Assembly (NCBI GenBank): GCA_903863935.1
Contig: CAIPDV010000099.1
Coordinates: 7,342 to 71,341, forward strand
Length of the DNA stretch: 64,000 nucleotides
Direction: 5' to 3'
Source: an uncultured Bacteroidota bacterium
GTDB taxonomy: Bacteria; Bacteroidota; Bacteroidia; JABEUT01
Shown here: piece after piece, positions 1-64,000 of the stretch
Position numbering within the stretch: the first letter of the stretch is position 1
Layout of the letters: the number at the start of each line of letters is the position of its first letter
Program-made: the position numbers and the translations under genes
Notes under the pieces: generated by a model
What the model was told of the DNA's origin: nothing
The model's database searches: none
Seen by the model: only the letters and a program-made list of their open reading frames with translations

Positions 1-1
1 A

Positions 2-892
2 AATTGGACAGGAACGAGTTGTGCTTCACTTTGTACCACTTATACAGGCCCTAATGGTGCTTGGAAAGTTGATACAGTTGGTACAATGGGTGCCGCCGCT
101 AACATTTGGTATTTCAGTAACACGGAGCAAGGTATGGGAAGAACAGTTTGCGGATCAGGAAGTGGATCCAGCGCAACCGCCCACATTGGCAACCAATCGA
201 ATTCGCCTGCAGCATTTTTATTTTGCCCAAATGGAGATTGTGGTGCAGCTTATGATGCTGGGGGTTCAAGCCCTTCTGTTACATCAAATGAGAGAATCGA
301 ATCACCGGTAATTAATTGTACCGGAAAAGGCACAATAACCTTATCATTTAACTACATACAGGGAGGCCAGGCACTCAAGGATAATGATTCGGTAATGTAT
401 TTTGATGGAACTACCTGGGCTTTCCTTTCTGCTACCCCTAAAACTAATAATTCAGGCTGTTTGGGCCAAGGCAAGTGGACATATTACTCAGTTGCCCTGC
501 CGTTAAGCGCAAATAATAATGCAAATGTTAAAATTGGGTTTAAATGGACCAATGACGACGATGGAGCAGGAACTGACCCTTCATTTGCTATTGACAGTAT
601 CGTTTTAAATGCAGCTACTACATCAGGTATATTGGCATTGAACGATTATAAAAACTCTCAGATTTATCCTAACCCAAACAAAGGTAATTTTACTTTGAAG
701 TTTGAAAATATTCAATCTAACTCTTCATTGGAAATATATAATGTTCTTGGAGAAAAAGTTTACCAGTCTGAATTAAGCAGCATTGATGAAAACCAAATTA
801 ATTTGGCTAACCCTAAAGCAGGTGTTTATCTTTATCGTGTTTTTTCAGCGGACAGAACTATTTCTTCTGAAGGAAAATTCATGGTGAAGTAG
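2..892 (+). CDS. T9SS C-terminal sorting domain protein, 5' partial (continues upstream of the window)
   Basis: The frame of ORF 86..892 stays open back to nt 2 (NWTGTSCASLCTTYTGPNGAWKVDTVGTMGAAANIW...), so the gene starts before the window. The last ~75 aa (NPNKGNFTLKFENIQ...GVYLYRVFSADRTISSEGKFMVK) fit the Por secretion tail (T9SS CTD) pattern. Confidence 0.7.
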   Translation, partial: NWTGTSCASLCTTYTGPNGAWKVDTVGTMGAAANIWYFSNTEQGMGRTVCGSGSGSSATAHIGNQSNSPAAFLFCPNGDCGAAYDAGGSSPSVTSNERIESPVINCTGKGTITLSFNYIQGGQALKDNDSVMYFDGTTWAFLSATPKTNNSGCLGQGKWTYYSVALPLSANNNANVKIGFKWTNDDDGAGTDPSFAIDSIVLNAATTSGILALNDYKNSQIYPNPNKGNFTLKFENIQSNSSLEIYNVLGEKVYQSELSSIDENQINLANPKAGVYLYRVFSADRTISSEGKFMVK

Positions 893-916
893 GCATTGTA
901 AAAGACTCTTACTTGA

Positions 917-950
917 AAAACCCTGGCAAATATTTGTCGGGGTTTTTTAA
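917..950 (+). terminator. Rho-independent terminator downstream of the T9SS gene
   Basis: GC-anchored hairpin CCCTGGCAAAT/ATTTGTCGGGG (with G.U wobbles) followed directly by TTTTTTAATTTTT. Confidence 0.45.
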
Positions 951-1019
951 TTTTTCTTGTTAATAAATAAGCCCGAAGGCAGAAAATTTGCAGAAGTTTA
1001 CTAAATACCTTCGCAGAAT

Positions 1020-3962
1020 ATGGGAAAGTATTGGAGTACACTTATTGTAGCTATTGTTTTTTGCCTTGTAAATAAGCCCGGAAATGGGCAGACAAAACCG
1101 GCTTTTCAAAATCCACAGTGTGAATATTGGGCTGATTCAGTTTTAAAAACCTTATCTCCCGATGAAAGAATTGGCCAGCTATTTATGGTGGCTGCCTATT
1201 CAGATTCATCCGATAAACATAAAGATGACAAGGAAAAGTTGACAAAACTTCTGAATGAACAAAAAATTGGGGGCATTATTTTCTTTAAAGGCTCACCTTA
1301 TAAACAGGCAGAACTTTGTAACTATTACCAGTCGCTAGCCAATGTACCGCTTATGATAGGCATGGATGCAGAATGGGGTCTTGCCATGCGATTGGACAGC
1401 GTGCCTCGTTTTCCTTTTCAAATGACATTGGGAGCGATGAAAGACACAACACTTGTTTTTCAAATGGGGCAGGAAATTGCCAGTGAATGTAAACGTATGG
1501 GTGTTCAGGTTGATTTTGCTCCTGTGGTAGATATCAATGATAACCCTGATAATCCAGTAATAGGAATGCGTTCCTTCGGTGAAAATAAAATGCACGTAAC
1601 AGAAATGGGGCTGGCATATATGAATGGTTTGCAAAGCGAAAATGTACTTGCTTGCGCTAAGCATTTTCCTGGACATGGAGATACAAAAACAGATTCGCAC
1701 CTGTCCTTGCCTGTGGTGGATTACCCTCTCAGCAGGCTTGACACACTGGAGTTTTACCCATTTCAAAAAGTGTTTAATGCAGGTATGGGAAGCACGATGG
1801 TAGCACATCTTTATATACCCGCTCTTGATTCAACTCCGAACAGGGCATCAACACTTTCTCCAAAAATTGTTGATAGTATACTCAAAAAGCAAATGAATTT
1901 TCAAGGGCTGATATTTACCGATGCCTTGAATATGCAAGGCGTAGCAAAGTATTACAAACCCGGAGAAGTAGATTTAAAGGCACTTTTAGCAGGTAATGAT
2001 GTGCTTTTATTTTCAGAGAATGTAGGCAAAGCAATTAAAGAAATTAAAAAAGCGATTGAAGACAGTTTAATAACTCAGCAGGAAATTGATCTGCGCTGCA
2101 AGAAAATTTTGATGGTAAAAGCATGGACCGGGTTAAACCATTACAAACCTATTGTAATGAACAACCTAACAAAAGACCTTAATTCAATTCAGGCGGATTT
2201 AATAAATAGGAAGATTGCTGAGAAATCAATTACACTTCTTTCAAATAAAAATAATTTGATTCCGCTGAAACGTTTGGATACCCTTATTATGGCCTGTGTT
2301 ATGATAGGTGATACAGGAATGAATAGTTTTCAATCAAGATTGGATGGATATGCCCGAATGGATCATTTTAACCTGAGTATTCATAGCAAAGACACCGTTT
2401 TAGGAACCTTATTGCAAAAATTAAAAGCCTATAACCTAGTCATTATTGGAGTAAATCATACAAACAATCATCCGCAAGATACTTTTGGGTTAAAACATAT
2501 TGCAATTAATTTGCTCGATACTCTCGAAAAGACAAAAAATGTAATTCTTGATCTTTTCTCTGACCCTTATATTTTAAACTATCTGCCACAAGCAGAAAGG
2601 GCAAATGCTTTGATTATGTCTTATCAGAGTACATCATATTTGCAGGACTATTCAGCTCAATTGATTTTCGGTGGAATAGGAGCAGAGGGCTCGCTGTCTA
2701 TATCTGCTTCTGAAATGTATAAGCGTGGATTCGGGTTTTGTACACCGAAAACAAGATTAGAATATACCATTCCGGAAGAATTAGGAATTTCCTCCGATAA
2801 CCTCGCAACCATTGATACTATTGCTAACTATGGCATCCGTCAAAAAGCATATCCGGGTTGTGTTGTATTTGCTGCAAAAGATGGAAAAGTGTTTTATGAA
2901 AAAGCTTTCGGAACCCGCGATAATAAGGACTCATTGAAAGTAAAACTGGATGATGTGTATGATCTGGCATCCGTAACTAAGGTAGCTGCCACAACAGTTG
3001 CATTAATGAAGTTGTCAGATTCAAATAAGGTGAATGTGGACAGTACTCTTACCTCTATTTTACCCCAAGCAGCAAACTCCAATAAGAAAGATTTGCTGAT
3101 TAAAGATATCCTTACTCACCAATCTGGGCTTAAGGCCGACATTTGGTTTTATAAGGAAACCATGAATGGGGATAAGTTTAAAGATGGTTTTTACAGCACT
3201 ACTGCATCAGCAGAGTTTCCTGATCCGGTAGCAACAAATCTTTTTATCCGGAAGGATTATAAGGATACTATACTACATGAAATATTACAATCTCCACTTG
3301 GTAAAAAGGATTATAAATACAGCGATTTAGGGTTTATTCTGATGGGTATGGCAGTAAATCATGTTTCGGGTAGGTCACTTGATAAATATTTAGCGGAAGA
3401 AATATATCAACCAATGGGCTTACAAACTATGGTGTTCAATCCGATGTATAAATTACTCGTTTTAAAAACTGTACCAACCGAGTACGATAGTATATACCGC
3501 AAACAATTACTTTGGGGAAATGTGCATGACCAGTCAGCAGCTATTTTGGGCGGTGTTGCCGGAAATGCAGGACTATTCTCAGATGCCAGCGACCTTGGTT
3601 CATTAATGCAAATGTTATTGCAAAATGGCGTTTATGGCGGAGAAAGATATATTGACAGTAATACAGTTAAGAAATGGACATCTTGCATTTTTTGTAATCA
3701 AGGCAACCGACGAGGCTTAGGTTTCGATAAACCGGAGCCCGATAAAAGCAAAGAAAGCCCAACATGCCGTTCTGCATCGGAAGAAAGCTATGGACATTCT
3801 GGTTTTACTGGCACTTACGTGTGGGTTGATCCCAAATATGGAATTGTCTATGTTTTCCTTTCTAATCGGGTAGCATTCGGTTCTTCCGATAATAAACTTG
3901 TAAAATTGGGCACCCGCACCAATATTCAGCAGGTGATTTACAATGCTGTAGGAGCAAAATAA
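1020..3962 (+). CDS. Bifunctional-type hydrolase: N-terminal GH3 beta-N-acetylhexosaminidase (NagZ-like) domain fused to a C-terminal beta-lactamase-fold serine hydrolase domain
   Basis: Signal peptide present. GH3 catalytic region motif KHFPGHGDTKTDSHLSLP. C-terminal half carries S-x-x-K (SVTKVAAT), YSDLG and HSGFTGT motifs typical of class C beta-lactamase / PBP-related esterases. Confidence 0.8.
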   Translation: MGKYWSTLIVAIVFCLVNKPGNGQTKPAFQNPQCEYWADSVLKTLSPDERIGQLFMVAAYSDSSDKHKDDKEKLTKLLNEQKIGGIIFFKGSPYKQAELCNYYQSLANVPLMIGMDAEWGLAMRLDSVPRFPFQMTLGAMKDTTLVFQMGQEIASECKRMGVQVDFAPVVDINDNPDNPVIGMRSFGENKMHVTEMGLAYMNGLQSENVLACAKHFPGHGDTKTDSHLSLPVVDYPLSRLDTLEFYPFQKVFNAGMGSTMVAHLYIPALDSTPNRASTLSPKIVDSILKKQMNFQGLIFTDALNMQGVAKYYKPGEVDLKALLAGNDVLLFSENVGKAIKEIKKAIEDSLITQQEIDLRCKKILMVKAWTGLNHYKPIVMNNLTKDLNSIQADLINRKIAEKSITLLSNKNNLIPLKRLDTLIMACVMIGDTGMNSFQSRLDGYARMDHFNLSIHSKDTVLGTLLQKLKAYNLVIIGVNHTNNHPQDTFGLKHIAINLLDTLEKTKNVILDLFSDPYILNYLPQAERANALIMSYQSTSYLQDYSAQLIFGGIGAEGSLSISASEMYKRGFGFCTPKTRLEYTIPEELGISSDNLATIDTIANYGIRQKAYPGCVVFAAKDGKVFYEKAFGTRDNKDSLKVKLDDVYDLASVTKVAATTVALMKLSDSNKVNVDSTLTSILPQAANSNKKDLLIKDILTHQSGLKADIWFYKETMNGDKFKDGFYSTTASAEFPDPVATNLFIRKDYKDTILHEILQSPLGKKDYKYSDLGFILMGMAVNHVSGRSLDKYLAEEIYQPMGLQTMVFNPMYKLLVLKTVPTEYDSIYRKQLLWGNVHDQSAAILGGVAGNAGLFSDASDLGSLMQMLLQNGVYGGERYIDSNTVKKWTSCIFCNQGNRRGLGFDKPEPDKSKESPTCRSASEESYGHSGFTGTYVWVDPKYGIVYVFLSNRVAFGSSDNKLVKLGTRTNIQQVIYNAVGAK

Positions 3963-3978
3963 TCAGTACATTAGCCGT

Positions 3979-5949
3979 ATGAATTTCTTGAGGAATTTGA
4001 AAGAAATGCCTTTATCCCAAAAGGTATTTTATATAATAATGCTCCTATTCGGGTGTATATTTTTTACAACCCTAATAGGCAATCATTATTACTTCCGCAC
4101 CTATGCTTTTGATTACGGAGTTTACAATTTTGCATTTTGGGATTATGCACACTTCCATGTAAGTTTAATTCCATGCCTTGAAGTGGTCGGCAATTCACGA
4201 ATGACATTTATGCAAGATCATTTTTCATTAACATTCTGGTATTTTGTTCCTTTATTTTGGATTTTTAACTGGTTAACAGGATCATATACGCTACTTATTC
4301 TTTTAGCACTTTTCATTTTATGGAGTGGTTGGGCTACCTACAAATTAATAAAATTAAAGACCAATGATGAGTGGCTGGCAGTAATTTCAGTGTTGTATTA
4401 TTTTTTGTTACAAGGTCGATACAGTTCCTTTGCTTCAGACTGTAATATTTTAATAATAATATGTTGTTTTGTGCCTCTGTTTTTATTTTATTTCGAATTG
4501 AAGAAATATGTAGTTGCAGGTATTCTGTTAATTCTTCTTTTATTTTCCCGTGAAGATATGCCAATTTGGTTTATTTTCATTTTCCTTGTAATTGGCACGT
4601 GGCATTGGAAAGATAAGAGGGTTCTCGCACTTTGTGTGGGAGGTATTTTAGTTTGCATTGTTTACTTCATTGTTTTATTCAAGGCGTTTATTCCAATGCT
4701 CGAAACTCCAAATAAACCATATACATTATTTCAATATTCTGTATTAGGTAAAACTCCCACAGAAGCTTTGGGTTATTGTATAATGCACCCTATTGATACT
4801 TTTAAGCTATTATATATAAACCAATTCCACAACCCTGTTTTTAATAATGTAAAGGAAGAATTTTACCTTGTGTATCTTATATCAGGAGGATTTATTTTGT
4901 TTTTTCGACCCCAGTATTTTATTTGGTTTATTCCAGTTATTGCCCAAAAAGTATTTAATGATGATGAAGGTCGTTGGGGAATTAATGGTTATTATTCAAT
5001 TACCATAGTTACCCTTTTGCCAATTTCTGTTTTCCTTATTATTTCGAAATTTAAATTAAGATGGCTTCGGTATTCCTTTTCAATATTAGTTTGTATTATG
5101 GCTTTATCAGTTACTTGGTATAAAATGAATATTAATAATCGGGCTGTTCCCTGGGGAACTACAATAAAGGAGAATATGTTTGACCCAGCTTTTTTTCATC
5201 CTGATTATGATGCGGGTTTAATTCATAAGGTCCTTAAATTAATTCCTCCTGATGCAAAATTATCGGCTTCTTCATCCATTCTTCCACATGTGTCGCAGCG
5301 GAGTTATATTTATGAGTTTCCGGATTTTAAAGGGGCTGACTATATTGCGGCGTTTACTTTCAAAGATTATTATGTTTCGAGTGACAGTGCCTATTCAATG
5401 TTTTTAAATCATTTGATTTTTTATCCCGGTTGGGATATCGTCTCTTATATTCCTCCTTTTATTTTACTTAAGAAAAATAAAAATGGAACTTATGTAAATA
5501 AAGTTTTCGACAGTATTGAATGTGGTGCTGAATATATTGCTTCTGATAAAAAGCATCTAATTACATCTGATGGTGAATTTACAGACAATCCTGAAACCCG
5601 CGACAGTTCTGTAAAACGGAATGGATGTTATTCATGTAAAGTAAGCAGTAAGAATCAATTCGGATATACTTATCACGGTGTGAATTTTAAAACGGGAGAT
5701 TTTTTGAAAATAACGGTATGGAAATATCCTGCAATTAAAGATACCGGTAACCTGATTGTATCCTGGGGAAAAGACATTGGTAAATTTACTTTTAACGGGA
5801 TTAAAAAGGATTCTTTAGGTTGGGAAGAGTTGGAATTGTATATAATGGTGCCTAAAGTTCGCTCAGATTTTAAAGTATTTGTTATGAATGATAAGAGTAA
5901 ACCAATTTGGTTCGATGATTTAAAAATTGTGAAGTGCTCTGTGAAATGA
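3979..5949 (+). CDS. Polytopic membrane protein (DUF2079 / GT-C-like) with a C-terminal extracytoplasmic beta-rich domain
   Basis: At least 10 predicted TM helices in the first ~430 aa, then a soluble ~200-aa tail ending ...KPIWFDDLKIVKCSVK. The tail resembles the C-terminal domain of the 707-aa protein at 9027..11150 (…AYFDDLSITIYP). Confidence 0.5.
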   Translation: MNFLRNLKEMPLSQKVFYIIMLLFGCIFFTTLIGNHYYFRTYAFDYGVYNFAFWDYAHFHVSLIPCLEVVGNSRMTFMQDHFSLTFWYFVPLFWIFNWLTGSYTLLILLALFILWSGWATYKLIKLKTNDEWLAVISVLYYFLLQGRYSSFASDCNILIIICCFVPLFLFYFELKKYVVAGILLILLLFSREDMPIWFIFIFLVIGTWHWKDKRVLALCVGGILVCIVYFIVLFKAFIPMLETPNKPYTLFQYSVLGKTPTEALGYCIMHPIDTFKLLYINQFHNPVFNNVKEEFYLVYLISGGFILFFRPQYFIWFIPVIAQKVFNDDEGRWGINGYYSITIVTLLPISVFLIISKFKLRWLRYSFSILVCIMALSVTWYKMNINNRAVPWGTTIKENMFDPAFFHPDYDAGLIHKVLKLIPPDAKLSASSSILPHVSQRSYIYEFPDFKGADYIAAFTFKDYYVSSDSAYSMFLNHLIFYPGWDIVSYIPPFILLKKNKNGTYVNKVFDSIECGAEYIASDKKHLITSDGEFTDNPETRDSSVKRNGCYSCKVSSKNQFGYTYHGVNFKTGDFLKITVWKYPAIKDTGNLIVSWGKDIGKFTFNGIKKDSLGWEELELYIMVPKVRSDFKVFVMNDKSKPIWFDDLKIVKCSVK

Positions 5950-7419
5950 TTACTTCTTTTTGAAGATCCAAACACCATAATCCATTCCACCAAGAACAGT
6001 AAATTTTTCCTTGGGATCGAACCTACGAAGCAAAGTAAGATTAGGATTTTTCAATAAAGTATCTAATTTAATTTTGCCTTCATTCGGGCCATAGTGGCTA
6101 TCCCAGATCATAATACTTCCTTGCGGCATATTTAAGTCGGGTCGTTGTGAATTCATTCCCCATAGTTCACCCCTTTTTGCAGTATCATAGGGGTCAATAT
6201 TAAGGCTGGGAGTAATATAAGGGGCCAGGTAGAATATCTTTTTATTTGCATCAGGGGTTTGCTTCAACCAGTCAGTGGCATCTTTAATAACCACTTCTTC
6301 TGCACCAAGTTTAAATGGTATTTTGTACCATAAATCATAAGGGGCGTAAAGAACAGCAATAACAAAAACAGTCGCAATCCATGTTTTAACTTTAGTAAAT
6401 TTAAATACATCAGGAATCAAATTAATAAACTGTAAGCCTCTTAATGCAATAATTGAGGCGAGTGGTATGAGTGGTGCCATGTATCGCAACAATCCTAGTG
6501 TAGGGAAGAAGCCTGTAGCCCAAATTATAGTGTGCCCTACGAATATGTTAAACACGCAACCATACACCAACAAAACCTCCTCTGTCCTATACGCATTTTC
6601 TGTGCCGGTTGCAACTCTTCTGTTTAAATATTCACCTCCAATAAACCATAGAACACCGGCGATAATCAGAATTAAAAGTCCTAATCCAACAATATCATGG
6701 GCAGGTGCTATATAACTTATGAGTGAACCTTTAACATTACCATAGGCATGTGAGTTGCTTTCTGAATAAGGGTTTTGGTCTAATAACCAGTGAAGATTCT
6801 TATAGTAAATTGCTCCAATAAGCGTAATTATAATAGTCCCTACCGGAAGTAGAAAATTAGCCAAGTATTTCCTTTTCAGAATATAATAAAAGATAAACAG
6901 TGGTAATACAAAAATAAACTCGGCCCGTACGAATGGCAGAAAGGAAAATAGTATTGCACTTAAATAATACCGTTCATTCATGATGAGCCAAATACATCCA
7001 ATCAGCATCATGGAAAACATTGGTTCTGTTAATCCGGAATTTACAACGGAAAAGTAAATCGGTGCAGAAAATGTAAAAATAATAGCAAGATAAGGGAAGG
7101 GAATTGCCAGTTTTTCCGCTATTCTATAGGCAAAGTAAGATGCTCCAAGCCCGCAGAGAATATTGTATAGAGTTATTCCTTTTAATCCGAATTGTGCAAA
7201 AGGAGATGAAAGCATGGTAAAGAATGGTTTTCCCCAATCATCAACAAACAATCGGTGGTGGTGCCATGAATAGCGTGATATCAGATAGTGTGCTACCCCG
7301 TCTCCAGTGTCATATGTAGAAGAAGAAAAGAACAGGATAATACAAGCATAAACAAATAAGATTGCCAGTATTGAAAAGGCAATGAACTTTGTATTGGTTG
7401 CGTTTTTTATTAATTGCAT
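5950..7419 (-). CDS. GT-C fold membrane glycosyltransferase (PMT/ArnT-like, GT39/GT83-type)
   Basis: Multi-TM N-terminal region. The first extracytoplasmic loop has HHRLFVDDWGKPFF, resembling the PMT-family VFDEVHFGKF loop motif. Soluble C-terminal domain. Separated by 2 bp from the next gene, so a tight operon. Confidence 0.55.
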   Translation of the reverse strand: MQLIKNATNTKFIAFSILAILFVYACIILFFSSSTYDTGDGVAHYLISRYSWHHHRLFVDDWGKPFFTMLSSPFAQFGLKGITLYNILCGLGASYFAYRIAEKLAIPFPYLAIIFTFSAPIYFSVVNSGLTEPMFSMMLIGCIWLIMNERYYLSAILFSFLPFVRAEFIFVLPLFIFYYILKRKYLANFLLPVGTIIITLIGAIYYKNLHWLLDQNPYSESNSHAYGNVKGSLISYIAPAHDIVGLGLLILIIAGVLWFIGGEYLNRRVATGTENAYRTEEVLLVYGCVFNIFVGHTIIWATGFFPTLGLLRYMAPLIPLASIIALRGLQFINLIPDVFKFTKVKTWIATVFVIAVLYAPYDLWYKIPFKLGAEEVVIKDATDWLKQTPDANKKIFYLAPYITPSLNIDPYDTAKRGELWGMNSQRPDLNMPQGSIMIWDSHYGPNEGKIKLDTLLKNPNLTLLRRFDPKEKFTVLGGMDYGVWIFKKK

Positions 7420-7421
7420 GG

Positions 7422-9026
7422 TTAGTTTAAGTTTCTTAAATCATAAATAGATACATTTTGATAATTGCCTATCTTGTATTTTAAATATGGTTTAATCCAG
7501 GAATAATCAAGATAGGACGGTTTTGAAACAATCAGATATTTTGCACCAAGTCGTATAAACTCATTAATTCTTCCCTCATTTGCAAAGCCGCCATAACCAA
7601 AGTCGTCAAACCCTTTTTGATCCATAAGGTATAGAGTAATATTAATGCTTTGGTCAGGAATGCTTATTACTTTATCGGTTCTTGAAATTCCAAGCCTCCT
7701 TAAATAAGGAGTTATCGTTTCAAAGGCCTTGGTTTCATTAACGTAAGTGAAATGGTACCAGTTCCAGAAATCGGAATTTCGATCATCTATGATAAAATTA
7801 TATTTTACGATAGGGGTGGAAGTTGAATACCTGATATTTGTTTCTACAGCGCAGTAGTATATATTGAATAGTAAGAACAGGCTAAAAATAAATTTTAGTT
7901 TTACTGAGCTGAAAATGGCAGGGTAGTTATCCTTAAGGAAAATTAAGAATGCCACCAAGGTTGCAGGAACAAAAATTAAAAGATTAATCAGGTAATAGTC
8001 ATGTACATTCAGAACCTGGAACCACAGCACTAAATAGAGGATTATTCCTGTAAAGAGCATAGTTAAAAACCAAAGATAAAACTTGCTGATCTTTTTATGG
8101 TTGATCAGAAGAGATACGAATAGCAGAAGTGTTAGAAACAGTATAGGCATACTGAAATATTGCGGAAGTAAAAGGGTGTATAATTTAACAAGCGTGTCAT
8201 GAATCGCACTTTTGTCAAGTTTCCATAAAGGAAGAATATCTGTACTGAATAAACCTGCGTTATGAATTTGGTTGTAATGTATTGAATATAAAGTCCATGA
8301 AAACATAAGCAGTCCCGCAGCCAGTATGGTTAATACTTGTATTAAAGGACTAGTGAAAAGTTTGTTGTTTTTGTTTTTTCGAAAAGTGATGATCTCATAA
8401 AACAAAATAAATATGAGAGGAATGAAAGAAATAAGCCCCGTTATTTTTGTAAGGCCTGCTAACAAGAAAATGAAAATGGAAACATAAAAAAAGAGCATAC
8501 GTTTGGTTTTATAATAACGGACAAAATAGTACCATCCCATTAATGCAAAACTTAAAGCGGGAACATCCATTAAAAAATTATTGGAATAAACCGCAAAAAT
8601 TGGTGATGTGAAAAGTAAAATTGAAATAAGTAGTGCCCATGCTCCGTCACTTGTCATTTCTTTTACCAGTAAGAATAAAGCGTACAAACCTGAAAAGGCA
8701 ATAAAAGTATCAAGCATCCGGTAAATGAATTCATGGTAACCAAATATTTTCCATAGTATAGCAACTAAATAATAAATTAAAGGACATTCACTTGTGCTGG
8801 TCATTCCATTGCCGGAAGGCCCCAGCATATGAACTGAAGGACTGAGAAAGTGCATTCCTTCCTGGTAGTAATTCAGTGCAATAGAAAGACAATCGGTCTG
8901 TCTCCATTGGTGAATAGAGTAAGGGCGCATCCAAAAAATATTTTGATAGGAATATAAGAAGGCCACGCCAATAAGTACAATGAAAAAAAGTAAATCCCAT
9001 TTTTTGGGAGTTTTGAATAGTGCCAT
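7422..9026 (-). CDS. GT-C-like polytopic membrane glycosyltransferase (ArnT/PMT-like)
   Basis: About 12 TM helices. Basic/aromatic first loop (RPYSIHQWRQTDCLSIALNYYQEG) resembles the ArnT-type loop. C-terminal soluble region. Directly abuts the flanking GT-C genes. Confidence 0.5.
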   Translation of the reverse strand: MALFKTPKKWDLLFFIVLIGVAFLYSYQNIFWMRPYSIHQWRQTDCLSIALNYYQEGMHFLSPSVHMLGPSGNGMTSTSECPLIYYLVAILWKIFGYHEFIYRMLDTFIAFSGLYALFLLVKEMTSDGAWALLISILLFTSPIFAVYSNNFLMDVPALSFALMGWYYFVRYYKTKRMLFFYVSIFIFLLAGLTKITGLISFIPLIFILFYEIITFRKNKNNKLFTSPLIQVLTILAAGLLMFSWTLYSIHYNQIHNAGLFSTDILPLWKLDKSAIHDTLVKLYTLLLPQYFSMPILFLTLLLFVSLLINHKKISKFYLWFLTMLFTGIILYLVLWFQVLNVHDYYLINLLIFVPATLVAFLIFLKDNYPAIFSSVKLKFIFSLFLLFNIYYCAVETNIRYSTSTPIVKYNFIIDDRNSDFWNWYHFTYVNETKAFETITPYLRRLGISRTDKVISIPDQSINITLYLMDQKGFDDFGYGGFANEGRINEFIRLGAKYLIVSKPSYLDYSWIKPYLKYKIGNYQNVSIYDLRNLN

Positions 9027-11150
9027 CTAATTTCGATCGGTTTTAGTTTGGGTAAAATTAGAATTATTCAAATTCATAGGATAAATTGTTATTGATAAGT
9101 CATCGAAATACGCATACCCATTTCCATAATAGAAAAGGTATAAATTAATGTTACCATCATTAAAACTTGAAGGAACTAAGCATTTGTATTCTATCTGTTT
9201 CCATCCATGTGAATCAGAATCAATTACTGCGTGGCCAAAGGCATAAAAATCACCGTTGCTTTTTGATGTGAAAGCAATTCCTCCCCATCCATCATCCGAT
9301 TTCCGCCATATCTTCGTTACTATTAAACTACCCCGTTTTGAATGTATTGCGTAATTTAAGGCGAATTGATTATCATGATTCATCAGCACTGAATTATTAC
9401 GGGAATGATGTTCTTTAGTGGTAAGTGAATTGATGCCGCCGAGAGTGTCTTTTCCATCTGATGAAATAGATTTTGATTTATCTGAAGTTAATCTTTCAAG
9501 GTCAAAGTTTATTTCAACCGGATTGTCCATCATTGTTTTGGCCATCGTTTGGTTGCCATCCAGTTCATATATAAATTCATTTGACTCTTTGCGAGCATAA
9601 ACTAACTTTTTTTGTGCAATAGTGTCTTTACCCCAAATACAAAATTCTTTCAAGAAGGAGGCTCTGCCAGCAGAATCCTGCTCATTAAAGTATGCAATTA
9701 TTTTCTTGTGTTTTGAAAAAAGCTCGGGCATATAAAAAATATCGTCCCAATGTGAAACACTTTTACTTGGATGTATAGTTCGGTAGGTGTTGGGGTAAAT
9801 ACGTTTCAAAAACTCCCAATATTTATTATTGAAATTCCCTGCATAGGCAACACCTAATTCAATGGCAGGTTCAATTCTTGAACTAGCAAAACCTGCCGTA
9901 ATTACTATAGGGGTGTCACCGTATTTGTCAATAAAATCAGCCGTTTCAGAAGAAACCGCTTTCGGAAGATTAAAGAAAAAGCCTTTTAAATCTGGAATTA
10001 CAAGGTAAGCAGAAAAAAGGTAAATTATAGCAGGGAAAGCAAATTTTAGCTGTGGTGTTTTCACGTTAATAAAATCACGTAATAAACCAGCAGATCCGGC
10101 AATTATTAATGGCAGGCAAAGCTGAATTGGAATAAGGTAGTGGAATGAGTAGTGTTTTGCAACAAGTATTATAAGAATTAATGATGATGCAAAAATGCCA
10201 GTTAGAAGGCGCAAGTAAATGCTATTTGCAGGTTGAATTTGCTTGCGTTTTATAAATCCAGTTATAAGTGAAATGATCATAAGCACATAGATTGATGTGA
10301 AAAACATATCCTTAGAAAATATTTTACCCAAGTTAGTTGTGAACTCTGATGAGTTTGCAAAGCCCTTTTCTCCTTGTCCATAACTTCCTTTGTGTGTGGC
10401 AATGTTGGTGAGCCAGTCAACTATTTGACTCATAACTGGAATTGCAGGAGAAATGAATACAAGCAAGAATAAAACTAAATATTGTAATCTACTCCGTGTT
10501 CCAGGCAATAAGAATACAACTAGAAAGAACAAAGGAAAGCAAGTGTACTTGCATGTTATTAAGAATGCGGAAAAAGAGGCGTAAATTAATAATTGCTTAA
10601 TACCTGTTTTTCTTTGCGATGATTTATCTGAATAAATAAGATTGCAAAATAAGTAGGCAATAAAAGGTACTCCAAATAATAAAATAAATGATTCAGGTGA
10701 TGGAGCAGAAGAAGTAAGATATTCTTTTGCAATAAGAGGAGTTAATTGAAAAAGCAATGCCAAAGGAAGATTAGCAGTTCTTTTCAATACATAATACCCC
10801 GTATATAATGTAATTAAAACCCAGAGTAGGGAAATGGCGACACATATTGCGTAAAGGTAACTCTCTGGATGCAGCAAAAGATCCTGATAGAGTGGAATAC
10901 TATGGTTGAAAAAATGCTTAACATATATAACTAATGCGCAAAAATACTGCACCGGTATCCCTGGATTATCAATATAATGGATGGATAATTTTCCTGCTCC
11001 AATGTTCATGCCGGTAAACAAATAAATGTAAACCGGATCTGCACAAAGCGTGTAAAATGGCCTCCAGTTAATAAAAAATACTCCTGAAAAAAATAAATAA
11101 ACTACCGGAAGTATTAATAGCAAAAAATACTTCCTGTTAATTGAATTCAT
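9027..11150 (-). CDS. GT-C-like polytopic membrane glycosyltransferase with a C-terminal beta-sandwich (carbohydrate-binding-like) domain
   Basis: About 12 TM helices in the N-terminal 400 aa. The ~250-aa soluble tail ends NLYLFYYGNGYAYFDDLSITIYP. Confidence 0.5.
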   Translation of the reverse strand: MNSINRKYFLLLILPVVYLFFSGVFFINWRPFYTLCADPVYIYLFTGMNIGAGKLSIHYIDNPGIPVQYFCALVIYVKHFFNHSIPLYQDLLLHPESYLYAICVAISLLWVLITLYTGYYVLKRTANLPLALLFQLTPLIAKEYLTSSAPSPESFILLFGVPFIAYLFCNLIYSDKSSQRKTGIKQLLIYASFSAFLITCKYTCFPLFFLVVFLLPGTRSRLQYLVLFLLVFISPAIPVMSQIVDWLTNIATHKGSYGQGEKGFANSSEFTTNLGKIFSKDMFFTSIYVLMIISLITGFIKRKQIQPANSIYLRLLTGIFASSLILIILVAKHYSFHYLIPIQLCLPLIIAGSAGLLRDFINVKTPQLKFAFPAIIYLFSAYLVIPDLKGFFFNLPKAVSSETADFIDKYGDTPIVITAGFASSRIEPAIELGVAYAGNFNNKYWEFLKRIYPNTYRTIHPSKSVSHWDDIFYMPELFSKHKKIIAYFNEQDSAGRASFLKEFCIWGKDTIAQKKLVYARKESNEFIYELDGNQTMAKTMMDNPVEINFDLERLTSDKSKSISSDGKDTLGGINSLTTKEHHSRNNSVLMNHDNQFALNYAIHSKRGSLIVTKIWRKSDDGWGGIAFTSKSNGDFYAFGHAVIDSDSHGWKQIEYKCLVPSSFNDGNINLYLFYYGNGYAYFDDLSITIYPMNLNNSNFTQTKTDRN

Positions 11151-11284
11151 AGCTATGCATCGTTAACAAAATAAAAGATATGGTACTTAAATATTAAAAG
11201 AAATTATGGTTTTCAAATTAATCAAAAACAAAAATAACAAGAATTATCACGTAATTCCATTTAGTTCTTGTTAATGGTTTTTGG

Positions 11285-12418
11285 TTAGGGCATATGTTTG
11301 TTTAAAATTTTTAAAGCAGAATCGGGAAAACCCCAAGCAAGGTCATTTAACTTTGCTTCGGTTGATTCAACAATAATTATATCATTTTTTTTAATTGATT
11401 CACCAAGATTAAAAGTATTTATCCAATATTGGGGTTTATTATCCGAAGGGAAAACCTGAGCATAATAATAACATAGGTCTCCGGATGTAAAATTGGCCCA
11501 AAAATTATAATGCTTTTCGAGTATTAAGATATAACTGTCGCCAACAACGAGCGTTGAATTTTTTTTAACTGAAGTATCATTCGGGTTTGAAGTGTGCGGA
11601 TGTCCAAGTTTATCTTGTTTCATTGTAAACAATAAATTCAGATCATCCTCCAATTCAATCTCATCATCATTGGCATCATCAAAGGTTACATTGTTTTTCC
11701 ATAGTGTATGTGGCAATTTTTCGTGTCTTAGTTTTTCAAGCATTGTCATAATTGAATCACCAGCAATACATGCCCCATAGGCTGTCCAATGACTTCCATT
11801 CTTGTAAAACAAAGGATATTTTGATTTCTCTTTGTTCTCAATAAAATACTTGTTGAAATCAATATAATTCAACCCCTCAGTTTTTAAAAGTTTTTTACAA
11901 ACGTCGTAGTTTATTGAATCAGCAACCTTGTATCTCTCCGGAACATCTTCTGGATTGAATAAGGTTTTTGAAGGTGCAATAACAAGTAGCAGGGTTTTAT
12001 TCATTTTTGCAAAAGTGTCTTGAAGAATCTTTAATTTGTCAAGCCGGGCTTTTAGTTTGATTGTTCCAATAAAATTCCATCCTGCAAACGATTCCATATA
12101 CCATTCTGGGAATAGGTCGTCGTTGTTGCCCATAATAAAGTCGGTTGAATTTATTTTGCTAAATAAGCTAAAATCAGCTTGGTTCCTGCTGCGAATAAAT
12201 AGATTTCGTAATCCAAATGTATCACTTAAATATTTTTCTTTATGTGTTTGATATTTTCCTGAAAACCAACCATCAGTTGAAAAAAATGTATCCGCTACTT
12301 GTGTATATGCACCCGCCAGGCGTTTTATTTTAAATAAATGGAAATTACTTTGCAGCAATGGCAAAAATAGAAAACTTAATAAGACAATAAAGATTAGTTT
12401 CAGAAATGGCTTTTTCAT
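11285..12418 (-). CDS. AlgX/AlgJ/PatB-like SGNH-fold O-acyltransferase partner protein (paralogue 1 of 3)
   Basis: N-terminal signal anchor. Conserved GWFSGKYQ…FGLR…RNQ.DFSLF block and a GSHWT.YGA (DxHW-type) motif, plus a GDS(Y/F) motif. Sits in the same operon as the MBOAT gene. Confidence 0.55.
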   Translation of the reverse strand: MKKPFLKLIFIVLLSFLFLPLLQSNFHLFKIKRLAGAYTQVADTFFSTDGWFSGKYQTHKEKYLSDTFGLRNLFIRSRNQADFSLFSKINSTDFIMGNNDDLFPEWYMESFAGWNFIGTIKLKARLDKLKILQDTFAKMNKTLLLVIAPSKTLFNPEDVPERYKVADSINYDVCKKLLKTEGLNYIDFNKYFIENKEKSKYPLFYKNGSHWTAYGACIAGDSIMTMLEKLRHEKLPHTLWKNNVTFDDANDDEIELEDDLNLLFTMKQDKLGHPHTSNPNDTSVKKNSTLVVGDSYILILEKHYNFWANFTSGDLCYYYAQVFPSDNKPQYWINTFNLGESIKKNDIIIVESTEAKLNDLAWGFPDSALKILNKHMP

Positions 12419-12432
12419 TTATTGGCGTAGGG

Positions 12433-13566
12433 TTAATTCATCACGTTTTTGTTCTTGCGTAATATTTTACTTACTTGCGCCGGGAAATCAAAACCCAATT
12501 TGGTAATATTGGCTTCGGTAGCTAAAAGTATAAAAACATCATTCTTTTTTAGTTCACTCTCTATATTCAGGTTATCATGTGTATCCTTATTACCTTTTGG
12601 GTAAACGTGCCAGGAATAATACCAAAAAATACCATTAGAGAAATAATCCCAGAAACTAAAATGATCACGCAAAGCCCAGAAAAAACTATCCCCCACAACC
12701 ATTGCAGATAAGTTGTTTTTGGTTGAATCTATATGTTCTAAAGGTTCAGGGTGGCCAAAAGGTTCGTGCTTGAAAGAAAATACTAGATTCATATCATTTT
12801 CCATTTCTAATTCATCTCCACTTGGTCTCTCTTGTATTATTTGGTTTTTCCAGGGTAAATGCTGCATTTTTATATTTCTTAAATTTTCAATTTTCGAAAT
12901 GATAGAATCTCCTGCTAAGTAAGCTCCGTATGATGTCCAGTGGCTGGCATATTTATAAAATAATGGGGCAAGGGCTTTTCCTTTAAGCGATAAAAAATAA
13001 GAGTTGAAGTCAATATAGTTTAATCCATCCATTTTCAACGTGTTTAAACTTATGAGGTAGTTAGACGAATCTCCTTTTCTAACCGAATCTGGCAGGTCTT
13101 CCTGGAAATAATTGTCCTTTGAGGGGGCAATAACAATAAGCAATGTTTTGTTGTGTTCGGCAAGAGAATCCTGAATCGCTTTAAGTATACCAAGCTTTTC
13201 TTTTAGTGCTTTTGAGCCTATAAAGTCTCTTCCTGAATAGGAATTAAAGTACCAGCCCCAGAAAATATCATTATTTTTCCCGATTACGAAATCATCGGCA
13301 TGTACTTGCTGAAAGAGTGAAAAATCAATCTGATTTCTTATCCTGATAAATATACTCCTCAGTCCGAACACATCGTGAAAATATTTGTCTTTTTTTATCT
13401 GGTATTTCCCTGAAAACCAGCCGCCAGATGTAAGTACAGTATCTCCCGAAAGTGTGAACATTCCTGATAAAGCCTTACAGTTTATTAAATTGAAGCGATA
13501 TTGAATGGCAGGAAATAGTAAGCAACCAAAAAGAAAAATAAATAGTGATTTGCGAAAAAGGTTCAT
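12433..13566 (-). CDS. AlgX/AlgJ/PatB-like SGNH-fold O-acyltransferase partner protein (paralogue 2 of 3)
   Basis: Same architecture and motifs as paralogue 1 (GWFSGKYQIKKDKY…, ASHWTSYGA, VVGDSFF). Diverged sequence, so not an assembly duplicate. Confidence 0.55.
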   Translation of the reverse strand: MNLFRKSLFIFLFGCLLFPAIQYRFNLINCKALSGMFTLSGDTVLTSGGWFSGKYQIKKDKYFHDVFGLRSIFIRIRNQIDFSLFQQVHADDFVIGKNNDIFWGWYFNSYSGRDFIGSKALKEKLGILKAIQDSLAEHNKTLLIVIAPSKDNYFQEDLPDSVRKGDSSNYLISLNTLKMDGLNYIDFNSYFLSLKGKALAPLFYKYASHWTSYGAYLAGDSIISKIENLRNIKMQHLPWKNQIIQERPSGDELEMENDMNLVFSFKHEPFGHPEPLEHIDSTKNNLSAMVVGDSFFWALRDHFSFWDYFSNGIFWYYSWHVYPKGNKDTHDNLNIESELKKNDVFILLATEANITKLGFDFPAQVSKILRKNKNVMN

Positions 13567-13567
13567 G

Positions 13568-14713
13568 CTAGTTTAATTGAGCGGTATTGGGCACTATTCC
13601 AAAAACCTTGCATGCAGCGTCAGCAAAACCCCAACCAATTTTACTAAGATTTATTTCTGTGGATTCTACCATGATCAGGTCTGCTTTGTTTATTGCATCG
13701 CGCAAATCCAGGCTATCTATATCAGCAGACTTATCTGCGCCCAAAGTGTAAACTGTTTTATAGTAATAGCAGAATTTAAAGGAAGAAAAACTGGACATAA
13801 GGTCATAATGTGCTTCAAGGTTAAGGATGTAACTATCTCCAATTATTAAAATAGAAGGTCTTTTTTGCTTTAGATTAATTGTGTCTTTGATCTGCGGGTG
13901 AGCGAGCATCTCGGTTGGAAAGCCAGAAAAAATATTTAGTTCGTTTGATAATTCAAGTTCATCTCCTTCAGCTTTACTTATAGTAACATTATTTCTCCAT
14001 GGGTAATGAGGGATTTTTATTGCACTTAAATATTCTAAAGCACCAATAATAGAATCGCCTGCAACACAAGCCCCATAATAACTCCAATGGCTTCCGTAAG
14101 CAGGAAATAGCGGGTAAGGACAAGTTTGCTTTAGTTTAATGAAATAATTTTCGAAATCAATGTGTACCAATCCTTTTTGTTTTGCTTTTTTCTCAAAAAC
14201 TTCATAATTGGTAGAATCGCCCTTTTTCGTCCCTTCGGGAAGGTTTTCCGGAGCATATATATCTTTCGATGGAGAGAAAACTACTAGCAAAACCTTGTTT
14301 CGTTTTGCTAAGGTATCTTGTAATAACTTAAATTCAGAAATGATATGATTTATTTTTGGGCTGCCAATAAAATCAAGCCCTTTATAAGTATCAATATACC
14401 AAGTGTTAAACAGAAAATGATTCTTGCCTTCAACTACATCCTGCGCATGAAATTGGTGGTAAAAACTAAAGTCAACCTGGTTTCGGCAGCGAATAAAAGC
14501 ACTTCTTAATTCAAAGTGATCGTTCAGATATTTTTCCCTATGTGTCTGATATTTGCCCGAAAACCAGCCGTTTAATGAGAAAGTGGTATCGTCGTTTAGT
14601 ACAAAGGTTCCGTCCAATGGCTTTTCGTGAAATACTGGAAAACTTCGCTGGAATAGAGACAAAGACAAGAAGACCAGGATAAAAATAAAAAGTATTTTAG
14701 GGATACTGAACAT
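13568..14713 (-). CDS. AlgX/AlgJ/PatB-like SGNH-fold O-acyltransferase partner protein (paralogue 3 of 3)
   Basis: Same architecture (GWFSGKYQTHREKY…, GSHWSYYGA, IIGDSYI). Separated by 1 bp from paralogue 2. Confidence 0.55.
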   Translation of the reverse strand: MFSIPKILFIFILVFLSLSLFQRSFPVFHEKPLDGTFVLNDDTTFSLNGWFSGKYQTHREKYLNDHFELRSAFIRCRNQVDFSFYHQFHAQDVVEGKNHFLFNTWYIDTYKGLDFIGSPKINHIISEFKLLQDTLAKRNKVLLVVFSPSKDIYAPENLPEGTKKGDSTNYEVFEKKAKQKGLVHIDFENYFIKLKQTCPYPLFPAYGSHWSYYGACVAGDSIIGALEYLSAIKIPHYPWRNNVTISKAEGDELELSNELNIFSGFPTEMLAHPQIKDTINLKQKRPSILIIGDSYILNLEAHYDLMSSFSSFKFCYYYKTVYTLGADKSADIDSLDLRDAINKADLIMVESTEINLSKIGWGFADAACKVFGIVPNTAQLN

Positions 14714-14728
14714 GCTTTCTTAAAATTC

Positions 14729-16159
14729 TTAAAACCTAAAATAGATAAATGGATTGAAGCCGCTGCCTGCAATATTCCCGACGGATAAAATAAATAGTAT
14801 CAGTGCAAGGAAAGCAGTTACCAGATGTCTTAAATTAGAGTACTCATGGGTGAAAACTCCATCCTGTATCTTCTGTGTCCATTTAAAAAAGGTGAAGAAT
14901 GCAAAAAAAGCAGCAATTATTAGCAGGGTATAAAATGCAGGGTCGGGTATAAACTTATATTCTTTTGGGTTTGAAATGAACATTCGCTTTATAAACTGAA
15001 TTGCATCACTAAATTTTTCAACCCTGAAAAATACCCAACCAATAATTACTATCAGGAAGGTTATAAAGGTTCTGAAAAATTTCCCGATCTTATCATATAT
15101 CTTTAATAAAAATGCTCTTTCAAGGGCTAGAAATGTACCATGATAGGCACCCCAGAAAACAAAATTCCATGAGGCACCATGCCACAAACCTGAAACAAGA
15201 AACACAAACCAAAGGTTGAAGTAGAGACGGAGTTTACTGTCAACACGGTTACCACCCAGTGGGATATATAGATAGTTTTTCATCCAACGCCCAAGCGACA
15301 TGTGCCATCTTCTCCAAAATTCAGTAATGCTTTGTGATGTATATGGGTTTTCGAAATTCTCAGGGAACTTAAATCCAATCATTCTGGCTAGGCCAATAGC
15401 CATGTCTGAGTATCCTGAAAAGTCAAAATAGATTTGGAAAGTATAGGCTAAAATGCCCATCCAAGCTGCGTATGCAGAAAGGTCTGCTGTACTCGTTTTG
15501 AAAACTGCATCTGCCAAAGCACCCATTTGGTTAGCAATTAATACCTTTTTAGCAAGTCCGATAATAAAGCGGTAGAAGCCTAGCAGGCGGTTCTCAGTAG
15601 TTTCATTTGCCGAACGGTCTGTTATCTGGTCTGCCAATTCATGATACCTGATGATTGGTCCTGCAATTAGTTTAGGGAATAGAATTATATACAGCTGATA
15701 ATTCCAGAAGTTATCAAGGGGTTTGTGCTCTCCCCGATATACATCTACTACATAAGTAATTGTTTCAAATGTATAGAAGGAAATACCAAGAGGAAGCACC
15801 AATTTAGTCCATCCTAAAGGATGCACATGGAAAATATGTGTTATAAATACGTCTACATTTTCTATAAAAAAACCTGAATATTTAAAATAGAATAGTAACC
15901 CGAGGTTCATGCAAACCGACACAGTGAGTAAGATTCTTCGGTAAAGCCTTGTCTGGGTATTATACATCCACTTAACAAGAAAGAAGTCTACCAGTGTAGT
16001 ACCTAGAATTACAAAAATAAATTTGGGTGCCCCCCAACTATAAAAGAAAATACTAAAAACCAGAACTACTACATTCTTCAGGAATTTAGGGGTGATATAA
16101 TAGACAAGTAAAAATACAGGTAAAAAATAAATGAGAAAAAGTATGCTGCTGAATATCAT
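14729..16159 (-). CDS. MBOAT family membrane-bound O-acyltransferase (AlgI/DltB/PatA-like)
   Basis: Polytopic protein with the MBOAT signature FWRRWHMSLGRWMKNYLYIPLGGNR and a conserved His region. Confidence 0.85.
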   Translation of the reverse strand: MIFSSILFLIYFLPVFLLVYYITPKFLKNVVVLVFSIFFYSWGAPKFIFVILGTTLVDFFLVKWMYNTQTRLYRRILLTVSVCMNLGLLFYFKYSGFFIENVDVFITHIFHVHPLGWTKLVLPLGISFYTFETITYVVDVYRGEHKPLDNFWNYQLYIILFPKLIAGPIIRYHELADQITDRSANETTENRLLGFYRFIIGLAKKVLIANQMGALADAVFKTSTADLSAYAAWMGILAYTFQIYFDFSGYSDMAIGLARMIGFKFPENFENPYTSQSITEFWRRWHMSLGRWMKNYLYIPLGGNRVDSKLRLYFNLWFVFLVSGLWHGASWNFVFWGAYHGTFLALERAFLLKIYDKIGKFFRTFITFLIVIIGWVFFRVEKFSDAIQFIKRMFISNPKEYKFIPDPAFYTLLIIAAFFAFFTFFKWTQKIQDGVFTHEYSNLRHLVTAFLALILFILSVGNIAGSGFNPFIYFRF

Positions 16160-16239
16160 ATAAGTTTAATAGATTAAATACAATAATAACATTTAAATGC
16201 TAATCATTATAGTATGAAATAGTAATAGAAACAATGCAA

Positions 16240-16938
16240 TTACATCACTTTTTTCCCGGCTACAAAGTCTTTCAGGTAGAACGGCTCATAATAGGCAACA
16301 TCAGTAAACTCTTTTTTAGCAAAGGATTCTTCTGCTAGTAAAATCATGTTTTGGGCAGATGCATGAATTTCATCCACCCAAATACAATTTGTATTTTCAA
16401 GAGGAAAAAGCTTTTTAAGTTTAGGCATTCCATCTCCTCCGAATGCTATAGTTGTGGTTTTTAGAATTTCACTAAATGAATTTTCATTAAGTATTTTTGC
16501 TTCTACCGGAAGGATCTCGTTGCCTTCACAAGAATAAATGCCTGTGTATACTTCCAATCTACGCGCATCTACAAGGGCGCAATAAAATATATCTTTCCTT
16601 CTAATAATTGATGCTAATGAAAGTGCCATTGCCTTAAGTGTCGGAACCGCAATAAGTGGTTTATTGAGTGAATAACAAAGCCCTTTAGCTGTTGATGTTC
16701 CAATTCTTAGACCTGTATATGATCCCGGACCAGTGCCTATGGCAATAGCATCCAATGTTTTCAAGTCATGGTGTTTGGTAATACTTGCAATAAATACAGC
16801 AAGTTTTTCAGCATGTGCATTTGGGATTAAGGATTCCTCCGAATTCACAATTTTCCCATCAATGGCAAGGGCCACAGAGCAAACAGCAGTTGATGTTTCT
16901 ATATTCAGTATTGTTGCCATTAATAAGCTATTGGCCAT
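16240..16938 (-). CDS. tsaB: tRNA threonylcarbamoyladenosine biosynthesis protein TsaB (YeaZ)
   Basis: The N-terminal ILNIETSTAVCSVAL and IAIGTGPGSYTGLRIGTSTAKGL motifs are characteristic of the TsaB/YeaZ family. Confidence 0.85.
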   Translation of the reverse strand: MANSLLMATILNIETSTAVCSVALAIDGKIVNSEESLIPNAHAEKLAVFIASITKHHDLKTLDAIAIGTGPGSYTGLRIGTSTAKGLCYSLNKPLIAVPTLKAMALSLASIIRRKDIFYCALVDARRLEVYTGIYSCEGNEILPVEAKILNENSFSEILKTTTIAFGGDGMPKLKKLFPLENTNCIWVDEIHASAQNMILLAEESFAKKEFTDVAYYEPFYLKDFVAGKKVM

Positions 16939-17136
16939 GCCTATAAGCTATTAGCCATTTTACAAAGGTATAATTCCCGGATAAACTGAAAAAAAATTAA
17001 GCTGGTATATTGTATTCACAAATAATTAGTAATATTGCATCGCGTTCCCCGCATTTATTTCCAAAGACATATTATTTCCCGCTAGTATTTTCCCCTCCCT
17101 TCTTAGCAATCAAATTATTTATTTAAAAACATATTT

Positions 17137-18669
17137 ATGTACGACATTTTACAACTCAATGGCAAATCCCTAATACAATTAAGGGAAATTGCCAAGGAAT
17201 TAAAGATCCACCGCGGAGATCATCTGAAAAAACACGACCTTGTAACTAAGATACTGGATGCCCAACAATCCCTTGAAAAGCCCGTTGAGGAAATAACACC
17301 AAATACAGATATTGTTTCACAACCAGTGGAAGAAACTGAAATTGTTCCGGTTGTAAAGACTGAGAGTATTGAGTTTGAAGCCCCTATGGAACCATTATCT
17401 GATTTGAATTCAGATGAGCCCAAAATTTCAAATCCTGTGGAAGTGGCACCAAACGTAACATCTACAGCATCTAATGACGCTCCGCTGGATTTTGGCTTTC
17501 AGGAAAAAGTGCAACACGAACAACCTAAACAACGCGAACCCGCTTACAATTTCGACAACATAGTTCAGGCTGAAGGCGTGCTTGAAATTATCCCCGAAGG
17601 CTACGGATTCCTCCGTTCAGCCGATTATAACTACCTAAACTCTCCTGATGACGTTTACGTTTCGCAAAACCAAATCAGGTTGTTTGGATTAAAGACAGGT
17701 GATACCATTCTCGGATATATACGTCCTCCCAAGGAAGGTGAAAAGTATTTCCCGCTTTCTAAAATAGAACTTATCAATGGTAAGGCACCTGACTTAGTGC
17801 GTGACCGTGTACCATTTGACTTTTTGACACCGTTATTTCCATACGAGAAATTTAATTTGGCTGCACATCCACAGGCTACATTATCGAGCCGTGTGGTAGA
17901 TATGTTTACCCCTATTGGTAAAGGCCAGCGCGGCTTGATAGTTTCCCAGCCCAAAACCGGTAAAACCGTATTGCTAAAGGAAATTGCCAATGCCATTGCA
18001 TCCAATCACCCGGAAGCATACTTGCTGATATTACTGATTGATGAGCGTCCCGAGGAGGTTACCGATATGGCGCGCAGCGTAAAAGCTGAGGTAGTATCAT
18101 CTACTTTCGATGAGCCTGCAGAACGCCATGTACGCATTGCCAACATCGTTCTCGAAAAAGCCAAGCGTATGGTAGAATGCGGACACGATGTGGTTATCCT
18201 GCTCGATTCAATTACCCGCCTTGCACGGGCTTATAATACTGTTTCTCCCGCGTCTGGTAAGGTTTTATCGGGTGGGGTAGAGGCTAATGCTTTACAAAAA
18301 CCAAAACGTTTCTTCGGTGCTGCCCGCAAAATTGAAAACGGCGGCTCACTCACTATCCTAGCTACAGCCCTTATCGATACAGGCTCTAAGATGGACGAGG
18401 TTATTTTTGAAGAGTTTAAAGGTACTGGTAACATGGAGTTACAACTCGACCGCCGCCTCTCCAACAAACGTATTTACCCAGCTATCGATATTGTAGCTTC
18501 CAGCACGCGTCGTGATGATTTGCTTGTGGATAAGGAAACCCTACAACGCCTGTGGATACTGCGTAATCACCTTACGGATATGACTCCAATCGAAGCTATG
18601 GAATTCCTCCGTGAAAGACTTCAGAGAACCAAATCGAACGAGGAGTTTATGCTCACCATGAACGGCTAG
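17137..18669 (+). CDS. rho: Transcription termination factor Rho (Bacteroidota type with extended N-terminal insertion)
   Basis: N-terminal Rho_N ([18 protein letters not shown]), a long low-complexity insert, an RNA-binding OB region, Walker [21 protein letters not shown], and a conserved C-terminus. Confidence 0.9.
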
Positions 18670-18758
18670 GTCGGTCGTATGCCCAACTGGCAATTTAGTG
18701 ATAATGGTACTAGATTACGGCTCGAACAGAGTATTAAAGAAGGACGTGGAATAGAAGC

Positions 18759-19655
18759 ATGAAAAAATCGAAGGATTTTTTGGTTTACCTGATTTATTTT
18801 ATTCTTGTTATTACCTGGGGAAGCTCGTTTATATTGATGAAACGCGGGTTGGAGTACTATAAACCTGAACAAGTTGCAACCATAAGGATGCTTTCTGCAT
18901 CCCTATTCTTTTTCAGTTTTGGAGTATTTCACATTTTTAAAATTCCGGCTAAAAAAGTTGTTTATGTAATGCTTTCGGGCCTTTTTGGTATATTCATACC
19001 TGCATATCTTTTTTGCTATGCTGAGGCAGGTCTTAATAGTGCCATTACTGGGATTTTAAATGCACTTACGCCTTCATTTACATTAATACTGGGGATTTTG
19101 TTTTTCAGGCAGGTTTTTATAAGAATGCAGGTGATAGGCTTATTGGTGGGGTTTATTGGTATAGCTTTTCTGGTTTTGGTAGATACAAAAGGAGAATTGG
19201 AGTTGAATCATTTTGCCCTCTTTGTTATTGCAGCCACCATTTGCTACGGACTAAGTACAAATATTGTAAAAAATAAACTTGCAGATATAAACCCTCTTTA
19301 TATATCTTCTGTTTCAGTTTCTTTTGCCGGATTGCTTGCCCTTTTCTATTTTATGTTTACCGGAGGTTTTCATCTTCTTCCTTTAACTCAGCAAAATAAG
19401 GTTCCACTTATTGCCACAATAACATTAGGATTGTTTGGAACGGCCATGGCTCAATTGCTGTTTAACGACATGATTAAAAAGTCATCAGCGGTTTTTGCGA
19501 GTTCAATTACCTACGTGCTGCCTATAGTTGCAGTATTCTGGGGAGTGTTAGATGGAGAGAAGCTTGTTTTATGGCACTATTTTGGAATGGCTTGTATTAT
19601 TGCCGGGGTAATAATTATAAGGCGGGCGCATATAACAGCGCGTGCAAGACGCTAA
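18759..19655 (+). CDS. EamA/DMT-family transporter
   Basis: Ten predicted TM helices arranged as two EamA-like halves. Confidence 0.7.
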   Translation: MKKSKDFLVYLIYFILVITWGSSFILMKRGLEYYKPEQVATIRMLSASLFFFSFGVFHIFKIPAKKVVYVMLSGLFGIFIPAYLFCYAEAGLNSAITGILNALTPSFTLILGILFFRQVFIRMQVIGLLVGFIGIAFLVLVDTKGELELNHFALFVIAATICYGLSTNIVKNKLADINPLYISSVSVSFAGLLALFYFMFTGGFHLLPLTQQNKVPLIATITLGLFGTAMAQLLFNDMIKKSSAVFASSITYVLPIVAVFWGVLDGEKLVLWHYFGMACIIAGVIIIRRAHITARARR

Positions 19656-19712
19656 TTTAAAATAGAATATTCTTGATAAAATGGACAACAATTTATTCGT
19701 TATAATATTTAC

Positions 19713-19955
19713 TCAATCATGGTAGGTTTCATTAAACCATTTTTCCATTACTACTGAAACAAGTAAGCCTGCTAAAGCCCCGACACCGATCCAAATGGCA
19801 ATGGGTTTGAATTCTATCAAATGGTTGTCCCATTCAATAAATATTTTAATAGCCCCTCCGATAATGCTTCCCAGGAGGCCATATTTAAAAACATGTACTA
19901 TTTTACTAACCATACTTTCAGGGTGTTTGATATATATAACAATAGTACGGTTCAA
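19713..19955 (-). CDS. Small membrane protein, hypothetical
   Basis: 80-aa ORF with two hydrophobic helices (LLGSIIGGAIKIF…IWIGVGALAGLLVSVV). Confidence 0.4.
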   Translation of the reverse strand: MNRTIVIYIKHPESMVSKIVHVFKYGLLGSIIGGAIKIFIEWDNHLIEFKPIAIWIGVGALAGLLVSVVMEKWFNETYHD

Positions 19956-20283
19956 ACTTCCTCTTTAGGCTGACAATTGTCATTTACATAGATGAGATTT
20001 TAATATGAAGTATATGATTGTTGTCATAGTTTAATGAGTTGGTGTGATGGGTTTTATTTACCAGTTGTATTCCAATACTTTCTTCTTTTCATTAAAAACC
20101 TCCTTTTTTGTTATTATTGTATATTAAAAACCTTTTAAACTGACACTTTTCAAAAAAATAGATGGAAGGATTCTGGGGCCAATTTTACTGGTACTTATTC
20201 TTGCATCTTGCAATTCAGGCAACCACGTAGTTTCATCGCTTGGAAAGCGGAAATATACCAAAGGGTGGTATTCTTTTCTCCAT

Positions 20284-20742
20284 TTGAATTTGAGGCATAC
20301 AAATACGAAAGGAGAAAATAACACTGTGATAACAAACTCAACACCTAAAAGAAGTCTGAATAAAAAGCCAATCGAGGACAACCTTGTAGTGATAAGTAAC
20401 CCTTCCAATACACAGTCGCAGTTCAGTAAAACCAGGCAAAACAAAATTTCGAAAAAAAAAACGGATGTTAAAGTAGCCACCGCTGAAGTTAAATATCGAT
20501 CTGAAAATGTTATTTCGATGGAGGAGATACCTCCACCTTACTATCCTCACTACCACTCAGAAAGTTTAGACAGGGCGATGACATGGATTGCAATAATTTG
20601 CGTACTCATTGTTCTTCTAGCACTGGTGGGTTTGATTTTTACTATAATCGGTGCTTTCGGAGGGGGTGCGGTCTTCCTTTATATAGGCATTCCGATTCTG
20701 GTGGTTTTTGGTTTCCTTCTATTAATTATTTGGGTTGTATAA
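20284..20742 (+). CDS. Hypothetical protein with polar low-complexity N-terminus and two C-terminal TM helices; start codon uncertain
   Basis: The C-terminal TM hairpin (IAIICVLIVLLALVGLIF…IPILVVFGFLLLIIWVV) argues for coding. A competing antisense ORF 20124..20480 overlaps. Confidence 0.3.
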   Translation: MNLRHTNTKGENNTVITNSTPKRSLNKKPIEDNLVVISNPSNTQSQFSKTRQNKISKKKTDVKVATAEVKYRSENVISMEEIPPPYYPHYHSESLDRAMTWIAIICVLIVLLALVGLIFTIIGAFGGGAVFLYIGIPILVVFGFLLLIIWVV

Positions 20743-20832
20743 GAAAAAATAGAAGGTTAAATTACCCAAAATAAATCTTGTTTCAAATCGTCTCTTGCTT
20801 TTATTATCCTCAACAAAACATAAGGCTTGGAC

Positions 20833-22788
20833 CTACTTACTTGTAATTTTCATTTCTGTTCTCCTATTCAATTGGCGGCCTTCAGGTGTATCGTTAGTTG
20901 CAACTGGCCTTGTTTGACCATACCCTTTGTAAGTTAGGCGTTCAGCAGCAATAGTATGGTCAATAAGATACTGGTAAACTGATTTAGCCCTGTTTTCCGA
21001 TAGTGTTATATTTTTCTCGGGCGTGCCTTGATTATCTGTATGTCCGCTAATCTGAATTTTGATAGTCGGATTGTTCTTCATAAACCCAACAAGTTTATTC
21101 AATTCCACTTGCGATTCAGGTTTAAGGTCATATTGATTAGTCGGGAAAAACACGTTGTTCAATACAATAGAAGCACCGGTGTCAATAGGCTGCAATGGAA
21201 CATCCATTAAATAGGGGTGTTCGTATGATGCCTGAATATCTTTCAAAGAGAAATTCTCCGAGTAAAACAAATATCCCTTTTTACTAACATTTAAAGCATA
21301 GTTTTTATTTACAGGCAAGCAAACCAAAAAAGTACCATCAAGTGGTTGAGAAGTAGATTGGGAAACTATTCTGCCTGTGGTAAGGTCTATAAGGGTAAAA
21401 TAAGCTATCAGCGGAATTCTTGTAGTAGCATCATATACTTTCCCTTTCATGTAGGTTACTTGCTGAGGTCTTATGGAATCGTAAAGCTCAAAGGAATAAA
21501 GATCTAATTCTCCAAATCCTCCTGCACGGTCGGAAGCAAAATAAGCCAGTTTGCCATTAGGGTCAACAATAAGCCCGGTTTCATCCTGTGGGGAATTGAT
21601 AGGATAACCTAAATTCATTGGAAAACCCCATCTACCGTTTGGTAATCTTCGGGACATAAAAACGTCGGTTCCACCCATACCTGGATGTCCATCGGAACAG
21701 AAATAGAGGGTTTGATTATCAGGCGATATAAAAGGGCATTCTTCGCGCCCAGGGGTATTAATAGTATCACTTAGTTTTACAGGTCTCGCCCAATATCCGG
21801 AATCATTCAGACTGCTTACATAAATATCTTGGTTTTTAACTGTATACCCTTCTTGTCTTCCACGAATAAAATAGAGCGTTTCCCCATCGGAAGACAAACA
21901 GGGTTGAGATTCCCAATCTTTTGAATTGATTGGCTTACCAAGATTTCTTGGGGTAGACCATCCATCGCCAACGTGATATGCATAATACAAGTCGCAACTC
22001 CCATATCCACCCGGCCTGTCTGATGTAAAGATCAAAAGGTTTCCATCAGCCGAAATGGTGGAGGCCCCTTCATTGAATTCTGTATTCAAGCGGTTGCCTG
22101 CATTAATTGCTGTAGTCCAATGCCCGTTTATTTTCTGGCTCATATAAAAGTCTTCCTGGTATTCTTCTTCATGCATTCCACCTGCGCCTTGGTCACCGGA
22201 TAGTTGCAGTCTACGTGTAAAGAGCATCAATCCGCCATCCACTGTTATGGTTGGGAAATATTCGCTCAACTTAGTGTTGACGGATTCCCCAAGGTTGATC
22301 GGATTGAAAGGCACAGGATGTTTCATTGCATTAATAGCAAACTTGCAATCTTCAATCATTTGTTTAGCCAATCCTTCCAATTGCTCCGACCCTTTGCCTG
22401 ATTCCAGAAAGTGGTTTAGGTTTAATTGAGCTTCGGAATAATTTTGAGTACGTATTTGCATTTTCCCCAAGTCGAAAAATATGTTCGGAAAAAAATTGGG
22501 ATTAATGCGTATTACCTTGATGTATTGATTAATAGCATCCTGATCCTGGTGCATATCCTCATACAGATATCCTAACAAACCTTGTGCGTCGACAAAATTG
22601 CTGTCTTCTTTAATAGCTTTCTTTAAAAGTTCAACTGCATTGGCATTTTGATGGGCATCATAATATCTGCTGGCATCCTCAAAAAGCTTAGCTGCTTTTT
22701 TACTTTTTGTAGATAGCGGTCTGTCCTGGCAAAAGAGCTGGCTTGCGGCGAATAAAAGAGCAAGTGATAGGAAAAATGCTTTTTTCAT
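20833..22788 (-). CDS. OmpA-family envelope protein with N-terminal TPR repeats and a TolB-like (PD40) beta-propeller region
   Basis: Signal peptide and TPR-like helices. PD40-like repeats (…SDGETLYF…). C-terminal OmpA_C domain (NNVFFPTNQYDL…NRRTEMKI). Confidence 0.8.
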   Translation of the reverse strand: MKKAFFLSLALLFAASQLFCQDRPLSTKSKKAAKLFEDASRYYDAHQNANAVELLKKAIKEDSNFVDAQGLLGYLYEDMHQDQDAINQYIKVIRINPNFFPNIFFDLGKMQIRTQNYSEAQLNLNHFLESGKGSEQLEGLAKQMIEDCKFAINAMKHPVPFNPINLGESVNTKLSEYFPTITVDGGLMLFTRRLQLSGDQGAGGMHEEEYQEDFYMSQKINGHWTTAINAGNRLNTEFNEGASTISADGNLLIFTSDRPGGYGSCDLYYAYHVGDGWSTPRNLGKPINSKDWESQPCLSSDGETLYFIRGRQEGYTVKNQDIYVSSLNDSGYWARPVKLSDTINTPGREECPFISPDNQTLYFCSDGHPGMGGTDVFMSRRLPNGRWGFPMNLGYPINSPQDETGLIVDPNGKLAYFASDRAGGFGELDLYSFELYDSIRPQQVTYMKGKVYDATTRIPLIAYFTLIDLTTGRIVSQSTSQPLDGTFLVCLPVNKNYALNVSKKGYLFYSENFSLKDIQASYEHPYLMDVPLQPIDTGASIVLNNVFFPTNQYDLKPESQVELNKLVGFMKNNPTIKIQISGHTDNQGTPEKNITLSENRAKSVYQYLIDHTIAAERLTYKGYGQTRPVATNDTPEGRQLNRRTEMKITSK

Positions 22789-22903
22789 AGTCTATAAAGG
22801 TACAATTATGCAAAGGTCGAAAAGTTTCTTAACATAAAGGATATTTAAAACTATGATATATCAGCATGGTTATGTGGGAAAATAATTTTAATATTACAAA
22901 TAT

Positions 22904-23461
22904 TTGTGTCGTATGAAGAAAGCTGAATTAAAAGCATTAAAGTATCCTACCGGGGAATTTAAAATGCCCAAAAAATTCTCGGAAAAGGAGTTGGCATCTC
23001 AAATTAAAACTATTGCAAATTTTCCAACATCTTTAAAAAAGGAAGTGGAGAAAATGTCGGAAGACATGATGGAATACAGACACCGCCTGGGTGGTTGGAC
23101 TGTTCGACAGATCATTCATCACTGTGCAGATAGCCACATGAATGCGTATATACTTACCAAACTTGCTTATACTGAAAAAAATCCTACCATAAAACCTTAC
23201 GATGAAAGCGCATGGGCCAATACCGATGATTCAGGAGAAGCACCTGTAGCATGGTCCATTCAATTACTTGAAGGCTTGCATAAACGCTGGGTAATGCTCT
23301 TGAGTGAATTAAATGATGATGAATTAAAGAGAACTTATTATCATCCGGAACATGAGAAAAAAATTACGTTGAGTAACCTTGTTTTCTTGTATGCGTGGCA
23401 TTGTAATCATCACATTGCACATATTAAGCAAGCCAAAAAGTACAAGAACAAATTCAGTTAA
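22904..23461 (+). CDS. DinB/YfiT-family metal-dependent hydrolase (bacillithiol-transferase-like fold)
   Basis: His-rich triad regions HHCADSHMNAY and HCNHHIAHI typical of DinB_2/YfiT proteins. Confidence 0.65.
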   Translation: MCRMKKAELKALKYPTGEFKMPKKFSEKELASQIKTIANFPTSLKKEVEKMSEDMMEYRHRLGGWTVRQIIHHCADSHMNAYILTKLAYTEKNPTIKPYDESAWANTDDSGEAPVAWSIQLLEGLHKRWVMLLSELNDDELKRTYYHPEHEKKITLSNLVFLYAWHCNHHIAHIKQAKKYKNKFS

Positions 23462-23501
23462 ACGAAGATGGTTTTTAAGCCATTGTATCGTCTGATAATA
23501 T

Positions 23502-24569
23502 ATGATTCCTAAGGGTTTAACATTAAGAGGTGTTTTGTTCATCTCTTATTGCTTGTTTCTAACTTCTATCCGGGGGTATGCACAGGATGACTCCCATGCA
23601 ATAGGTCTTTATAATGATGGTCTCTATGGCAGGGCAATTGAGGAATTTCATAAACTTATAAAAGCCAATAAACACGATACAGCAGCATATATATACAGTG
23701 CCTTAGCCAAGGAAGTAATTAAGGACTATGATGGAGCTAAGCATGATTTTAAAAAGGTTGTTAAACTAAGGCCCAATGATGCAGCAGCTCATTTTAAAAT
23801 GGGTGTCATTTACACCGAAACCGAGGATTATTATCATTCCATCCGGGAATTTACAAAGTCTATATTGTTGGATCCTTCCGATGCTGTTACCTTTAATAAC
23901 CGCGGTAATTCGGAGTTTGTTGTAGGAGACACAAAAAGTGCTTTGGAAGATTTCGACAACGCAATAAAACTTGATTCAGGTTATGCTGACCCTTATTATA
24001 ACAAGGCAAACATAAAAATGCGTTTTGGTGATTATAAAGCTGCCATAACTGATTTTTCAATAGCGATTGGTTTAATGCCAACCGATGCTGATGCTTATTT
24101 TAATCGGGGAGAGGCATACGATATTCTTAACGACGATACGGATGCGGTAGCAGATTATGATAATGTTATACTGATTGACAGTTCCTTTACCGATGCTTTT
24201 TACAGCAGGGGTATGGACAGGTTGAAGCTACATAATGCGCAAGGCGCGGCTGACGATTTTACTCAAGTAATTAAAGCAGATAGTTCAGCTTATCATGTAT
24301 ATTATTTACGTGGAACAGCTTATGATTCCATTGGTAAATACTATGAAGCAATCCAGGATTTTAACTATGTAATTGAACAGACGGGAAACTACGCACCAGA
24401 TGGTAAATCATACTTTGGCAGAGGGTATGCGTATTTAAAAGTTGGAAGCACTGACCAGGCTTGCAGGGATTTTCATACGGCATATTACAACGGTATATAT
24501 GAGGCAGACAATTATATTGATAAGAATTGCAGACCTCAAAAAAAGAAACGTCAATTTATTCAGAGATAG
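23502..24569 (+). CDS. Secreted TPR-repeat protein
   Basis: Signal peptide followed by about 8 tandem 34-aa TPR-like repeats (AxxYxxRGxAYxxLGxYxEAIxDF pattern). Confidence 0.75.
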   Translation: MIPKGLTLRGVLFISYCLFLTSIRGYAQDDSHAIGLYNDGLYGRAIEEFHKLIKANKHDTAAYIYSALAKEVIKDYDGAKHDFKKVVKLRPNDAAAHFKMGVIYTETEDYYHSIREFTKSILLDPSDAVTFNNRGNSEFVVGDTKSALEDFDNAIKLDSGYADPYYNKANIKMRFGDYKAAITDFSIAIGLMPTDADAYFNRGEAYDILNDDTDAVADYDNVILIDSSFTDAFYSRGMDRLKLHNAQGAADDFTQVIKADSSAYHVYYLRGTAYDSIGKYYEAIQDFNYVIEQTGNYAPDGKSYFGRGYAYLKVGSTDQACRDFHTAYYNGIYEADNYIDKNCRPQKKKRQFIQR

Positions 24570-24604
24570 AGGATTTGAATGGAGTAGGTAAGTAGAAACT
24601 CAGT

Positions 24605-26458
24605 CTACCTATTATTTGATACCATGACTGGAACAAGACGTTGTTCTGGAAAATTATCAAGATTTGAAATTAAATTGTTTATTGTTTTCTCAATGGCCGT
24701 CAGCTCTGCTCTCATTTCTTCAAGGTATGTTGCAGATTCGTTTTTAATATGAGGTATCAGGCTTTTATAGTAGTTTATTCCTTTCATTAGGTTTTCTTTA
24801 AATGTAGTAAGGTATTTTTCCTGCACCAATGCTGCGTTATCAGTGTGTTCAGCAATTTTATTTTTCAAATAATCGACATAAATGATAAGCTCATTTACAA
24901 ATATATTGGGGCGCTTTACCGGATTAAGAATATTTATTCTTCCATAAATGTGATCCACCATCTGTTTCAATGAGAACACTCCTGAAAAGTATGCAAGATT
25001 TGGCCCAGGACAGATAGCAACTGCTTTAAGTTTATGAGGAAGGGGGATGTTGTTTTTTATCAAAGGAGAAACAGCTAGTCCTTCGCAAAGGCAATCTTTT
25101 TCAATTATTTTATCGTATTCTTTTTCGTATTTAATGGGGTCGAGATTTAGTGTATTCAACTGGTTTATTTTAAGATTTTGATATTCCCGCGAGGCCGTAC
25201 AAATTGGTTTTTCTGTAAATTCATTATTTGATGATAGGAATTTTTTGTAGCATGGGCTTCCGGGTCTGTTTTTTGCAATCCTTTCCAATCGTTGCATTTC
25301 CGAAGTGCTTTTTCTAAAGTTGTTAAAGGAAATCCCTAAAGGTGATGAACCGCTTAAAAAATAATCTTCTTTTTTAGCGGCAGAAAGGAGTTGCAGGGTT
25401 TCACTATCTACATTTGTTGCTTCCGGAACGAGGAGAAATGGGCTACCCCAGCCAGTTCCATCTAGATTATAATGTTCCAATAAAAAATTTTGTTCGTGTG
25501 CTGTTCCAATTCCACCTTGTGCTGTAATCTTTAACTTGGGGGCTGTTGTCAGTATTTTTTTCCCTTTTTGCTGAAGTGCATTATTGGTCATTGTAAATAA
25601 TTCACTTTCCAACGCTGGGTGGTTTACTTTAAATTCCTCAAGGATAGGGCCGAGTAAGAGTCCATCGGTTGCAAAAGCATGTCCACCACAGTTTAAGCCC
25701 GATTCAATCCTGAATTCAGATATCATAATTCCTTTTTTTGCAAATATCTTGCCCTGAACAAGCGCAGACCTATAATCGCTAACTTTAATGATTATTTTCT
25801 TTTTAATTTCACCTTTTTCGTTGGGGTAAAAATCATTGAATTGTTCAACGTACCCATAAATACGTGGGTTATATCCGGCTGAAAAAACAATGGATGAATT
25901 CAACTCGCTATTTGCATATCCGCGAAGTGCGGAAACTCCATCGCAATAATCTGCGGGTAATGCTTCACCTGTTTTGGAATAGTTGGTTTTATCAAGTTTA
26001 ACCATAATATTAACATCAATGGAGCCAGACTTCATCATTCCCCTTAATTGTTCCTGTATAATTGAACGCTCTTTATCATCGCTTGATAAAAGCATTTTTG
26101 CATAGGTCTTTTTCATAAGTGACTCATCAGGCAATAGCTCAAAATACTTTACTATTTCGCTTCCTGGTGTAAATGGAAGAGTAATGATTGTATTAAACTG
26201 TTTTTTTACAAGCTTGTTTATCAGGTTAAGGTAGGCTGTGATCCTTTTTGCACGGTGATCAATGTCGCTTTCGTTAATTAACTCGTATGGCTCACCTGCT
26301 TTATAAGCATGATATTTTCGCATTTCTTCCAATAATCCATCTTCAATAATGGATATTACCGATGAAATTCCAAATCGGGCAACTTTTAAAGGGGTGTCAA
26401 CTGTGAAACCAAGACCCATTACGGGTATATGGAAACTATGCGCATTGGTTTTAATCAT
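24605..26458 (-). CDS. Hypothetical 617-aa cytoplasmic protein with possible FMN/TIM-barrel-like motifs
   Basis: Long ORF with no signal peptide. Gly-rich motifs (PVMGLGFTVDTP, GLNCGGHAF, ITAQGGIGTAHE) are faintly reminiscent of the NMO/IMPDH-type nucleotide-binding barrel but are unassigned. Confidence 0.5.
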   Translation of the reverse strand: MIKTNAHSFHIPVMGLGFTVDTPLKVARFGISSVISIIEDGLLEEMRKYHAYKAGEPYELINESDIDHRAKRITAYLNLINKLVKKQFNTIITLPFTPGSEIVKYFELLPDESLMKKTYAKMLLSSDDKERSIIQEQLRGMMKSGSIDVNIMVKLDKTNYSKTGEALPADYCDGVSALRGYANSELNSSIVFSAGYNPRIYGYVEQFNDFYPNEKGEIKKKIIIKVSDYRSALVQGKIFAKKGIMISEFRIESGLNCGGHAFATDGLLLGPILEEFKVNHPALESELFTMTNNALQQKGKKILTTAPKLKITAQGGIGTAHEQNFLLEHYNLDGTGWGSPFLLVPEATNVDSETLQLLSAAKKEDYFLSGSSPLGISFNNFRKSTSEMQRLERIAKNRPGSPCYKKFLSSNNEFTEKPICTASREYQNLKINQLNTLNLDPIKYEKEYDKIIEKDCLCEGLAVSPLIKNNIPLPHKLKAVAICPGPNLAYFSGVFSLKQMVDHIYGRINILNPVKRPNIFVNELIIYVDYLKNKIAEHTDNAALVQEKYLTTFKENLMKGINYYKSLIPHIKNESATYLEEMRAELTAIEKTINNLISNLDNFPEQRLVPVMVSNNR

Positions 26459-26643
26459 TCATTTATTTATATATACCACCATTTTGTTTTTATTAAATTT
26501 GGTTGTATTTTAATTTTAGTAAAATTACGCAACTTCGTGAACTTGCCAGGTGACGAAGGTCAATACATACGGTTGATTATTATCAATTACCGTAAGATAG
26601 TGATTTTTTTCCGGGAATTAAATTACAATGAGAAGTATTATAT

Positions 26644-27093
26644 TTGAATCAACTAATCATGGTTTTTTATATGAAATGGAGTAAATTTTTATTAACGCAA
26701 ATAGTACTATTTACAGCTCTAAATCAAAGCTATGCGCAGAATATCAGTATCGATCAAATTAAAAAAGCTTTAACAGGAGTTTGGCTCAACACTTCAGATT
26801 CTAACCATATGCTTACTTTTACGGATAATGGCAAGTTCTTTGAATATCCTGTTAAATACACGGTAAGCTCAAAAACGGATTCTCTTAACGGAACATTTCA
26901 TGTTGAATATGATGAAGCGGGTTTCTTTTCCTGGGCCGATACTGTTGGAACTGGATTTGTAATAGATTTCGATCCTGTTGCCAAAGAAGGCAATTATGAA
27001 TTTAAAAGAAGGATACTCATGTTTCAGAAAAATTTTCTGGAAGTAGCAACCTGGAAAGGTGGCCCTTACCTTTTTAGGCGTAAGAATAAATAA
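26644..27093 (+). CDS. Small secreted protein, lipocalin-like (putative)
   Basis: Signal peptide (…ALNQSYAQ). The mature N-terminus has the L.G.W motif (ALTGVWLN) seen at the start of lipocalin-like beta-barrel domains. A similar motif occurs in ORF 62836..63204. Confidence 0.5.
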   Translation: MNQLIMVFYMKWSKFLLTQIVLFTALNQSYAQNISIDQIKKALTGVWLNTSDSNHMLTFTDNGKFFEYPVKYTVSSKTDSLNGTFHVEYDEAGFFSWADTVGTGFVIDFDPVAKEGNYEFKRRILMFQKNFLEVATWKGGPYLFRRKNK

Positions 27094-27121
27094 TGGGCCT
27101 TGTTACCCCCCCCTTTTTTGT

Positions 27122-27166
27122 AGCTTGAAGTTTGAGTTAAGTTTTCTTCAACTCAAACTTCAAGCT
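27122..27166. terminator. Perfect 17-bp-stem hairpin between convergent genes (putative bidirectional terminator)
   Basis: AGCTTGAAGTTTGAGTT-11 nt-AACTCAAACTTCAAGCT. Preceded by C8T6 (27106..27119) and followed by ATTTAAAA. The flanking U-tracts are non-canonical. Confidence 0.4.
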
Positions 27167-27183
27167 ATTTAAAACCTCTATTA

Positions 27184-28806
27184 TTACCTTGGGCGACTTC
27201 CACCTCCATTATTTCTAGGTGCAGGGGCTGGTGCTGAGCGTTGCGGAGCTTGTTGCTGAGGGGCTTGCTGTTGACGCTGTTGCTGCTGTGGAGGAGGGGC
27301 TTGTTGTTGTCTGGATGGTTGAGTCTGTTCCCAATTATTGTTATGATACTGCTGTGCGGGTTGTATCTGATTATAATTATACTGAGGATTGTTAGTACTC
27401 GGCTGTGCTTGGTGCTGCTGCGGTTGAATCCTTTGTGACTGCGCACGTTGAGGGTTTACAGCAGGTTGAGGAGTAAATTGTTGCCTTACATCGGGCATAT
27501 TCTGTTCCTCTTGAATTTTTGGCTGGGTAGAAGCAGTACGTAAAGCAGGAAAACTGGAAGTGTTTTTAGCAAGATACTGGTCACGGGTTTGTGTGTTAAC
27601 ATGCCCTGTTTTGTCCAGCGCCTTTTCATTCAAAATACCTATTTGTTTTATAGCATCAGCTCGTTGCGTCTTTGAATTGCCTTTAATGAAATCAGCAGGT
27701 AAGTACTTGCGATTTTCGTGAACCCAATTATGAACCACTTGTCTGCTGAGTGTATTAGACCTATGAGGGCCATAATAATGGTGTATATACGCAGCACCTA
27801 AATGAGGATATCTGTGGCAATGGTATGGGTACCAGAAATACCAATTGATAAAGTAGTAGGAAGGGAAACCAAAAACAATAATTTGTCCGCCTGGGCCGTA
27901 ATAGAAACCCCAGTCGTACCAATATGGGTATGGGTACCAGTATGCATAAGGATACCAAGTTGGATATCCAAACCAATAAGAGTAAGGATACACGGAATAG
28001 TTATCGACCGAGTTTTCATCCACCGGAGCATCAACATCATTCGTTACATAGCCATTGCTGTCGGCATAATCATTAGCAGCCTGGCGAAGTTCATTTTGTG
28101 CAGCGGTATCTTGCTGAACGGTTTGTTTCCAATCATTCAGTTGTTCTGCATTAATTTTTGCCTGGGCAAGTGCATTGGAATCGCTTTTATGCATTACCCA
28201 GTCCGGGTCACGCCTGAAGTGGTCTCCAACACGTACGGTTAAACTTAAATGGTCATTCAATATATTCATTACTTCTGGCAGTTGAAGCAGGTTTGTAAAT
28301 GTTTTCTGAACATCCTCTGGGTATGAATTAATAATTTGCTGAAACTGTTGATTAGTTTGGATTTGAAGGGCATCTACTTTTAATAAAAGATCATATTCAT
28401 CAGTTCCATATTTAATGGCTATATCATGTATTTCAGAAGGATATGAGGAGAGGATGGTTTCCATATCTTCTTTTGATTTCTGCCCACCCTGAACAAGTCT
28501 GGAAATAAGGTTCGGATAACGGCTCAGATTCCAGATATCTTCCTGTTTTTTCTTTGGATACGAACCTAACATATCAGCAAAAACGGTACTGGAATTTTTC
28601 TGGAGACTGGCAACATTAACAATAATAGCAGGGTATTCACAGGCTTGAAAAATTTGAAGTTTAACAGAATCAGGGTATAATGCCAGGGCATTAATAGCAG
28701 CTGAATCTTCCCTAGTCCATGGAACGTGTGATGTTACTTGTTGTGAATAAGCACTGGAAATTACCATGCTTAACGCAAAAATGCTTGAATAAATGAGTGT
28801 TTTCAT
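27184..28806 (-). CDS. Secreted protein with a Tyr/Trp/Pro-rich low-complexity block and a C-terminal Gln/Pro-rich tail (DUF3300-like?)
   Basis: Signal peptide and ~280-aa helical N-terminal domain. A ~80-aa block YSVYPYSYWFGYPTWYPYAYWYPYPYWYDWGFYYGPGG…. A ~130-aa Q/P-rich tail encoded by imperfect CAG/CAA repeats. Confidence 0.6.
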   Translation of the reverse strand: MKTLIYSSIFALSMVISSAYSQQVTSHVPWTREDSAAINALALYPDSVKLQIFQACEYPAIIVNVASLQKNSSTVFADMLGSYPKKKQEDIWNLSRYPNLISRLVQGGQKSKEDMETILSSYPSEIHDIAIKYGTDEYDLLLKVDALQIQTNQQFQQIINSYPEDVQKTFTNLLQLPEVMNILNDHLSLTVRVGDHFRRDPDWVMHKSDSNALAQAKINAEQLNDWKQTVQQDTAAQNELRQAANDYADSNGYVTNDVDAPVDENSVDNYSVYPYSYWFGYPTWYPYAYWYPYPYWYDWGFYYGPGGQIIVFGFPSYYFINWYFWYPYHCHRYPHLGAAYIHHYYGPHRSNTLSRQVVHNWVHENRKYLPADFIKGNSKTQRADAIKQIGILNEKALDKTGHVNTQTRDQYLAKNTSSFPALRTASTQPKIQEEQNMPDVRQQFTPQPAVNPQRAQSQRIQPQQHQAQPSTNNPQYNYNQIQPAQQYHNNNWEQTQPSRQQQAPPPQQQQRQQQAPQQQAPQRSAPAPAPRNNGGGSRPR

Positions 28807-28991
28807 AAAAAGAGGAATTAGGTTTTTGATGCCATTATTAGATTAGACGATTATTCATTCTTTAACCTTTTGTTAAATAATGTTACATCAAATGCAAAGG
28901 TAAGTACCTATAAATGCTTCACTATGCAATTGGTCATTTTCTTTTCTGATAACAATCATTTGCTGAACAGATATTCTCGACAATAAATGAA

Positions 28992-30227
28992 TTAAAGCCC
29001 CTTAGGATAGCACAAAAAGTATTTGTGCGTAATCTTGTCCAATTCTTCGGCACCGGGATAATCGGAAGCTCGCGTTATATCAATAGTCTTACCATCCGGA
29101 TAGAGGATGTTTATCCTGCCGCTTCCACTTACTTTATCCGATTTATAAATGGCATTTTCAACTTCACCGGAAAACACAAAATAAGAAACCTCATAGGCAT
29201 TTAACTTGTATTTAGCCCGGGCACTTTTTATAAGTTGTTTTATTTTCTGCTCGCCGAATGGGTTCTTTTGCAGAAAGGTGTGGTAGAGCCTGCGATTGAT
29301 GAGCCAATTGCTTAAGGTTGCCAAAATAAAATCAGGGTGGCTAATCCATACTTTAATGCAACTCATAATATCATGGTCGTCAATCATTGCAAAAGCATGC
29401 AGAAGTTCTTCGTCTTTTTCGAAATCATTTTTGTTAAAACTCTTGTAAATAAAGATCCGTAGGGCGGGAGTGCAGAATAATTCACCTCCATCGGCCGCTA
29501 TCTCTTTAGCACGTTCAATAATTTTCACAATTAATTCCATGGCTGAAAGCACTGTCTTGTGCAGGTATACCTGCCAGTACATAATACGTCTGGCAATAAT
29601 GAATTTTTCTATCGAATAAATCCCCTTGGCTTCTACAACCAGGTTTCCACCTGCTACATTCAACATGTTAATTATACGGTCATACCCTACAACACCCTCC
29701 GAAACACCTGTAAAGAAAGTGTCACGGGTAAGATAATCTAATCTGTCAACATCCAATTGGCTTGATACAAGCTGGTGAAGGAATTTTTTTTTATACTTAT
29801 TCCTGAAAATACGCATAGCAAGGGATAATTCTCCATTAAACTCCATGTTCAGTTTTTCCATGAAAATGGAAGACATATCCTCATGGGTTATATGATGCAC
29901 AATACTATGCTCCAAATTATGTGACATGGGACCATGCCCGATATCATGCAATAATATAGCTAGTTTGGCACCCTCTTCTTCTTCTTCTGTAATCTCAACT
30001 CCCTTTGAACGCAACGTTTCAATGGCTTTATGCATCAGGTGCATGGCACCTAATGTATGATGAAAACGTGTGTGTATGGCGCCCGGATATACAAGATGGG
30101 TAACGCCAAGTTGTTCAATCCTTCGTAGCCGTTGGAACCAAGGATGTTCAATTAACCGGAAGATATTGCCTTCTGGAATTGTAATGAATCCATATATCGG
30201 GTCGTTGACTATTTTTTTCTTGAACAT
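28992..30227 (-). CDS. HD-domain phosphohydrolase (dGTPase-like family)
   Basis: HD motif region RFHHTLGAMHLMH…AILLHDIGHGPMSH. Located 3 bp downstream of gldC on the same strand. Confidence 0.8.
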   Translation of the reverse strand: MFKKKIVNDPIYGFITIPEGNIFRLIEHPWFQRLRRIEQLGVTHLVYPGAIHTRFHHTLGAMHLMHKAIETLRSKGVEITEEEEEGAKLAILLHDIGHGPMSHNLEHSIVHHITHEDMSSIFMEKLNMEFNGELSLAMRIFRNKYKKKFLHQLVSSQLDVDRLDYLTRDTFFTGVSEGVVGYDRIINMLNVAGGNLVVEAKGIYSIEKFIIARRIMYWQVYLHKTVLSAMELIVKIIERAKEIAADGGELFCTPALRIFIYKSFNKNDFEKDEELLHAFAMIDDHDIMSCIKVWISHPDFILATLSNWLINRRLYHTFLQKNPFGEQKIKQLIKSARAKYKLNAYEVSYFVFSGEVENAIYKSDKVSGSGRINILYPDGKTIDITRASDYPGAEELDKITHKYFLCYPKGL

Positions 30228-30230
30228 AGT

Positions 30231-30572
30231 TTAACTCTTACTCGGTTCTTTTAAAATCCCTGACTTCTTTGCGTACTCATGGCTATAATCATAAAGGGTT
30301 GCAGCAAGGGCTTCATCACCTGTCGCTCTTTTAAGGGTGTCGCTTTGATTTAATAGCATTTGATGAACGAACTGGCGCATTTCATCTACATTCATTTCTT
30401 TGGTCCAAAGGTTTAGGTGCAATGAGGTCTGGTCTTTACCATCCCACAGGGCAAGAAAGAAAGCCTTGCAGTCGCCGCTTTCGTTATTTTCGGAAGATGA
30501 CCAATGCATCTTAACCGGTAAATTATTTTCGTTTAATTCAACCGTAATGTTGATTTCCGATTTCTTTGTCAT
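30231..30572 (-). CDS. gldC: Gliding motility protein GldC
   Basis: 113-aa protein MTKKSEINITVELNENNLPVKMHWSSSENN…LNLWTKEMNVDEMRQFVHQ closely matches the Flavobacterium GldC pattern (SEI.FTVELDEN…W…LW.KDM.VDEM..F.HQ). Confidence 0.8.
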   Translation of the reverse strand: MTKKSEINITVELNENNLPVKMHWSSSENNESGDCKAFFLALWDGKDQTSLHLNLWTKEMNVDEMRQFVHQMLLNQSDTLKRATGDEALAATLYDYSHEYAKKSGILKEPSKS

Positions 30573-30738
30573 ACTTATTGAAATTAGAGGTAAGGATTAG
30601 GAGAGACGTAATTAATAATTGGCAAAATTATTATTAAATGCATACTCATTAACTCTGGCAAGAATTACATCTTATTAAAGTTATTAAAAGTTGTTAATAC
30701 TTGCCTATTGTTCTTTATTCCTTATTCTATTTTACCCA

Positions 30739-30746
30739 TATCTTTG
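30739..30746 (+). promoter_or_regulatory. Candidate Bacteroidota sigma-A -7 box (TAnnTTTG) upstream of the DUF1599 gene
   Basis: Exact TATCTTTG 22 nt upstream of the ATG at 30769. No well-spaced -33 TTG, so the call is weak. Confidence 0.3.
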
Positions 30747-30768
30747 GAATCCTATTTTAAGGTAAGGC

Positions 30769-31338
30769 ATGACAAAAACATTAAGGCAATACGATGCAGC
30801 TGTAAAATCGGCGAAGGATATATTCATGAAGAAGATGTATGACTATGGCACCGCATGGCGCATACTGCGTACTTCATCCATTACAGACCAAGTATTTATA
30901 AAGGCACAACGCATCCGAAGCATTGAGGAAAAAGGCACTCAAAAAGTGGGGGATGATATAAACGGAGACTTTATCGGGATATATAACTATGCTGTTATTG
31001 CACTTATTCAGTTGCACATGAAAGATGACCTGCGCACTGAGATTCCGGGTGATGAAGTTGAAAAGCTTTTCGACATGCAGGCAAATGAGGCCCGCACCCT
31101 GATGCAGGATAAGAACCACGATTATGGTGAAGCATGGCGAGAAATGCGGATTTCTTCACTAACTGATCTTATATTGATGAAGTTAATGCGCATCAAACAA
31201 ATTGAGGAACATAAAGGTCAAACGCTAATATCTGAAGGCATTGATGCCAACTATTATGATGTTATGAATTATGCTATATTTGCGTTAATACGTCTTACTG
31301 AACAGGTTAAACATACAAGCGAGAGTGAAAAGAGTTGA
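30769..31338 (+). CDS. DUF1599 domain protein (two tandem repeats)
   Basis: Internal duplication of an ~80-aa unit (DYGTAWRILRTSSITDQVFIKAQRIRSIEEKG / DYGEAWREMRISSLTDLILMKLMRIKQIEEHKG). Confidence 0.6.
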   Translation: MTKTLRQYDAAVKSAKDIFMKKMYDYGTAWRILRTSSITDQVFIKAQRIRSIEEKGTQKVGDDINGDFIGIYNYAVIALIQLHMKDDLRTEIPGDEVEKLFDMQANEARTLMQDKNHDYGEAWREMRISSLTDLILMKLMRIKQIEEHKGQTLISEGIDANYYDVMNYAIFALIRLTEQVKHTSESEKS

Positions 31339-32575
31339 TATATTGGATGCTTCCCTTATTTTTGGTTCCTTGTCAATTACACAAGTAATAATACTAGGAA
31401 TATTGGGTGTTCTTATTCTTGCAGGGCTAATTTGTCTTGCCATACCAACTAAAAAAAAGACAGCAATAACAATTTTCAGGGTTCTAGTAGGAGCTTTATT
31501 TATTTTTTCCGGTTTTGTGAAGGCTGATGACCCTTTGGGTTTCACATATAAGCTAAAAGAATACTTTGCCACGGATGCACTCAATTTTCCATCAATGGAT
31601 AAATTCAGTTTCTCCATTGCTTTTGTGGTTCCCATTATTGAAATGACTCTTGGATTCATGATATTGATAGGCACACGTAAAATGCTTACATTAACTCTTA
31701 TTGTTGCAATGATGCTGTTCTTTACTTTCCTTACGTGGTACACAGCGCATTATAACAAGGTACTGGAATGTGGCTGTTTTGGTGATGCAATTCCGATGAC
31801 CTCCTGGCAGTCGTTTTGGAAGAATGTTGTGTTAATGGCCTTTGTGATAATACTTCTTGCAGGTTATAAACATATAACATCTCCATTTACCATGAAATTT
31901 CAAAATATTTCTGTGTTGGTGTTTTTGGTCATGGCAACTTTCTTTTCCTGGTATTGCTACAATTATTTACCTGTAATTGATTTCAGGCCTTACAAAATCG
32001 GTACCAACATAAAAAAGGACATGCAAGGTACTCCGGATGTTGAGAAATTCTATTATTCTTTAAAAGATAAGAAGACTGGAATAACGAAAGAGTTTGATAA
32101 ATTCCCTGAAAATTACCAGGCTAATTATGATTACATAGGTAGCCGGACGGAAATTGTAAAAAAAGGAGTTGAACCTAAAATTAAAGATTTCAGTATTTCG
32201 TCGGCTTCAGGAAACGATGTAACGGATAGTATTCTGAGTGTTCCGGGTAACCACTTTATTTTGGTTTGTTTGTCAATTGATGAAGCAAACAAGGATGAAA
32301 AAGTTGTGAATAAAATTAATGCCCTTGCATCGGATTGTATGAAGAATCATTGTGGTTTTATTTGCATTACTGCTTCTGATGAAAATGCTGTTTCCGGTTA
32401 TAAGAAAAAGTTTAATCCGCCATATAATTTCTTTACCACTGATGGAACTGTTTTAAAAACAATGATACGCTCCAATCCCGGATTAATTCTTATTAATAGC
32501 GGAGTTGTAAAAGCAATGTGGCATTACCATTCAATTCCTTCCTATTCTGAGGTGGCGGAAACCTATTTTCATTAA
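31325..32575 (+). CDS. DoxX-like membrane protein fused to a C-terminal thioredoxin-fold (redoxin-like) domain
   Basis: Four TM helices with a DoxX-like N-terminus. C-terminal ~150 aa have a thioredoxin-like pattern (…HFILVCLSIDEANKDE…GFICITASDE…). The annotated start overlaps the upstream gene, so the true start may lie downstream. Confidence 0.55.
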   Translation: MKRVDILDASLIFGSLSITQVIILGILGVLILAGLICLAIPTKKKTAITIFRVLVGALFIFSGFVKADDPLGFTYKLKEYFATDALNFPSMDKFSFSIAFVVPIIEMTLGFMILIGTRKMLTLTLIVAMMLFFTFLTWYTAHYNKVLECGCFGDAIPMTSWQSFWKNVVLMAFVIILLAGYKHITSPFTMKFQNISVLVFLVMATFFSWYCYNYLPVIDFRPYKIGTNIKKDMQGTPDVEKFYYSLKDKKTGITKEFDKFPENYQANYDYIGSRTEIVKKGVEPKIKDFSISSASGNDVTDSILSVPGNHFILVCLSIDEANKDEKVVNKINALASDCMKNHCGFICITASDENAVSGYKKKFNPPYNFFTTDGTVLKTMIRSNPGLILINSGVVKAMWHYHSIPSYSEVAETYFH

Positions 32576-32577
32576 GC

Positions 32578-33657
32578 GTGATAAGGTTTGTTTTAAAACG
32601 GATAATGCATGGTTGCTTAGTATTGTTCGGTGTACTTATTCTTGTATTCTTGTTGTTTAACGTTTTACCGGGCGATCCTGCAAGGCTGATGATGGGGCAG
32701 AGGGTGAACCAAAAATCACTTGATATAATACATAAAGATATGGGCCTTGACGAACCCATCTATGTCCGTTTTTTTCTCTACCTGAATGATCTTTCTCCCG
32801 TTTCAATCTATAACCAGAATGTACCCCAAAGCCACATTTATTTGGACCCGGAAAAGTACAGTCATTCATTTCGGATTATAAGCTTTACTCAAAATCGAAC
32901 ACTAGTAATCAAGTTTCCATATTTAAGGCGGTCCTATCAATCAAGAAAAAAGGTTACTGCTATTATTTTTTCTGCTTTACCAAACACTGCTGTATTGGCA
33001 TTCACTGCCATTATTATCGCCTCCGTTTTAGGCATTATTATGGGTATTATTGCTGCGCTATTTAAAGATTCTATCTATGATAAAGTCTCAATAGTATTGT
33101 CGGTGCTTGGGTTGGCCGGACCTTCCTTTTTTACGGGTTTAATAATTGCTTGGTTATTTGGACATGTATTAAATCATTACACGGGTTTAAATATTACCGG
33201 CAATCTGTTTATTATTGATGAGGACGGGAATAGAGTTTTACAACTGCAAAATCTTATTCTTCCCGCCATAACACTAGGAATTCGACCATTGGCTATTATT
33301 GTACAGTTAACCCGTAATTCTATGTTGCAGGTAATGACTAAAGACTATATCCGTACTGCATTTGCTAAAGGGCTTTCATTGCGTAAGATAGTAACACGTC
33401 ATGCAATGAAAAATATGCTTAATCCAGTAATAACCGCTATTTCAGGCTGGTTTGCCAGTCTAATTGCCGGAGCCGTTTTTGTAGAATATATTTTTGGCTG
33501 GGAAGGAATTGGTAAAAATATTGTAGATGCTTTGAGCAGATTTGACTTGCCTGTAATAATGGGAGTTATACTTGTAACATCCGCTTTGTTTGTAATTATT
33601 AATATATTGGTGGATATTTCTTACGGATTATTAGATCCAAGGATAAAAAATGTCTGA
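32578..33657 (+). CDS. ABC transporter permease, OppB/DppB (binding-protein-dependent, peptide/nickel type)
   Basis: Six TM helices. N-terminal LPGDPARLMMGQ…GLDEPIYVRF motif and an EAA-like loop (TAFAKGLSLRKIVTRHAMKN). Confidence 0.75.
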   Translation: MIRFVLKRIMHGCLVLFGVLILVFLLFNVLPGDPARLMMGQRVNQKSLDIIHKDMGLDEPIYVRFFLYLNDLSPVSIYNQNVPQSHIYLDPEKYSHSFRIISFTQNRTLVIKFPYLRRSYQSRKKVTAIIFSALPNTAVLAFTAIIIASVLGIIMGIIAALFKDSIYDKVSIVLSVLGLAGPSFFTGLIIAWLFGHVLNHYTGLNITGNLFIIDEDGNRVLQLQNLILPAITLGIRPLAIIVQLTRNSMLQVMTKDYIRTAFAKGLSLRKIVTRHAMKNMLNPVITAISGWFASLIAGAVFVEYIFGWEGIGKNIVDALSRFDLPVIMGVILVTSALFVIINILVDISYGLLDPRIKNV

Positions 33658-33691
33658 ACTATGATTTTTTGATTTTAAATAAATAAAAAGT

Positions 33692-34462
33692 ATGCGAAAA
33701 AAAATTGTTGCCGGAAACTGGAAAATGAATAAGTTATATTCAGAAGCCGTAGAGTTGGTTGATGAAATAACTATTGCTTTAAAAGACGATACTAAATCAG
33801 ATGAGATAGTTAAAGTTTTAATACCTTCTTTTCCTTATTTGCGTAAGGTTGCGAGGCATTCACATGGTATACCCAATTTATTCACCGGGGCACAGAACTG
33901 CGCTTATGAAGAAGCCGGGGCTTATACGGGTGAAGTTTCGGCGGGTATGATAAAATCACTTGGGGGTACCTACGTAATCATTGGGCATTCAGAACGCAGA
34001 AGCTACTTTCATGAAACGAATGAAGAGTTGAAAAGGAAAGTAAATATAGTTCTTGGGCAATCACTCACTCCCATTTTTTGCATTGGAGAATCTCATGAAA
34101 AGCGTCATGCCAAGGAACATTTTGCAGTTGTGGAAAAACAAATTTCAGATAGTTTATTCCACTTAATTGCAGCTGATTTTAAAAAAGTAGTTTTGGCTTA
34201 TGAGCCTGTTTGGGCAATAGGTACCGGGCTTACTGCAACGAGCCAACAGGCGCAGGAAATGCATTTGTTCATCCGTACTTTAGTAGAAAAAAAATATGGT
34301 AAAGAAGTAGCCACTTCTCTATCAATTTTATATGGAGGAAGCTGTAACTCAAAAAATGCAACAGAACTGTTTGCCTGTCCCGATGTAGACGGAGGGCTTA
34401 TTGGTGGCGCATCACTTACAGCAAAAGATTTTGTAACTATTATACATTCATTCCCGTCTTGA
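33692..34462 (+). CDS. tpiA: Triosephosphate isomerase
   Basis: VAGNWKMN, IIGHSERR and AYEPVWAIGTG catalytic motifs. Confidence 0.9.
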   Translation: MRKKIVAGNWKMNKLYSEAVELVDEITIALKDDTKSDEIVKVLIPSFPYLRKVARHSHGIPNLFTGAQNCAYEEAGAYTGEVSAGMIKSLGGTYVIIGHSERRSYFHETNEELKRKVNIVLGQSLTPIFCIGESHEKRHAKEHFAVVEKQISDSLFHLIAADFKKVVLAYEPVWAIGTGLTATSQQAQEMHLFIRTLVEKKYGKEVATSLSILYGGSCNSKNATELFACPDVDGGLIGGASLTAKDFVTIIHSFPS

Positions 34463-37400
34463 TGTTTATGAAAAGATTAGCCGTTATATTTTTATTTATT
34501 CTGCCTTTTACAATCCATGTAAGCGCACAAGGTAGTAAGATCACCCAGTTTCAGCACGACTCCATAAAGTTTTTAGATGATTTGGAAGTATACCTGAATA
34601 CAGGCCTTGCAGATAAAAGCGGGGTTAAGGATTATATAAAGCAATTTGCACTTATATGGAAGTCGCCGGCTTATAATTCATATTACAAAAAGATTACTTA
34701 TCGTGTTGCCGATGAAATGCTGGAAAAGAAAATGCCTGTCTACCCAACATTTCAAAGTTTTTTAAATTCGATGCAGAACATAGCAAAATCGGAAATGCCA
34801 TTGGCTAAATTCGATGAGTGGTATACTTGTCTTGAAAAACAAATGAAGCAAAAACCTTTTAATAATCTAAATAATTTTTTATCCATTTGCGAAAACCTTT
34901 TTGGTTCAGGTGTAATGTTCAAATCACCAACTTTAAGCTGGAGTACAAATAATAAAGACTATGATTTCAACTGTGATAGTGTACAGGAAATTATTTTTCA
35001 TGGGTTGAATTTAAAATGTACCAATGAGCGAAACGATACCTTGGTAATATATGAAACTAAAGGAGTTTATTTTCCGCTGAAGGGAACCTGGCGGGGTGAA
35101 GGTGGCCGTACAGACTGGACTCGGACAGGTCTTGAAGCATCAGAAGTATATGCTTTTTTAAAAAAATACAACATTATTTTTAAAGAAGGCGGGTTTGCGT
35201 CCGATTCGGTCACCTTTTGGAATAAAACGTATTTCGACAAACCTTTGGAAGGAAGAATTATTGAAAGGAATGTTACAGAGCCAAAAGAGAAAGAAACTTA
35301 TCCACGTTTCAGTTCTTATGGTAAAAGGTTGACTATACCAAACCTTACTGCAGATGTAACTTATAATGGCGGATTTTCAATGCGGGGCAGAAGGTTTGTT
35401 GGATCAGGAACTAAAGAGGAACCTGCCCAGTTGATATTTATGAGAAATAAGAAGCCTTTTCTGACTACTTCATCACTCTATTATGGAATTACAAAAGATA
35501 ATATCATGACGGATGATGCACGTATTAATTTCACATTAGACGGTGATTCGATTTTCCACCCGGACATTCAAATGATATATAATATAAAGAAGAAGCATGT
35601 TTCACTTATTCGTTCAAATCAGGGCCTTTCCCAAGCTCCATTCTTTGATACTTATCATAAAGTGAATATGTTTTTTGAGGAGCTTTCATGGTATACAGAA
35701 GAGCCAAAAATTGAATTCAGGATGATGGAGGGTAACACACAAACAGTTGCCGATTTTGAATCGCAAAACTTCTTTCGTCCAGATTTGTATGAACAATTAC
35801 GCGACCCATCCGGATTAAGCCCTCTTGTGGAAATATCCAAGTATTGCAAATCGATAAATTCACGTGACCTGTTAATGGATGACTTGGCCTCATTTATGCA
35901 TATCACCTCTGACGAACTCAGGCCAATTATTTTTAGGCTTGCAACAATTGGATTAGTGAATCTGGATGTTCAGACCGACAAAATTCATGTTGAGGATAAA
36001 CTCTTTACTTTTATACAAAACCGTTCCGGTAAAGCGGATTATGATGTAGTAGACTATCACTCGGAAGACCCTGCCAAATTTGCTACAAATGATACAACTG
36101 CCAAGGACAATGGTGTAATGGATTTGGGTAATTTTGATATTAGCCTGAACGGCATACGTAAGGTTATTTTGAGTGATTCCCAAAGTGTGATATTCTTCCC
36201 GGATAAAAGGCATATGGTACTTCATCGTAACAGGGAAGCTACTTTTGCCGGTGTTGTTCAGGCAGGAAGGTTTGCATTCTTCGGAAAACAATTTGATTTT
36301 GATTATGAGAATTTCAAAATTAAAATGAAAAATGTCGATTCACTCAGGCTGTATGCGAATTCATATACCAAAGATTCTGGCGGAAAATATCCAATTGTTC
36401 CTGTTAAAAGTTTGGTTAGGCACCTTAGCGGAGAATTGATGATTGATAAAACCACGAATAAATCCGGTATTAAGCAACTGAAACAATATCCGATTTTAAT
36501 TAGCGATACGAATACTTTCGTTTATTATGATACCAAAGATATTCAGCACGGAGTGTATAAACGAGATGCTTTCTATTTTAAAGCAGACCCATTTACAATT
36601 GATAGTTTGGCTAGTTTTTCAAATTCCAGGCTACATTTCGACGGAACATTTGCCTCGGCTGATATAGTTCCTGAAATGCGTGAAACTTTAAAGCTTCAAC
36701 CGGACTATTCATTGGGTTTTGTGCATGATGCTCCTATCGATGGTATGGACCTCTACAAAGGAAAAGGTAAGCTATTTAACAAGCTTAAGTTAAGTAACCA
36801 GGGTTTAATTGGAGATGGTACATTTAAGTATGTAACATCTGTTTCCACTTCGCCTAAGTTCATTTTCTTCCCGGATTCAATGGATGCCCGAGCTGAAACA
36901 TTTAATGTTACAGAGCAAAAAATGAAACCTGAATTTCCGGAAGCAAGTGGCGATACGGTGTATGAACATTGGATGCCAAAGCAAAATCAACTTTTTGTAA
37001 AGGATCTTGTTCACCCTTTTACTTGTTATAATAAGTTTGCTACTTTTCATGGAACATTTACCGTTGCACCTGAACTACTTTCCGGTAACGGAGAAATGGA
37101 TTTCTTAAAAGCATTTGTTACCTCGAACGAGTTTAAATTCCTTCAGCATAGGGTTACGGCAGATACTGCAAGTTTCAATCTTAAATCAAATGATCTTTCC
37201 GGTATCGCATTTGGCACATCCAATATGAAAACGGATATTGATTTCGAAACCAGAATAGGAGAGTTCACAACCAATGGAAGTGGATCAGTGGTTAAGTTTC
37301 CGGAAAATCAGTACATAGCTTATATGGATGAATTCAAGTGGTATATCGATCAAGATGATATAGAGCTTGGAACCAAGGAGAAACAAAAGGAAACTACCAA

Positions 37401-38946
37401 TGCTAAAGAACTGGAATTCTCAGGTTCCCGATTTATTTCTGTAGCCCCTCATCAGGATTCTCTTCAGTTCATTACTCCAAAGGCAAGGTTCAGTTTAAAG
37501 ACGTATGAAATTTCGGCGCATAAAGTACCATACATTGATGTTGCGGATGCCCGTATTATTCCTGATAGCGGCAATATAACAGTCCACAAAAAAGCTGTGA
37601 TGGAGCCCCTGATAAATGCGAATATTACTGCCAATAAAGTAACCAAATATTACACTATTTATAAAGCGGATATTAGTATTACCTCTCGCAAAAATTATTC
37701 CGGTTCGGGTTATTATGATTTTATTGATGAATCAAAGAACAGGAGGAAAATGTATTTCAGCAATATTCACGTGGATACTTCTCACCAAACCATTGCCAAC
37801 ACTGAAATAGCGGATACTGCCAATTTTTCAATAAGTTCGAATTTTAAATATAAAGGCAGGGTTACATTGAAAGCCTCGAATCCTTTCCTTTATTTTGATG
37901 GTTCCTGCCGAATTGATCATTCTTGTAATGAGATCAAAATATCTTGGTTGAAATTTTCATCGGAGGTGGATCCGAATAATGTGGAAATTCCTGTAGGTAT
38001 GGCTTTGAATGATAATCTTATCCCGCTTGCTGTTTCGCCGGTCTTGTCCACCGCTGACTCTATAACAATTTACGGAGCCTTCTTGTCGCCCATAGTCAAC
38101 TATAAAAAGGACTTTGTAATGGTTCCCGATAGCGGTTACCTGGCTTATGATAAAGCCACTCAGCAGTATCGAATATCGAATAAAGAGAAGCTTATTGCTC
38201 AAACATTGCCTGGTAACTATGTTAGCCTTGATACCCGAAAGTGCATAGAGTATGGAGAGGGCAAAATAAAGCTTGGTGCAGACTTGGGAATGGTTGATAT
38301 GAAAACCGTTGGAAACCTTACAGACTATATCATCCCCGATTCAACAGTATGTAATTTATCCATGCTCTTCAATTTCTTTTTTGACGATGGGGCAATGGAC
38401 AAAATGGCGAAAGATGCTCAGGGTTTTACAAATCTTAAACCGATCGATTTTGAAGATCCGACTTTCCAAAAGAACTTGCGTGAATTAATGGGTAAAGATG
38501 AAGCCGATAAACTGGTTTCTCAATTGACTTTATATGGTACCGTGAAGAAGTTGCCAAAGGAATTAGAATCTCAATTCTTCCTTTCAAATGTAAAGCTAAA
38601 ATTCAATGCTGAAACGCATGCCTATATTTCTGAAGGGCCTATTGGTATTGGAAGTATTGGTAAAACAATGATAAATAAGCAAGCTACAGGTATTGTTGAA
38701 ATACGTAAAAAACATGCAGGTGATGAGTTGAATATCTATCTTGAATTTGATCCTGGACATTGGTATTATTTCAATTACTATGCAGGTGCTTTGCAGATTG
38801 CTTCATCCAATGATGATTTCATGAATATTTATAACGCAATGAAAGAGGATAAAAAAACATTTAAGAATGATAAGGGAAAGATTGTTATCCAGACTACAAC
38901 CAGTGCTAAGAAAACAAGTTTCCTGCGCAGGATATATGGAAATTAA
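34459..38946 (+). CDS. Large (1495-aa) secreted beta-rich hypothetical protein; start overlaps the tpiA stop by 4 nt
   Basis: Signal peptide MMFMKRLAVIFLFILPFTIHVSAQG. No recognisable catalytic motifs. Composition (N/K/F/Y/T-rich, alternating hydrophobic pattern) suggests an extended beta structure, perhaps AsmA/TamB-like. Unverified. Confidence 0.6.
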   Translation: MMFMKRLAVIFLFILPFTIHVSAQGSKITQFQHDSIKFLDDLEVYLNTGLADKSGVKDYIKQFALIWKSPAYNSYYKKITYRVADEMLEKKMPVYPTFQSFLNSMQNIAKSEMPLAKFDEWYTCLEKQMKQKPFNNLNNFLSICENLFGSGVMFKSPTLSWSTNNKDYDFNCDSVQEIIFHGLNLKCTNERNDTLVIYETKGVYFPLKGTWRGEGGRTDWTRTGLEASEVYAFLKKYNIIFKEGGFASDSVTFWNKTYFDKPLEGRIIERNVTEPKEKETYPRFSSYGKRLTIPNLTADVTYNGGFSMRGRRFVGSGTKEEPAQLIFMRNKKPFLTTSSLYYGITKDNIMTDDARINFTLDGDSIFHPDIQMIYNIKKKHVSLIRSNQGLSQAPFFDTYHKVNMFFEELSWYTEEPKIEFRMMEGNTQTVADFESQNFFRPDLYEQLRDPSGLSPLVEISKYCKSINSRDLLMDDLASFMHITSDELRPIIFRLATIGLVNLDVQTDKIHVEDKLFTFIQNRSGKADYDVVDYHSEDPAKFATNDTTAKDNGVMDLGNFDISLNGIRKVILSDSQSVIFFPDKRHMVLHRNREATFAGVVQAGRFAFFGKQFDFDYENFKIKMKNVDSLRLYANSYTKDSGGKYPIVPVKSLVRHLSGELMIDKTTNKSGIKQLKQYPILISDTNTFVYYDTKDIQHGVYKRDAFYFKADPFTIDSLASFSNSRLHFDGTFASADIVPEMRETLKLQPDYSLGFVHDAPIDGMDLYKGKGKLFNKLKLSNQGLIGDGTFKYVTSVSTSPKFIFFPDSMDARAETFNVTEQKMKPEFPEASGDTVYEHWMPKQNQLFVKDLVHPFTCYNKFATFHGTFTVAPELLSGNGEMDFLKAFVTSNEFKFLQHRVTADTASFNLKSNDLSGIAFGTSNMKTDIDFETRIGEFTTNGSGSVVKFPENQYIAYMDEFKWYIDQDDIELGTKEKQKETTNAKELEFSGSRFISVAPHQDSLQFITPKARFSLKTYEISAHKVPYIDVADARIIPDSGNITVHKKAVMEPLINANITANKVTKYYTIYKADISITSRKNYSGSGYYDFIDESKNRRKMYFSNIHVDTSHQTIANTEIADTANFSISSNFKYKGRVTLKASNPFLYFDGSCRIDHSCNEIKISWLKFSSEVDPNNVEIPVGMALNDNLIPLAVSPVLSTADSITIYGAFLSPIVNYKKDFVMVPDSGYLAYDKATQQYRISNKEKLIAQTLPGNYVSLDTRKCIEYGEGKIKLGADLGMVDMKTVGNLTDYIIPDSTVCNLSMLFNFFFDDGAMDKMAKDAQGFTNLKPIDFEDPTFQKNLRELMGKDEADKLVSQLTLYGTVKKLPKELESQFFLSNVKLKFNAETHAYISEGPIGIGSIGKTMINKQATGIVEIRKKHAGDELNIYLEFDPGHWYYFNYYAGALQIASSNDDFMNIYNAMKEDKKTFKNDKGKIVIQTTTSAKKTSFLRRIYGN

Positions 38947-38952
38947 ATATGT

Positions 38953-40293
38953 TTAGCGGTCAAAGAGTATCCGCTGACCTTTAATTGATTCGTTGAAAGA
39001 GTTATTTGCATAAACAAGATTGCCATTTACAAACGTGTGCGTAACCTTCGAATGCAATGTTGTTCCTTCAAGTGGGCTCCACTTACATTTGTAAAGGATG
39101 TTGGTTTTATCAACAGTCCATGCTGCGTTTAAATCAACAACAAGAAGGTCGGCCCAGTAGCCTTCACGAATAAAGCCGCGTTTGCTAACTTGAAAGCAAA
39201 TAGCGGGTGCATGGCACATCTTATTAACTATTTCCTCTATTGATATTTTCCCGTCTCTGTGCAATTCTAGCATTACCGCTAACGAATGTTGAATCATAGG
39301 CCCACCTGAAGGACAGGAAAAGTAAACCTGCTCTTTTTCTTCGTGGGTATGGGGTGCGTGGTCAGTTGCTATTGTGTCGATTTTATTTTCAAGCAGGGCT
39401 TGAAGTAGTGTGGTTTTATCATGTTCCGATTTAATGGCAGGATTCCATTTTATCATATTGCCTTTTTCAGCATAATCTTTATCTGAAAACCACAAGTGGT
39501 GGGGGCAGACTTCAGCGGTTATTTTCTTTTGTTCAAGCCGAAGATTATTGTCAAACAACCCTGTTTCTTTAGCAGTAGAAACATGCACTACATGAAGCCT
39601 TGTATTGTGTTTTTTAGCTAATTCTACAGCATGGGAGGAAGAATGATAACAACATTCCTCATTACGAATTACCGGATGGCAGGATGGTGGGGGATTATCG
39701 CCATATTTTTCTCTGATGAGTTTTGAGTTCTCCTTAATGATATGTTCTTCTTCACAATGCACTGCAATTACCGTTCCAGGAATTTTAAAGAGTTTTTCAA
39801 TGCTTTCCTGGTTATCCACAAGCATATTACCAGTTGAGGAACCTAAATATATCTTTATACCGCAAACTTCTTTCGGATTGGTCTTAATAACTTCCTCGTA
39901 ATTATCGTTGGAAGTACCCATATAAAAGGAATAATTCGCAATCGATTTTTTAGAAGCAATTTCAAATTTATCTTTGAGTAATTCCTGTGTCAATACCGGT
40001 GGAAAAGTGTTTGGCATATCCATAAAGGATGTAACTCCACCTGCAACTGCGGCTTTCGATTCAGTATATATATCGGCTTTATAAACAAGTCCCGGTTCAC
40101 GGAAATGTACATGTGTATCTATAACACCAGGTAACAGGTACTTGCCTTTCGCATCAATAATTTCCGTTCCTTCTGGGAAAGTGCTTATAGATTCGCCAAT
40201 CTTTTCGATCAGTCCGTTTTGAATTAAAATATCACCTTGAAAAGTTTTACCCTCGTTTACAATTATTGCATTACGGATAAGTATAGCAGGCAT
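38953..40293 (-). CDS. pyrC: Dihydroorotase-like cyclic amidohydrolase
   Basis: The metal-binding HxH motif (DTHVHFREPG) and the fold length (446 aa) fit the dihydroorotase/allantoinase family. Confidence 0.65.
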   Translation of the reverse strand: MPAILIRNAIIVNEGKTFQGDILIQNGLIEKIGESISTFPEGTEIIDAKGKYLLPGVIDTHVHFREPGLVYKADIYTESKAAVAGGVTSFMDMPNTFPPVLTQELLKDKFEIASKKSIANYSFYMGTSNDNYEEVIKTNPKEVCGIKIYLGSSTGNMLVDNQESIEKLFKIPGTVIAVHCEEEHIIKENSKLIREKYGDNPPPSCHPVIRNEECCYHSSSHAVELAKKHNTRLHVVHVSTAKETGLFDNNLRLEQKKITAEVCPHHLWFSDKDYAEKGNMIKWNPAIKSEHDKTTLLQALLENKIDTIATDHAPHTHEEKEQVYFSCPSGGPMIQHSLAVMLELHRDGKISIEEIVNKMCHAPAICFQVSKRGFIREGYWADLLVVDLNAAWTVDKTNILYKCKWSPLEGTTLHSKVTHTFVNGNLVYANNSFNESIKGQRILFDR

Positions 40294-40294
40294 T

Positions 40295-41014
40295 TTAATT
40301 GACCTTTATAAAGCGCATTTTAAGTACCCCAAAAATGGCTTCTTTAAAAATTTTACCACTCATTTTTGATACTCCGATTTCACGGTCGGTAAAGGTTATA
40401 GGTACTTCTACAATTTTAAATCCTTTTTTATAAGTCCTGTACTTCATTTCAATCTGAAAAGCATATCCTATAAAATGGATATCATCAAAATGAATGGCTT
40501 CAAGCACTCTACGCCTGTAACACTTAAAACCGGCAGTGGTGTCTTTAACATTCATCCATAAAACCATACGGACATACAACGAGGCAAAGTATGACATTAG
40601 CACTCTTTTGTAATCCCATTTGGCAATGTGGCCTCCCTTTACATACCTGGACCCGACTGCGAGATCAGCACCATTGACACAAGCGGCTTTCAAACGTAAC
40701 AGGTCGTCGGGGTTATGGGAAAAGTCAGCATCCATTTCAAAAATAAATTCATAGCCATGTTCCAATGCCCACCTGAAACCTGCAATATATGCAGTCCCCA
40801 AACCTTGCTTACCGCTTCTTTCGACAATAAAAAGTCTCCCGTAGAATTCATCCTTCATTAAGGTTTTAACAATATCCGCTGTACCATCCGGTGAGCCATC
40901 GTCAATAACAAGCAAATTGAAATTGCCTTCTAACGACATTACTTTCCGGGTGATATTTTCAATATTACCCTTTTCGTTATAAGTAGGAATTATTACGAGG
41001 CTGTCTGAAGACAT
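40295..41014 (-). CDS. GT2 polyprenol-phosphate mannose/glycose synthase (Dpm1-like)
   Basis: N-terminal IIPTYNEKGNIE…LLVIDDGSPDGTADIV GT2 motifs. Size and layout match dolichol/polyprenol-phosphate sugar synthases. Confidence 0.8.
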   Translation of the reverse strand: MSSDSLVIIPTYNEKGNIENITRKVMSLEGNFNLLVIDDGSPDGTADIVKTLMKDEFYGRLFIVERSGKQGLGTAYIAGFRWALEHGYEFIFEMDADFSHNPDDLLRLKAACVNGADLAVGSRYVKGGHIAKWDYKRVLMSYFASLYVRMVLWMNVKDTTAGFKCYRRRVLEAIHFDDIHFIGYAFQIEMKYRTYKKGFKIVEVPITFTDREIGVSKMSGKIFKEAIFGVLKMRFIKVN

Positions 41015-41070
41015 TTATTCTTTTGAGAGTTTGCAAATATCACAAAATAAGTTGAGCAGGGGCGCAAAAA

Positions 41071-41526
41071 TTAACATATCAGTCTCCTGTGGTAATTTAT
41101 CTGCCCTAAATGATAACCTAAATGAGATATGAGGTGCATAAGGAAGAAGCCTTTAGTAAGTTTTTCTTTGCCAAGTAAATGTGCCGGAAAAGCAGTATAT
41201 TCTTCTTCCAGGTCTATTACGGCAGAGGTATTCATGGTTGAAATAACAACGGATATTGTTTTCTGCACCTCATCAATTAATTCATCTGCACTTATGCCGG
41301 TTGCTGAGAACTCTTTATCACGGTTGCGAACATGGCCACTATTACCAAGAACATTCCCTATAAAATGTTGTAAATTTCCACATATATGAAGGCATAAATT
41401 ACCGCCTGAATTTTTTATACCATCCGATATTTTCCATAAAGCTTCAGTATTTGGGTATAACTTTATTTCTTCAATAAGTTTGTTCAGTTCCCGTTCAAAA
41501 ATTTCTGCGGCAAATTCGGCTTCCAT
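41071..41526 (-). CDS. DinB-family (DUF664-like) four-helix-bundle protein
   Basis: His-containing motifs HICGNLQHFIGN and HLISHLGYHLGQI. Confidence 0.6.
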   Translation of the reverse strand: MEAEFAAEIFERELNKLIEEIKLYPNTEALWKISDGIKNSGGNLCLHICGNLQHFIGNVLGNSGHVRNRDKEFSATGISADELIDEVQKTISVVISTMNTSAVIDLEEEYTAFPAHLLGKEKLTKGFFLMHLISHLGYHLGQINYHRRLIC

Positions 41527-41604
41527 GGTTTTGGCGTTTTTATGTAATCAAAGGTAATTAAATAATACATAGCCATTGGATATTACAAGGTATCTGATTG
41601 CTAA

Positions 41605-42936
41605 TTAAATCAGCATTCTTGCTTTCAGTTCCAAATATTTATTGATAACTGCAACGGTTAGTTTGGATGGTGGAATAAGAATTGTATGGATTCCAACAGA
41701 TTCCAATTCCTTTACCATTTGCTTTTTTTCTAATACAAATTGCTCTGCAATGGTCTTAATATAAATGCCCTCTACTTCTGTTGGGCGGTCATTCAGGAGT
41801 TTATCCAATTCAGTATCTACAAAGAAAACTATGACCAGCAAGTGATTGACCGCAATTTTCCGCAGGTATGGCATTTGTCTTTTTAAGCCTTCCAATGAGC
41901 CGAAATTTGCAAATAACACCAATAATGCCCGTTGATGTATGTGCTGGCGAATCCGTGCATAAAGCAATTCATAATCCGATTCAAGATACCGGGTCTTCTG
42001 ATTGTAGAGAGTTTCAAGTATTGATTTTAGTTGTGTCCGCTTATTATCTGCCGGGAGCACAGCACCCATCTTGTCCGAAAATGTTATCAGGCCTGCTTTA
42101 TCCTGTTTTTTTAAGGCAATGTTGGCCAGCACCAGGCTGGCATTGATCGAATAGTCCAGCAGACTCAATCCTTCAAACGGAAGTTGCATGGTTCTCCCTT
42201 TATCAATAATGCAATAGATTTGCTGAGATCTTTCATCTCTGAAATGATTAACCATCAGGTTTGATTTCCGGGCTGTTGCAGTCCAGTTTATTGAACGGGG
42301 ATCATCTCCGGGAACATATTCCCTTATAGTTTCAAATTCCATGGAATGGCCCAACTTTCGCATTCGCTTAATTCCGGTCTCCGGCAATTGTTGCGAAATG
42401 GCTAGTAGTTCGTATTTATGCATCTGCATAAAAGAAGGATAAACCGGGACCTTTGTTCCTTTATCAAAAATAAACCGACGTTTCACTAATCCCAAAATGC
42501 TGGTTACATACAGGTTCAAAGAGCCAAAGCTATATTCACCGCGCTTTACCGGGCGTAGCGTATAGGTAATTATTTTGTTGCCTTTTGGGTTAAGTTTAAT
42601 GGTGTAATGAAAATCACGAACCTGGAATTGATCCGGAATTTCATCGATTAAAGTAACACTAATTGGCATTCTGTAGTTATTTTCAATGAAAACAGAAATT
42701 GTATTTATATCTCCGTTCGAAAGTTTTTCCGGTAATTCCCTTCTGGCGAAAACTTGTTTCTTACCGCGGTAGAGCAAAAAATGATCGATTACAACAAGTA
42801 CAAAAAACGCAATTGAAATTAGTTTAGTATACACATAAACCAGGTCATAGAAATATCCGAATACAAAAAGCATTACCAGGGTAATAACCCCAAGGTAAAA
42901 CCATCTTCCGAAATATAGACTTTTTATGTAGTTCAC
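41605..42936 (-). CDS. DUF58 domain protein (vWA-like), N-terminal TM anchor
   Basis: Two N-terminal TM helices and a DUF58-type core. Lies immediately downstream of the MoxR ATPase gene, as in canonical MoxR–DUF58 pairs. Confidence 0.7.
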   Translation of the reverse strand: MNYIKSLYFGRWFYLGVITLVMLFVFGYFYDLVYVYTKLISIAFFVLVVIDHFLLYRGKKQVFARRELPEKLSNGDINTISVFIENNYRMPISVTLIDEIPDQFQVRDFHYTIKLNPKGNKIITYTLRPVKRGEYSFGSLNLYVTSILGLVKRRFIFDKGTKVPVYPSFMQMHKYELLAISQQLPETGIKRMRKLGHSMEFETIREYVPGDDPRSINWTATARKSNLMVNHFRDERSQQIYCIIDKGRTMQLPFEGLSLLDYSINASLVLANIALKKQDKAGLITFSDKMGAVLPADNKRTQLKSILETLYNQKTRYLESDYELLYARIRQHIHQRALLVLFANFGSLEGLKRQMPYLRKIAVNHLLVIVFFVDTELDKLLNDRPTEVEGIYIKTIAEQFVLEKKQMVKELESVGIHTILIPPSKLTVAVINKYLELKARMLI

Positions 42937-42967
42937 GTTATTCTGTTAAATTCCATTCGTGCCCATT

Positions 42968-43948
42968 CTATCTGGGAACCTCAATACTTTGAATAATCTG
43001 TTTAACGATATCATCGGTTTTAATTCCTTCCATTTCTTTTTCAGCGGTGAGCATAATCCGGTGCCGTAGTATTGGGTAGGCTACATATTGAATATCTTCA
43101 GGTTTCACAAAATCGCGACCATTTATTGCTGCATAGGCCTTAGAGGCAGTCATCAATGCCATTGATGCCCGTGGTGAAGCCCCAAGGTAAAGGCTCTTAT
43201 TATTGCGTGTATGTTGCACAATGGAAGCAATGTAACTTATCAGGTTGGGTTCAATATGAAATCCTCCGATACGTTTTCTGTAATCCATAACCTGTGCGGC
43301 TGACAGAACAGGTTTAATAATGGATGGGTCATTCACATCATTGCGGTTGTGGAACATAGTTAGCATTTTTATCTCCTGTTCTTTGGCAGGGTAATCTACA
43401 TTTATTTTGAACAGGAACCGGTCTAGTTGGGCTTCAGGTAGTCTATAGGTGCCTTCATGTTCAATTGGGTTTTGGGTAGCAATAATCATGAAAGGAGTTG
43501 CCATGGGATATGTTTTCCCATCCACTGTAACTTGGAATTCTTCCATTACTTCAAACAGGGCTGACTGGGTTTTTGCAGGTGCCCTGTTAATTTCATCTAC
43601 CAAAACAACATTAGCAAAAACGGGGCCTTTTTTAAATTCAAAATCGTTGGTTTTGGCATTATAGATAAGTGTGCCTACAACATCAGAAGGCATCAGATCG
43701 GGCGTAAAGGACATGCGTGAAAAACTGGTACTCATAGCCCGGGAAATGAGTTTTGCAGTCAAGGTTTTAGCCACACCGGGTACACCTTCTATAAGCACGT
43801 GGCCGCCTGAGAAAATAGAGGTTATGATCATATCTATCATATCGTCCTGACCAACAATTATTTTATTTATTTCATTACGCATGCTTTCTACAGAAGCTTG
43901 CAGATCGGTCAGTTTAGACCTGTTTTCAAAAATTTCCGGTGTTTCCAT
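42968..43948 (-). CDS. MoxR-family AAA+ ATPase
   Basis: Walker A GVPGVAKT, Walker B VVLVDEINRA and a typical MoxR length (326 aa). Confidence 0.85.
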   Translation of the reverse strand: METPEIFENRSKLTDLQASVESMRNEINKIIVGQDDMIDMIITSIFSGGHVLIEGVPGVAKTLTAKLISRAMSTSFSRMSFTPDLMPSDVVGTLIYNAKTNDFEFKKGPVFANVVLVDEINRAPAKTQSALFEVMEEFQVTVDGKTYPMATPFMIIATQNPIEHEGTYRLPEAQLDRFLFKINVDYPAKEQEIKMLTMFHNRNDVNDPSIIKPVLSAAQVMDYRKRIGGFHIEPNLISYIASIVQHTRNNKSLYLGASPRASMALMTASKAYAAINGRDFVKPEDIQYVAYPILRHRIMLTAEKEMEGIKTDDIVKQIIQSIEVPR

Positions 43949-45127
43949 TTAGTTTGTTTTTTTATAAAAGTCTTCAATCAGTGTATTAAGTTGGAGTAGG
44001 GTAGGGGAATCAATTTCCGGTTGGTGCTGTACCCTGACTATAAAAGCAAATAATTCTTTGAGATCGGTAATACTAATAAGGGTTTTTGCTGAAAGCGAAT
44101 TGTAGAATTCTCCTTCGGCATCATTCGCATTTACTTTAAATTTTGTGCGTATATAATCATACAAATATTTTATCCTTTTTTCGGCAATGCCCTTGTTCGT
44201 TCCCTTCTGAAAATAAAGCCTGCCAATGGTTTCAGTGAACTCGAGACTTGTATTTTGGAGAGGTTTTATTACTGGTATAACCCGTTGTTTTCGTTTTCCT
44301 TCGAATAATATATATATAAACAACGCGAAAATCATAAGATAATAGGCCCGTTTTAAAGCACTATTATTAAGGATATATCGCAACGGTGTTGAAGCTTTGC
44401 GTTCTATCATTTTATAGTTTTCATCCCAGCGGGTATCGGCAATTGGCAGATATGACAAAGACTTAAAAATGTAATCATTCTCAGGATATTTTAAAGCATA
44501 ATAATTTGTAAATGCTTTGGGTACAGTGGACAGCAATAATTTTCCACGACCAATTTGTTTGGCTATCATTACAGGTTTACCATTGGAATTGCGGCTAAGC
44601 ACTTCACTATTTTCACAACTGTCGAAATAGGAATCTACAGAACCCTTTTTGTAGGCGTAATCTTTGCCTTGCATAAATAATTCATCGTCCATAAAATTTA
44701 ACCCCAGTGAATCGGTTGCAATTACTGAGCCCATCTTTTCGGTTACTTGTATTTTCAAAGAGTCAGATATTGAGCCATAGTAATAATCAGCAGCAATAAA
44801 TGCTGTATTGCCTCTCTTTACAAAGTTTAAAAGCGTTCTTAGTTCCAGGGTATCCGGGTTAAAAGAGTTATTTATAATGATCAGATTGGTATTATTCAAT
44901 GAATCATTGAGAGACCTGTAAAGTGGCAGCTCAGAAGTGGTGACGCGTTTACCTGGAAACATATCTTCAAGCATATCGTATAGCGCGTAATCTCCATATG
45001 GAATCTTATCGTATCTCGAATATGATTCACTCCAATTTACAGGTAATGGTGTGTTGTATTCAATAACTCCAAGGAGAATGAAAATAAGCAGCAAAACCGC
45101 TATGTATATTTTCTCTGCTGTTTTCAA
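43949..45127 (-). CDS. DUF4350-like protein with N-terminal TM anchor
   Basis: Position and architecture match the DUF4350 member of the conserved Bacteroidota MoxR cluster. A second TM lies near residue 250. Confidence 0.45.
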   Translation of the reverse strand: MKTAEKIYIAVLLLIFILLGVIEYNTPLPVNWSESYSRYDKIPYGDYALYDMLEDMFPGKRVTTSELPLYRSLNDSLNNTNLIIINNSFNPDTLELRTLLNFVKRGNTAFIAADYYYGSISDSLKIQVTEKMGSVIATDSLGLNFMDDELFMQGKDYAYKKGSVDSYFDSCENSEVLSRNSNGKPVMIAKQIGRGKLLLSTVPKAFTNYYALKYPENDYIFKSLSYLPIADTRWDENYKMIERKASTPLRYILNNSALKRAYYLMIFALFIYILFEGKRKQRVIPVIKPLQNTSLEFTETIGRLYFQKGTNKGIAEKRIKYLYDYIRTKFKVNANDAEGEFYNSLSAKTLISITDLKELFAFIVRVQHQPEIDSPTLLQLNTLIEDFYKKTN

Positions 45128-45897
45128 ATCTTTTGGGCGGTCTGCCTGTTAAATTGTTCGAAAGAGGATTGGATCTTTACAAAGGTGCTTTCATTGATAG
45201 TTGCATTGCCGTACCATGCATAATCAAAAAGAAGGGTTATTTCTGAAAACAATTTTGAAAAAGGACTGGCACGGAGTTCTATTGTATAATCGTGGTTTGT
45301 TTTCTCTGCTTTCCATTTTATCAGGTCATGGTCGGAAAGTTGTTTGAGTGATTTTAAATAAAGGTAGCGAATTGCTTGTCTGTATTGTCTGTTACCTGCG
45401 GCAGTTGCAATCAATTCATCAAAATTCATTTGCGAAATATCTTCGTGTGCTTCGGTAAATTGCAGATTGCTTCCACTGTTTTTTGCAAATAAACTTACAC
45501 CCTGACTTTTTAAAATAAAATATACGAATAAAAATATGGCTCCGGCAATGATAAGTAATTCGATTATCGTCCAGATGGTGTTTGCTGTTGTATACCCACC
45601 CGGAATGCGTTTAGGAAGGAAATGCCGGGCTAGCCAATTAGTGAACCTATCCCAAAGAGATATATGTTCGGATCGGACCACTTCATAATTGAAATTTCTG
45701 TCTGATTGGAATTTGCTGATCTTCTCTGCCGGAGGCCTTCGTACCACTACATGCGTGTGCGTTGATTTCTGCTGCAAGGCAAAGCCCTGCTGAGTCAATG
45801 CCAGCGTACTAATTATTAAAAAAAGAAAGAGTTTAATAACTGCCTTCATCTTCTGTTTTAGTGGTGGGCTTAGCACCAATGCTATCAATTGTTGCAA
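45124..45897 (-). CDS. DUF4129-like membrane-anchored protein
   Basis: Signal anchor and a central TM. Sits between the DUF4350-like and polytopic membrane genes. Start overlaps the upstream ORF by 65 nt, so the true start is probably internal. Confidence 0.45.
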   Translation of the reverse strand: MQQLIALVLSPPLKQKMKAVIKLFLFLIISTLALTQQGFALQQKSTHTHVVVRRPPAEKISKFQSDRNFNYEVVRSEHISLWDRFTNWLARHFLPKRIPGGYTTANTIWTIIELLIIAGAIFLFVYFILKSQGVSLFAKNSGSNLQFTEAHEDISQMNFDELIATAAGNRQYRQAIRYLYLKSLKQLSDHDLIKWKAEKTNHDYTIELRASPFSKLFSEITLLFDYAWYGNATINESTFVKIQSSFEQFNRQTAQKI

Positions 45898-46726
45898 GCA
45901 AATCGGTTTGGTCTTTGCTTTCTTTCAGGCTAAAGTAATATATAAACCATGCCGAAACTGAGATTGGGAATAGCAATCCTTGCCCTATCTGGCCTAGAAC
46001 AGACGATAATATGTAGTACAAACGGTAGCCTTCCATATCAATTCCTTTGGCCGAATTAAAGGCTATTAAAAACTGCAGAATGCCTTGTGGTATGAAAAAT
46101 ACGAATGAAATGATAGCTACAAGAAAATAAAGAATGTAAAATAATCCGAATGTTCTCCACCAGTTATCTGTTATCAGCCTGCGCGATTCGGAGAATGATT
46201 TGCCAATACTCATTGATTCTCTCTCACCATTATTTTCCAGAATGTAAGCAGGTCTGGCCAGCGCATTGGCAACAGAGAAATAGATACCCGGAATTATAAG
46301 AAATACCAAACCACCAAGTGTAGCAGCATAATAAAACAGAGAAACACCTAGAAAACCACCAAAGTTACTGCGGATGTTTTTATAAATGGCCGTTCTGTCA
46401 AACTGGCTGGAACCGGTTTCGGCATATTGTTTAAGATAATTACCAACTATACTCATGCATAATGCTGTGCCCAGAAAACCGGAAGCTATTGCAGCATAAT
46501 ACATTGGATCCATAAAGTAATACACATTTAAACCGGCAAATTCGGCAGGTTTATCAAACTGGACCATGCCCATGCATATGCCAGTAATTATAAAAAAGGG
46601 TGATGAAAATAATAACAGGTCGCGAAACATTTTAAAGTAACTGATGCGCAGAAATGCAAATGCCGTATTAACTACCTGCCCGATGTCCCTTTTTTCCCTA
46701 AGGTTTATTTGTTTTTGTTGGCTCAT
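45833..46726 (-). CDS. Polytopic membrane protein, hypothetical (member of the MoxR-associated cluster)
   Basis: Six or seven TM helices. No catalytic motif. Confidence 0.45.
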   Translation of the reverse strand: MSQQKQINLREKRDIGQVVNTAFAFLRISYFKMFRDLLLFSSPFFIITGICMGMVQFDKPAEFAGLNVYYFMDPMYYAAIASGFLGTALCMSIVGNYLKQYAETGSSQFDRTAIYKNIRSNFGGFLGVSLFYYAATLGGLVFLIIPGIYFSVANALARPAYILENNGERESMSIGKSFSESRRLITDNWWRTFGLFYILYFLVAIISFVFFIPQGILQFLIAFNSAKGIDMEGYRLYYILSSVLGQIGQGLLFPISVSAWFIYYFSLKESKDQTDLLATIDSIGAKPTTKTEDEGSY

Positions 46727-47694
46727 AGAATATCTTCAATACTGGTTTTTTTATTTAAACGAATTGGGTATATAACAAAATACCAAATGATTAGGGTCAA
46801 AGATAAGAAAATCAATAACCCGTCGAAAAGTTGCGATGCCCTTGCATGCCGGGTTATGAAACTCTCAATGGTGGCAGCAATTATAAAAAATGGTACCGTA
46901 CCTATTACAATTTTAAGACCTTTTACAGCTCCCTGTTTGAAGGAAATAGCACGGGAATATGTTCCGGGGAAAAGAATACTGTTACCCATAACCAGCCCGG
47001 CACAACCTGCAATAATTATAACCGAAATTTCAATGGTACCATGCAGCCAAATAGTAAGTATTGATTCTTTAAGCGCACCTTCCTGATAACAGAAATACTG
47101 GAACACGCCTACCATAATGCCATTATATAAAAGAAAATAAGCACTTCCGAATGAAATTAGGATGCCGGCTGCATACGCTATAAATGCAACTTTAATGTTA
47201 TTAGTGGCAATTTCAAAAAACATCATCAGTTCATTACTGCTATTGTAAACCGCAAGGGGATGGCCATTGCGGATGTTTTCGAGAGTCATGTCAACATACC
47301 CGTCACCTAAAATTAGTCTTATAAAAGAATCATCATTTTTTGCTGAAATAACACCAATTAATGCGGAAACAATAAATATAAGGAAAGCAATAAGTAATGA
47401 ACGGTGAGAACTATAAAATATAGCTGGTAACTCAGTCCGCCAGAACTCTACTATACGGCTCTTTTTCTCTTTTTTGTTTTTGTAAATAACAATGTGCGCT
47501 TTTCCTGAAAGATCATTCAAATAGTTGCATACCGGCGATGCTGAATAGAAGGTGCGCGCATAGGAAAGGTCATCTATCAGCTGAATATACAGCGAAGCAA
47601 TCTCATCAGGATTATTCCTATCTTTGCTCTGAAGCATGCTCTCAAACTGCTTCCATTTATCCGTGTTTTGTTTTATAAATACAACTTCGCGCAT
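46723..47694 (-). CDS. SpoIIM-like (stage II sporulation protein M family) membrane protein
   Basis: N-terminal soluble ~100 aa, then five or six TM helices in the SpoIIM-like arrangement. Overlaps the next gene by 4 nt. Confidence 0.5.
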   Translation of the reverse strand: MREVVFIKQNTDKWKQFESMLQSKDRNNPDEIASLYIQLIDDLSYARTFYSASPVCNYLNDLSGKAHIVIYKNKKEKKSRIVEFWRTELPAIFYSSHRSLLIAFLIFIVSALIGVISAKNDDSFIRLILGDGYVDMTLENIRNGHPLAVYNSSNELMMFFEIATNNIKVAFIAYAAGILISFGSAYFLLYNGIMVGVFQYFCYQEGALKESILTIWLHGTIEISVIIIAGCAGLVMGNSILFPGTYSRAISFKQGAVKGLKIVIGTVPFFIIAATIESFITRHARASQLFDGLLIFLSLTLIIWYFVIYPIRLNKKTSIEDIL

Positions 47695-47724
47695 GAAAAA
47701 TCTTTGTCGTAAAGGTAATTAAAT

Positions 47725-48468
47725 ATGGAAAACGTAAATATTGAAACCACTCAAAATGTAAATATTGAGTATCCAATTGCCGGTATACCCGAGCGGATGG
47801 CTGCTGCTTTGCTTGATTTGCTTATCATGGCAGGGTATATGCTTATTGCTTCAATCATTATTAAAAATATTGCAGGAGATAATTACCGGGAGAGCAGATG
47901 GGAAGTAAGTTACATATTGTGGGCTGTTTTCTCCATTCCTTTATTGTTTTACACGTTGGCTTTCGAAACCTTTATGAATGGCCAGACCATTGGGAAGCGT
48001 GCTGTTCGAATTAAAGTAATGAGGCTTGATGGAAGGCAACCCACCTTCGGGAATTATATTATGCGTTGGATCATGCGAATAATCGACATATTCCTTACTT
48101 CTCCTTTATTTGGGGTGATTGCAATAATTACCGTTGCGGTAAATGGAAAAGGCCAGCGTTTAGGCGATATTGCTGCCGGAACCATGGTGGTAAAGACCAC
48201 TTATGGAGAGGAAATCGGCAAAACCATATTCACCAATATACAAGAGGAATATGTTCCGGAATATCCCCAGGCTACAATGCTTACCTTAAACGAAGTGAAT
48301 GTAATTAAGCGGGTGCTTTCACTAAAACCCGATGAAAATAGTGAGGAAGCAGTGGTGAAGTTGGTTACAAAACTATCGGAACATCTTGGCATCAATCCTC
48401 CGATTGATAACAGAGGGTTCCTGAAAGCCTTGGTTAAGGATTATAATAAAGTTAACGGTAGAAATTAA
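47725..48468 (+). CDS. RDD-family membrane protein
   Basis: RDD-type core (…GQTIGKRAVRIKVMRLDGRQPT…) flanked by TM helices. Divergent from the SpoIIM-like gene. Confidence 0.65.
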   Translation: MENVNIETTQNVNIEYPIAGIPERMAAALLDLLIMAGYMLIASIIIKNIAGDNYRESRWEVSYILWAVFSIPLLFYTLAFETFMNGQTIGKRAVRIKVMRLDGRQPTFGNYIMRWIMRIIDIFLTSPLFGVIAIITVAVNGKGQRLGDIAAGTMVVKTTYGEEIGKTIFTNIQEEYVPEYPQATMLTLNEVNVIKRVLSLKPDENSEEAVVKLVTKLSEHLGINPPIDNRGFLKALVKDYNKVNGRN

Positions 48469-48490
48469 TAAACACTTAAATCTTATTTTT

Positions 48491-49324
48491 ATGTTACTAG
48501 GCGTACATTGTTCAGTTAGCGGAGGATTGGAGCATTCCTTCGAGGAAGCAAAAACATTAGGGATTGATACATTTCAAGTCTTTACCCGAAATCAACGTCA
48601 GTGGAAAGCCAAACCAATTTCGGCTGAAGAAAAGAAACTATTTGCAGATGCGTGGGCTCAAAACCCTCAAATTAAAGTAATATTCTCCCATGCTTCCTAT
48701 CTTATTAATTTAGCTAGTGCCGATACTGAGTTAAGAAACAAATCAATTGCAGGATTCACCGAAGAGGTGATTCGTTGTACTGAATTAGGACTGGCTTATA
48801 CTGTTCTTCATCCAGGCGCTGCCGGAGAAAGTACACCAGAAGAAGCAATGGAGCGTATTGCAGATTCATTAAAAAAAATAGTAGCCGAAACCCAAAGTTC
48901 CAACGTAAAGATCTTACTGGAAAACACTGCAGGACAAGGCTCGCACGTAGGGTATAAATTTGAACATATACGGAATATAATGGACCTGACCGGTTCGGAC
49001 CGCATTGGAACTTGTTTTGATACATGCCATGCTTTTGCGGCTGGATATAACATTTCTACTGAGGAAGGTTTCCATAAAACCTGGCATGATTTCGATAAAA
49101 TTATCGGACTTGATAATCTACATGCTATCCATTTAAATGACTCGAAAGGCGAATTGGGTAGCAGGCTTGACAGGCACGACCATATAGGTCAGGGGAAAAT
49201 TGGGACGCTAGCATTCAGTATGATGATGAAAAAATTCAAACATATTCCAAAGGTTATTGAAACCGATGAGGCCAATAATATGGATGCTGTTAATCTTAAA
49301 GTGCTGAACGAACTTGCAGAATAG
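48491..49324 (+). CDS. nfo: Deoxyribonuclease IV (endonuclease IV)
   Basis: MLLGVHCSVSGGLEHSFEEA…, HASYLINLAS and LENTAGQG motifs of the TIM-barrel AP endonuclease 2 family. Confidence 0.85.
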   Translation: MLLGVHCSVSGGLEHSFEEAKTLGIDTFQVFTRNQRQWKAKPISAEEKKLFADAWAQNPQIKVIFSHASYLINLASADTELRNKSIAGFTEEVIRCTELGLAYTVLHPGAAGESTPEEAMERIADSLKKIVAETQSSNVKILLENTAGQGSHVGYKFEHIRNIMDLTGSDRIGTCFDTCHAFAAGYNISTEEGFHKTWHDFDKIIGLDNLHAIHLNDSKGELGSRLDRHDHIGQGKIGTLAFSMMMKKFKHIPKVIETDEANNMDAVNLKVLNELAE

Positions 49325-49961
49325 ATCTATGCAGGTCAGTTTTTTCGAAAGGTTGAAAGAGGAAATAGCCAAAGGGCTTCCAGGCTGGGATGCTCAAAAA
49401 CGTATGGCTCCATTGGGCCGTAACCAAGCCAGGTATATACCCGGAAATGTTGGGAAAACAAGAGAAAGTGGGGTTTTGATATGGCTTTATCCGAATCAAA
49501 ATAGAATTTATACACGGTTGATTCTGCGTACCGCAGGGGGAGTTCATAGCGGACAGGTTGCATTCCCGGGAGGCAAGGTAGAACCAACTGACCATGATTA
49601 CTGGCATACAGCCTTGCGTGAAGCCAATGAAGAAATTGGTTTGCCTTCTGAAAACATTTCACTTATTGGTGCGCTAACACCGCTCTATATCCCCCCTAGT
49701 AATTTTTGGGTGCATCCATTTATTGGCAGGGGAGAAGGAAGAATTGAATCCTCAATAAATAAAGCCGAAGTTCAAAAATATTTTGATGTTGAATTAATGG
49801 AATTGCTCGCACCTGAATCGAAAGAAGAACGGATAATTACGGTAAGTTCAGGAGAACAAGTAATAACACCTACTTATATTTTACAAGGAAATACAGTATG
49901 GGGTGCCACGGCCATGATGCTAAGCGAACTCGAAGAGCTAGTTAGGAGAACCATAAGCTAA
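49314..49961 (+). CDS. NUDIX hydrolase, CoA pyrophosphatase-like
   Basis: NUDIX box VAFPGGKVEPTDHDYWHTALREANEEIGL. Confidence 0.75.
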   Translation: MQNRSMQVSFFERLKEEIAKGLPGWDAQKRMAPLGRNQARYIPGNVGKTRESGVLIWLYPNQNRIYTRLILRTAGGVHSGQVAFPGGKVEPTDHDYWHTALREANEEIGLPSENISLIGALTPLYIPPSNFWVHPFIGRGEGRIESSINKAEVQKYFDVELMELLAPESKEERIITVSSGEQVITPTYILQGNTVWGATAMMLSELEELVRRTIS

Positions 49962-49971
49962 AACAAACTGC

Positions 49972-51234
49972 TTATTGGTAAATCACCATTTTCTTTGTAA
50001 TGGTTGAACCTAAAGAAGAAATAGAATAAAAATAAACTCCTGCATTTAATTCATTTGCATTCAGGGTAATAGTATGCTCACCAGATGTTTGTGTGCCATA
50101 ATTTTGAACATATACTTCTCTCCCCGTTAAATCTGTTACTTTGAATGATACCTCAGATGACTTACTAAGGCTATATGTTATTACGGAAGTCTCATTAAAC
50201 GGGTTTGGATAATTCTGACTGACATTGATTAATGGAGAATGAAGCGTTGGGATTCCAACTGTAAAATTCATTGCAGCGGTGACCATAATGTTTATATTTT
50301 GAAAATAGGTTGCACCATCGGTGGCTGTATCATATGTATGTTTTGAGGTGTCGCAAGGATAATAAACATTATTGCCCGATCTGTCAGGAAATAAACCATA
50401 GCCTGTATATTCATTCCATTGAACAAAGCTATTTGCAATAAAGGGTGGTGTTTCAGTTACTTTTGAGAAGTGGGTGTTTTTTGCAAAAACACCACCTGTA
50501 ACCTTATTCGGGCAAGCATCCGGAACAGAACCGAAGCCATAGATAAACCAGCAACTGTCTAGTTTAGATGCATCATAATAATCCAGTTTAATTGCAAACT
50601 TTGTACCTGATAAAGAATAGTAATTCAAACACCATTTTAATACTTTAATCTGGCCATCGTTTCCGTACCCAATTGTATCTCCTATAAAGAGTGTAGACAA
50701 AAGTGGAGTGGTGCTCGGGTATCCCTGGGCATCAATTGTAATCAACTGAAGTTTCAATGTGTCTTTCTGATGGCTGTTATTAACCTGCACTATAGGAACA
50801 TAAATAGTGTCAAGTAGTAAACTGTTAACTGCTCCGGGTGAAAAACCCATAGCATAGTTAACCGCATAAAGACTGTCAAAAGCAACAATTGCAGTATTTA
50901 TGCAATCGTAATTTTGATAGAACATAGTTGAGGCCTTATAGCTATTTGCGGTGTCTTTAGGAAAGCGATAATAATTGTTTATCAACTGACCCTGTTCAGC
51001 CTGATAAGATGAATAAATAGCTTGATCGGCGGTTGAGTAGTCTAGTAAAATATAAGCGGAATCAACTTGAGCAGGTTTCGATATCTTTCCACCTCTTAAA
51101 TGATGGTCAGGCAAACCTTTAGGGGTTTGTTTAGTAGTTGTTTGACCATTTGTAAATGAAATAATGCCAACCAGAAAAGTGACTGATAATAAAAGATTAT
51201 TTTTCAAAGGATTAAGTATTAAGTGGAACATCAA
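49972..51234 (-). CDS. T9SS C-terminal sorting domain secreted protein
   Basis: Signal peptide. The C-terminal ~80 aa have the type A CTD pattern NYPNPFNETSVITYSL…GVYFYSISS…KKMVIYQ. Confidence 0.7.
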   Translation of the reverse strand: MMFHLILNPLKNNLLLSVTFLVGIISFTNGQTTTKQTPKGLPDHHLRGGKISKPAQVDSAYILLDYSTADQAIYSSYQAEQGQLINNYYRFPKDTANSYKASTMFYQNYDCINTAIVAFDSLYAVNYAMGFSPGAVNSLLLDTIYVPIVQVNNSHQKDTLKLQLITIDAQGYPSTTPLLSTLFIGDTIGYGNDGQIKVLKWCLNYYSLSGTKFAIKLDYYDASKLDSCWFIYGFGSVPDACPNKVTGGVFAKNTHFSKVTETPPFIANSFVQWNEYTGYGLFPDRSGNNVYYPCDTSKHTYDTATDGATYFQNINIMVTAAMNFTVGIPTLHSPLINVSQNYPNPFNETSVITYSLSKSSEVSFKVTDLTGREVYVQNYGTQTSGEHTITLNANELNAGVYFYSISSLGSTITKKMVIYQ

Positions 51235-51251
51235 AGGTACGCATAATTACA

Positions 51252-51287
51252 TAAAAAAAACCCTGACTATAACGCCAGGGTTTTTTT
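51252..51287. terminator. Bidirectional rho-independent terminator
   Basis: A8-ACCCTG-loop-CAGGGT-T7: a GC stem flanked by an A-run and a T-run, downstream of the minus-strand T9SS gene 51307..52608. Confidence 0.55.
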
Positions 51288-51306
51288 ATTATTGCTTTAA
51301 CAACTA

Positions 51307-52608
51307 TTACTCAGTAATAATCATTTTCTTGGTAACCTTGGTACCGTTTATGTCAAATGAATAGAAATAAACACCAGGGCTAAATGAATTAGCATCTAAG
51401 TTGATAACATGTTGACCAGCGCCAGCGTTGGTAACAGTGTTAACTAAAACTCTTCCGGTCATGTCATATACTGAGAAAGTAACATTTGATGACTTGGTTA
51501 AGCTATAGTTGATAGTAGTGTTCTTGTTGAATGGGTTAGGATAGTTTTGACCAACTGATAAACCAGCTGAGTTGATTTTATCCATGCCCGCAGGAACTAC
51601 GCTGATAGAAGGGAAGATAGCGATATCCTGAACACTCCATTGGATGGTATCGCCACCGCAGGTAGAGTATAAAAGAACTGCCGGAAGTGGTGCCCAATAG
51701 TAGGTAGCTGAGTTCATGTAATAACCTTGGTAGGTACCTGAGGTTAAAGGCCATGATAATGAAGAACCATTTCCATGTTGACCAGGAGAGGTGAAATACC
51801 ACATTCCGTTTGCAAAAGTGTTAACACAATTTACAGCTCCGTTAGGAACACCAATAGTTGTAGGCTCTGGGGTGTAATATCCACCTAAAGCTGTACAAGC
51901 TGTACTTCCTTGTGAGTAGTAAACAGTTGCTATTGAGTCCATGGTTTTGTCAGCAAGAACTGTCATTTGAACTGAGAAGTTCCAACCGTGACGTGCTGAA
52001 TTAGGAACAGAAATTGGCTTAACTACATAGAAAGATTGCATTGAATCTACTGTATTGTAAGGGAAGAATGTAGGGCTTACTACTACTGTATCAACACCAT
52101 AAACGGTTGAAGTAGGAAATCCGGCAGCATTCACTGACATAACAGAAAGAAGAATGGTATCATTGTTACCTGAAGTGTTGTGGTAACGTACATAACAAGT
52201 AATGGTATCAACTTCTACAACCATACCTGGGGTGGCAATGTTTGCAAAACCTTGAGAATAAAGATCCCAGCAGGTGTCAAAAACGGTTGTTACATTGTTT
52301 GCATTAAGGTTGTAAGCTGAACCGCTATCTGCAAGAGAATAATTGTTATTGATGAACAGGTAAGGAGACCAGTTGTAAAAAGTTCCTCCTGATTGAGCCG
52401 CGTCACCTGCTAAGTTATCAAGGAGATAATTAGGGTTAGATGTCACTTTTCTCGAAGTAGACGAATGGGTTACTGGTGCAAACTTTCCACTAGCAGGAAC
52501 CGGGTGGGTTGACCTGATTTTGGAGAAGTTTCCAGGAATTTGTGCCATAGCCCCAACTGCCAATAATGACAAACTGAGGGAAGCAATTAAATTAGAAGTC
52601 TTTTTCAT
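51307..52608 (-). CDS. T9SS C-terminal sorting domain secreted protein
   Basis: Signal peptide. C-terminal NYPNPFNKNTTINYSL…GVYFYSFDINGTKVTKKMIITE CTD. Confidence 0.7.
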   Translation of the reverse strand: MKKTSNLIASLSLSLLAVGAMAQIPGNFSKIRSTHPVPASGKFAPVTHSSTSRKVTSNPNYLLDNLAGDAAQSGGTFYNWSPYLFINNNYSLADSGSAYNLNANNVTTVFDTCWDLYSQGFANIATPGMVVEVDTITCYVRYHNTSGNNDTILLSVMSVNAAGFPTSTVYGVDTVVVSPTFFPYNTVDSMQSFYVVKPISVPNSARHGWNFSVQMTVLADKTMDSIATVYYSQGSTACTALGGYYTPEPTTIGVPNGAVNCVNTFANGMWYFTSPGQHGNGSSLSWPLTSGTYQGYYMNSATYYWAPLPAVLLYSTCGGDTIQWSVQDIAIFPSISVVPAGMDKINSAGLSVGQNYPNPFNKNTTINYSLTKSSNVTFSVYDMTGRVLVNTVTNAGAGQHVINLDANSFSPGVYFYSFDINGTKVTKKMIITE

Positions 52609-52712
52609 AATGTTTAAATTTTTGGATTTGATTTAGGACTGCTAAGATATATATAAGTTTAATATCAACTTCTTTTTTTAACCCTTTTTTTTGCAATTCT
52701 TCAAAAATCAGT

Positions 52713-53231
52713 CTAAAACTTTGGAATTATCCATTTTCCACTGACCTTCATCACCTGTTCTATTACATCCCTAACACATCCTTTCCCGCCATCAATATGG
52801 GATATGTACTTAGAAATGCTCTTTATTTCCTGAACTGCATCTTTCGGACATACAGGAACTCCCACTTTGGTCATAACTTCATGATCTACCAGGTCATCTC
52901 CCATATAGAGTACTTCGCTAAGGCTTAAGTCGTATAGTTCAACAAATTCTTTCATTGCTTCGAATTTGTTTTCTGTTTTTAAATAAATATCTGAAATACC
53001 TAGCCTGTTAAGGCGCTGTTTTACAGATTGGGAATTTCCTCCGGTTATAATGCATAAATGATATCCATTCTTAACGGCCAGTTTCATTGCAATACTGTCG
53101 CGCATATTCATAGTACGAACTAATTCCCCATCGGGCATTATTATTAATGAAGAATCGGTTAGAACCCCGTCTACATCAAATACCATTGCTTTCACCTGCC
53201 TTAGCAGTTCCTTAAAGTTTTTTTCTTCCAT
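52713..53231 (-). CDS. kdsC: KdsC-family HAD phosphatase (3-deoxy-D-manno-octulosonate 8-phosphate phosphatase-like)
   Basis: HAD motif I FDVDGVLTD. Size and downstream GDD motif fit YrbI/KdsC. Confidence 0.7.
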   Translation of the reverse strand: MEEKNFKELLRQVKAMVFDVDGVLTDSSLIIMPDGELVRTMNMRDSIAMKLAVKNGYHLCIITGGNSQSVKQRLNRLGISDIYLKTENKFEAMKEFVELYDLSLSEVLYMGDDLVDHEVMTKVGVPVCPKDAVQEIKSISKYISHIDGGKGCVRDVIEQVMKVSGKWIIPKF

Positions 53232-54003
53232 TGGCTGATTTGATAATACTATTAGTCAGTAAGCCGTAAATTTTCAAATAATCGGGATGCGATTTTAAGA
53301 GATCCCTGTGTTTTGTTAATATTCTCTTATCGTTCCTGCTTGCCGGGCCTGTCTGGCAAAGTGCCGGAGATTGCCAGGCAATATTATCCACTGTTTCTTT
53401 TGCAAGTGGTAAAAAGAGTGAGAAAGGGATACCCGCTTCTTTACACAGGTTTTCTGCAATGGCAAAGAGATGGTTCGGGAAGTTGTTTACAAATACAGCT
53501 GTCATATGGATCTTTGCCCGCTGAGCCGAATCCATGTAGTAGAATTTACCTTTTAATTCCTTTACCAAACCTTCAAGTTTTGCCTTTGTTTGCTTATCGG
53601 AAGCTTCAACAAAAAAGGGGATATTTTTTGCAAGATCTTTCTTTCCGGCAAATGAATACATAGGCCACATTACCCCATAAGTATCGGAAACATTTTTTAG
53701 GGTCTTTAATGCCGTACTTCCGGAAGTATGTATAACCATTTTGCCTTTAAGCTTAAGTTTTTTACAAACACTTTCAAGAACGTCATCTTTAACTGCAATA
53801 ATATAAATATCAGCCTCTTTATATATTTTACTTAAATCATTAGTGAAAGTGCTATTGTGTTCCCTTGCCAATGTGCGGGCATTGGAGAGCGAGCGGCTGT
53901 ATACTTGAATGACATCCCAATTTTTCCGGAGTGCTTTTGAGAGGGAGGTAGCCACATTCCCCGAGCCTATAAAAACAACTTTTTGTTTGGAAGTCTTTTT
54001 CAT
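53212..54003 (-). CDS. Rossmann-fold NAD(P)-binding protein (DUF2520-type)
   Basis: N-terminal VVFIGSGNVATSLSKAL dinucleotide-binding motif. Length and organisation are typical of the DUF2520 proteins often paired with kdsC. Confidence 0.6.
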   Translation of the reverse strand: MKKTSKQKVVFIGSGNVATSLSKALRKNWDVIQVYSRSLSNARTLAREHNSTFTNDLSKIYKEADIYIIAVKDDVLESVCKKLKLKGKMVIHTSGSTALKTLKNVSDTYGVMWPMYSFAGKKDLAKNIPFFVEASDKQTKAKLEGLVKELKGKFYYMDSAQRAKIHMTAVFVNNFPNHLFAIAENLCKEAGIPFSLFLPLAKETVDNIAWQSPALCQTGPASRNDKRILTKHRDLLKSHPDYLKIYGLLTNSIIKSANGRKKL

Positions 54004-54046
54004 TTTTAACTTTCAATTCCTGTTGTTATTGGAATCAACATTAAAT

Positions 54047-56488
54047 TTATTCTTTTTTCGCTTCTTTCCTTTTCTTAATGCGTTGCCTTATTGAAAGAAT
54101 TGTTCCAAGAACCATAACAAGGCATCCGAACCACAATACATTTATGTAAGGAAATACAACTGCTTCTAACACGATAAAGTCCTTTTCGGTATGTTTTGCC
54201 TCCGAAACACTAAAATCCATCGTATGCTCATCAGGATTGATTTTTTGGAATGTAAACGACAAACCTAATTCAGGCACTGAAGCAGGAATGTTACGTATAC
54301 GATTATGAGATACTACATAAACAGGTTCTGCTATGTGTATTTTGTCATTTACATCAATTACCTTTAAAACGGCTCCTGCTGCAACTTCATCGGCATCAAT
54401 GTTGTATTTAATATGGTCTATCTGCCTTTCAAGCTTAGTAAAAACAATAATACTGTTGGAAGAAAACATAGTATCACCCACTTTCAGTGTATGAACAGAG
54501 CCAGGTTCGGCACCTGCATCTCTTCCTTGCTCACCTTTCATCGTGAGGTCAGCGGCCATAATGTGCGTATATATATCCTTTGTAAAGAAATGCCGTGTAG
54601 ATGGTTCTGCCACATTACCCATCTGTGGATTGATCTGAATAATCGGGTGGAGAGTAAAGTCAGATGAGTACTTTTTAGTGGAGGAATCTTTGTGTAAAAA
54701 CTCAACTGCAAATAAGATATCGTGCCCGACTCTTTCTTTGCCAGTATAAGTCACAAAGTACTCGCCCATTCGAAGTGTGTCACCTTTATTCAGGAGGATG
54801 TCGGTTGAGTTAGAAAAGTCTTTACCTTTTGTTCCGACATCAATTCCAGAGGAGTTAACCGATATAACTTCTTTCTTTGAGGTAGAAATAAGTGCTCCCA
54901 TAATAATAAGTCCAAAACCAAGGTGAGCAAAGGTGGCACCGCCTTTCTGGAGGTTAGCTTTTTTAGCCCTGACCCAATAAAAGAAATTGGCTGTTACAGC
55001 AAACCAACTGGTAAGAAGCAACGTAATAAAGAATCCGTTTGTTAATTTGAGAACTAGTGAGGATATGGTTGTAATAACAACTGCCAAAACAAACGGAAGT
55101 GTCAACTGTTTTACGAATTGCTTGAGGTCGGTTGTTTTGAATTTAAAGTAAAGGCCAATAGCTACAAGGAATGTAACAATAATTGCAAACGGTATCTGCC
55201 AGCGATTATAGAACCCAACCCGGTCAACAGGAGGAGCCTGGTTAAATCCGAATATTTTGTTGGTCACCGGAACTGATGTAATAACAATGATCTGCATGCA
55301 GGACATTACCAAAACCAAGGCACCTAAAAACATCCAAAATTCCCTTGACCAAAGGTCTTCCTCATCTGGCTGTTTAGGTAGTTTGCTGTAATTAACTATA
55401 ATGAGAACTGTTGCTAACAGAATGAAGAATAACAGATAAATAAGTAGCCAGCCCGACATACCTAAGTCGGTAAAGGCATGCACGGATGTATTGCCTAATA
55501 TTCCGCTACGGGTAAGGAAAGTAGAATACAGGACAAGTATGAATGTTATTATGGGAAATATAAAAGTTGATAAAGCCCCACGCTGACGTGCCTTATAAAT
55601 GATGAGTATGTGCCCTGTTCCCACAAAAGTAAGCCATGGGATTAGAGACGCATTCTCGACCGGATCCCAAGCCCAGAAACCGCCAAAACTCAACGATTCA
55701 TAAGCCCATGCACCACCCATAAGTATTCCGGTTCCGAGAATCATGATACCAAAGAATGACCATGGAAGCGCATCTACCTGCCAGTCGCCGTATTTCTTTT
55801 TCCAGAGGCCTGCAATGGCATAGGCAAAAGGTACTATTGTGGAAGCGAAGCCAAGGAAAAGGGTAGGAGGGTGGATGGTCATCCAGTAGTTTTGAAGAAG
55901 CGGATTTAGTCCTCGACCGTCGAGGTGGCGCAGATAATCTGCCATACCGAAAATTGGGATATTAGCATATTCAGGGGTTTCACGTAAAAGCATAAAAGGG
56001 TTGCTTCCAATGCGAAATCCGAAAATATAATACCCGAAAAGCATTGAAGCTAAAAATACCTGAGCCAGTGAAATGGTGGCCATTACCGGGGCTTCCCATT
56101 GTCGGGTGGTTCTCATTAAAATATTTCCAAGCACCACCTGCCAGAAAGTCCAAAGTAAAAAACTGCCTTCCTGTCCTTCCCAAAAGCATGCCAGAGTATA
56201 TTTCTGAGGCATACTGTTGTTTGAGTGTTCCCACACATAATAATATTCATACATATGTGTGAATATCATGTAGAACATGGTAGCCATTATGCCTGCCACC
56301 GCTAATGAATGCACATGAAATGAAATCCTTCCCAATTTCTTCCAGGGGCCGCCTTCCAGTTCATCATTCTGTGCTGAACGGAAATAAGCGAATGCCGCCA
56401 GCAAAGCCGCAGTAAAGGACAGGAATACAAAAGTGTTTCCGACCATTCCTGCCCAAATGTGTTCGCCTATATATGTTATATTGTTCAA
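54047..56488 (-). CDS. ccmF: Cytochrome c-type biogenesis heme lyase CcmF
   Basis: WWD motif GGFWAWDPVENASLIPWL (compare E. coli CcmF GGWWFWDPVENASFMPWL). More than 12 TM helices. Extended C-terminal periplasmic domain. Confidence 0.85.
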   Translation of the reverse strand: MNNITYIGEHIWAGMVGNTFVFLSFTAALLAAFAYFRSAQNDELEGGPWKKLGRISFHVHSLAVAGIMATMFYMIFTHMYEYYYVWEHSNNSMPQKYTLACFWEGQEGSFLLWTFWQVVLGNILMRTTRQWEAPVMATISLAQVFLASMLFGYYIFGFRIGSNPFMLLRETPEYANIPIFGMADYLRHLDGRGLNPLLQNYWMTIHPPTLFLGFASTIVPFAYAIAGLWKKKYGDWQVDALPWSFFGIMILGTGILMGGAWAYESLSFGGFWAWDPVENASLIPWLTFVGTGHILIIYKARQRGALSTFIFPIITFILVLYSTFLTRSGILGNTSVHAFTDLGMSGWLLIYLLFFILLATVLIIVNYSKLPKQPDEEDLWSREFWMFLGALVLVMSCMQIIVITSVPVTNKIFGFNQAPPVDRVGFYNRWQIPFAIIVTFLVAIGLYFKFKTTDLKQFVKQLTLPFVLAVVITTISSLVLKLTNGFFITLLLTSWFAVTANFFYWVRAKKANLQKGGATFAHLGFGLIIMGALISTSKKEVISVNSSGIDVGTKGKDFSNSTDILLNKGDTLRMGEYFVTYTGKERVGHDILFAVEFLHKDSSTKKYSSDFTLHPIIQINPQMGNVAEPSTRHFFTKDIYTHIMAADLTMKGEQGRDAGAEPGSVHTLKVGDTMFSSNSIIVFTKLERQIDHIKYNIDADEVAAGAVLKVIDVNDKIHIAEPVYVVSHNRIRNIPASVPELGLSFTFQKINPDEHTMDFSVSEAKHTEKDFIVLEAVVFPYINVLWFGCLVMVLGTILSIRQRIKKRKEAKKE

Positions 56489-56562
56489 GTAGAGATCTGT
56501 GAATAGTAAATTACAAAGGGCGCAAAGTTAATCAAGAACTGTTAGTGTAGGAAATCGTTATA

Positions 56563-56637
56563 CTGAACTTGTTTCAGCATCCCACTAATGCGGTTTAATA
56601 AAATAAATCTTTTGTTGGGATGCTGAAACAAGTTCAG
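56563..56637. repeat. Perfect 22-bp inverted repeat with 31-nt spacer in the ccmE–ccmF intergenic region
   Basis: CTGAACTTGTTTCAGCATCCCA …31 nt… TGGGATGCTGAAACAAGTTCAG. No flanking U-tract. Confidence 0.6.
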
Positions 56638-56651
56638 CATGACCGTAGGGA

Positions 56652-57056
56652 CTACATCGAACTCGTTTTCGTCTCGGTAGGTTTGCCGTCAGAGTATTTG
56701 GAAGGGCATTTCATAAGCACATCCTTGGCTTTAAATTCATCGTTTCCATTCGCTGAGCCAATAACCACAATCTGTTCGGAACGTTCAAAATCGTCTGGTT
56801 TTGGTTTTTCCAGCATTACTTTGCGCTCTGCTCCTTTGTTATCTATCAGATAAAAGGTAAACAGGTTAGCGTTTAATTGAGCATCGTAAAGGAATGGCTT
56901 GCTTTTATCCAGCTTTCCAACTACGTGATAAACCTTATCGGGATGGGAGGCTGCTTCATTAAAAGTAGCATACGTACTGTTATTGGAGAGTGAGGTCATA
57001 ACAACCCCAAAAGCTATAGCAATAATCAGAATTGCTACGATGTGTATCTTTTTCAT
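56652..57056 (-). CDS. ccmE: Cytochrome c maturation heme chaperone CcmE
   Basis: N-terminal TM anchor plus an OB-fold periplasmic domain, about 134 aa. Position between ccmD and ccmF. Confidence 0.7.
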   Translation of the reverse strand: MKKIHIVAILIIAIAFGVVMTSLSNNSTYATFNEAASHPDKVYHVVGKLDKSKPFLYDAQLNANLFTFYLIDNKGAERKVMLEKPKPDDFERSEQIVVIGSANGNDEFKAKDVLMKCPSKYSDGKPTETKTSSM

Positions 57057-57295
57057 TTATTTTTATTTTCTTCAATTTCCTTTTCAACGCGGGTTACCTT
57101 TCTGTCAATAGTTATTAGATAGACCAAAAGACCTACTAAAATTATTACCAGACACCCAACAACCACATAAATCATGCCGTTGCTTCTCATTTTATCTGCC
57201 ATTTCAAGCGGCTGAGATGAGGCGGGGGTTTGTGCGGTTACAAGAACACTGCAAAGTACGAACATTATAAGTGAAAGGAAACTGATTTTTCTCAT
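57053..57295 (-). CDS. ccmD: CcmD-like small membrane protein
   Basis: 80 aa, with a signal-like N-terminus and one TM helix (MIYVVVGCLVIILVGLLVYLITI). Lies between ccmC and ccmE. Confidence 0.5.
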   Translation of the reverse strand: MRKISFLSLIMFVLCSVLVTAQTPASSQPLEMADKMRSNGMIYVVVGCLVIILVGLLVYLITIDRKVTRVEKEIEENKNK

Positions 57296-57306
57296 GGTAA
57301 AATATG

Positions 57307-58041
57307 CTAAATGTTATGAAAATACCTTTTAATACGTTCGGTACGGATGTTGACAGATGCTATCCACGTGCAAAGCAAAAGCCAACCTATTACAGCGGGA
57401 TAAAATACCAGCCTCATGTGGCTGTCTAGATCGTATGAATTAAAGCCCGGATTTCCTCCATTACCTGGATGCATAGAATCTACATTGCTTAAGCGGGGAT
57501 ATATCATTATGAATACGATCATCATTACATAAGCAAAAATGTTATAAACCGCCGAAATCCTAGCTCTTTTCTGTTCATCATCCATAGCGTTACGAAGCAC
57601 TACATAGGCAAAGTAGCTTAACAGAGCAACAAATGCGCCATTTATTTTTGGGTCGCTTATCCAACTCACGCCACCGGTGCCGCCTTCCCATGAATAGGTA
57701 GCCCATAATGCTCCGGTTACCAATCCAAGTACTCCAAAAACCAATCCGGTGTATGTAGATTGGGATGCAATAATATCATAGTCTTCTTTAGGGTTATTAA
57801 GGTATTTAATACTGTAAACAAGCGAAACAGTAAAAATATACATCATGGCGAACCACATGCAAACATGGAAATAGAGATTACGGATAGTTTCATGCAAATG
57901 TGGCAATGCCGGAACTGGCATCAGGAAGCCCGCAATCACCGTATAGGTTAGGAAAATAACACATAGGTATTTCCACCAGGATTTCGATAATATGTCTTTC
58001 TTAATCATTAATAACTCTATTAAATTTTTTGTAAAGCCCAA
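57307..58041 (-). CDS. ccmC: Heme exporter protein CcmC
   Basis: Six TM helices and a Trp-rich periplasmic loop (WATYSWEGGTGGVSWISDP). The ORF as listed begins with TTG; an in-frame ATG (MIKKD…) lies 11 codons downstream. Confidence 0.7.
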   Translation of the reverse strand: MGFTKNLIELLMIKKDILSKSWWKYLCVIFLTYTVIAGFLMPVPALPHLHETIRNLYFHVCMWFAMMYIFTVSLVYSIKYLNNPKEDYDIIASQSTYTGLVFGVLGLVTGALWATYSWEGGTGGVSWISDPKINGAFVALLSYFAYVVLRNAMDDEQKRARISAVYNIFAYVMMIVFIMIYPRLSNVDSMHPGNGGNPGFNSYDLDSHMRLVFYPAVIGWLLLCTWIASVNIRTERIKRYFHNI

Positions 58042-58042
58042 T

Positions 58043-58130
58043 CGTCATTACGAGCCCTTGTCTGCGAAGCGGCAAGTGCGAAGTAATCTCTACATAATAA
58101 AAGAGATTGCTTCGTTCCTCGCAATGACGG
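58043..58130. repeat. Nested inverted repeats (predicted long stem-loop) in the ccmB–ccmC intergenic region
   Basis: Outer arms CGTCATTACGAG / CTCGCAATGACG. Inner 13-bp stem CGAAGTAATCTCT-10 nt-AGAGATTGCTTCG (one G.U). Also a TGCGAAG direct repeat. Confidence 0.55.
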
Positions 58131-58165
58131 TACTTTATTTCAAACATCCTAAAAATTCGTGTTTT

Positions 58166-58831
58166 TTAATCGCGCCAAAGATATGGAAATAATAAATAAC
58201 AAAGGGCTGCAATCATAGCATCTAAAGCAAGGAGTGTGGCAATATATCCGCCACATCCTGTGGTGTTTACTGCACCAATAGCCATGGTGGAAAGATTTTG
58301 GGCCGTAATAAGTAAAGGAACAAGTAATGGAAAGCTTAATACGGCCATTAAAGTAAACCCGCCACCGCCTTTTGAGGCTATTGAAAATGACATGGTAAGT
58401 AGCGATGAAATACCCCAAACAGTTAGTAAAAGGGCTGTTAAAAAAATTAAAAGATTGGTGTTTCCAAAGCCAATAAAAAACTGAAAACAAATAAAGGCTA
58501 TAATGCTTACAGCAAGCAGAAATACCCCATTATATAATAATCTTGCAAGGATAAACCGCGCAGGAGATATTAGGGTGTAGATGTAAAACATTTCACTTTC
58601 CCTGCCGGCAAAGCTGCCCGAAGTAGCAAACATGGAAATAAAGATGATCAGCAACCAAAACACTGCATTGTGTGTTGAGGTTTCAGTGCTTCCTTGCATA
58701 CCCAGGTAACTGATGTAAACCGTACTAGCTGTGTACAATAAAATAGCAAGCCATGCTTTGCGGCTGCGCAGCTCGTGCTGTAACTCACGTTGAATGATAG
58801 CTAGGACTTGATTCATGGGGCAAAGGTACAA
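58166..58831 (-). CDS. ccmB: Heme exporter protein CcmB (ABC permease)
   Basis: 221 aa, six TM helices, N-terminus MNQVLAIIQRELQHELRSRKAWL typical of CcmB. Confidence 0.7.
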   Translation of the reverse strand: MYLCPMNQVLAIIQRELQHELRSRKAWLAILLYTASTVYISYLGMQGSTETSTHNAVFWLLIIFISMFATSGSFAGRESEMFYIYTLISPARFILARLLYNGVFLLAVSIIAFICFQFFIGFGNTNLLIFLTALLLTVWGISSLLTMSFSIASKGGGGFTLMAVLSFPLLVPLLITAQNLSTMAIGAVNTTGCGGYIATLLALDAMIAALCYLLFPYLWRD

Positions 58832-58891
58832 ATTCCCCTACTTAAGAGGGGTGGGGGTGGGATACCAAATAAATTAATAATGAATAAATGT

Positions 58892-58899
58892 TACTTTTG
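58892..58899 (+). promoter_or_regulatory. Candidate -7 box (TAnnTTTG) for the MORN-repeat gene
   Basis: Exact TACTTTTG 10 nt upstream of the ATG at 58910, which implies a very short leader. A CCCCT…AGGGG palindrome lies just upstream. Confidence 0.3.
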
Positions 58900-58909
58900 A
58901 CTTAATAAA

Positions 58910-60052
58910 ATGAAGACTAAGAATATTATAATAATTGCAATTGCGTTTTTATGCTGTATATCCAATGTACATGCACAACAGGATTCCGATAGTGGGTTCA
59001 CGAATAAAAAAGAAGCGGAAAACAAAATGGTTAATGGGGTAAAGGAGGGTAAATGGATAGAATATGCCGATGCTAAATGGGATTTTAATTCAACAAAAAG
59101 ATATGTCTATTATCGTTTAATCACCTATAGCCATGGAAAGCCAATTGGACTTATTCGTGATTATTACAAAAATGGAAGACTTCAAATGTCTGGCATGTAT
59201 TCATCGTTGTCACCTTCGGTAAAGGAGGGTGTTTTTAAGTATTATTATAAAAATGGGAAGTTACAAACATATGATTCATGTTACATTAAAGATGATTTTA
59301 ATGGTATTGTCAGGCGATACTATAAGAATGGCAAGCTACAATTTGAATGTCCTGTTCAGTCTTGTATTGCTAATGGCATAGCAAAAGATTATTATAAAAA
59401 TGGAAGATTAAAATGTGTTAGCCCTTTTGACGGAGGTATATTGAATGGTTTGCAAAAAGTGTATTACCAAGATGGAAAAATTGAATATGAAATACCTTTT
59501 GTTGATAGCATTTTAAACGGATACCTTAATTATTACTCAATGGATGGTATTCTTATTGGTGAAATATATTTAAAAGAAGGGGTTTCCGATACAGTGAAAG
59601 TCCATTATGAAAATGGGGGATTAAAATTTGTAGCGCATTATATCGATACTTTTCAGAATATAACTGGCAAGAAGATAAATTGGAATAAAATAAAAGCTTT
59701 CAACCCTTTGAAAATTACGGGTACTCTAAAAGAATATTCAGAAAATGGCAACCAACTAACTGAAACCTTTATTGCAGATAGCATTATCAATAACATTGGA
59801 AAACAATATTATAAAAACGGAAAATTGAAAGGTGAGGTTGCTTTAAAAAATGGAAAGGCAAACGGGTTGTTAAAAAGCTATTATGAGAGTGGTGTTGTAT
59901 CTTATCAATGTCACTTTGTATATGGAAAACCTGACGGTGTAGAATATTCATTTTATGAAAGTGGCAAGATAAAAAGTGAGACTTTATTCAAAAAGGGTAA
60001 AGAGGGAAGAACAATAAATTTTGATGAAGCAGGAAAAGAAATCAAGAAATAG
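58910..60052 (+). CDS. MORN_2-repeat protein (YwqK-family antitoxin-like)
   Basis: Signal peptide, then at least 10 tandem ~23-aa repeats of the form YYKNGKL(Q/K)…G…(K/R).YY. Confidence 0.7.
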   Translation: MKTKNIIIIAIAFLCCISNVHAQQDSDSGFTNKKEAENKMVNGVKEGKWIEYADAKWDFNSTKRYVYYRLITYSHGKPIGLIRDYYKNGRLQMSGMYSSLSPSVKEGVFKYYYKNGKLQTYDSCYIKDDFNGIVRRYYKNGKLQFECPVQSCIANGIAKDYYKNGRLKCVSPFDGGILNGLQKVYYQDGKIEYEIPFVDSILNGYLNYYSMDGILIGEIYLKEGVSDTVKVHYENGGLKFVAHYIDTFQNITGKKINWNKIKAFNPLKITGTLKEYSENGNQLTETFIADSIINNIGKQYYKNGKLKGEVALKNGKANGLLKSYYESGVVSYQCHFVYGKPDGVEYSFYESGKIKSETLFKKGKEGRTINFDEAGKEIKK

Positions 60053-60137
60053 ATTTATATTCCATGTGAAACTCTGTTTACTCCAGCCCTTTGTGTTGAA
60101 ATTTCCTCTCCTTCCCCAAAAAGCCTATCTTTATAAA

Positions 60138-60923
60138 ATGAAAACAAAACTCCTAGCTGCATTCATCGTTGCAAATGCTTTTTTCGCCTTTACTGTTGTT
60201 GCTCAGCAAAGCAGCGACACCATGGGTTTCACTAATAAGGCCGAAGCAAAAAACCTGTTATTGGATATGACAAGGCAAGGCAAATGGGTTTTGTATTACG
60301 ACAGCACTTTTTATCATACCACCGACCTTGATGCTCCTTATTATAGCCTGGCTTACTATAAGGACGGAAAGGTGCAGGGTATGGTACGAATGTATTATGC
60401 TAATGGTAAGATATTTAGCGAATTGCCTTACAAAGACGGCAAAAGGGATGGTACCGAAAAAATGTATTTTCCGGATGGGAAAAACAAAGGCGAAGCTTCA
60501 TTTACAAATGACAAACAGATGGGTGTTACCAAAGCGTATTACAAAAACGGAAAATTGAGAGGTGAATATGCTTTTATAGACGATAAACAAAACGGTGTAG
60601 CTAAAGAGTATTATGATAACGGACAGTTAAAAGGTGAGTTTCCGTATACCGATGGATTGCAAAACGGACTTGAAAAAGATTATTACAGAAGCGGTAAACT
60701 AAGTGGGCAATATCCATTTAAAGATGGCAAGCGAAATGGTACCCTTATTGAATATTACGAAAATGGAACCATTCAGCGGGAATATATTTGCAAGGACGAT
60801 AAACTGAATGGTGTTTTTAAAGAATATTATGAAAATGGTAAGTTGAAAACACAGATATCATATATGGATGGCCAGCAAGGCGAGACGATAAAATATGATG
60901 AACAGGGTAACGCAATAAAATAG
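60138..60923 (+). CDS. MORN_2-repeat protein (YwqK-family-like), second paralogue
   Basis: The ORF track starts at 60021, but the signal peptide MKTKLLAAFIVANAFFAFTVVAQQ begins at the internal ATG at 60138. About 9 tandem repeats of YY.NGKL…G….K.YY. Confidence 0.65.
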   Translation: MKTKLLAAFIVANAFFAFTVVAQQSSDTMGFTNKAEAKNLLLDMTRQGKWVLYYDSTFYHTTDLDAPYYSLAYYKDGKVQGMVRMYYANGKIFSELPYKDGKRDGTEKMYFPDGKNKGEASFTNDKQMGVTKAYYKNGKLRGEYAFIDDKQNGVAKEYYDNGQLKGEFPYTDGLQNGLEKDYYRSGKLSGQYPFKDGKRNGTLIEYYENGTIQREYICKDDKLNGVFKEYYENGKLKTQISYMDGQQGETIKYDEQGNAIK

Positions 60924-60976
60924 TTCTTAAAAAAGCTTTCCCCATTTTTACTATGTTTGTTCCAAAAACATAACGC

Positions 60977-61438
60977 ATGGAACCAACTATACGGCCACTC
61001 AGCAATGAAGAAAAAAACATGATGGAGTTCCATAGGGATATTGCTGCTAAGATCTGTAAAAAATATGCCCCTGAATTTGATGGTACTTTCAATTCAAAAA
61101 TGTTGAGTACGGTTTTTTCCAATTGGCTGCAAAGCCGCGAGGAATTTGTGAAAGAAAACTACGACATGGATTTTTATGCTGAGAAGGAAAGAAAGGTTTC
61201 AGCTTATATGATTAAAATGTGTCTTGGCACAGTGTTCGGAGATATTCTGAATAAGGAGTTCCAATCGGAATGGAAACATGTTACTGACCAATATGGGGAA
61301 GAGATAAGTATATATCATTCAGGGTCGAAGTACGCCACCTTTCCTTATTCTTCAATCCAAAAAAGGTTTGAATCAAAAGAATTGAATTTCTTTCAGGCTA
61401 TTGAAGATACCATGCGCTGGAATGTTCAGAAAAAATAA
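60977..61438 (+). CDS. Hypothetical cytoplasmic 153-aa protein embedded in the MORN/YwqK array (possible immunity-type protein)
   Basis: No signal peptide, no MORN repeats, helical composition. Flanked on both sides by MORN_2 paralogues. Confidence 0.45.
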   Translation: MEPTIRPLSNEEKNMMEFHRDIAAKICKKYAPEFDGTFNSKMLSTVFSNWLQSREEFVKENYDMDFYAEKERKVSAYMIKMCLGTVFGDILNKEFQSEWKHVTDQYGEEISIYHSGSKYATFPYSSIQKRFESKELNFFQAIEDTMRWNVQKK

Positions 61439-61513
61439 ATTGAGCGAGATCAGGGGTAAATACTTATTCCCATTATAATCCACTATTTATGAGTAAATAC
61501 TATATTTGATACT

Positions 61514-62131
61514 GTGAAATCGTTCAAGAAGTTTGCATTACAAGTCTGTTGCATACCACTATTGCTTTGGGGTTGCCACAAATATGACCTTGTGAAAAAT
61601 TATTATAGAAGTGGTAAGATAATGAGCGAAATACCCTATAAGGATGGCAAGGTGAATGGAATTGACAAAATGTATTTTGAAAGTGGTATTGTAAGCGGAG
61701 TTACACCCTATACAAATGGTAAAAAAAATGGTACCCAACGATTTTATTGGCCGAGCGGGAAACTAAAAAGTATTTATCACTATACAAATGATGCCTTGGA
61801 TAGTATAGGAACCGAATATTACGAGACCGGGGTGTTGCGAATGACCGAAGAATATTCATCCGGTAATATAAACGGAACCCAAAAATTTTATTACTAGAAT
61901 GGGAAACTAAAAAGTGAATGCACTTTTAAGAATAGTAAAAAAGATGGACTGTTTAAATTTTATTATGAAAGTGGAACTTTAAAAACTGAAATTTCATATA
62001 AAAATGACAATGAGGACGGTCTTCACAGAGAATATTATGAAAATGGAAAGCTACAGAGTGAAATGATTCCAAGTAACTGTGGCATGAGCGTAATGAAGCG
62101 TTACGATGAAAACGGTAATGAAAAGAAGTAG
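61514..62131 (+). pseudogene. MORN_2-repeat lipoprotein gene interrupted by an in-frame amber (TAG) codon at 61895..61897
   Basis: ORF 61514..61897 (…GTQKFYY*) continues in the same frame as NGKLKSECTFKNSKKDGLFKFYYESGTLK… to a stop at about 62129. The TAG sits exactly where the repeat consensus has E/K/Q in YY(E/K)NGKLK. Confidence 0.5.
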
Positions 62132-62136
62132 CCTGA

Positions 62137-62697
62137 TTATTTGTCCATTTTACTTTTTGCCTCCATGCACCAAAGTAGCTCACTAATAAAGGCTGAAGCG
62201 CGTTTATCAGTTGCAGGTTTGTCAGTTGGATTTCCAAACTCATCGAATGCATTTTGAACTTTCGGCACCGGAAACATGGCAGGAACAGTCCAGGCTCTTA
62301 TTTTCCACAAAGAGAATTGCAGTGAAGTGATAACTTGAGTTCCGCCAAATATCCCATTAGAAGCAGTGGAAATAGCGATAGGTTTGCGGTGCCATTCTTC
62401 GTATAATAAATCGATTGCATTTTTAAGGCTGGCAGGGTAACCACCATTATATTCAGGGGTTACAATAATAACCCCGTCGGAAGATTTAATTTTTCCGGAG
62501 AACTCCAGCATTGCAGGAGTCGGATTTTTCTGAAATTGTAGCCGTTCATCAAATAACGGGAATTGGTACGTGTTTAAATCAATTATTTCGGCTGTGGCTA
62601 AATTATTCGTTACAATATAATTTTTAAAGTAGAGGGCCAGTCTGTGGCTGTTTCTGCCAATACGAACGCTGGATGAAATAATTGAAATATGAGGCAT
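62137..62697 (-). CDS. NADPH-dependent FMN reductase family flavoprotein
   Basis: Flavodoxin-like fold. N-terminal ISSSVRIGRNSHRLA and the GVIIVTPEYNGGYPASLKNAID motif. Confidence 0.75.
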   Translation of the reverse strand: MPHISIISSSVRIGRNSHRLALYFKNYIVTNNLATAEIIDLNTYQFPLFDERLQFQKNPTPAMLEFSGKIKSSDGVIIVTPEYNGGYPASLKNAIDLLYEEWHRKPIAISTASNGIFGGTQVITSLQFSLWKIRAWTVPAMFPVPKVQNAFDEFGNPTDKPATDKRASAFISELLWCMEAKSKMDK

Positions 62698-62835
62698 TTG
62701 ACTTAATAATTTAATGTTAAAAGTAAGCTATATTTAATTGGTAAAATTGAAGTAAATCACAAAAATCATGTTCTTAATATGTATTACTTTTGGTTTTGAA
62801 TAATAAAACGTCCTATTTTCTGTTATTCACAAAGC

Positions 62836-63204
62836 ATGAAGATATCATTCACCCTGTTATTGCTATTTATCCTATCATTTGGCTGTAAAGCTCAGAAAAA
62901 TGATACGGTAGAGATAATCCACAATTTGCTTGCTGGTACCTGGGTTGATGTCGAAAATCCAGACCATATTTGGTCTATTTCAAAAGATACCATACGAACT
63001 GAAATTACTTGTTGGGCTAAATACAAAATTGATATAGAGCATCATCAAGGGGTAAAAACGGCTGGTATTTATTGGTTTGGGTTAGGGTACCAATATTGCG
63101 GAGAAGCATTCCGCTTACATATTGATAATATTTCACTTGATAAAAACTCTATGAACTTCCATGATAATGACAATGGAGTCACTTATCGGTTTAAACGGAA
63201 ATAG
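62836..63204 (+). CDS. Small secreted lipocalin-like protein (putative lipoprotein)
   Basis: Signal peptide ending LSFGCKAQ. Mature N-terminus LLAGTWVDVENPDH has the G.W start motif shared with ORF 26644..27093. Confidence 0.5.
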   Translation: MKISFTLLLLFILSFGCKAQKNDTVEIIHNLLAGTWVDVENPDHIWSISKDTIRTEITCWAKYKIDIEHHQGVKTAGIYWFGLGYQYCGEAFRLHIDNISLDKNSMNFHDNDNGVTYRFKRK

Positions 63205-63326
63205 TTTTTTATCTAACATATCATTTTATATCCTGAAAAGAAACTTTAGTCACAGTTTAGTATGGCTAAGGAATTGTATTTTTGAATTCATCGTTCAACA
63301 TTATTCTTGATTATTATTAAAAGCCA

Positions 63327-64000
63327 ATGAGGTTTACCACACTATGTGTTTTGTTCACTTTTTTATGCGGTTGTCAGCGTGAACATGGCTTCACGTTAAA
63401 GTCAGATGCAGGTAATGTGGTGAAAAATGGTGTAAAAGAGGGTAAGTGGATAGAATATTATGATGCCGATGGTCGTTTGGTTAAAGATAGTAACCGTTCG
63501 TTTTACTATACTCTTATAGAGTACCAGGCCGGTGTGCAAACAGGTTATTCCAATTCATTTTACAGAAATGGGATGCCCTACAAAGTAAACCGGTATGAAA
63601 ACGGTGAAAAAGAAGGTTTAGAGAAAGAATATTTTCCGAACGGGCAATTGAGCCGCGAAACAGAAAATACCCAGGGGTTCAAAAATGGGGTTGAAAACAT
63701 TTATTATGAGGATGGAAATTTAAAAATTGAACATTCTTACAAACAGGGAAAAAAGAATGGAATAGAAAGATATTTTTATAAGTCGGGGAAACTAATGTAT
63801 ACCTACACGTTTATCAACGATAAAGAAGACGGCGTTCAAAAATGGTATTATGAAAGCGGGGCATTACGTCAGGAAATCCCCTATGTTGATGGAATGAGAA
63901 ACGGTATAAAAAAAGGATATTTTGAAGATGGAACTATTGCGCGTATTTCTCCATTTACAAATGACCGGGAAGATGGTGATGAAGTGTGGTATTATCCGAA
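63327..64000 (+). CDS. MORN_2-repeat lipoprotein, 3' partial (runs off the window end)
   Basis: ATG at about 63327. Lipoprotein signal LCVLFTFLCGC. Repeats (KEGKWIEYYDADGRL…, YFPNGQLSRE…, YYEDGNLKIEHSYKQGKKNG…) continue to nt 64000 with no stop. Confidence 0.6.
   Translation, partial: MRFTTLCVLFTFLCGCQREHGFTLKSDAGNVVKNGVKEGKWIEYYDADGRLVKDSNRSFYYTLIEYQAGVQTGYSNSFYRNGMPYKVNRYENGEKEGLEKEYFPNGQLSRETENTQGFKNGVENIYYEDGNLKIEHSYKQGKKNGIERYFYKSGKLMYTYTFINDKEDGVQKWYYESGALRQEIPYVDGMRNGIKKGYFEDGTIARISPFTNDREDGDEVWYYP

Follow-up and report, generated by a model that had tools for sequence, protein, structure and literature searches.

Seven co-directional genes on the minus strand of an uncultured Bacteroidota bacterium combine an MBOAT acyltransferase with AlgJ-like proteins and GT-C glycosyltransferases, and we wondered whether they form a single locus that builds and decorates one cell-surface glycoconjugate. 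This had been proposed in a preliminary description of the 64,000-nucleotide stretch of DNA analysed here (the window). Our answer is that the block is a mosaic of two separable and swappable modules, which on balance we consider slightly more apt to serve the modification of exported glycans than not.

Gene content of the block

The ORF list agreed exactly with the seven minus-strand genes of the preliminary description (Table 1). From the MBOAT end of the block to the 489-aa end, the intergenic gaps are 15, 1, 14, 134, 0 and 2 nt; the single 134-bp gap was thereby confirmed, whereas the spacing elsewhere, described as 0-14 bp, measured 0-15. No nucleotide separates the block from the convergent ORF. 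Since homologues were found for all seven ORFs in sequence searches, and the AlgJ-like genes and the 707-aa gene gave dN/dS values of 0.05-0.12 against the sister contig L092, we regard these ORFs as real genes and not as chance open frames.

Table 1. Features of the island and its surroundings, with positions in the window.
Feature	Position	Strand	Evidence or remarks
GH3 (NagZ-like) + beta-lactamase-fold (PBP4B/AmpH-like) fusion, 980 aa	1020..3962	+	Pfam 6.5e-81 and 5e-42; NCBIfam matches
DUF2079 membrane protein, 656 aa, convergent	3979..5949	+	Pfam DUF2079 9e-30
GT87/Gpi18-like membrane glycosyltransferase, 489 aa	5950..7419	-	homology to 707-aa family; names of relatives
PMT/PMT_2-family GT-C glycosyltransferase, 534 aa	7422..9026	-	Pfam PMT 1.5e-8, PMT_2 2.7e-8
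GT-C-fold glycosyltransferase, 707 aa	9027..11150	-	family without Pfam model
Junction of two modules, 134 bp	11151..11284	-	weak AU-rich hairpin; -7-box-like TATTTTTG
AlgJ-like paralogue c, 377 aa	11285..12418	-	Pfam ALGX E 3e-16; AF2 model
AlgJ-like paralogue b, 377 aa	12433..13566	-	Pfam ALGX E 9e-16
AlgJ-like paralogue a, 381 aa	13568..14713	-	Pfam ALGX E 9e-14; one TM segment
MBOAT acyltransferase, 476 aa	14729..16159	-	Pfam MBOAT E 5e-35; WHG His327; C-terminal FIYFRF
tsaB	16240..16938	-	TIGR03725 1.4e-44; 80 bp upstream of MBOAT gene, same strand
GT2 resembling polyprenyl-phosphate sugar synthases, 239 aa, outside block	40295..41014	-	Pfam Glycos_transf_2 7e-28

The HMM searches suggested earlier matched MBOAT, ALGX (three times), PMT/PMT_2 and DUF2079, but left the 707-aa and 489-aa proteins without a Pfam match, so that the GT-C nature of these two needed other evidence. 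The protein described as a GH3/beta-lactamase-fold hydrolase facing the block indeed carries both Pfam domains, and the neighbour at 3979..5949 belongs to DUF2079. The Pfam matches listed for the window contig included no Alg8/Alg44, BcsA or AlgF/WssG; unlike alginate and cellulose operons, the block lacks AlgF/WssG-like genes as well as synthase genes for alginate, cellulose or any other known polymer.

The MBOAT-AlgJ cassette

A motif search placed His327 of the MBOAT protein in a WHG motif and also found WRRWH, while residues 471-476 form an exact C-terminal FxYxxF with Tyr473 as the shuttle tyrosine. This acyl-shuttle motif, the PatA mechanism and the role of the conserved His have been defined previously (PMC12148441), and an F.Y..F C-terminus was present in 74/74 MBOAT orthologues from the fetched loci. 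Together with the Pfam match, these features bear out the MBOAT assignment, and on its sequence the protein is best placed in the polymer-acylating MBOAT-SGNH class. An MBOAT gene paired with a single AlgJ-like gene recurs widely as a cassette in Bacteroidia: the former lies directly upstream of the latter in 56/62 testable loci, and MBOAT orthologues with 55-71% identity occur in other Bacteroidia loci with very different neighbourhoods.

Each AlgJ-like paralogue has a single N-terminal TM anchor, and paralogue a shares 45% identity with c and 42% with b. The comparison of AlphaFold models with PatB and AlgX that had been suggested was run on paralogue c, whose AF2 model (pLDDT 89.9) matched AlgJ (4o8v, 1e-10), AlgX (4knc, 2e-9), PatB1 (5v8d, 1e-6) and 4nzk (4e-4) in Foldseek, at an identity to solved structures of the AlgJ/AlgX/PatB1 type of only 10-17%. 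Going by this model, the 377-381-aa proteins have the circularly permuted SGNH-like fold of AlgJ/AlgX/PatB1.

Of the two signature motifs defined for AlgJ, PhiPhiPhiPxK and (R/K)TDTHW (PMC4148444), the first is kept as VIAPSK, with K151 nearly invariant in the family, and this motif, the His, the Trp and the GDS Ser are unchanged in all three paralogues (K151, D187, H210, W211 and GDS-S295 in paralogue a). His210, Trp211 and D187 are invariant across the AlgJ-like family, as is the GDS Ser295 in 36/36 members, where it aligns with KDSF of PatB1. The second motif with its triad Asp was not found in the window paralogues: a, b and c read GSHW, ASHW and GSHW, and KNGSHW of paralogue c aligns with RTDTHW of AlgJ. 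Of the 36 family members, 31 have Gly at the Asp position of D-x-H-W and 3 have Ala, while Ser and Asp occur there once each. The earlier notion of three SGNH-fold AlgX/AlgJ/PatB-like paralogues therefore holds for the fold (Foldseek, Pfam ALGX) but not for a complete SGNH triad, from which the Asp is absent. Since PaAlgJ with the D193A substitution no longer acetylated alginate in vivo (PMC4148444), the AlgJ-like proteins may act in another way or with less activity. AlgJ triad mutants, on the other hand, retained ~20% of esterase activity in vitro (PMC4148444), which makes it plausible that Ser and His act as a dyad or that a different acid, for instance D187, takes part.

Several features are shared with the systems AlgI/AlgJ/AlgX (alginate), WssH/WssI (cellulose), PatA1/PatB1 (Bacillus secondary cell wall polysaccharide) and PatA/PatB (peptidoglycan), namely the MBOAT His with the FxYxxF tyrosine shuttle, the adjacent membrane-anchored periplasmic partner of AlgJ/AlgX/PatB1 fold, and the arrangement of PhiPhiPhiPxK with His-Trp and GDS-Ser. 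AlgJ and AlgX also provide a precedent for an MBOAT with multiple SGNH-like partners. The block departs from these MBOAT-SGNH systems in its three AlgJ-like paralogues that lack an AlgX-type C-terminal CBM, in the Gly or Ala at the canonical Asp position of this family, and in having GT-C glycosyltransferases as neighbours.

The GT-C proteins and a candidate donor synthase

Both machineries had been thought to be present in triplicate, with the GT-C enzymes as a PMT/ArnT-like trio. Only the AlgJ-like genes turned out to be paralogues, and the GT-C proteins fall into three different families. What remains of the trio is the PMT/PMT_2 assignment of the 534-aa protein and the homology between the 489-aa protein and the 707-aa family (97.4% in hhalign, E 9e-12). 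A polytopic N-terminal membrane domain with GT-C fold was found, and Pmt4, ArnT, AftA and AftB were among the best structural matches. The 707-aa protein, whose family has neither a Pfam nor an NCBIfam model, combines ~10 TM segments with an alpha/beta domain in the periplasm and, at its C-terminus, a CBM-like beta-sandwich (~residues 545-695); the 489-aa protein is a short form without the CBM-like tail. The latter gave a weak NCBIfam match (1.4e-7) to the family AZOBR_p60025, which is labelled 'cell surface glycopolymer formation', and its relatives are annotated as Gpi18-like mannosyltransferase, GT87 or RgtA-D-like, one of them (P0050) with PF09594. The 534-aa protein also has ~10 TM segments, and both of its Pfam matches exceeded the gathering score; because Pfam detected no MIR domain on it, it is better termed PMT_2/ArnT-like than a eukaryote-type PMT.

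Alignments point to an invariant Asp shortly after TM1, at D38 and D61 in the 707-aa, D40 in the 489-aa and D45 in the DUF2079 protein, while in the 534-aa protein the conservation of D45 is confined to the consensus. Profile-profile tests gave no match between the TM cores of the 534-aa and 489-aa proteins, nor between either core and DUF2079. The C-terminal beta-sandwiches of the DUF2079 and 707-aa proteins are homologous (27% identity over 148 aa, E 2e-8), and C-terminal CBM-like domains are a feature that the block GT-C type has in common with GT136 ORF12, EmbC and AftD (PMC11127046).

The best structural relatives of these enzymes use polyprenyl- or dolichyl-phosphate-monosaccharide donors, as in GtrA/GtrB/GtrX (O antigens), ArnC/ArnT, CsbB/GtcA/YfhO, GacI/GacL and GT136 ORF12-ORF15 (Citrobacter youngae). 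A further likeness to such three-component systems is that small GT2 proteins (239-242 aa) resembling polyprenyl-phosphate-sugar synthases are encoded next to GT-C genes within the sister islands L008 and L010; a GT2 is also present in L002 and L017, and GT2-GT-C fusions exist for both the 707-aa and the 489-aa families (P0028, P0139). The window block itself does not encode GT2, flippase and GT-C together: there is no GT2 and no GtrA/MATE-type flippase gene between 1020 and 16938, and no flippase was recognised anywhere. For the GT2 outside the block, a candidate source of the donor, the best NCBIfam matches were AglJ, PpgS, dolichyl-P-hexose transferase and ArnC, all under the cut-offs. The block differs from three-component systems also in its three GT-C families plus a fourth facing them, instead of one, in its unmodelled 707-aa family, and in the link to an MBOAT-SGNH cassette.

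A variable island and its possible function

We compared the block with related loci, all of which are metagenomic contigs, so that chimeric assembly is possible. tsaB forms the left border in every one of L008-L011, L092 and L093, and the DUF2079 and GH3/beta-lactamase flank is conserved in L008, L009, L010, L092 and L093; between these shared flanks, the contents vary among L008, L009, L010, L011, L092 and L093. L092 carries the same seven genes, of which the PMT and 489-aa genes are, like the DUF2079 gene, 100% identical to the window, whereas identity drops to 75-83% for the AlgJ-like genes and the 707-aa gene, so that this comparison, too, is a mosaic. The arrangement of three AlgJ-like genes beside GT-C genes occurs in both L092 and L093. 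The GT-C trio is present without MBOAT/AlgJ in L009, MBOAT/AlgJ is accompanied by different GT-C and GT2 genes in L010, and L008 lacks the cassette as well as the PMT and 489-aa genes. Synteny thus contradicts the idea of one obligate locus.

The junction between the modules is the least conserved stretch relative to L092 (46% identity), and its equivalent is 196 nt long in L092 and only 9 nt, between the cassette and the 707-aa gene, in L010. The putative promoter element noted in Table 1 is of Bacteroidetes type and lies ~86 nt ahead of the start codon that follows, and the two modules may therefore be separate transcription units. The hairpin and U-tract reported for this gap are present, but with a dG of -16.3 kcal/mol and a z of -0.79 the hairpin is no better than those of shuffled sequences, and a terminator scan made no call on it.

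Among the other loci, L002 and L017 share the order MBOAT-AlgJ-GT2(ArnC/PgfS-like)-...-PMT_2-DegT, with an inserted gene for a GNAT in L002 and a second GT2 in L017; the ArnC/PgfS-like GT2 proteins scored 196-232 bits. L026 has the order MBOAT-AlgJ-AlgJ-PMT_2 followed by DUF2079, its second AlgJ-like gene lying ~260 nt from PMT_2, and orthologues of the 534-aa protein adjoin MBOAT-AlgJ in L002, L014, L017, L020 and L026. In raw counts, a recognisable GT-C-like neighbour was present in 13/50 large MBOAT-AlgJ loci and absent from 37/50. Because of these 37 loci and of the GT-C trio on its own in L009, a shared substrate of the two modules is not required. Unbiased clustering of the cassette neighbours ranked polyprenyl-P-sugar-synthase-like GT2 proteins first (17 loci), a mixture of 597-aa-like membrane proteins and small lipoproteins second (13 loci) and PMT_2 third (7 loci). 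PBP1a was a recurrent neighbour in 6 loci, fewer once duplicate contigs were removed. A small CBM-like lipoprotein, with a domain common to the GT-C proteins, travels with the cassette, and the AlgJ-like genes vary in copy number and are weakly conserved (30-44%).

We favour, with somewhat better than even confidence, a variable Bacteroidia envelope island that extends from tsaB to the DUF2079-GH3/beta-lactamase pair and serves the glycosylation and O-acylation of glycans after export. MBOAT would draw on acyl-CoA in the cytoplasm for an acyl group, which is probably acetyl, and His327 would load this group onto Tyr473 at the periplasmic face. The AlgJ-like proteins would receive the acyl group on Ser295, assisted by His210, and hand it on to a hydroxyl group on a glycan in the periplasm; the three paralogues may serve different positions or acceptors, or act in a relay of AlgJ/AlgX style. 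The GT-C enzymes would add single sugars from polyprenyl-phosphate-sugar donors to the exported acceptor, for which the CBM-like domain of the 707-aa protein is a candidate binding domain. A GT2 would supply the donors, its gene lying elsewhere in this genome but within the island in sister genomes. The acceptor, possibly a single glycan for both modules, would most likely be a polysaccharide, such as an LPS O-chain, a capsule/EPS or a lipoglycan, and independent exchange of the modules between relatives would generate surface-glycan diversity.

A serious but distinctly less probable reading is that two unrelated systems lie side by side in a recombination hot spot, the cassette acylating its own conserved polymer (peptidoglycan, in the manner of PatA/PatB, or an EPS made elsewhere) and the GT-C genes decorating another molecule, with their adjacency due to insertion in a permissive island. 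This would account for the missing cassette in L008, L009 and L011, although all three retain the flanks and the 707-aa gene, and for the many large cassette loci without a recognisable GT-C-like gene. The conservation of MBOAT in diverse neighbourhoods is what a conserved substrate would lead one to expect, and the recurrence of PBP1a beside the cassette, the NagZ-like/PBP4B-like fusion at the island flank and the possible promoter box agree with it too. Such independence is harder to reconcile with the lead of GT2 and GT-C-type genes in the unbiased ranking, with the short distances of the cassette to GT-C genes in L010 and L026, and with the travelling CBM-like lipoprotein, while the variable AlgJ-like genes fit a variable acceptor and not peptidoglycan.

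The nature of the acceptor bears on another, rather improbable alternative, in which the GT-C enzymes act on proteins (PMT-like O-mannosylation) or on lipid A/core (ArnT-like) and the AlgJ-like proteins acylate that glycoconjugate. Although the PMT/PMT_2 match, the structural resemblance to Pmt4 and ArnT and the Arn-like gene set of L002/L017 (GT2, DegT aminotransferase and PMT_2, with GNAT in L002) point this way, the CBM-like domains of the 707-aa and DUF2079 proteins suggest a glycan chain (PMC11127046), the 534-aa protein has no MIR domain in Pfam, and the block contains no Arn-type sugar-nucleotide genes. We give still less credence to the view that the AlgJ-like triplet, having lost the triad Asp, is catalytically degenerate and consists of scaffolds or binding proteins. 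Gly or Ala replaces this residue in 34/36 family members, with Asp in 1/36, and without its equivalent alginate is not acetylated in vivo (PMC4148444); against this stand the invariant His210, Trp211, Ser295 and D187 and nearly invariant K151, the low dN/dS, the intact catalytic and shuttle motifs of the partner MBOAT, and the residual in vitro activity of AlgJ triad mutants (PMC4148444), which leaves room for a dyad or another acid.

As the preliminary description had suspected, no characterised system with this gene combination was found in the literature searched; we regard the locus as known kinds of enzyme in a new combination, rather than as a new kind of system. A parallel for several GT-C families acting in series from polyprenyl-P-sugars in a periplasm-equivalent space is offered by the mycobacterial and corynebacterial sets (PimE, MptA-C/GT87, AftA-D and EmbA-C with Ppm1), to which the GT87-type names of the 489-aa relatives, the AftA and AftB structural matches and the CBM-bearing GT-C enzymes also relate. 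These sets come from another phylum, whereas the cell here is Gram-negative, and they show no sequence-level orthology to the block, in which nothing favoured polymerisation over the addition of side chains. A bolder extension, which we hold to be quite speculative, is that a periplasmic GT-C battery, LM/LAM- or arabinan-like and with the large 707-aa family among its members, builds or extensively remodels a Bacteroidia surface lipoglycan or polysaccharide with a shared CBM-like targeting module that is new to description; that an Asp-less AlgJ branch would turn one MBOAT tyrosine shuttle into three acylation specificities; and that the AlgJ triplet plus the 707-aa segment would be an exchangeable serotype cassette. 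The 707-aa type comprises at least 3,500 cluster representatives.

Gene content of the block and the acylation module

The block lies on a 124-kb metagenomic contig (ERZ1426822), and its seven co-directional minus-strand genes were recovered by the ORF table at exactly the coordinates proposed in the preliminary description. The one long gap is indeed 134 nt, but the remaining spacers, put at 0-14 bp, measure 15, 1, 14, 0, and 2 nt, so that one exceeds this range. Because all seven ORFs have homologues and the divergent ones are under purifying selection (dN/dS 0.05-0.12 against L092, a sister contig with the same seven genes), we can conclude that they are genuine genes. Positive selection on the divergent cassette was ruled out at these ratios, with dS saturated. 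A TsaB gene lies upstream, and back-to-back with the end of the block is a plus-strand ORF with a DUF2079 domain, spaced by 16 nt from a gene with GH3 and beta-lactamase domains (domains by Pfam). For relatives, the annotation goes no further than uncultured Bacteroidia or Bacteroidales, and T9SS-type genes elsewhere in the window are compatible with a placement in Bacteroidia.

The first gene encodes an MBOAT protein (Pfam, E 5e-35) with the conserved WHG histidine at His327 and FIYFRF as its final six residues; an F.Y..F C-terminus was present in 74/74 MBOAT orthologues from the fetched loci. PatA was shown to auto-acetylate the invariant Tyr of its C-terminal FxYxxF, after which the acetyl-Tyr peptide is the donor to the SGNH partner, a mechanism proposed for all MBOAT-SGNH pairs (Anderson et al., PMC12148441). 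The three neighbouring 377-381-aa proteins all matched ALGX (Pfam, E 1e-14 to 1e-16), each with one predicted N-terminal TM anchor, and the model of AlgJ-like c (pLDDT 89.9) matched the structures of AlgJ (1e-10), AlgX (2e-9), PatB1 (1e-6), and a DHHW-family protein. The Pfam match, His327, the FIYFRF end, and this fold bear out the earlier assignment of an AlgI/PatA-type MBOAT with an AlgX-like partner.

The proposed AlgX/PatB-like SGNH identity of these partners was upheld in part. Profile alignments to solved proteins showed that the AlgJ motif PhiPhiPhiPxK is kept, and column counts over 36 family members showed that His210-Trp211 and the GDS Ser295 are invariant. However, in the motif (R/K)TDTHW, which reads DTHW in AlgJ and DHHW in AlgX and PatB1, the Asp column held Gly in 31 members and Asp in a single one, the others having Ala (3) or Ser (1). 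The family has the AlgJ fold and the MBOAT pairing, yet it fails the canonical-triad test. In PaAlgJ this Asp is a triad member whose replacement (D193A) abolished alginate acetylation in vivo, and AlgJ triad mutants still showed esterase activity in vitro, at about 20% (PMC4148444). The invariant D187 may substitute for the absent triad Asp.

The paralogues of the window fall in one subclade, b and c each with separate orthologues, and the triplet stems from old lineage-specific duplications. In single-copy orthologues the C-terminus is extended by ~50 helical residues that include a DSxxTLDAIW motif; this extension is absent from all three window paralogues and duplicated in the L005 protein. 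At 418-426 aa, the three copies of L093 have room for it.

Distribution of the MBOAT-AlgJ cassette

The cassette was surveyed with AlgJ-like queries against species genomes and metagenomes, followed by tblastn. An MBOAT gene (55-71% identity) stood immediately 5' of the AlgJ-like gene (30-44%) in 56 of the 62 loci whose upstream sequence was long enough. A single AlgJ-like copy was the commonest state, and five loci had two; among the surveyed loci, three copies occurred only in the window, L092, and L093. When neighbours were ranked by unbiased clustering of all adjacent ORFs, GT2 came first (17 loci), with best matches to polyprenyl-P-sugar synthases (Dol-P-hexose transferase, PpgS, ArnC, PgfS). 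It was followed by a cluster of 597-aa-type membrane proteins and ~170-aa lipoproteins (13 loci), and then by PMT_2 (7), PBP1a (6), sulfatase-domain membrane proteins (5), DegT (5), and DUF2079 (5). Six queries recognised a GT-C-like gene in 13 of 50 cassette loci of at least 10 kb. Two loci have the order MBOAT-AlgJ-GT2-...-PMT_2-DegT, with a GNAT gene (L002) or a second GT2 (L017) between GT2 and PMT_2, and in L026 the order MBOAT-AlgJ-AlgJ-PMT_2 faces DUF2079. No GT-C genes were seen in the other 48 kb of the window, too little sequence for a background rate. The association of GT-C genes with the cassette is a suggestive one, recurrent in the neighbour ranking.

Of note, two homologues carry labels outside Bacteroidota, which could reflect mis-binning or horizontal transfer: a locus binned as Akkermansia (L007, CAZFCR010000168.1), whose cassette MBOAT is 60% identical to that of the window, and P0186 from a Spirochaetota MAG (28% identity to AlgJ-like c).

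GT-C-type proteins and a shared CBM-like module

The 534-aa protein (PMT534) matched PMT/PMT_2 above gathering (Pfam, E about 1e-8), and the 707-aa and 489-aa proteins had no Pfam match. Since PDB sequence searches with the 707-aa family profile and with the 534-aa and 489-aa proteins gave only noise, fold prediction was needed for the GT-C candidates. In the AlphaFold2 model of the 707-aa protein (pLDDT 82, pTM 0.81), all significant full-length Foldseek matches were GT-C enzymes (PglB, EmbC, DPY19, ArnT, STT3, AftB), and D38, P39, and D61, directly past the first TM segment, are invariant in a family alignment of 25 homologues. Searching 1.84 billion cluster representatives with the family profile gave 3,557 members at E<=1e-3 and, at the stricter cut-off of E<=1e-30, 1,448. 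Because none of the 25 scanned members had a membrane-domain Pfam match better than E 1e-3, the 707-aa type constitutes a large GT-C family for which no curated model exists. A link of this protein to the missing Bacteroidota O-oligosaccharyltransferase seems unlikely, its best fold matches being monosaccharide-donor GT-Cs rather than OSTs.

By hhalign, the 489-aa protein shares ancestry with the 707-aa family (97.4%, E 9e-12). Its first loop contains an invariant Asp, D40, and it weakly matches an NCBIfam 'cell surface glycopolymer formation' family; its relatives are named at source as Gpi18-like mannosyltransferase, GT87, or RgtA-D-like. Homologues of the 489 family were found in Sunxiuqinia indica and Hymenobacter nivis. 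No relation was found by hhalign between the PMT534 alignment and the 489-aa family (3.5%), and with DUF2079 only the C-terminal beta-sandwich of that family was matched, the TM core remaining unmatched, in alignments too shallow to count against a relation. The supposed PMT/ArnT-like identity holds by profile for PMT534, extends as a modelled GT-C fold to the 707-aa protein, and becomes GT87/Gpi18-like for the 489-aa protein. The GT-C machinery is not present in triplicate, as had been claimed, since the three are different GT-C-type families and not mutual paralogues.

GT2 (Glycos_transf_2) fusions occur among members of both the 707-aa and 489-aa families, a Rosetta-stone sign hinting that these proteins may work with a GT2 donor synthase. 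A 239-aa GT2 resembling polyprenyl-phosphate sugar synthases adjoins an amidohydrolase gene elsewhere in the window, with just 24% identity to the GT2 in the island of L010. A further membrane protein of ~600 aa with ~13 hydrophobic segments recurs in the island and near cassettes; it has no Pfam match and a weak NCBIfam match to the Leptospira LA_3751/LA_3752 putative glycosyltransferase family, and may represent another unmodelled GT-C-like family.

A CBM-like beta-sandwich ending in Y.DD[FL].I, for which Pfam has no model, is common to four GT-C-type families. That of the 707-aa C-terminus, spanning residues ~545-695, is homologous to the C-terminus of the DUF2079 protein (27% over 148 aa, E 2e-8) and to the tails of long (~640 aa) 489-family members. 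The Y.D(D/N)[FL] tail was also found in an L030 protein distantly related (29% identity) to the 597-aa protein of L008, and in stand-alone ~170-aa lipoproteins (signal peptide plus Cys) adjoining cassettes. The module is a second link between cassette and GT-C genes. A polysaccharide acceptor is favoured mainly because the CBM on the GT-C enzymes GT136 ORF12, EmbC, and AftD binds acceptor polysaccharide (PMC11127046).

Coordinates of the features discussed (identities are nucleotide identities to L092)
Feature	Source	Position	Strand	Remark
MBOAT	window	14729-16159	minus	476 aa
AlgJ-like a	window	13568-14713	minus
AlgJ-like b	window	12433-13566	minus
AlgJ-like c	window	11285-12418	minus
134-nt gap	window	11151-11284	minus	weak hairpin, U-tract
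707-aa protein	window	9027-11150	minus
PMT534	window	7422-9026	minus	534 aa
489-aa protein	window	5950-7419	minus
DUF2079 protein	window	3979-5949	plus
GH3/beta-lactamase protein	window	1020-3962
CBM-like module	window	9027-9500		707-aa C-terminus
CBM-like module	window	5480-5949		DUF2079 C-terminus
CBM-like module	L002	9065-9583
CBM-like module	L019	7054-7557
CBM-like module	L062	11527-12030
CBM-like module	L037	11499-12020
AlgJ-like with extension	L001	9974-11290
AlgJ-like with extension	L002	1433-2740
AlgJ-like with extension	L005	7210-8664
AlgJ-like with extension	L010	8702-9991
~600-aa membrane protein	L008	8045-9838	minus
~600-aa membrane protein	L011	14406-16217	minus
~600-aa membrane protein	L012, L030, L034, L040, L078
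GT2 fusion	P0028			1004 aa, homologue of window 9027-11150
GT2 fusion	P0139			744 aa, homologue of window 5950-7419
239-aa GT2	window	40295-41014	minus
~1,495-aa protein	window	34459-38946	plus
Tandem genes	L008	1-2069
Tandem genes	L010	1-2895
Identity about 100%	window	1-9015		GH3/beta-lactamase, DUF2079, 489, PMT534
Identity 67-90%	window	about 9016-15200		707, gap, AlgJ c/b/a, MBOAT 3' end
Identity 94-100%	window	15212-17310		MBOAT 5' end, tsaB
Identity 63-87%	window	beyond 17311		rho and onward

A mosaic island and the proposed pathway

Loci found through 707-aa homologues had shared flanks (rho and tsaB; DUF2079 and GH3/beta-lactamase) and differing contents between them, except that the rearranged L011 keeps the rho-tsaB flank with no DUF2079-GH3 pair seen downstream. 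L009 has 707-PMT_2-489 and lacks MBOAT and AlgJ; L008 has the 597-aa membrane protein (opposite strand), 707, DUF6311-like, and GT2 genes and lacks the cassette. L010 has MBOAT-AlgJ-707-DUF6311-GT2 with an AlgJ/707 junction of 9 nt, and L093 has MBOAT and three AlgJ genes, PMT_2 on the opposite strand, and two 489-type genes, but no 707 gene. These differences indicate that the block is a composite of separable cassette and GT-C genes with the 134-bp gap as the module junction.

The hairpin in this gap was rejected as a terminator (z -0.79, no better than shuffles; no call by a terminator scan). Sigma-70-type promoter matches numbered 47 against a shuffle expectation of 56.6, thus falling below it, with a model not appropriate for Bacteroidota. 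Past the hairpin, the U-tract shares bases with TATTTTTG; this sequence matches the Bacteroidetes -7 box TAnnTTTG and lies ~86 nt 5' of the 707-aa start codon. Another such box lies ~32 nt 5' of tsaB, and none was found in the 80-bp tsaB-MBOAT spacer.

Nucleotide comparison of window 1-21200 with L092 1-21160 gave a segmental pattern, with identity breakpoints at the 707/PMT534 gene boundary and within the MBOAT gene. Amino acid identity was 75% for the 707-aa protein and 79/83/82% for AlgJ-like c/b/a, and dS was >1 for rho, AlgJ-like a, AlgJ-like c, and the 707-aa gene, 0.75 for AlgJ-like b, and 0 for PMT534. From this pattern it follows that the 707-aa gene and the three AlgJ genes are exchanged together in a single segment, which hints at a specificity cassette, although the second divergent tract spans housekeeping genes. 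Assembly chimerism is a possible source of the mosaic. Exact proteins were found on 10 contigs for the 489-aa protein, on 12 for the genes at 31 kb and 51 kb, on 3-4 for MBOAT, the 707-aa protein, and the gene at 24.6 kb, and on 7-9 for the L092-type 707-aa protein, and these counts suggest two alleles segregating in one population.

The gene identities, folds, motifs, predicted topology, and modular synteny that we observed directly can be combined into a model in which both modules jointly glycosylate and O-acylate an exported glycan. A GT2 (island-encoded in L008 and L010, here possibly the 239-aa candidate) would load a sugar on undecaprenyl phosphate, and a flippase would export it. The 707-aa, 534-aa, and 489-aa enzymes would then add sugars to the exported glycan, held by the CBM-like domain. 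Acetyl groups would pass from acetyl-CoA via His327 to Tyr473 of MBOAT, and the three AlgJ-like proteins would accept them on Ser295 and place them onto the glycan, with differing specificities or as a relay; module swapping would diversify the surface. We consider this model slightly favoured. The chief alternative, two independent systems merely sharing one variable island, draws on the same synteny that qualifies the one-locus proposal, since cassette and GT-C genes are separable in loci such as L009 and L008; in its favour, that proposal has the same seven genes in L092. We regard the alternative as rather unlikely.

The components themselves are not new in kind, being MBOAT-SGNH acylation and GT-C periplasmic glycosylation. 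Their combination was not considered a characterised system, and we likewise found no characterised Bacteroidia system in the literature searched, which held no description of an MBOAT-SGNH and GT-C combination, an Asp-less AlgJ branch, the 707-aa family, or the shared CBM-like module. To our knowledge, almost nothing is known of how environmental Bacteroidia modify their envelope glycans after export. A widespread MBOAT-AlgJ cassette without the canonical SGNH Asp can test the generality of the Tyr-shuttle/Ser-His-Asp model; the locus also provides a large GT-C family without a profile model; and the CBM-like module, on four GT-C families and small lipoproteins, could offer a bioinformatic and biochemical handle on the acceptor glycan. 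The naturally mosaic island resembles a serotype-type locus and bears on phage and predator recognition. Should both modules turn out to share a single polymer as substrate, the locus would be the first in which MBOAT-SGNH acylation is described as coupled to GT-C glycosylation.

Upstream of rho, L008 and L010 carry tandem genes with PTL_trimer, PKD_6, and ALK_LTK_GRD (glycine-rich) domains, which are absent from the equivalent region of the window. The ~1,495-aa protein of the window, with no Pfam match recorded, is encoded 3' of a triose-phosphate isomerase gene.

Follow-up and report, generated by a model that had tools for sequence, protein, structure and literature searches.

Three AlgX-type SGNH partners of one MBOAT acyltransferase: a putative envelope-glycan O-acylation module in uncultured Bacteroidia

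Introduction

MBOAT-SGNH pairs control how peptidoglycan, teichoic acids, alginate and cellulose are acylated, and this acylation affects lysozyme resistance, immune evasion and the properties of biofilms. To our knowledge, the acyl-shuttle mechanism has been worked out only recently, and for one-to-one pairs only. The function of the FxYxxF motif in this shuttle is established for PatA and for DltX, from which DltB borrows it (PMC12148441). The alginate system combines a membrane-anchored AlgJ with a soluble, CBM-containing AlgX that associates with AlgK, and it requires AlgF as an adaptor (PMC10641220). More than one SGNH gene beside a single MBOAT is not unprecedented: AlgJ and AlgX provide one case and the ape1b-ape1c-pat cluster provides another (PMC1199599).

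The window, a 64,000-nucleotide stretch from the MAG of an uncultured Bacteroidota bacterium, contains one MBOAT gene followed by three AlgX-type SGNH genes, here termed A, B and C. It is considered somewhat probable that these form an MBOAT-SGNH module for envelope-glycan O-acylation in which the partner has been expanded from one to three, giving parallel acyltransferases that are served by one MBOAT and act on different acceptor sugars or positions.

Results

The four genes lie on the minus strand, with the MBOAT ORF directly upstream of A, B and C and intergenic gaps of 15, 1 and 14 nt. The MBOAT (476 residues, 14729..16159), sole membrane acyl translocator of the module, matches Pfam MBOAT (121.9 bits, E 4.7e-35) and MBOAT_2, with a sub-threshold match to the DltB model TIGR04091, and contains the histidine motifs WRRWH286MSL and GLWH327G. 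Its C-terminal hexapeptide, read off the minus-strand sequence at 14732..14749, is FIYFRF and conforms to the FxYxxF acyl-shuttle motif; FIY[FY][RQ]F ends all 47 of the 47 full-length MBOATs of related loci, and by analogy the Tyr of FIYFRF is presumed to be the acyl carrier. Clustering of all ORFs from 55 related loci identified MBOAT and SGNH as the only gene pair conserved throughout, the MBOAT adjoining an SGNH homologue in 48 loci and every other gene family being common to no more than 8, which indicates a self-contained module. A scan for sigma-70 promoters and terminators between 5800 and 17200 gave sites no more frequent than in shuffled sequence; such a scan does not model Bacteroidota promoters, and the operon structure is based on gene spacing only.

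The tandem triplication of AlgX-type proteins behind one MBOAT, as put forward in the original prediction, is borne out by the ORFs and by their Pfam ALGX matches. Paralogue A, nearest the MBOAT, is an AlgX/AlgJ-type protein of 381 residues with an N-terminal anchor (13568..14713, minus strand; E 8.8e-14), and is followed by the 377-residue paralogues B (12433..13566, minus strand; E 8.8e-16) and C (11285..12418, minus strand; E 3.4e-16). All three exceed the cut-off of PF16822 ALGX (52.2-60.2 bits against 26.5; E 9e-14 to 3e-16), mainly over the N-terminal half of the model. A Pfam scan at E <= 0.1 reported ALGX alone and left the DHHW model unmatched, the NCBIfam scan gave no meaningful match, and in neither collection did DltD or the GDSL lipases give a match that rose above noise. 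A profile of the subfamily matches AlgJ (2e-10), PatB1 (5e-8) and AlgX (9e-7), and its alignment places the subfamily His on the catalytic His of PatB1 (H202) and the segment 'vvgDSyyw' on PatB1 KDS (S337). The AF2 model of copy C (pLDDT 94.2) returned AlgJ (1.4e-10), AlgX (3.5e-09), PatB1 (4e-07) and the DHHW protein 4nzk (1.7e-04) in Foldseek, the next match having an E of about 0.5. The order of the blocks is permuted in all three proteins, H209/H210 standing ahead of S294/S295 as H202 stands ahead of S337 in PatB1, and is the reverse of that in Gram-negative PatB, Ape and DltD, where the Ser block comes first and DxxH last. The proteins can thus be called 'PatB-like' with respect to Bacillus cereus PatB1, itself circularly permuted and DHHW/AlgX-like, but not with respect to Gram-negative PatB. 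The His and Ser motifs are GSHW (14084-14095) and GDSY (13829-13840) in A, ASHW (12937-12948) and GDSF (12682-12693) in B, and GSHW (11786-11797) and GDSY (11531-11542) in C, with (Y/N)(G/A)SHW taking the place of the TDHHW of the DHHW family. The other motifs that had been quoted are also present, except that copy A reads FELR and not FGLR.

The three paralogues are built alike: a helix spans residues 2-26 and a conserved juxtamembrane block occupies residues 29-92. Their pairwise amino-acid identity is 41-46% overall, with the highest values in the GxHW block (64-68%), then in the juxtamembrane block (52-55%), and the lowest (28-38%) in residues 226-287 and at the C-terminus. An alternative to parallel action is that the copies hand the acyl group on from one to another, with only the last touching the glycan, as has been proposed for AlgI, AlgJ and AlgX in turn. 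Alginate acetylation depends on two members of the AlgX family whose roles are not redundant (PMC4148444, PMC10641220), and A, B and C are likewise diverged yet all retained. Such a relay is nonetheless judged unlikely: the alginate partners differ in architecture and depend on the AlgF adaptor (PMC10641220), whereas A, B and C all have the anchor and juxtamembrane block and no further domain, and a gene resembling algF is absent from the locus.

The triplet is also found in a separate ENA assembly (L056), a Logan contig (L001) spans the A/B junction, and orthologues of the triplet at about 80% identity are present in L052/L053, the triplet recurring in two related lineages. Nucleotide identity between the copies is 52-57% and synonymous sites are saturated. 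Given these values and the independent assemblies, both an assembly artefact and a recent duplication are rejected, and the age originally ascribed to the duplication is upheld, with the A and B orthologue groups supported. Orthologues of A were identified in L052, L054 and P0008 and those of B in L052 and P0007, with bootstrap values of 76% for the A group, 100% for B and only 37% for C. All three fall within one well-supported clade of one family, in which one MBOAT is paired with one SGNH protein in 47 of 50 related species-level loci and the triplet is rare; they are therefore not single-copy representatives of three different families. In a neighbour-joining tree the grouping of A, B and C to the exclusion of single-copy relatives has 4% bootstrap, so that it is uncertain in which order copies were gained and lost, and a single lineage-specific burst is not claimed. 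As judged from these sequence comparisons, the three copies are the product of old duplications within a small clade of uncultured Bacteroidia, to which the expansion is confined.

The dN/dS values against the L052 orthologues (A 0.070, B 0.121, C 0.047) indicate purifying selection on each copy. This bears on whether the copies are redundant or maintained for dosage, or form a hetero-oligomer with subunits of a structural role only, acceptor specificity being the same throughout. The catalytic and family-invariant residues are indeed all common to A, B and C, very few sites are invariant inside each orthologue group while differing from one group to another, and other families of the island duplicate too, the 489-residue protein described below being present in two copies in L054. 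However, redundant copies would not be expected to persist at such low identity with saturated dS, nor to show strong purifying selection on each copy together with orthologues of its own in sister lineages, and redundancy is regarded as very unlikely.

Several positions that are otherwise conserved across the family carry changes specific to one or more of the copies. The residue at position 104, Glu in the family background, is N/W/P in A/B/C; G363 is Asp in copy B; and in the A and C copies of the window and L052, YW297-298 is replaced by IL and W316 by Cys, the latter position being C/S/D across their orthologue groups. The sites that are fixed within orthologue groups and differ between them number only 6, too few to define a specificity surface. 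The loss from A and C of the two conserved aromatic residues that follow the Ser, near the nucleophile, could be a sign that one or two copies are O-acyl esterases that trim or edit what the others write, like Ape1 beside PatB. Clusters for O-acetyl-peptidoglycan do place SGNH transferases and esterases by one MBOAT, as in Bacteroides ape1b-ape1c-pat (PMC1199599), and AlgJ and AlgX have esterase activity in vitro (PMC4148444). Set against this, a review of these enzymes (PMC9487903) describes no protein of the AlgX/DHHW-type fold that acts solely as an esterase, and A, B and C have all retained the MBOAT-proximal anchor and the juxtamembrane block, for which a free esterase would have no need; a division into writers and erasers is thus considered quite unlikely.

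The Ser-His-Asp triad that had been anticipated is conserved in its His and Ser, but not in its Asp. The Asp of DxHW (AlgJ D190, AlgX D174, PatB1 D200) aligns without gaps to Gly in A, Ala in B and Gly in C. This is a property of the subfamily, in which the position is Gly in 132 of 136 sequences, likewise in 135 of a set of 148 representatives, and Asp in none. In the same set of 136 the His is conserved in 135, the Trp in 136, the Asp-Ser of GDS in 135-136 and the nucleophile Ser in 136. In AlgX-family proteins a Tyr of block III replaces the oxyanion-hole Asn; Y318, found in 94% of the subfamily, lies downstream of the Ser, in a region outside the sequence alignments to AlgJ/AlgX. The subfamily comprises more than 2,000 50%-identity clusters at E <= 1e-30 and, on these alignments, is a large, uncharacterised and mainly Bacteroidota group with Gly where AlgJ, AlgX and PatB1 need a catalytic Asp.

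Given that AlgJ D193A and the Asp variants of AlgX and PatB1 lose function (PMC4148444, PMC9487903), A, B and C might be catalytically dead and act in binding or as scaffolds. Several observations make this highly improbable: the Gly is itself almost invariant in the subfamily, as are the His, Trp and Asp-Ser; the genes are strictly linked to an MBOAT that retains its shuttle motif; and Ser-His dyads are functional in SGNH enzymes of the CE2 type (PMC9487903). With Gly in place of Asp throughout the subfamily, the copies are not pseudo-enzymes by the standard of their own family, and this concern of the original prediction is further countered by the retention in all three of residues near-invariant in that subfamily (L34, G36, Q57, R76, N79, Q80, K151, D187, H210, W211, D221, N261, D294 and S295). 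From the invariant residues, low dN/dS and shared architecture, A, B and C all look functional, and the conservation suggests that they are catalytically competent. The absence of the triad Asp from the entire subfamily implies that the enzymes work with a Ser-His dyad or that they recruit an acid from another part of the protein, for which the near-invariant D221, D/E253-255, D187 or D294 are candidates.

The SGNH genes lie in a variable island that, beyond copy C, holds genes for polytopic membrane proteins. The nearest of these encodes a 707-residue protein (9027..11150, minus strand) without a Pfam match, the AF2 model of which (pLDDT 83.5) has a GT-C fold and a C-terminal beta-sandwich, CBM-like domain. 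Foldseek matched the model to ALG9, EmbC/EmbB, DPY19, PglB, ArnT and Pmt4 (E 3e-4 to 5e-3, TM 0.25-0.49) and its C-terminal part to carbohydrate-binding modules, and it is predicted from this model to be a GT-C-fold glycosyltransferase. It is followed by a 534-residue PMT/PMT_2-family (GT-C) membrane glycosyltransferase (7422..9026, minus strand; PMT 34.9 bits, cut-off 22.7; PMT_2 34.6 bits, cut-off 26.1) and by a 489-residue polytopic membrane protein (5950..7419, minus strand), a probable glycopolymer-formation protein that resembles NF046093 ('cell surface glycopolymer formation protein') only weakly, at 31 bits where the cut-off is 150. The far flank is formed by a convergent gene for a 656-residue DUF2079 membrane protein (3979..5949, plus strand; PF09852 in precomputed Pfam), which shares a C-terminal domain of about 160 residues with the 707-residue protein (BLASTP 5e-8). 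Searches by sequence of the 489- and 707-residue proteins against the PDB gave no match, and comparison of these two and the DUF2079 protein with the PMT_2 protein, by BLASTP and by hhalign of shallow alignments, gave no significant similarity, so that the assignment of the 707-residue protein to the GT-C fold comes from the predicted structure and Foldseek only.

The DUF2079 flank is conserved in L012, L052, L054 and L057, and the island between conserved flanks varies among relatives, with 1 or 3 SGNH genes and with GT-C-type enzymes gained or lost. This raises the possibility of a combinatorial 'acylation code', in which one MBOAT tail would supply three writers acting on different sugars or positions of a glycan built periplasmically by the neighbouring GT-C enzymes, the writers being gained and lost among close relatives and the whole subfamily working without the Asp, by a dyad or a recruited acid. 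This extended form of the proposal is put forward only tentatively. Across the 55 loci of the wider family the GT-C genes beside the module are not conserved, so that the link between acyltransferase and glycosyltransferases is by adjacency only, and with MBOAT and SGNH alone conserved, the wider family gives no signal from gene context as to the acceptor.

Discussion

The preferred reading, in which each copy would serve a different acceptor site, is compatible with all of the findings. In the mechanism envisaged, the MBOAT would take an acyl group at the cytoplasmic face, most likely acetyl from acetyl-CoA, and would load it onto the Tyr of its extracytoplasmic FIYFRF tail, as in the PatA/DltX mechanism. 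A, B and C would each be held at the membrane by the N-terminal helix and juxtamembrane segment, and this anchoring would make it possible for each of them to dock directly on the MBOAT. The acyl group would then move to the nucleophile Ser of GDS(Y/F), with the His of GxHW as the likely base, the two residues being assigned by homology to PatB1 S337/H202, and each copy would pass it to a glycan hydroxyl outside the cytoplasm. The three copies probably decorate a surface sugar polymer at several different sites. Three identically built partners competing for one MBOAT tail would constitute a natural test of how such systems encode the choice of partner and the specificity for the acceptor. Furthermore, the Gly-for-Asp subfamily bears on the annotation and mechanism of the AlgX family. 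Catalysis without the Asp, if true, would be an arrangement so far undescribed for AlgX-type enzymes.

The locus is a variation on the known MBOAT-SGNH system, and several described systems come close to it. The cluster ape1b-ape1c-pat of Bacteroides and Porphyromonas comes from the same phylum and likewise has one MBOAT beside two tandem SGNH paralogues (PMC1199599), but Ape1b and Ape1c belong to another SGNH family, carry Dx(V/T)H in blocks of canonical order, are encoded upstream of pat and are predicted esterases. PatA/PatB of Neisseria and Campylobacter and DltB/DltX/DltD are alike in that the Tyr of a C-terminal FxYxxF hands the acyl group to an SGNH Ser, whereas PatB and DltD are single transferase partners of canonical, unpermuted order. 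In Bacillus cereus PatA1/PatB1, which O-acetylates a secondary cell wall polysaccharide, the MBOAT is likewise followed by an AlgX-like permuted SGNH protein, and PatB1 aligns in the profile comparison from the juxtamembrane region through the His block and, further on, at the (K/G)DS nucleophile, with a fold match as well; the differences are the TDHHW of PatB1 with its catalytic D200 (PMC9487903), the single partner per MBOAT and the Gram-positive host. In the alginate system AlgI-AlgJ-AlgF-AlgX, two partners of unlike architecture and AlgF contrast with three identical architectures and no AlgF in the window, a polysaccharide synthase/export operon contrasts with neighbouring GT-C enzymes, and DxHW with its catalytic Asp contrasts with GxHW. 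Nevertheless, this system also joins one MBOAT to more than one circularly permuted, AlgX-family SGNH protein, the N-terminal anchor of the three window proteins recurs in AlgJ, and their best matches in both sequence and fold are AlgJ and AlgX.

Organisation and identity of the SGNH triplet

On the minus strand, the MBOAT gene (14729-16159, 476 aa) is followed by three SGNH genes, A (13568-14713, 381 aa), B (12433-13566, 377 aa) and C (11285-12418, 377 aa), in the order MBOAT, A, B, C and with intergenic gaps of 15, 1 and 14 nt. The MBOAT protein passes the Pfam MBOAT model, and A, B and C each score 52-60 bits with Pfam ALGX (PF16822), above its cut-off of 26.5; these ORFs and matches bear out the original observation of three AlgX/PatB-like paralogues beside a single MBOAT. 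Pairwise amino-acid identity among the copies is 41-46%, with peaks in the GxHW block (64-68%) and across residues 29-92 (52-55%) and a minimum at residues 226-287 and the C-terminus. The shared motifs quoted for the three copies are correct, with the exception of FGLR, which is FELR in copy A.

Age and maintenance of the triplet

The triplet had been proposed to reflect an old duplication and not an assembly artefact, and both parts of this proposal stand. The same triplet is found, identical, in a separate ENA assembly (L056), the A/B junction is crossed by one Logan contig (L001), and orthologous triplets are present in two more lineages, L052/L053 (~80% amino-acid identity) and L054/L055, with a common synteny of rho, tsaB, MBOAT, three SGNH genes, membrane proteins, DUF2079 and a GH3/beta-lactamase fusion. 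Among themselves, the window copies share 52-57% nucleotide identity and dS is saturated. Given that dN/dS between the window and L052 is low for every SGNH copy (0.047-0.121) and similar to that of the MBOAT gene (0.092), all three are maintained genes.

Compared with L052, window 1356-22459 is a mosaic of DNA identity. Identity is 100% across 1356-9074 and falls to 65-88% in 9075-15270, a segment that takes in a gene for a 707-aa protein, A, B, C and the 3' end of the MBOAT gene; it returns to 95-100% in 15271-17369 and is ~85% further on. This mosaic results either from between-strain recombination that swapped an acyltransferase/GT-C cassette or from chimeric metagenome assembly.

Copy number and phylogeny

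A survey of species-representative genomes covered 50 loci, nearly all of them from Bacteroidota MAGs; one SGNH gene per MBOAT is the rule there, and more are seen only in L025, L037 and L048. The MBOAT and SGNH genes are the only neighbours conserved across 55 loci, indicating a self-contained two-gene module. At loci syntenic with the window, the SGNH count is one in L012, L002, L058 and L057 and three in the window, L052 and L054, and the membrane-protein genes lying between the SGNH genes and DUF2079 likewise vary. In the neighbour-joining (NJ) tree, the pairs formed by window and L052 copies have 100% bootstrap support, and the orthologue groups of A, B and C have 76%, 100% and only 37% respectively. 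The three copies do not represent three different families, as together with the single-copy proteins of syntenic relatives they form one clade with 90-99% support; a clade of A, B and C without those single-copy proteins receives 4%. The safest statement is that one family has undergone birth-and-death evolution within a variable island, predating the sampled species splits.

Other multi-partner layouts are an SGNH-MBOAT-SGNH arrangement in L037, whose two SGNH genes belong to different clades, an MBOAT followed by two SGNH genes in L025 and a row of several MBOAT/SGNH genes in L048. One related MAG (JBKQUY01) carries two separate MBOAT-SGNH modules, L003 and L012. Multi-partner arrangements thus arose more than once.

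Fold and catalytic residues

A family profile built from 88 sequences matches AlgJ (2e-10), Bacillus cereus PatB1 (5e-8) and AlgX (9e-7), and the AF2 model of copy C (pLDDT 94.2) has AlgJ, AlgX, PatB1 and a DHHW protein as its only significant PDB fold matches. Given the helix at residues 2-26 of this model and the hydrophobic N-termini of all three copies, which have no obvious cleavage site, the N-terminus fits an AlgJ-like signal anchor. At the opposite end, where the copies were compared with L054, L002 and P0016, a helical extension of ~50 aa (conserved motif ...EKA..N.ISVDSM.T.DA.W...) is found in most family members, including the three L054 copies. It is absent from all three window and all three L052 copies, apparently through parallel losses.

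Alignment with the reference enzymes, in which the catalytic roles are established (PMC4148444, PMC9487903), places the GxHW histidine at AlgJ H192, AlgX H176 and PatB1 H202 and the GDS(Y/F) serine at PatB1 S337. The Ser-His-Asp triad anticipated from AlgJ and AlgX is nevertheless incomplete: the position of AlgJ D190, AlgX D174 and PatB1 D200, two residues before the histidine and aligned without gaps, is Gly in copies A and C and Ala in B. This absence could be taken to mean that the copies are pseudo-enzymes, a reading of lower probability. Among 136 family members, Gly occupies the position in 132, while the His (135/136), Trp (136/136) and Asp-Ser pair (135/136 and 136/136) are near-invariant. 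An exhaustive search returned 14,031 clusters at E <= 1e-3, of which 2,369 also passed E <= 1e-30; its best 150 matches included 148 new entries, of which 135 have Gly, four Ser and none Asp. Given that Gly is near-universal, the absent Asp is no decay peculiar to A, B and C, and, measured against their own relatives in the family, the copies do not lack the catalytic residues. They belong to an uncharacterised subfamily without the canonical triad Asp. Judged by conservation, the missing acid could be replaced by one of the near-invariant D187, D221, D/E253, D/E255 or D294; alternatively, the enzymes may operate with a Ser-His dyad, by analogy with CE2 esterases (PMC9487903). Within the B lineage the near-invariant Gly is relaxed, being Ala in the window (12937-12948) and L052 and Asp in the B-type orthologue P0007, where the DxHW motif is restored.

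The partner MBOAT ends in ...NPFIYFRF, and FIY[FY][RQ]F forms the C-terminal end of 47/47 full-length MBOATs of related loci. This tail is the FxYxxF acyl-shuttle motif, whose Tyr in Campylobacter jejuni PatA auto-acetylates from acetyl-CoA, the acetylated PatA peptide then acting as donor to PatB (PMC12148441). By homology with PatA, the window MBOAT would use the same Tyr shuttle.

Neighbouring genes and the acceptor

Downstream of the SGNH genes, also on the minus strand, lie a 707-aa membrane protein (9027-11150), a PMT/PMT_2 membrane protein identified by Pfam and a 489-aa membrane protein with a weak NCBIfam hint only; a DUF2079 gene (3979-5949, plus strand) is convergent to them. By sequence the 707-aa protein has no match in Pfam or the PDB. 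Its model (pLDDT 83.5) matches the GT-C glycosyltransferases ALG9, EmbB/C, DPY19, PglB, ArnT and Pmt4, and a C-terminal beta-sandwich matches carbohydrate-binding modules, with modest scores (E 3e-4 to 5e-3, TM 0.25-0.49). This beta-sandwich is a C-terminal domain of ~160 aa, ending ...FDDL(S/K)I, that the DUF2079 protein has as well (BLASTP 5e-8). These GT-C, PMT_2 and carbohydrate-binding neighbours suggest that the acceptor is a glycan built up on the periplasmic side of the membrane. Their link to the acyltransferases is one of adjacency only, and it does not extend to the wider family (55 loci).

Other island genes vary among syntenic relatives too: in L054 (13040-16045) the gene for the 489-aa membrane protein is duplicated in tandem and the PMT_2 gene is inverted, and L057 (13433-16483) instead encodes a DUF6311 protein and a GT2 enzyme. 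On its outer side the island is bounded, in every syntenic relative, by a conserved gene for a 980-aa GH3 glycoside hydrolase/beta-lactamase-family fusion (window 1020-3962, plus strand). Elsewhere in the window, Pfam (E <= 0.001) matches neither a 1495-aa ORF (34459-38946, plus strand, TTG start) nor a 617-aa ORF (24605-26458, minus strand).

Proposed parallel enzymes and comparison with known systems

Substitutions particular to each orthologue group occur at sites that the rest of the family conserves. Position 104 is N/W/P across A/B/C; YW297-298, adjoining the nucleophile, is IL in the A and C copies of the window and L052; W316 is C in these same copies and C/S/D over their orthologue groups; and G363 is D in B. 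At the level of sequence, this pattern fits diverged acceptor recognition. Redundancy of the copies is possible at lower probability, as is a split of the copies into writers and erasers.

The copies could also pass the acyl group among themselves, as in the proposed alginate relay from AlgI to AlgJ to AlgX, with AlgF. This is less probable, given that the alginate partners are dissimilar in architecture whereas A, B and C have in common their anchor and a strongly conserved juxtamembrane block (residues 29-92), in which L34, G36, Q57, R76, N79 and Q80 are conserved family-wide. If this block is the MBOAT-proximal part, each copy could dock directly on the MBOAT, which favours parallel enzymes over a relay. 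The triplet is genuine and conserved, and represents a lineage-restricted expansion of SGNH partners within an already known kind of system. Several SGNH genes beside one MBOAT are not new in themselves, as shown by the peptidoglycan O-acetylation cluster ape1b-ape1c-pat of Bacteroides. That cluster employs an SGNH family other than that of A, B and C, which weakly argues for an acceptor other than peptidoglycan.
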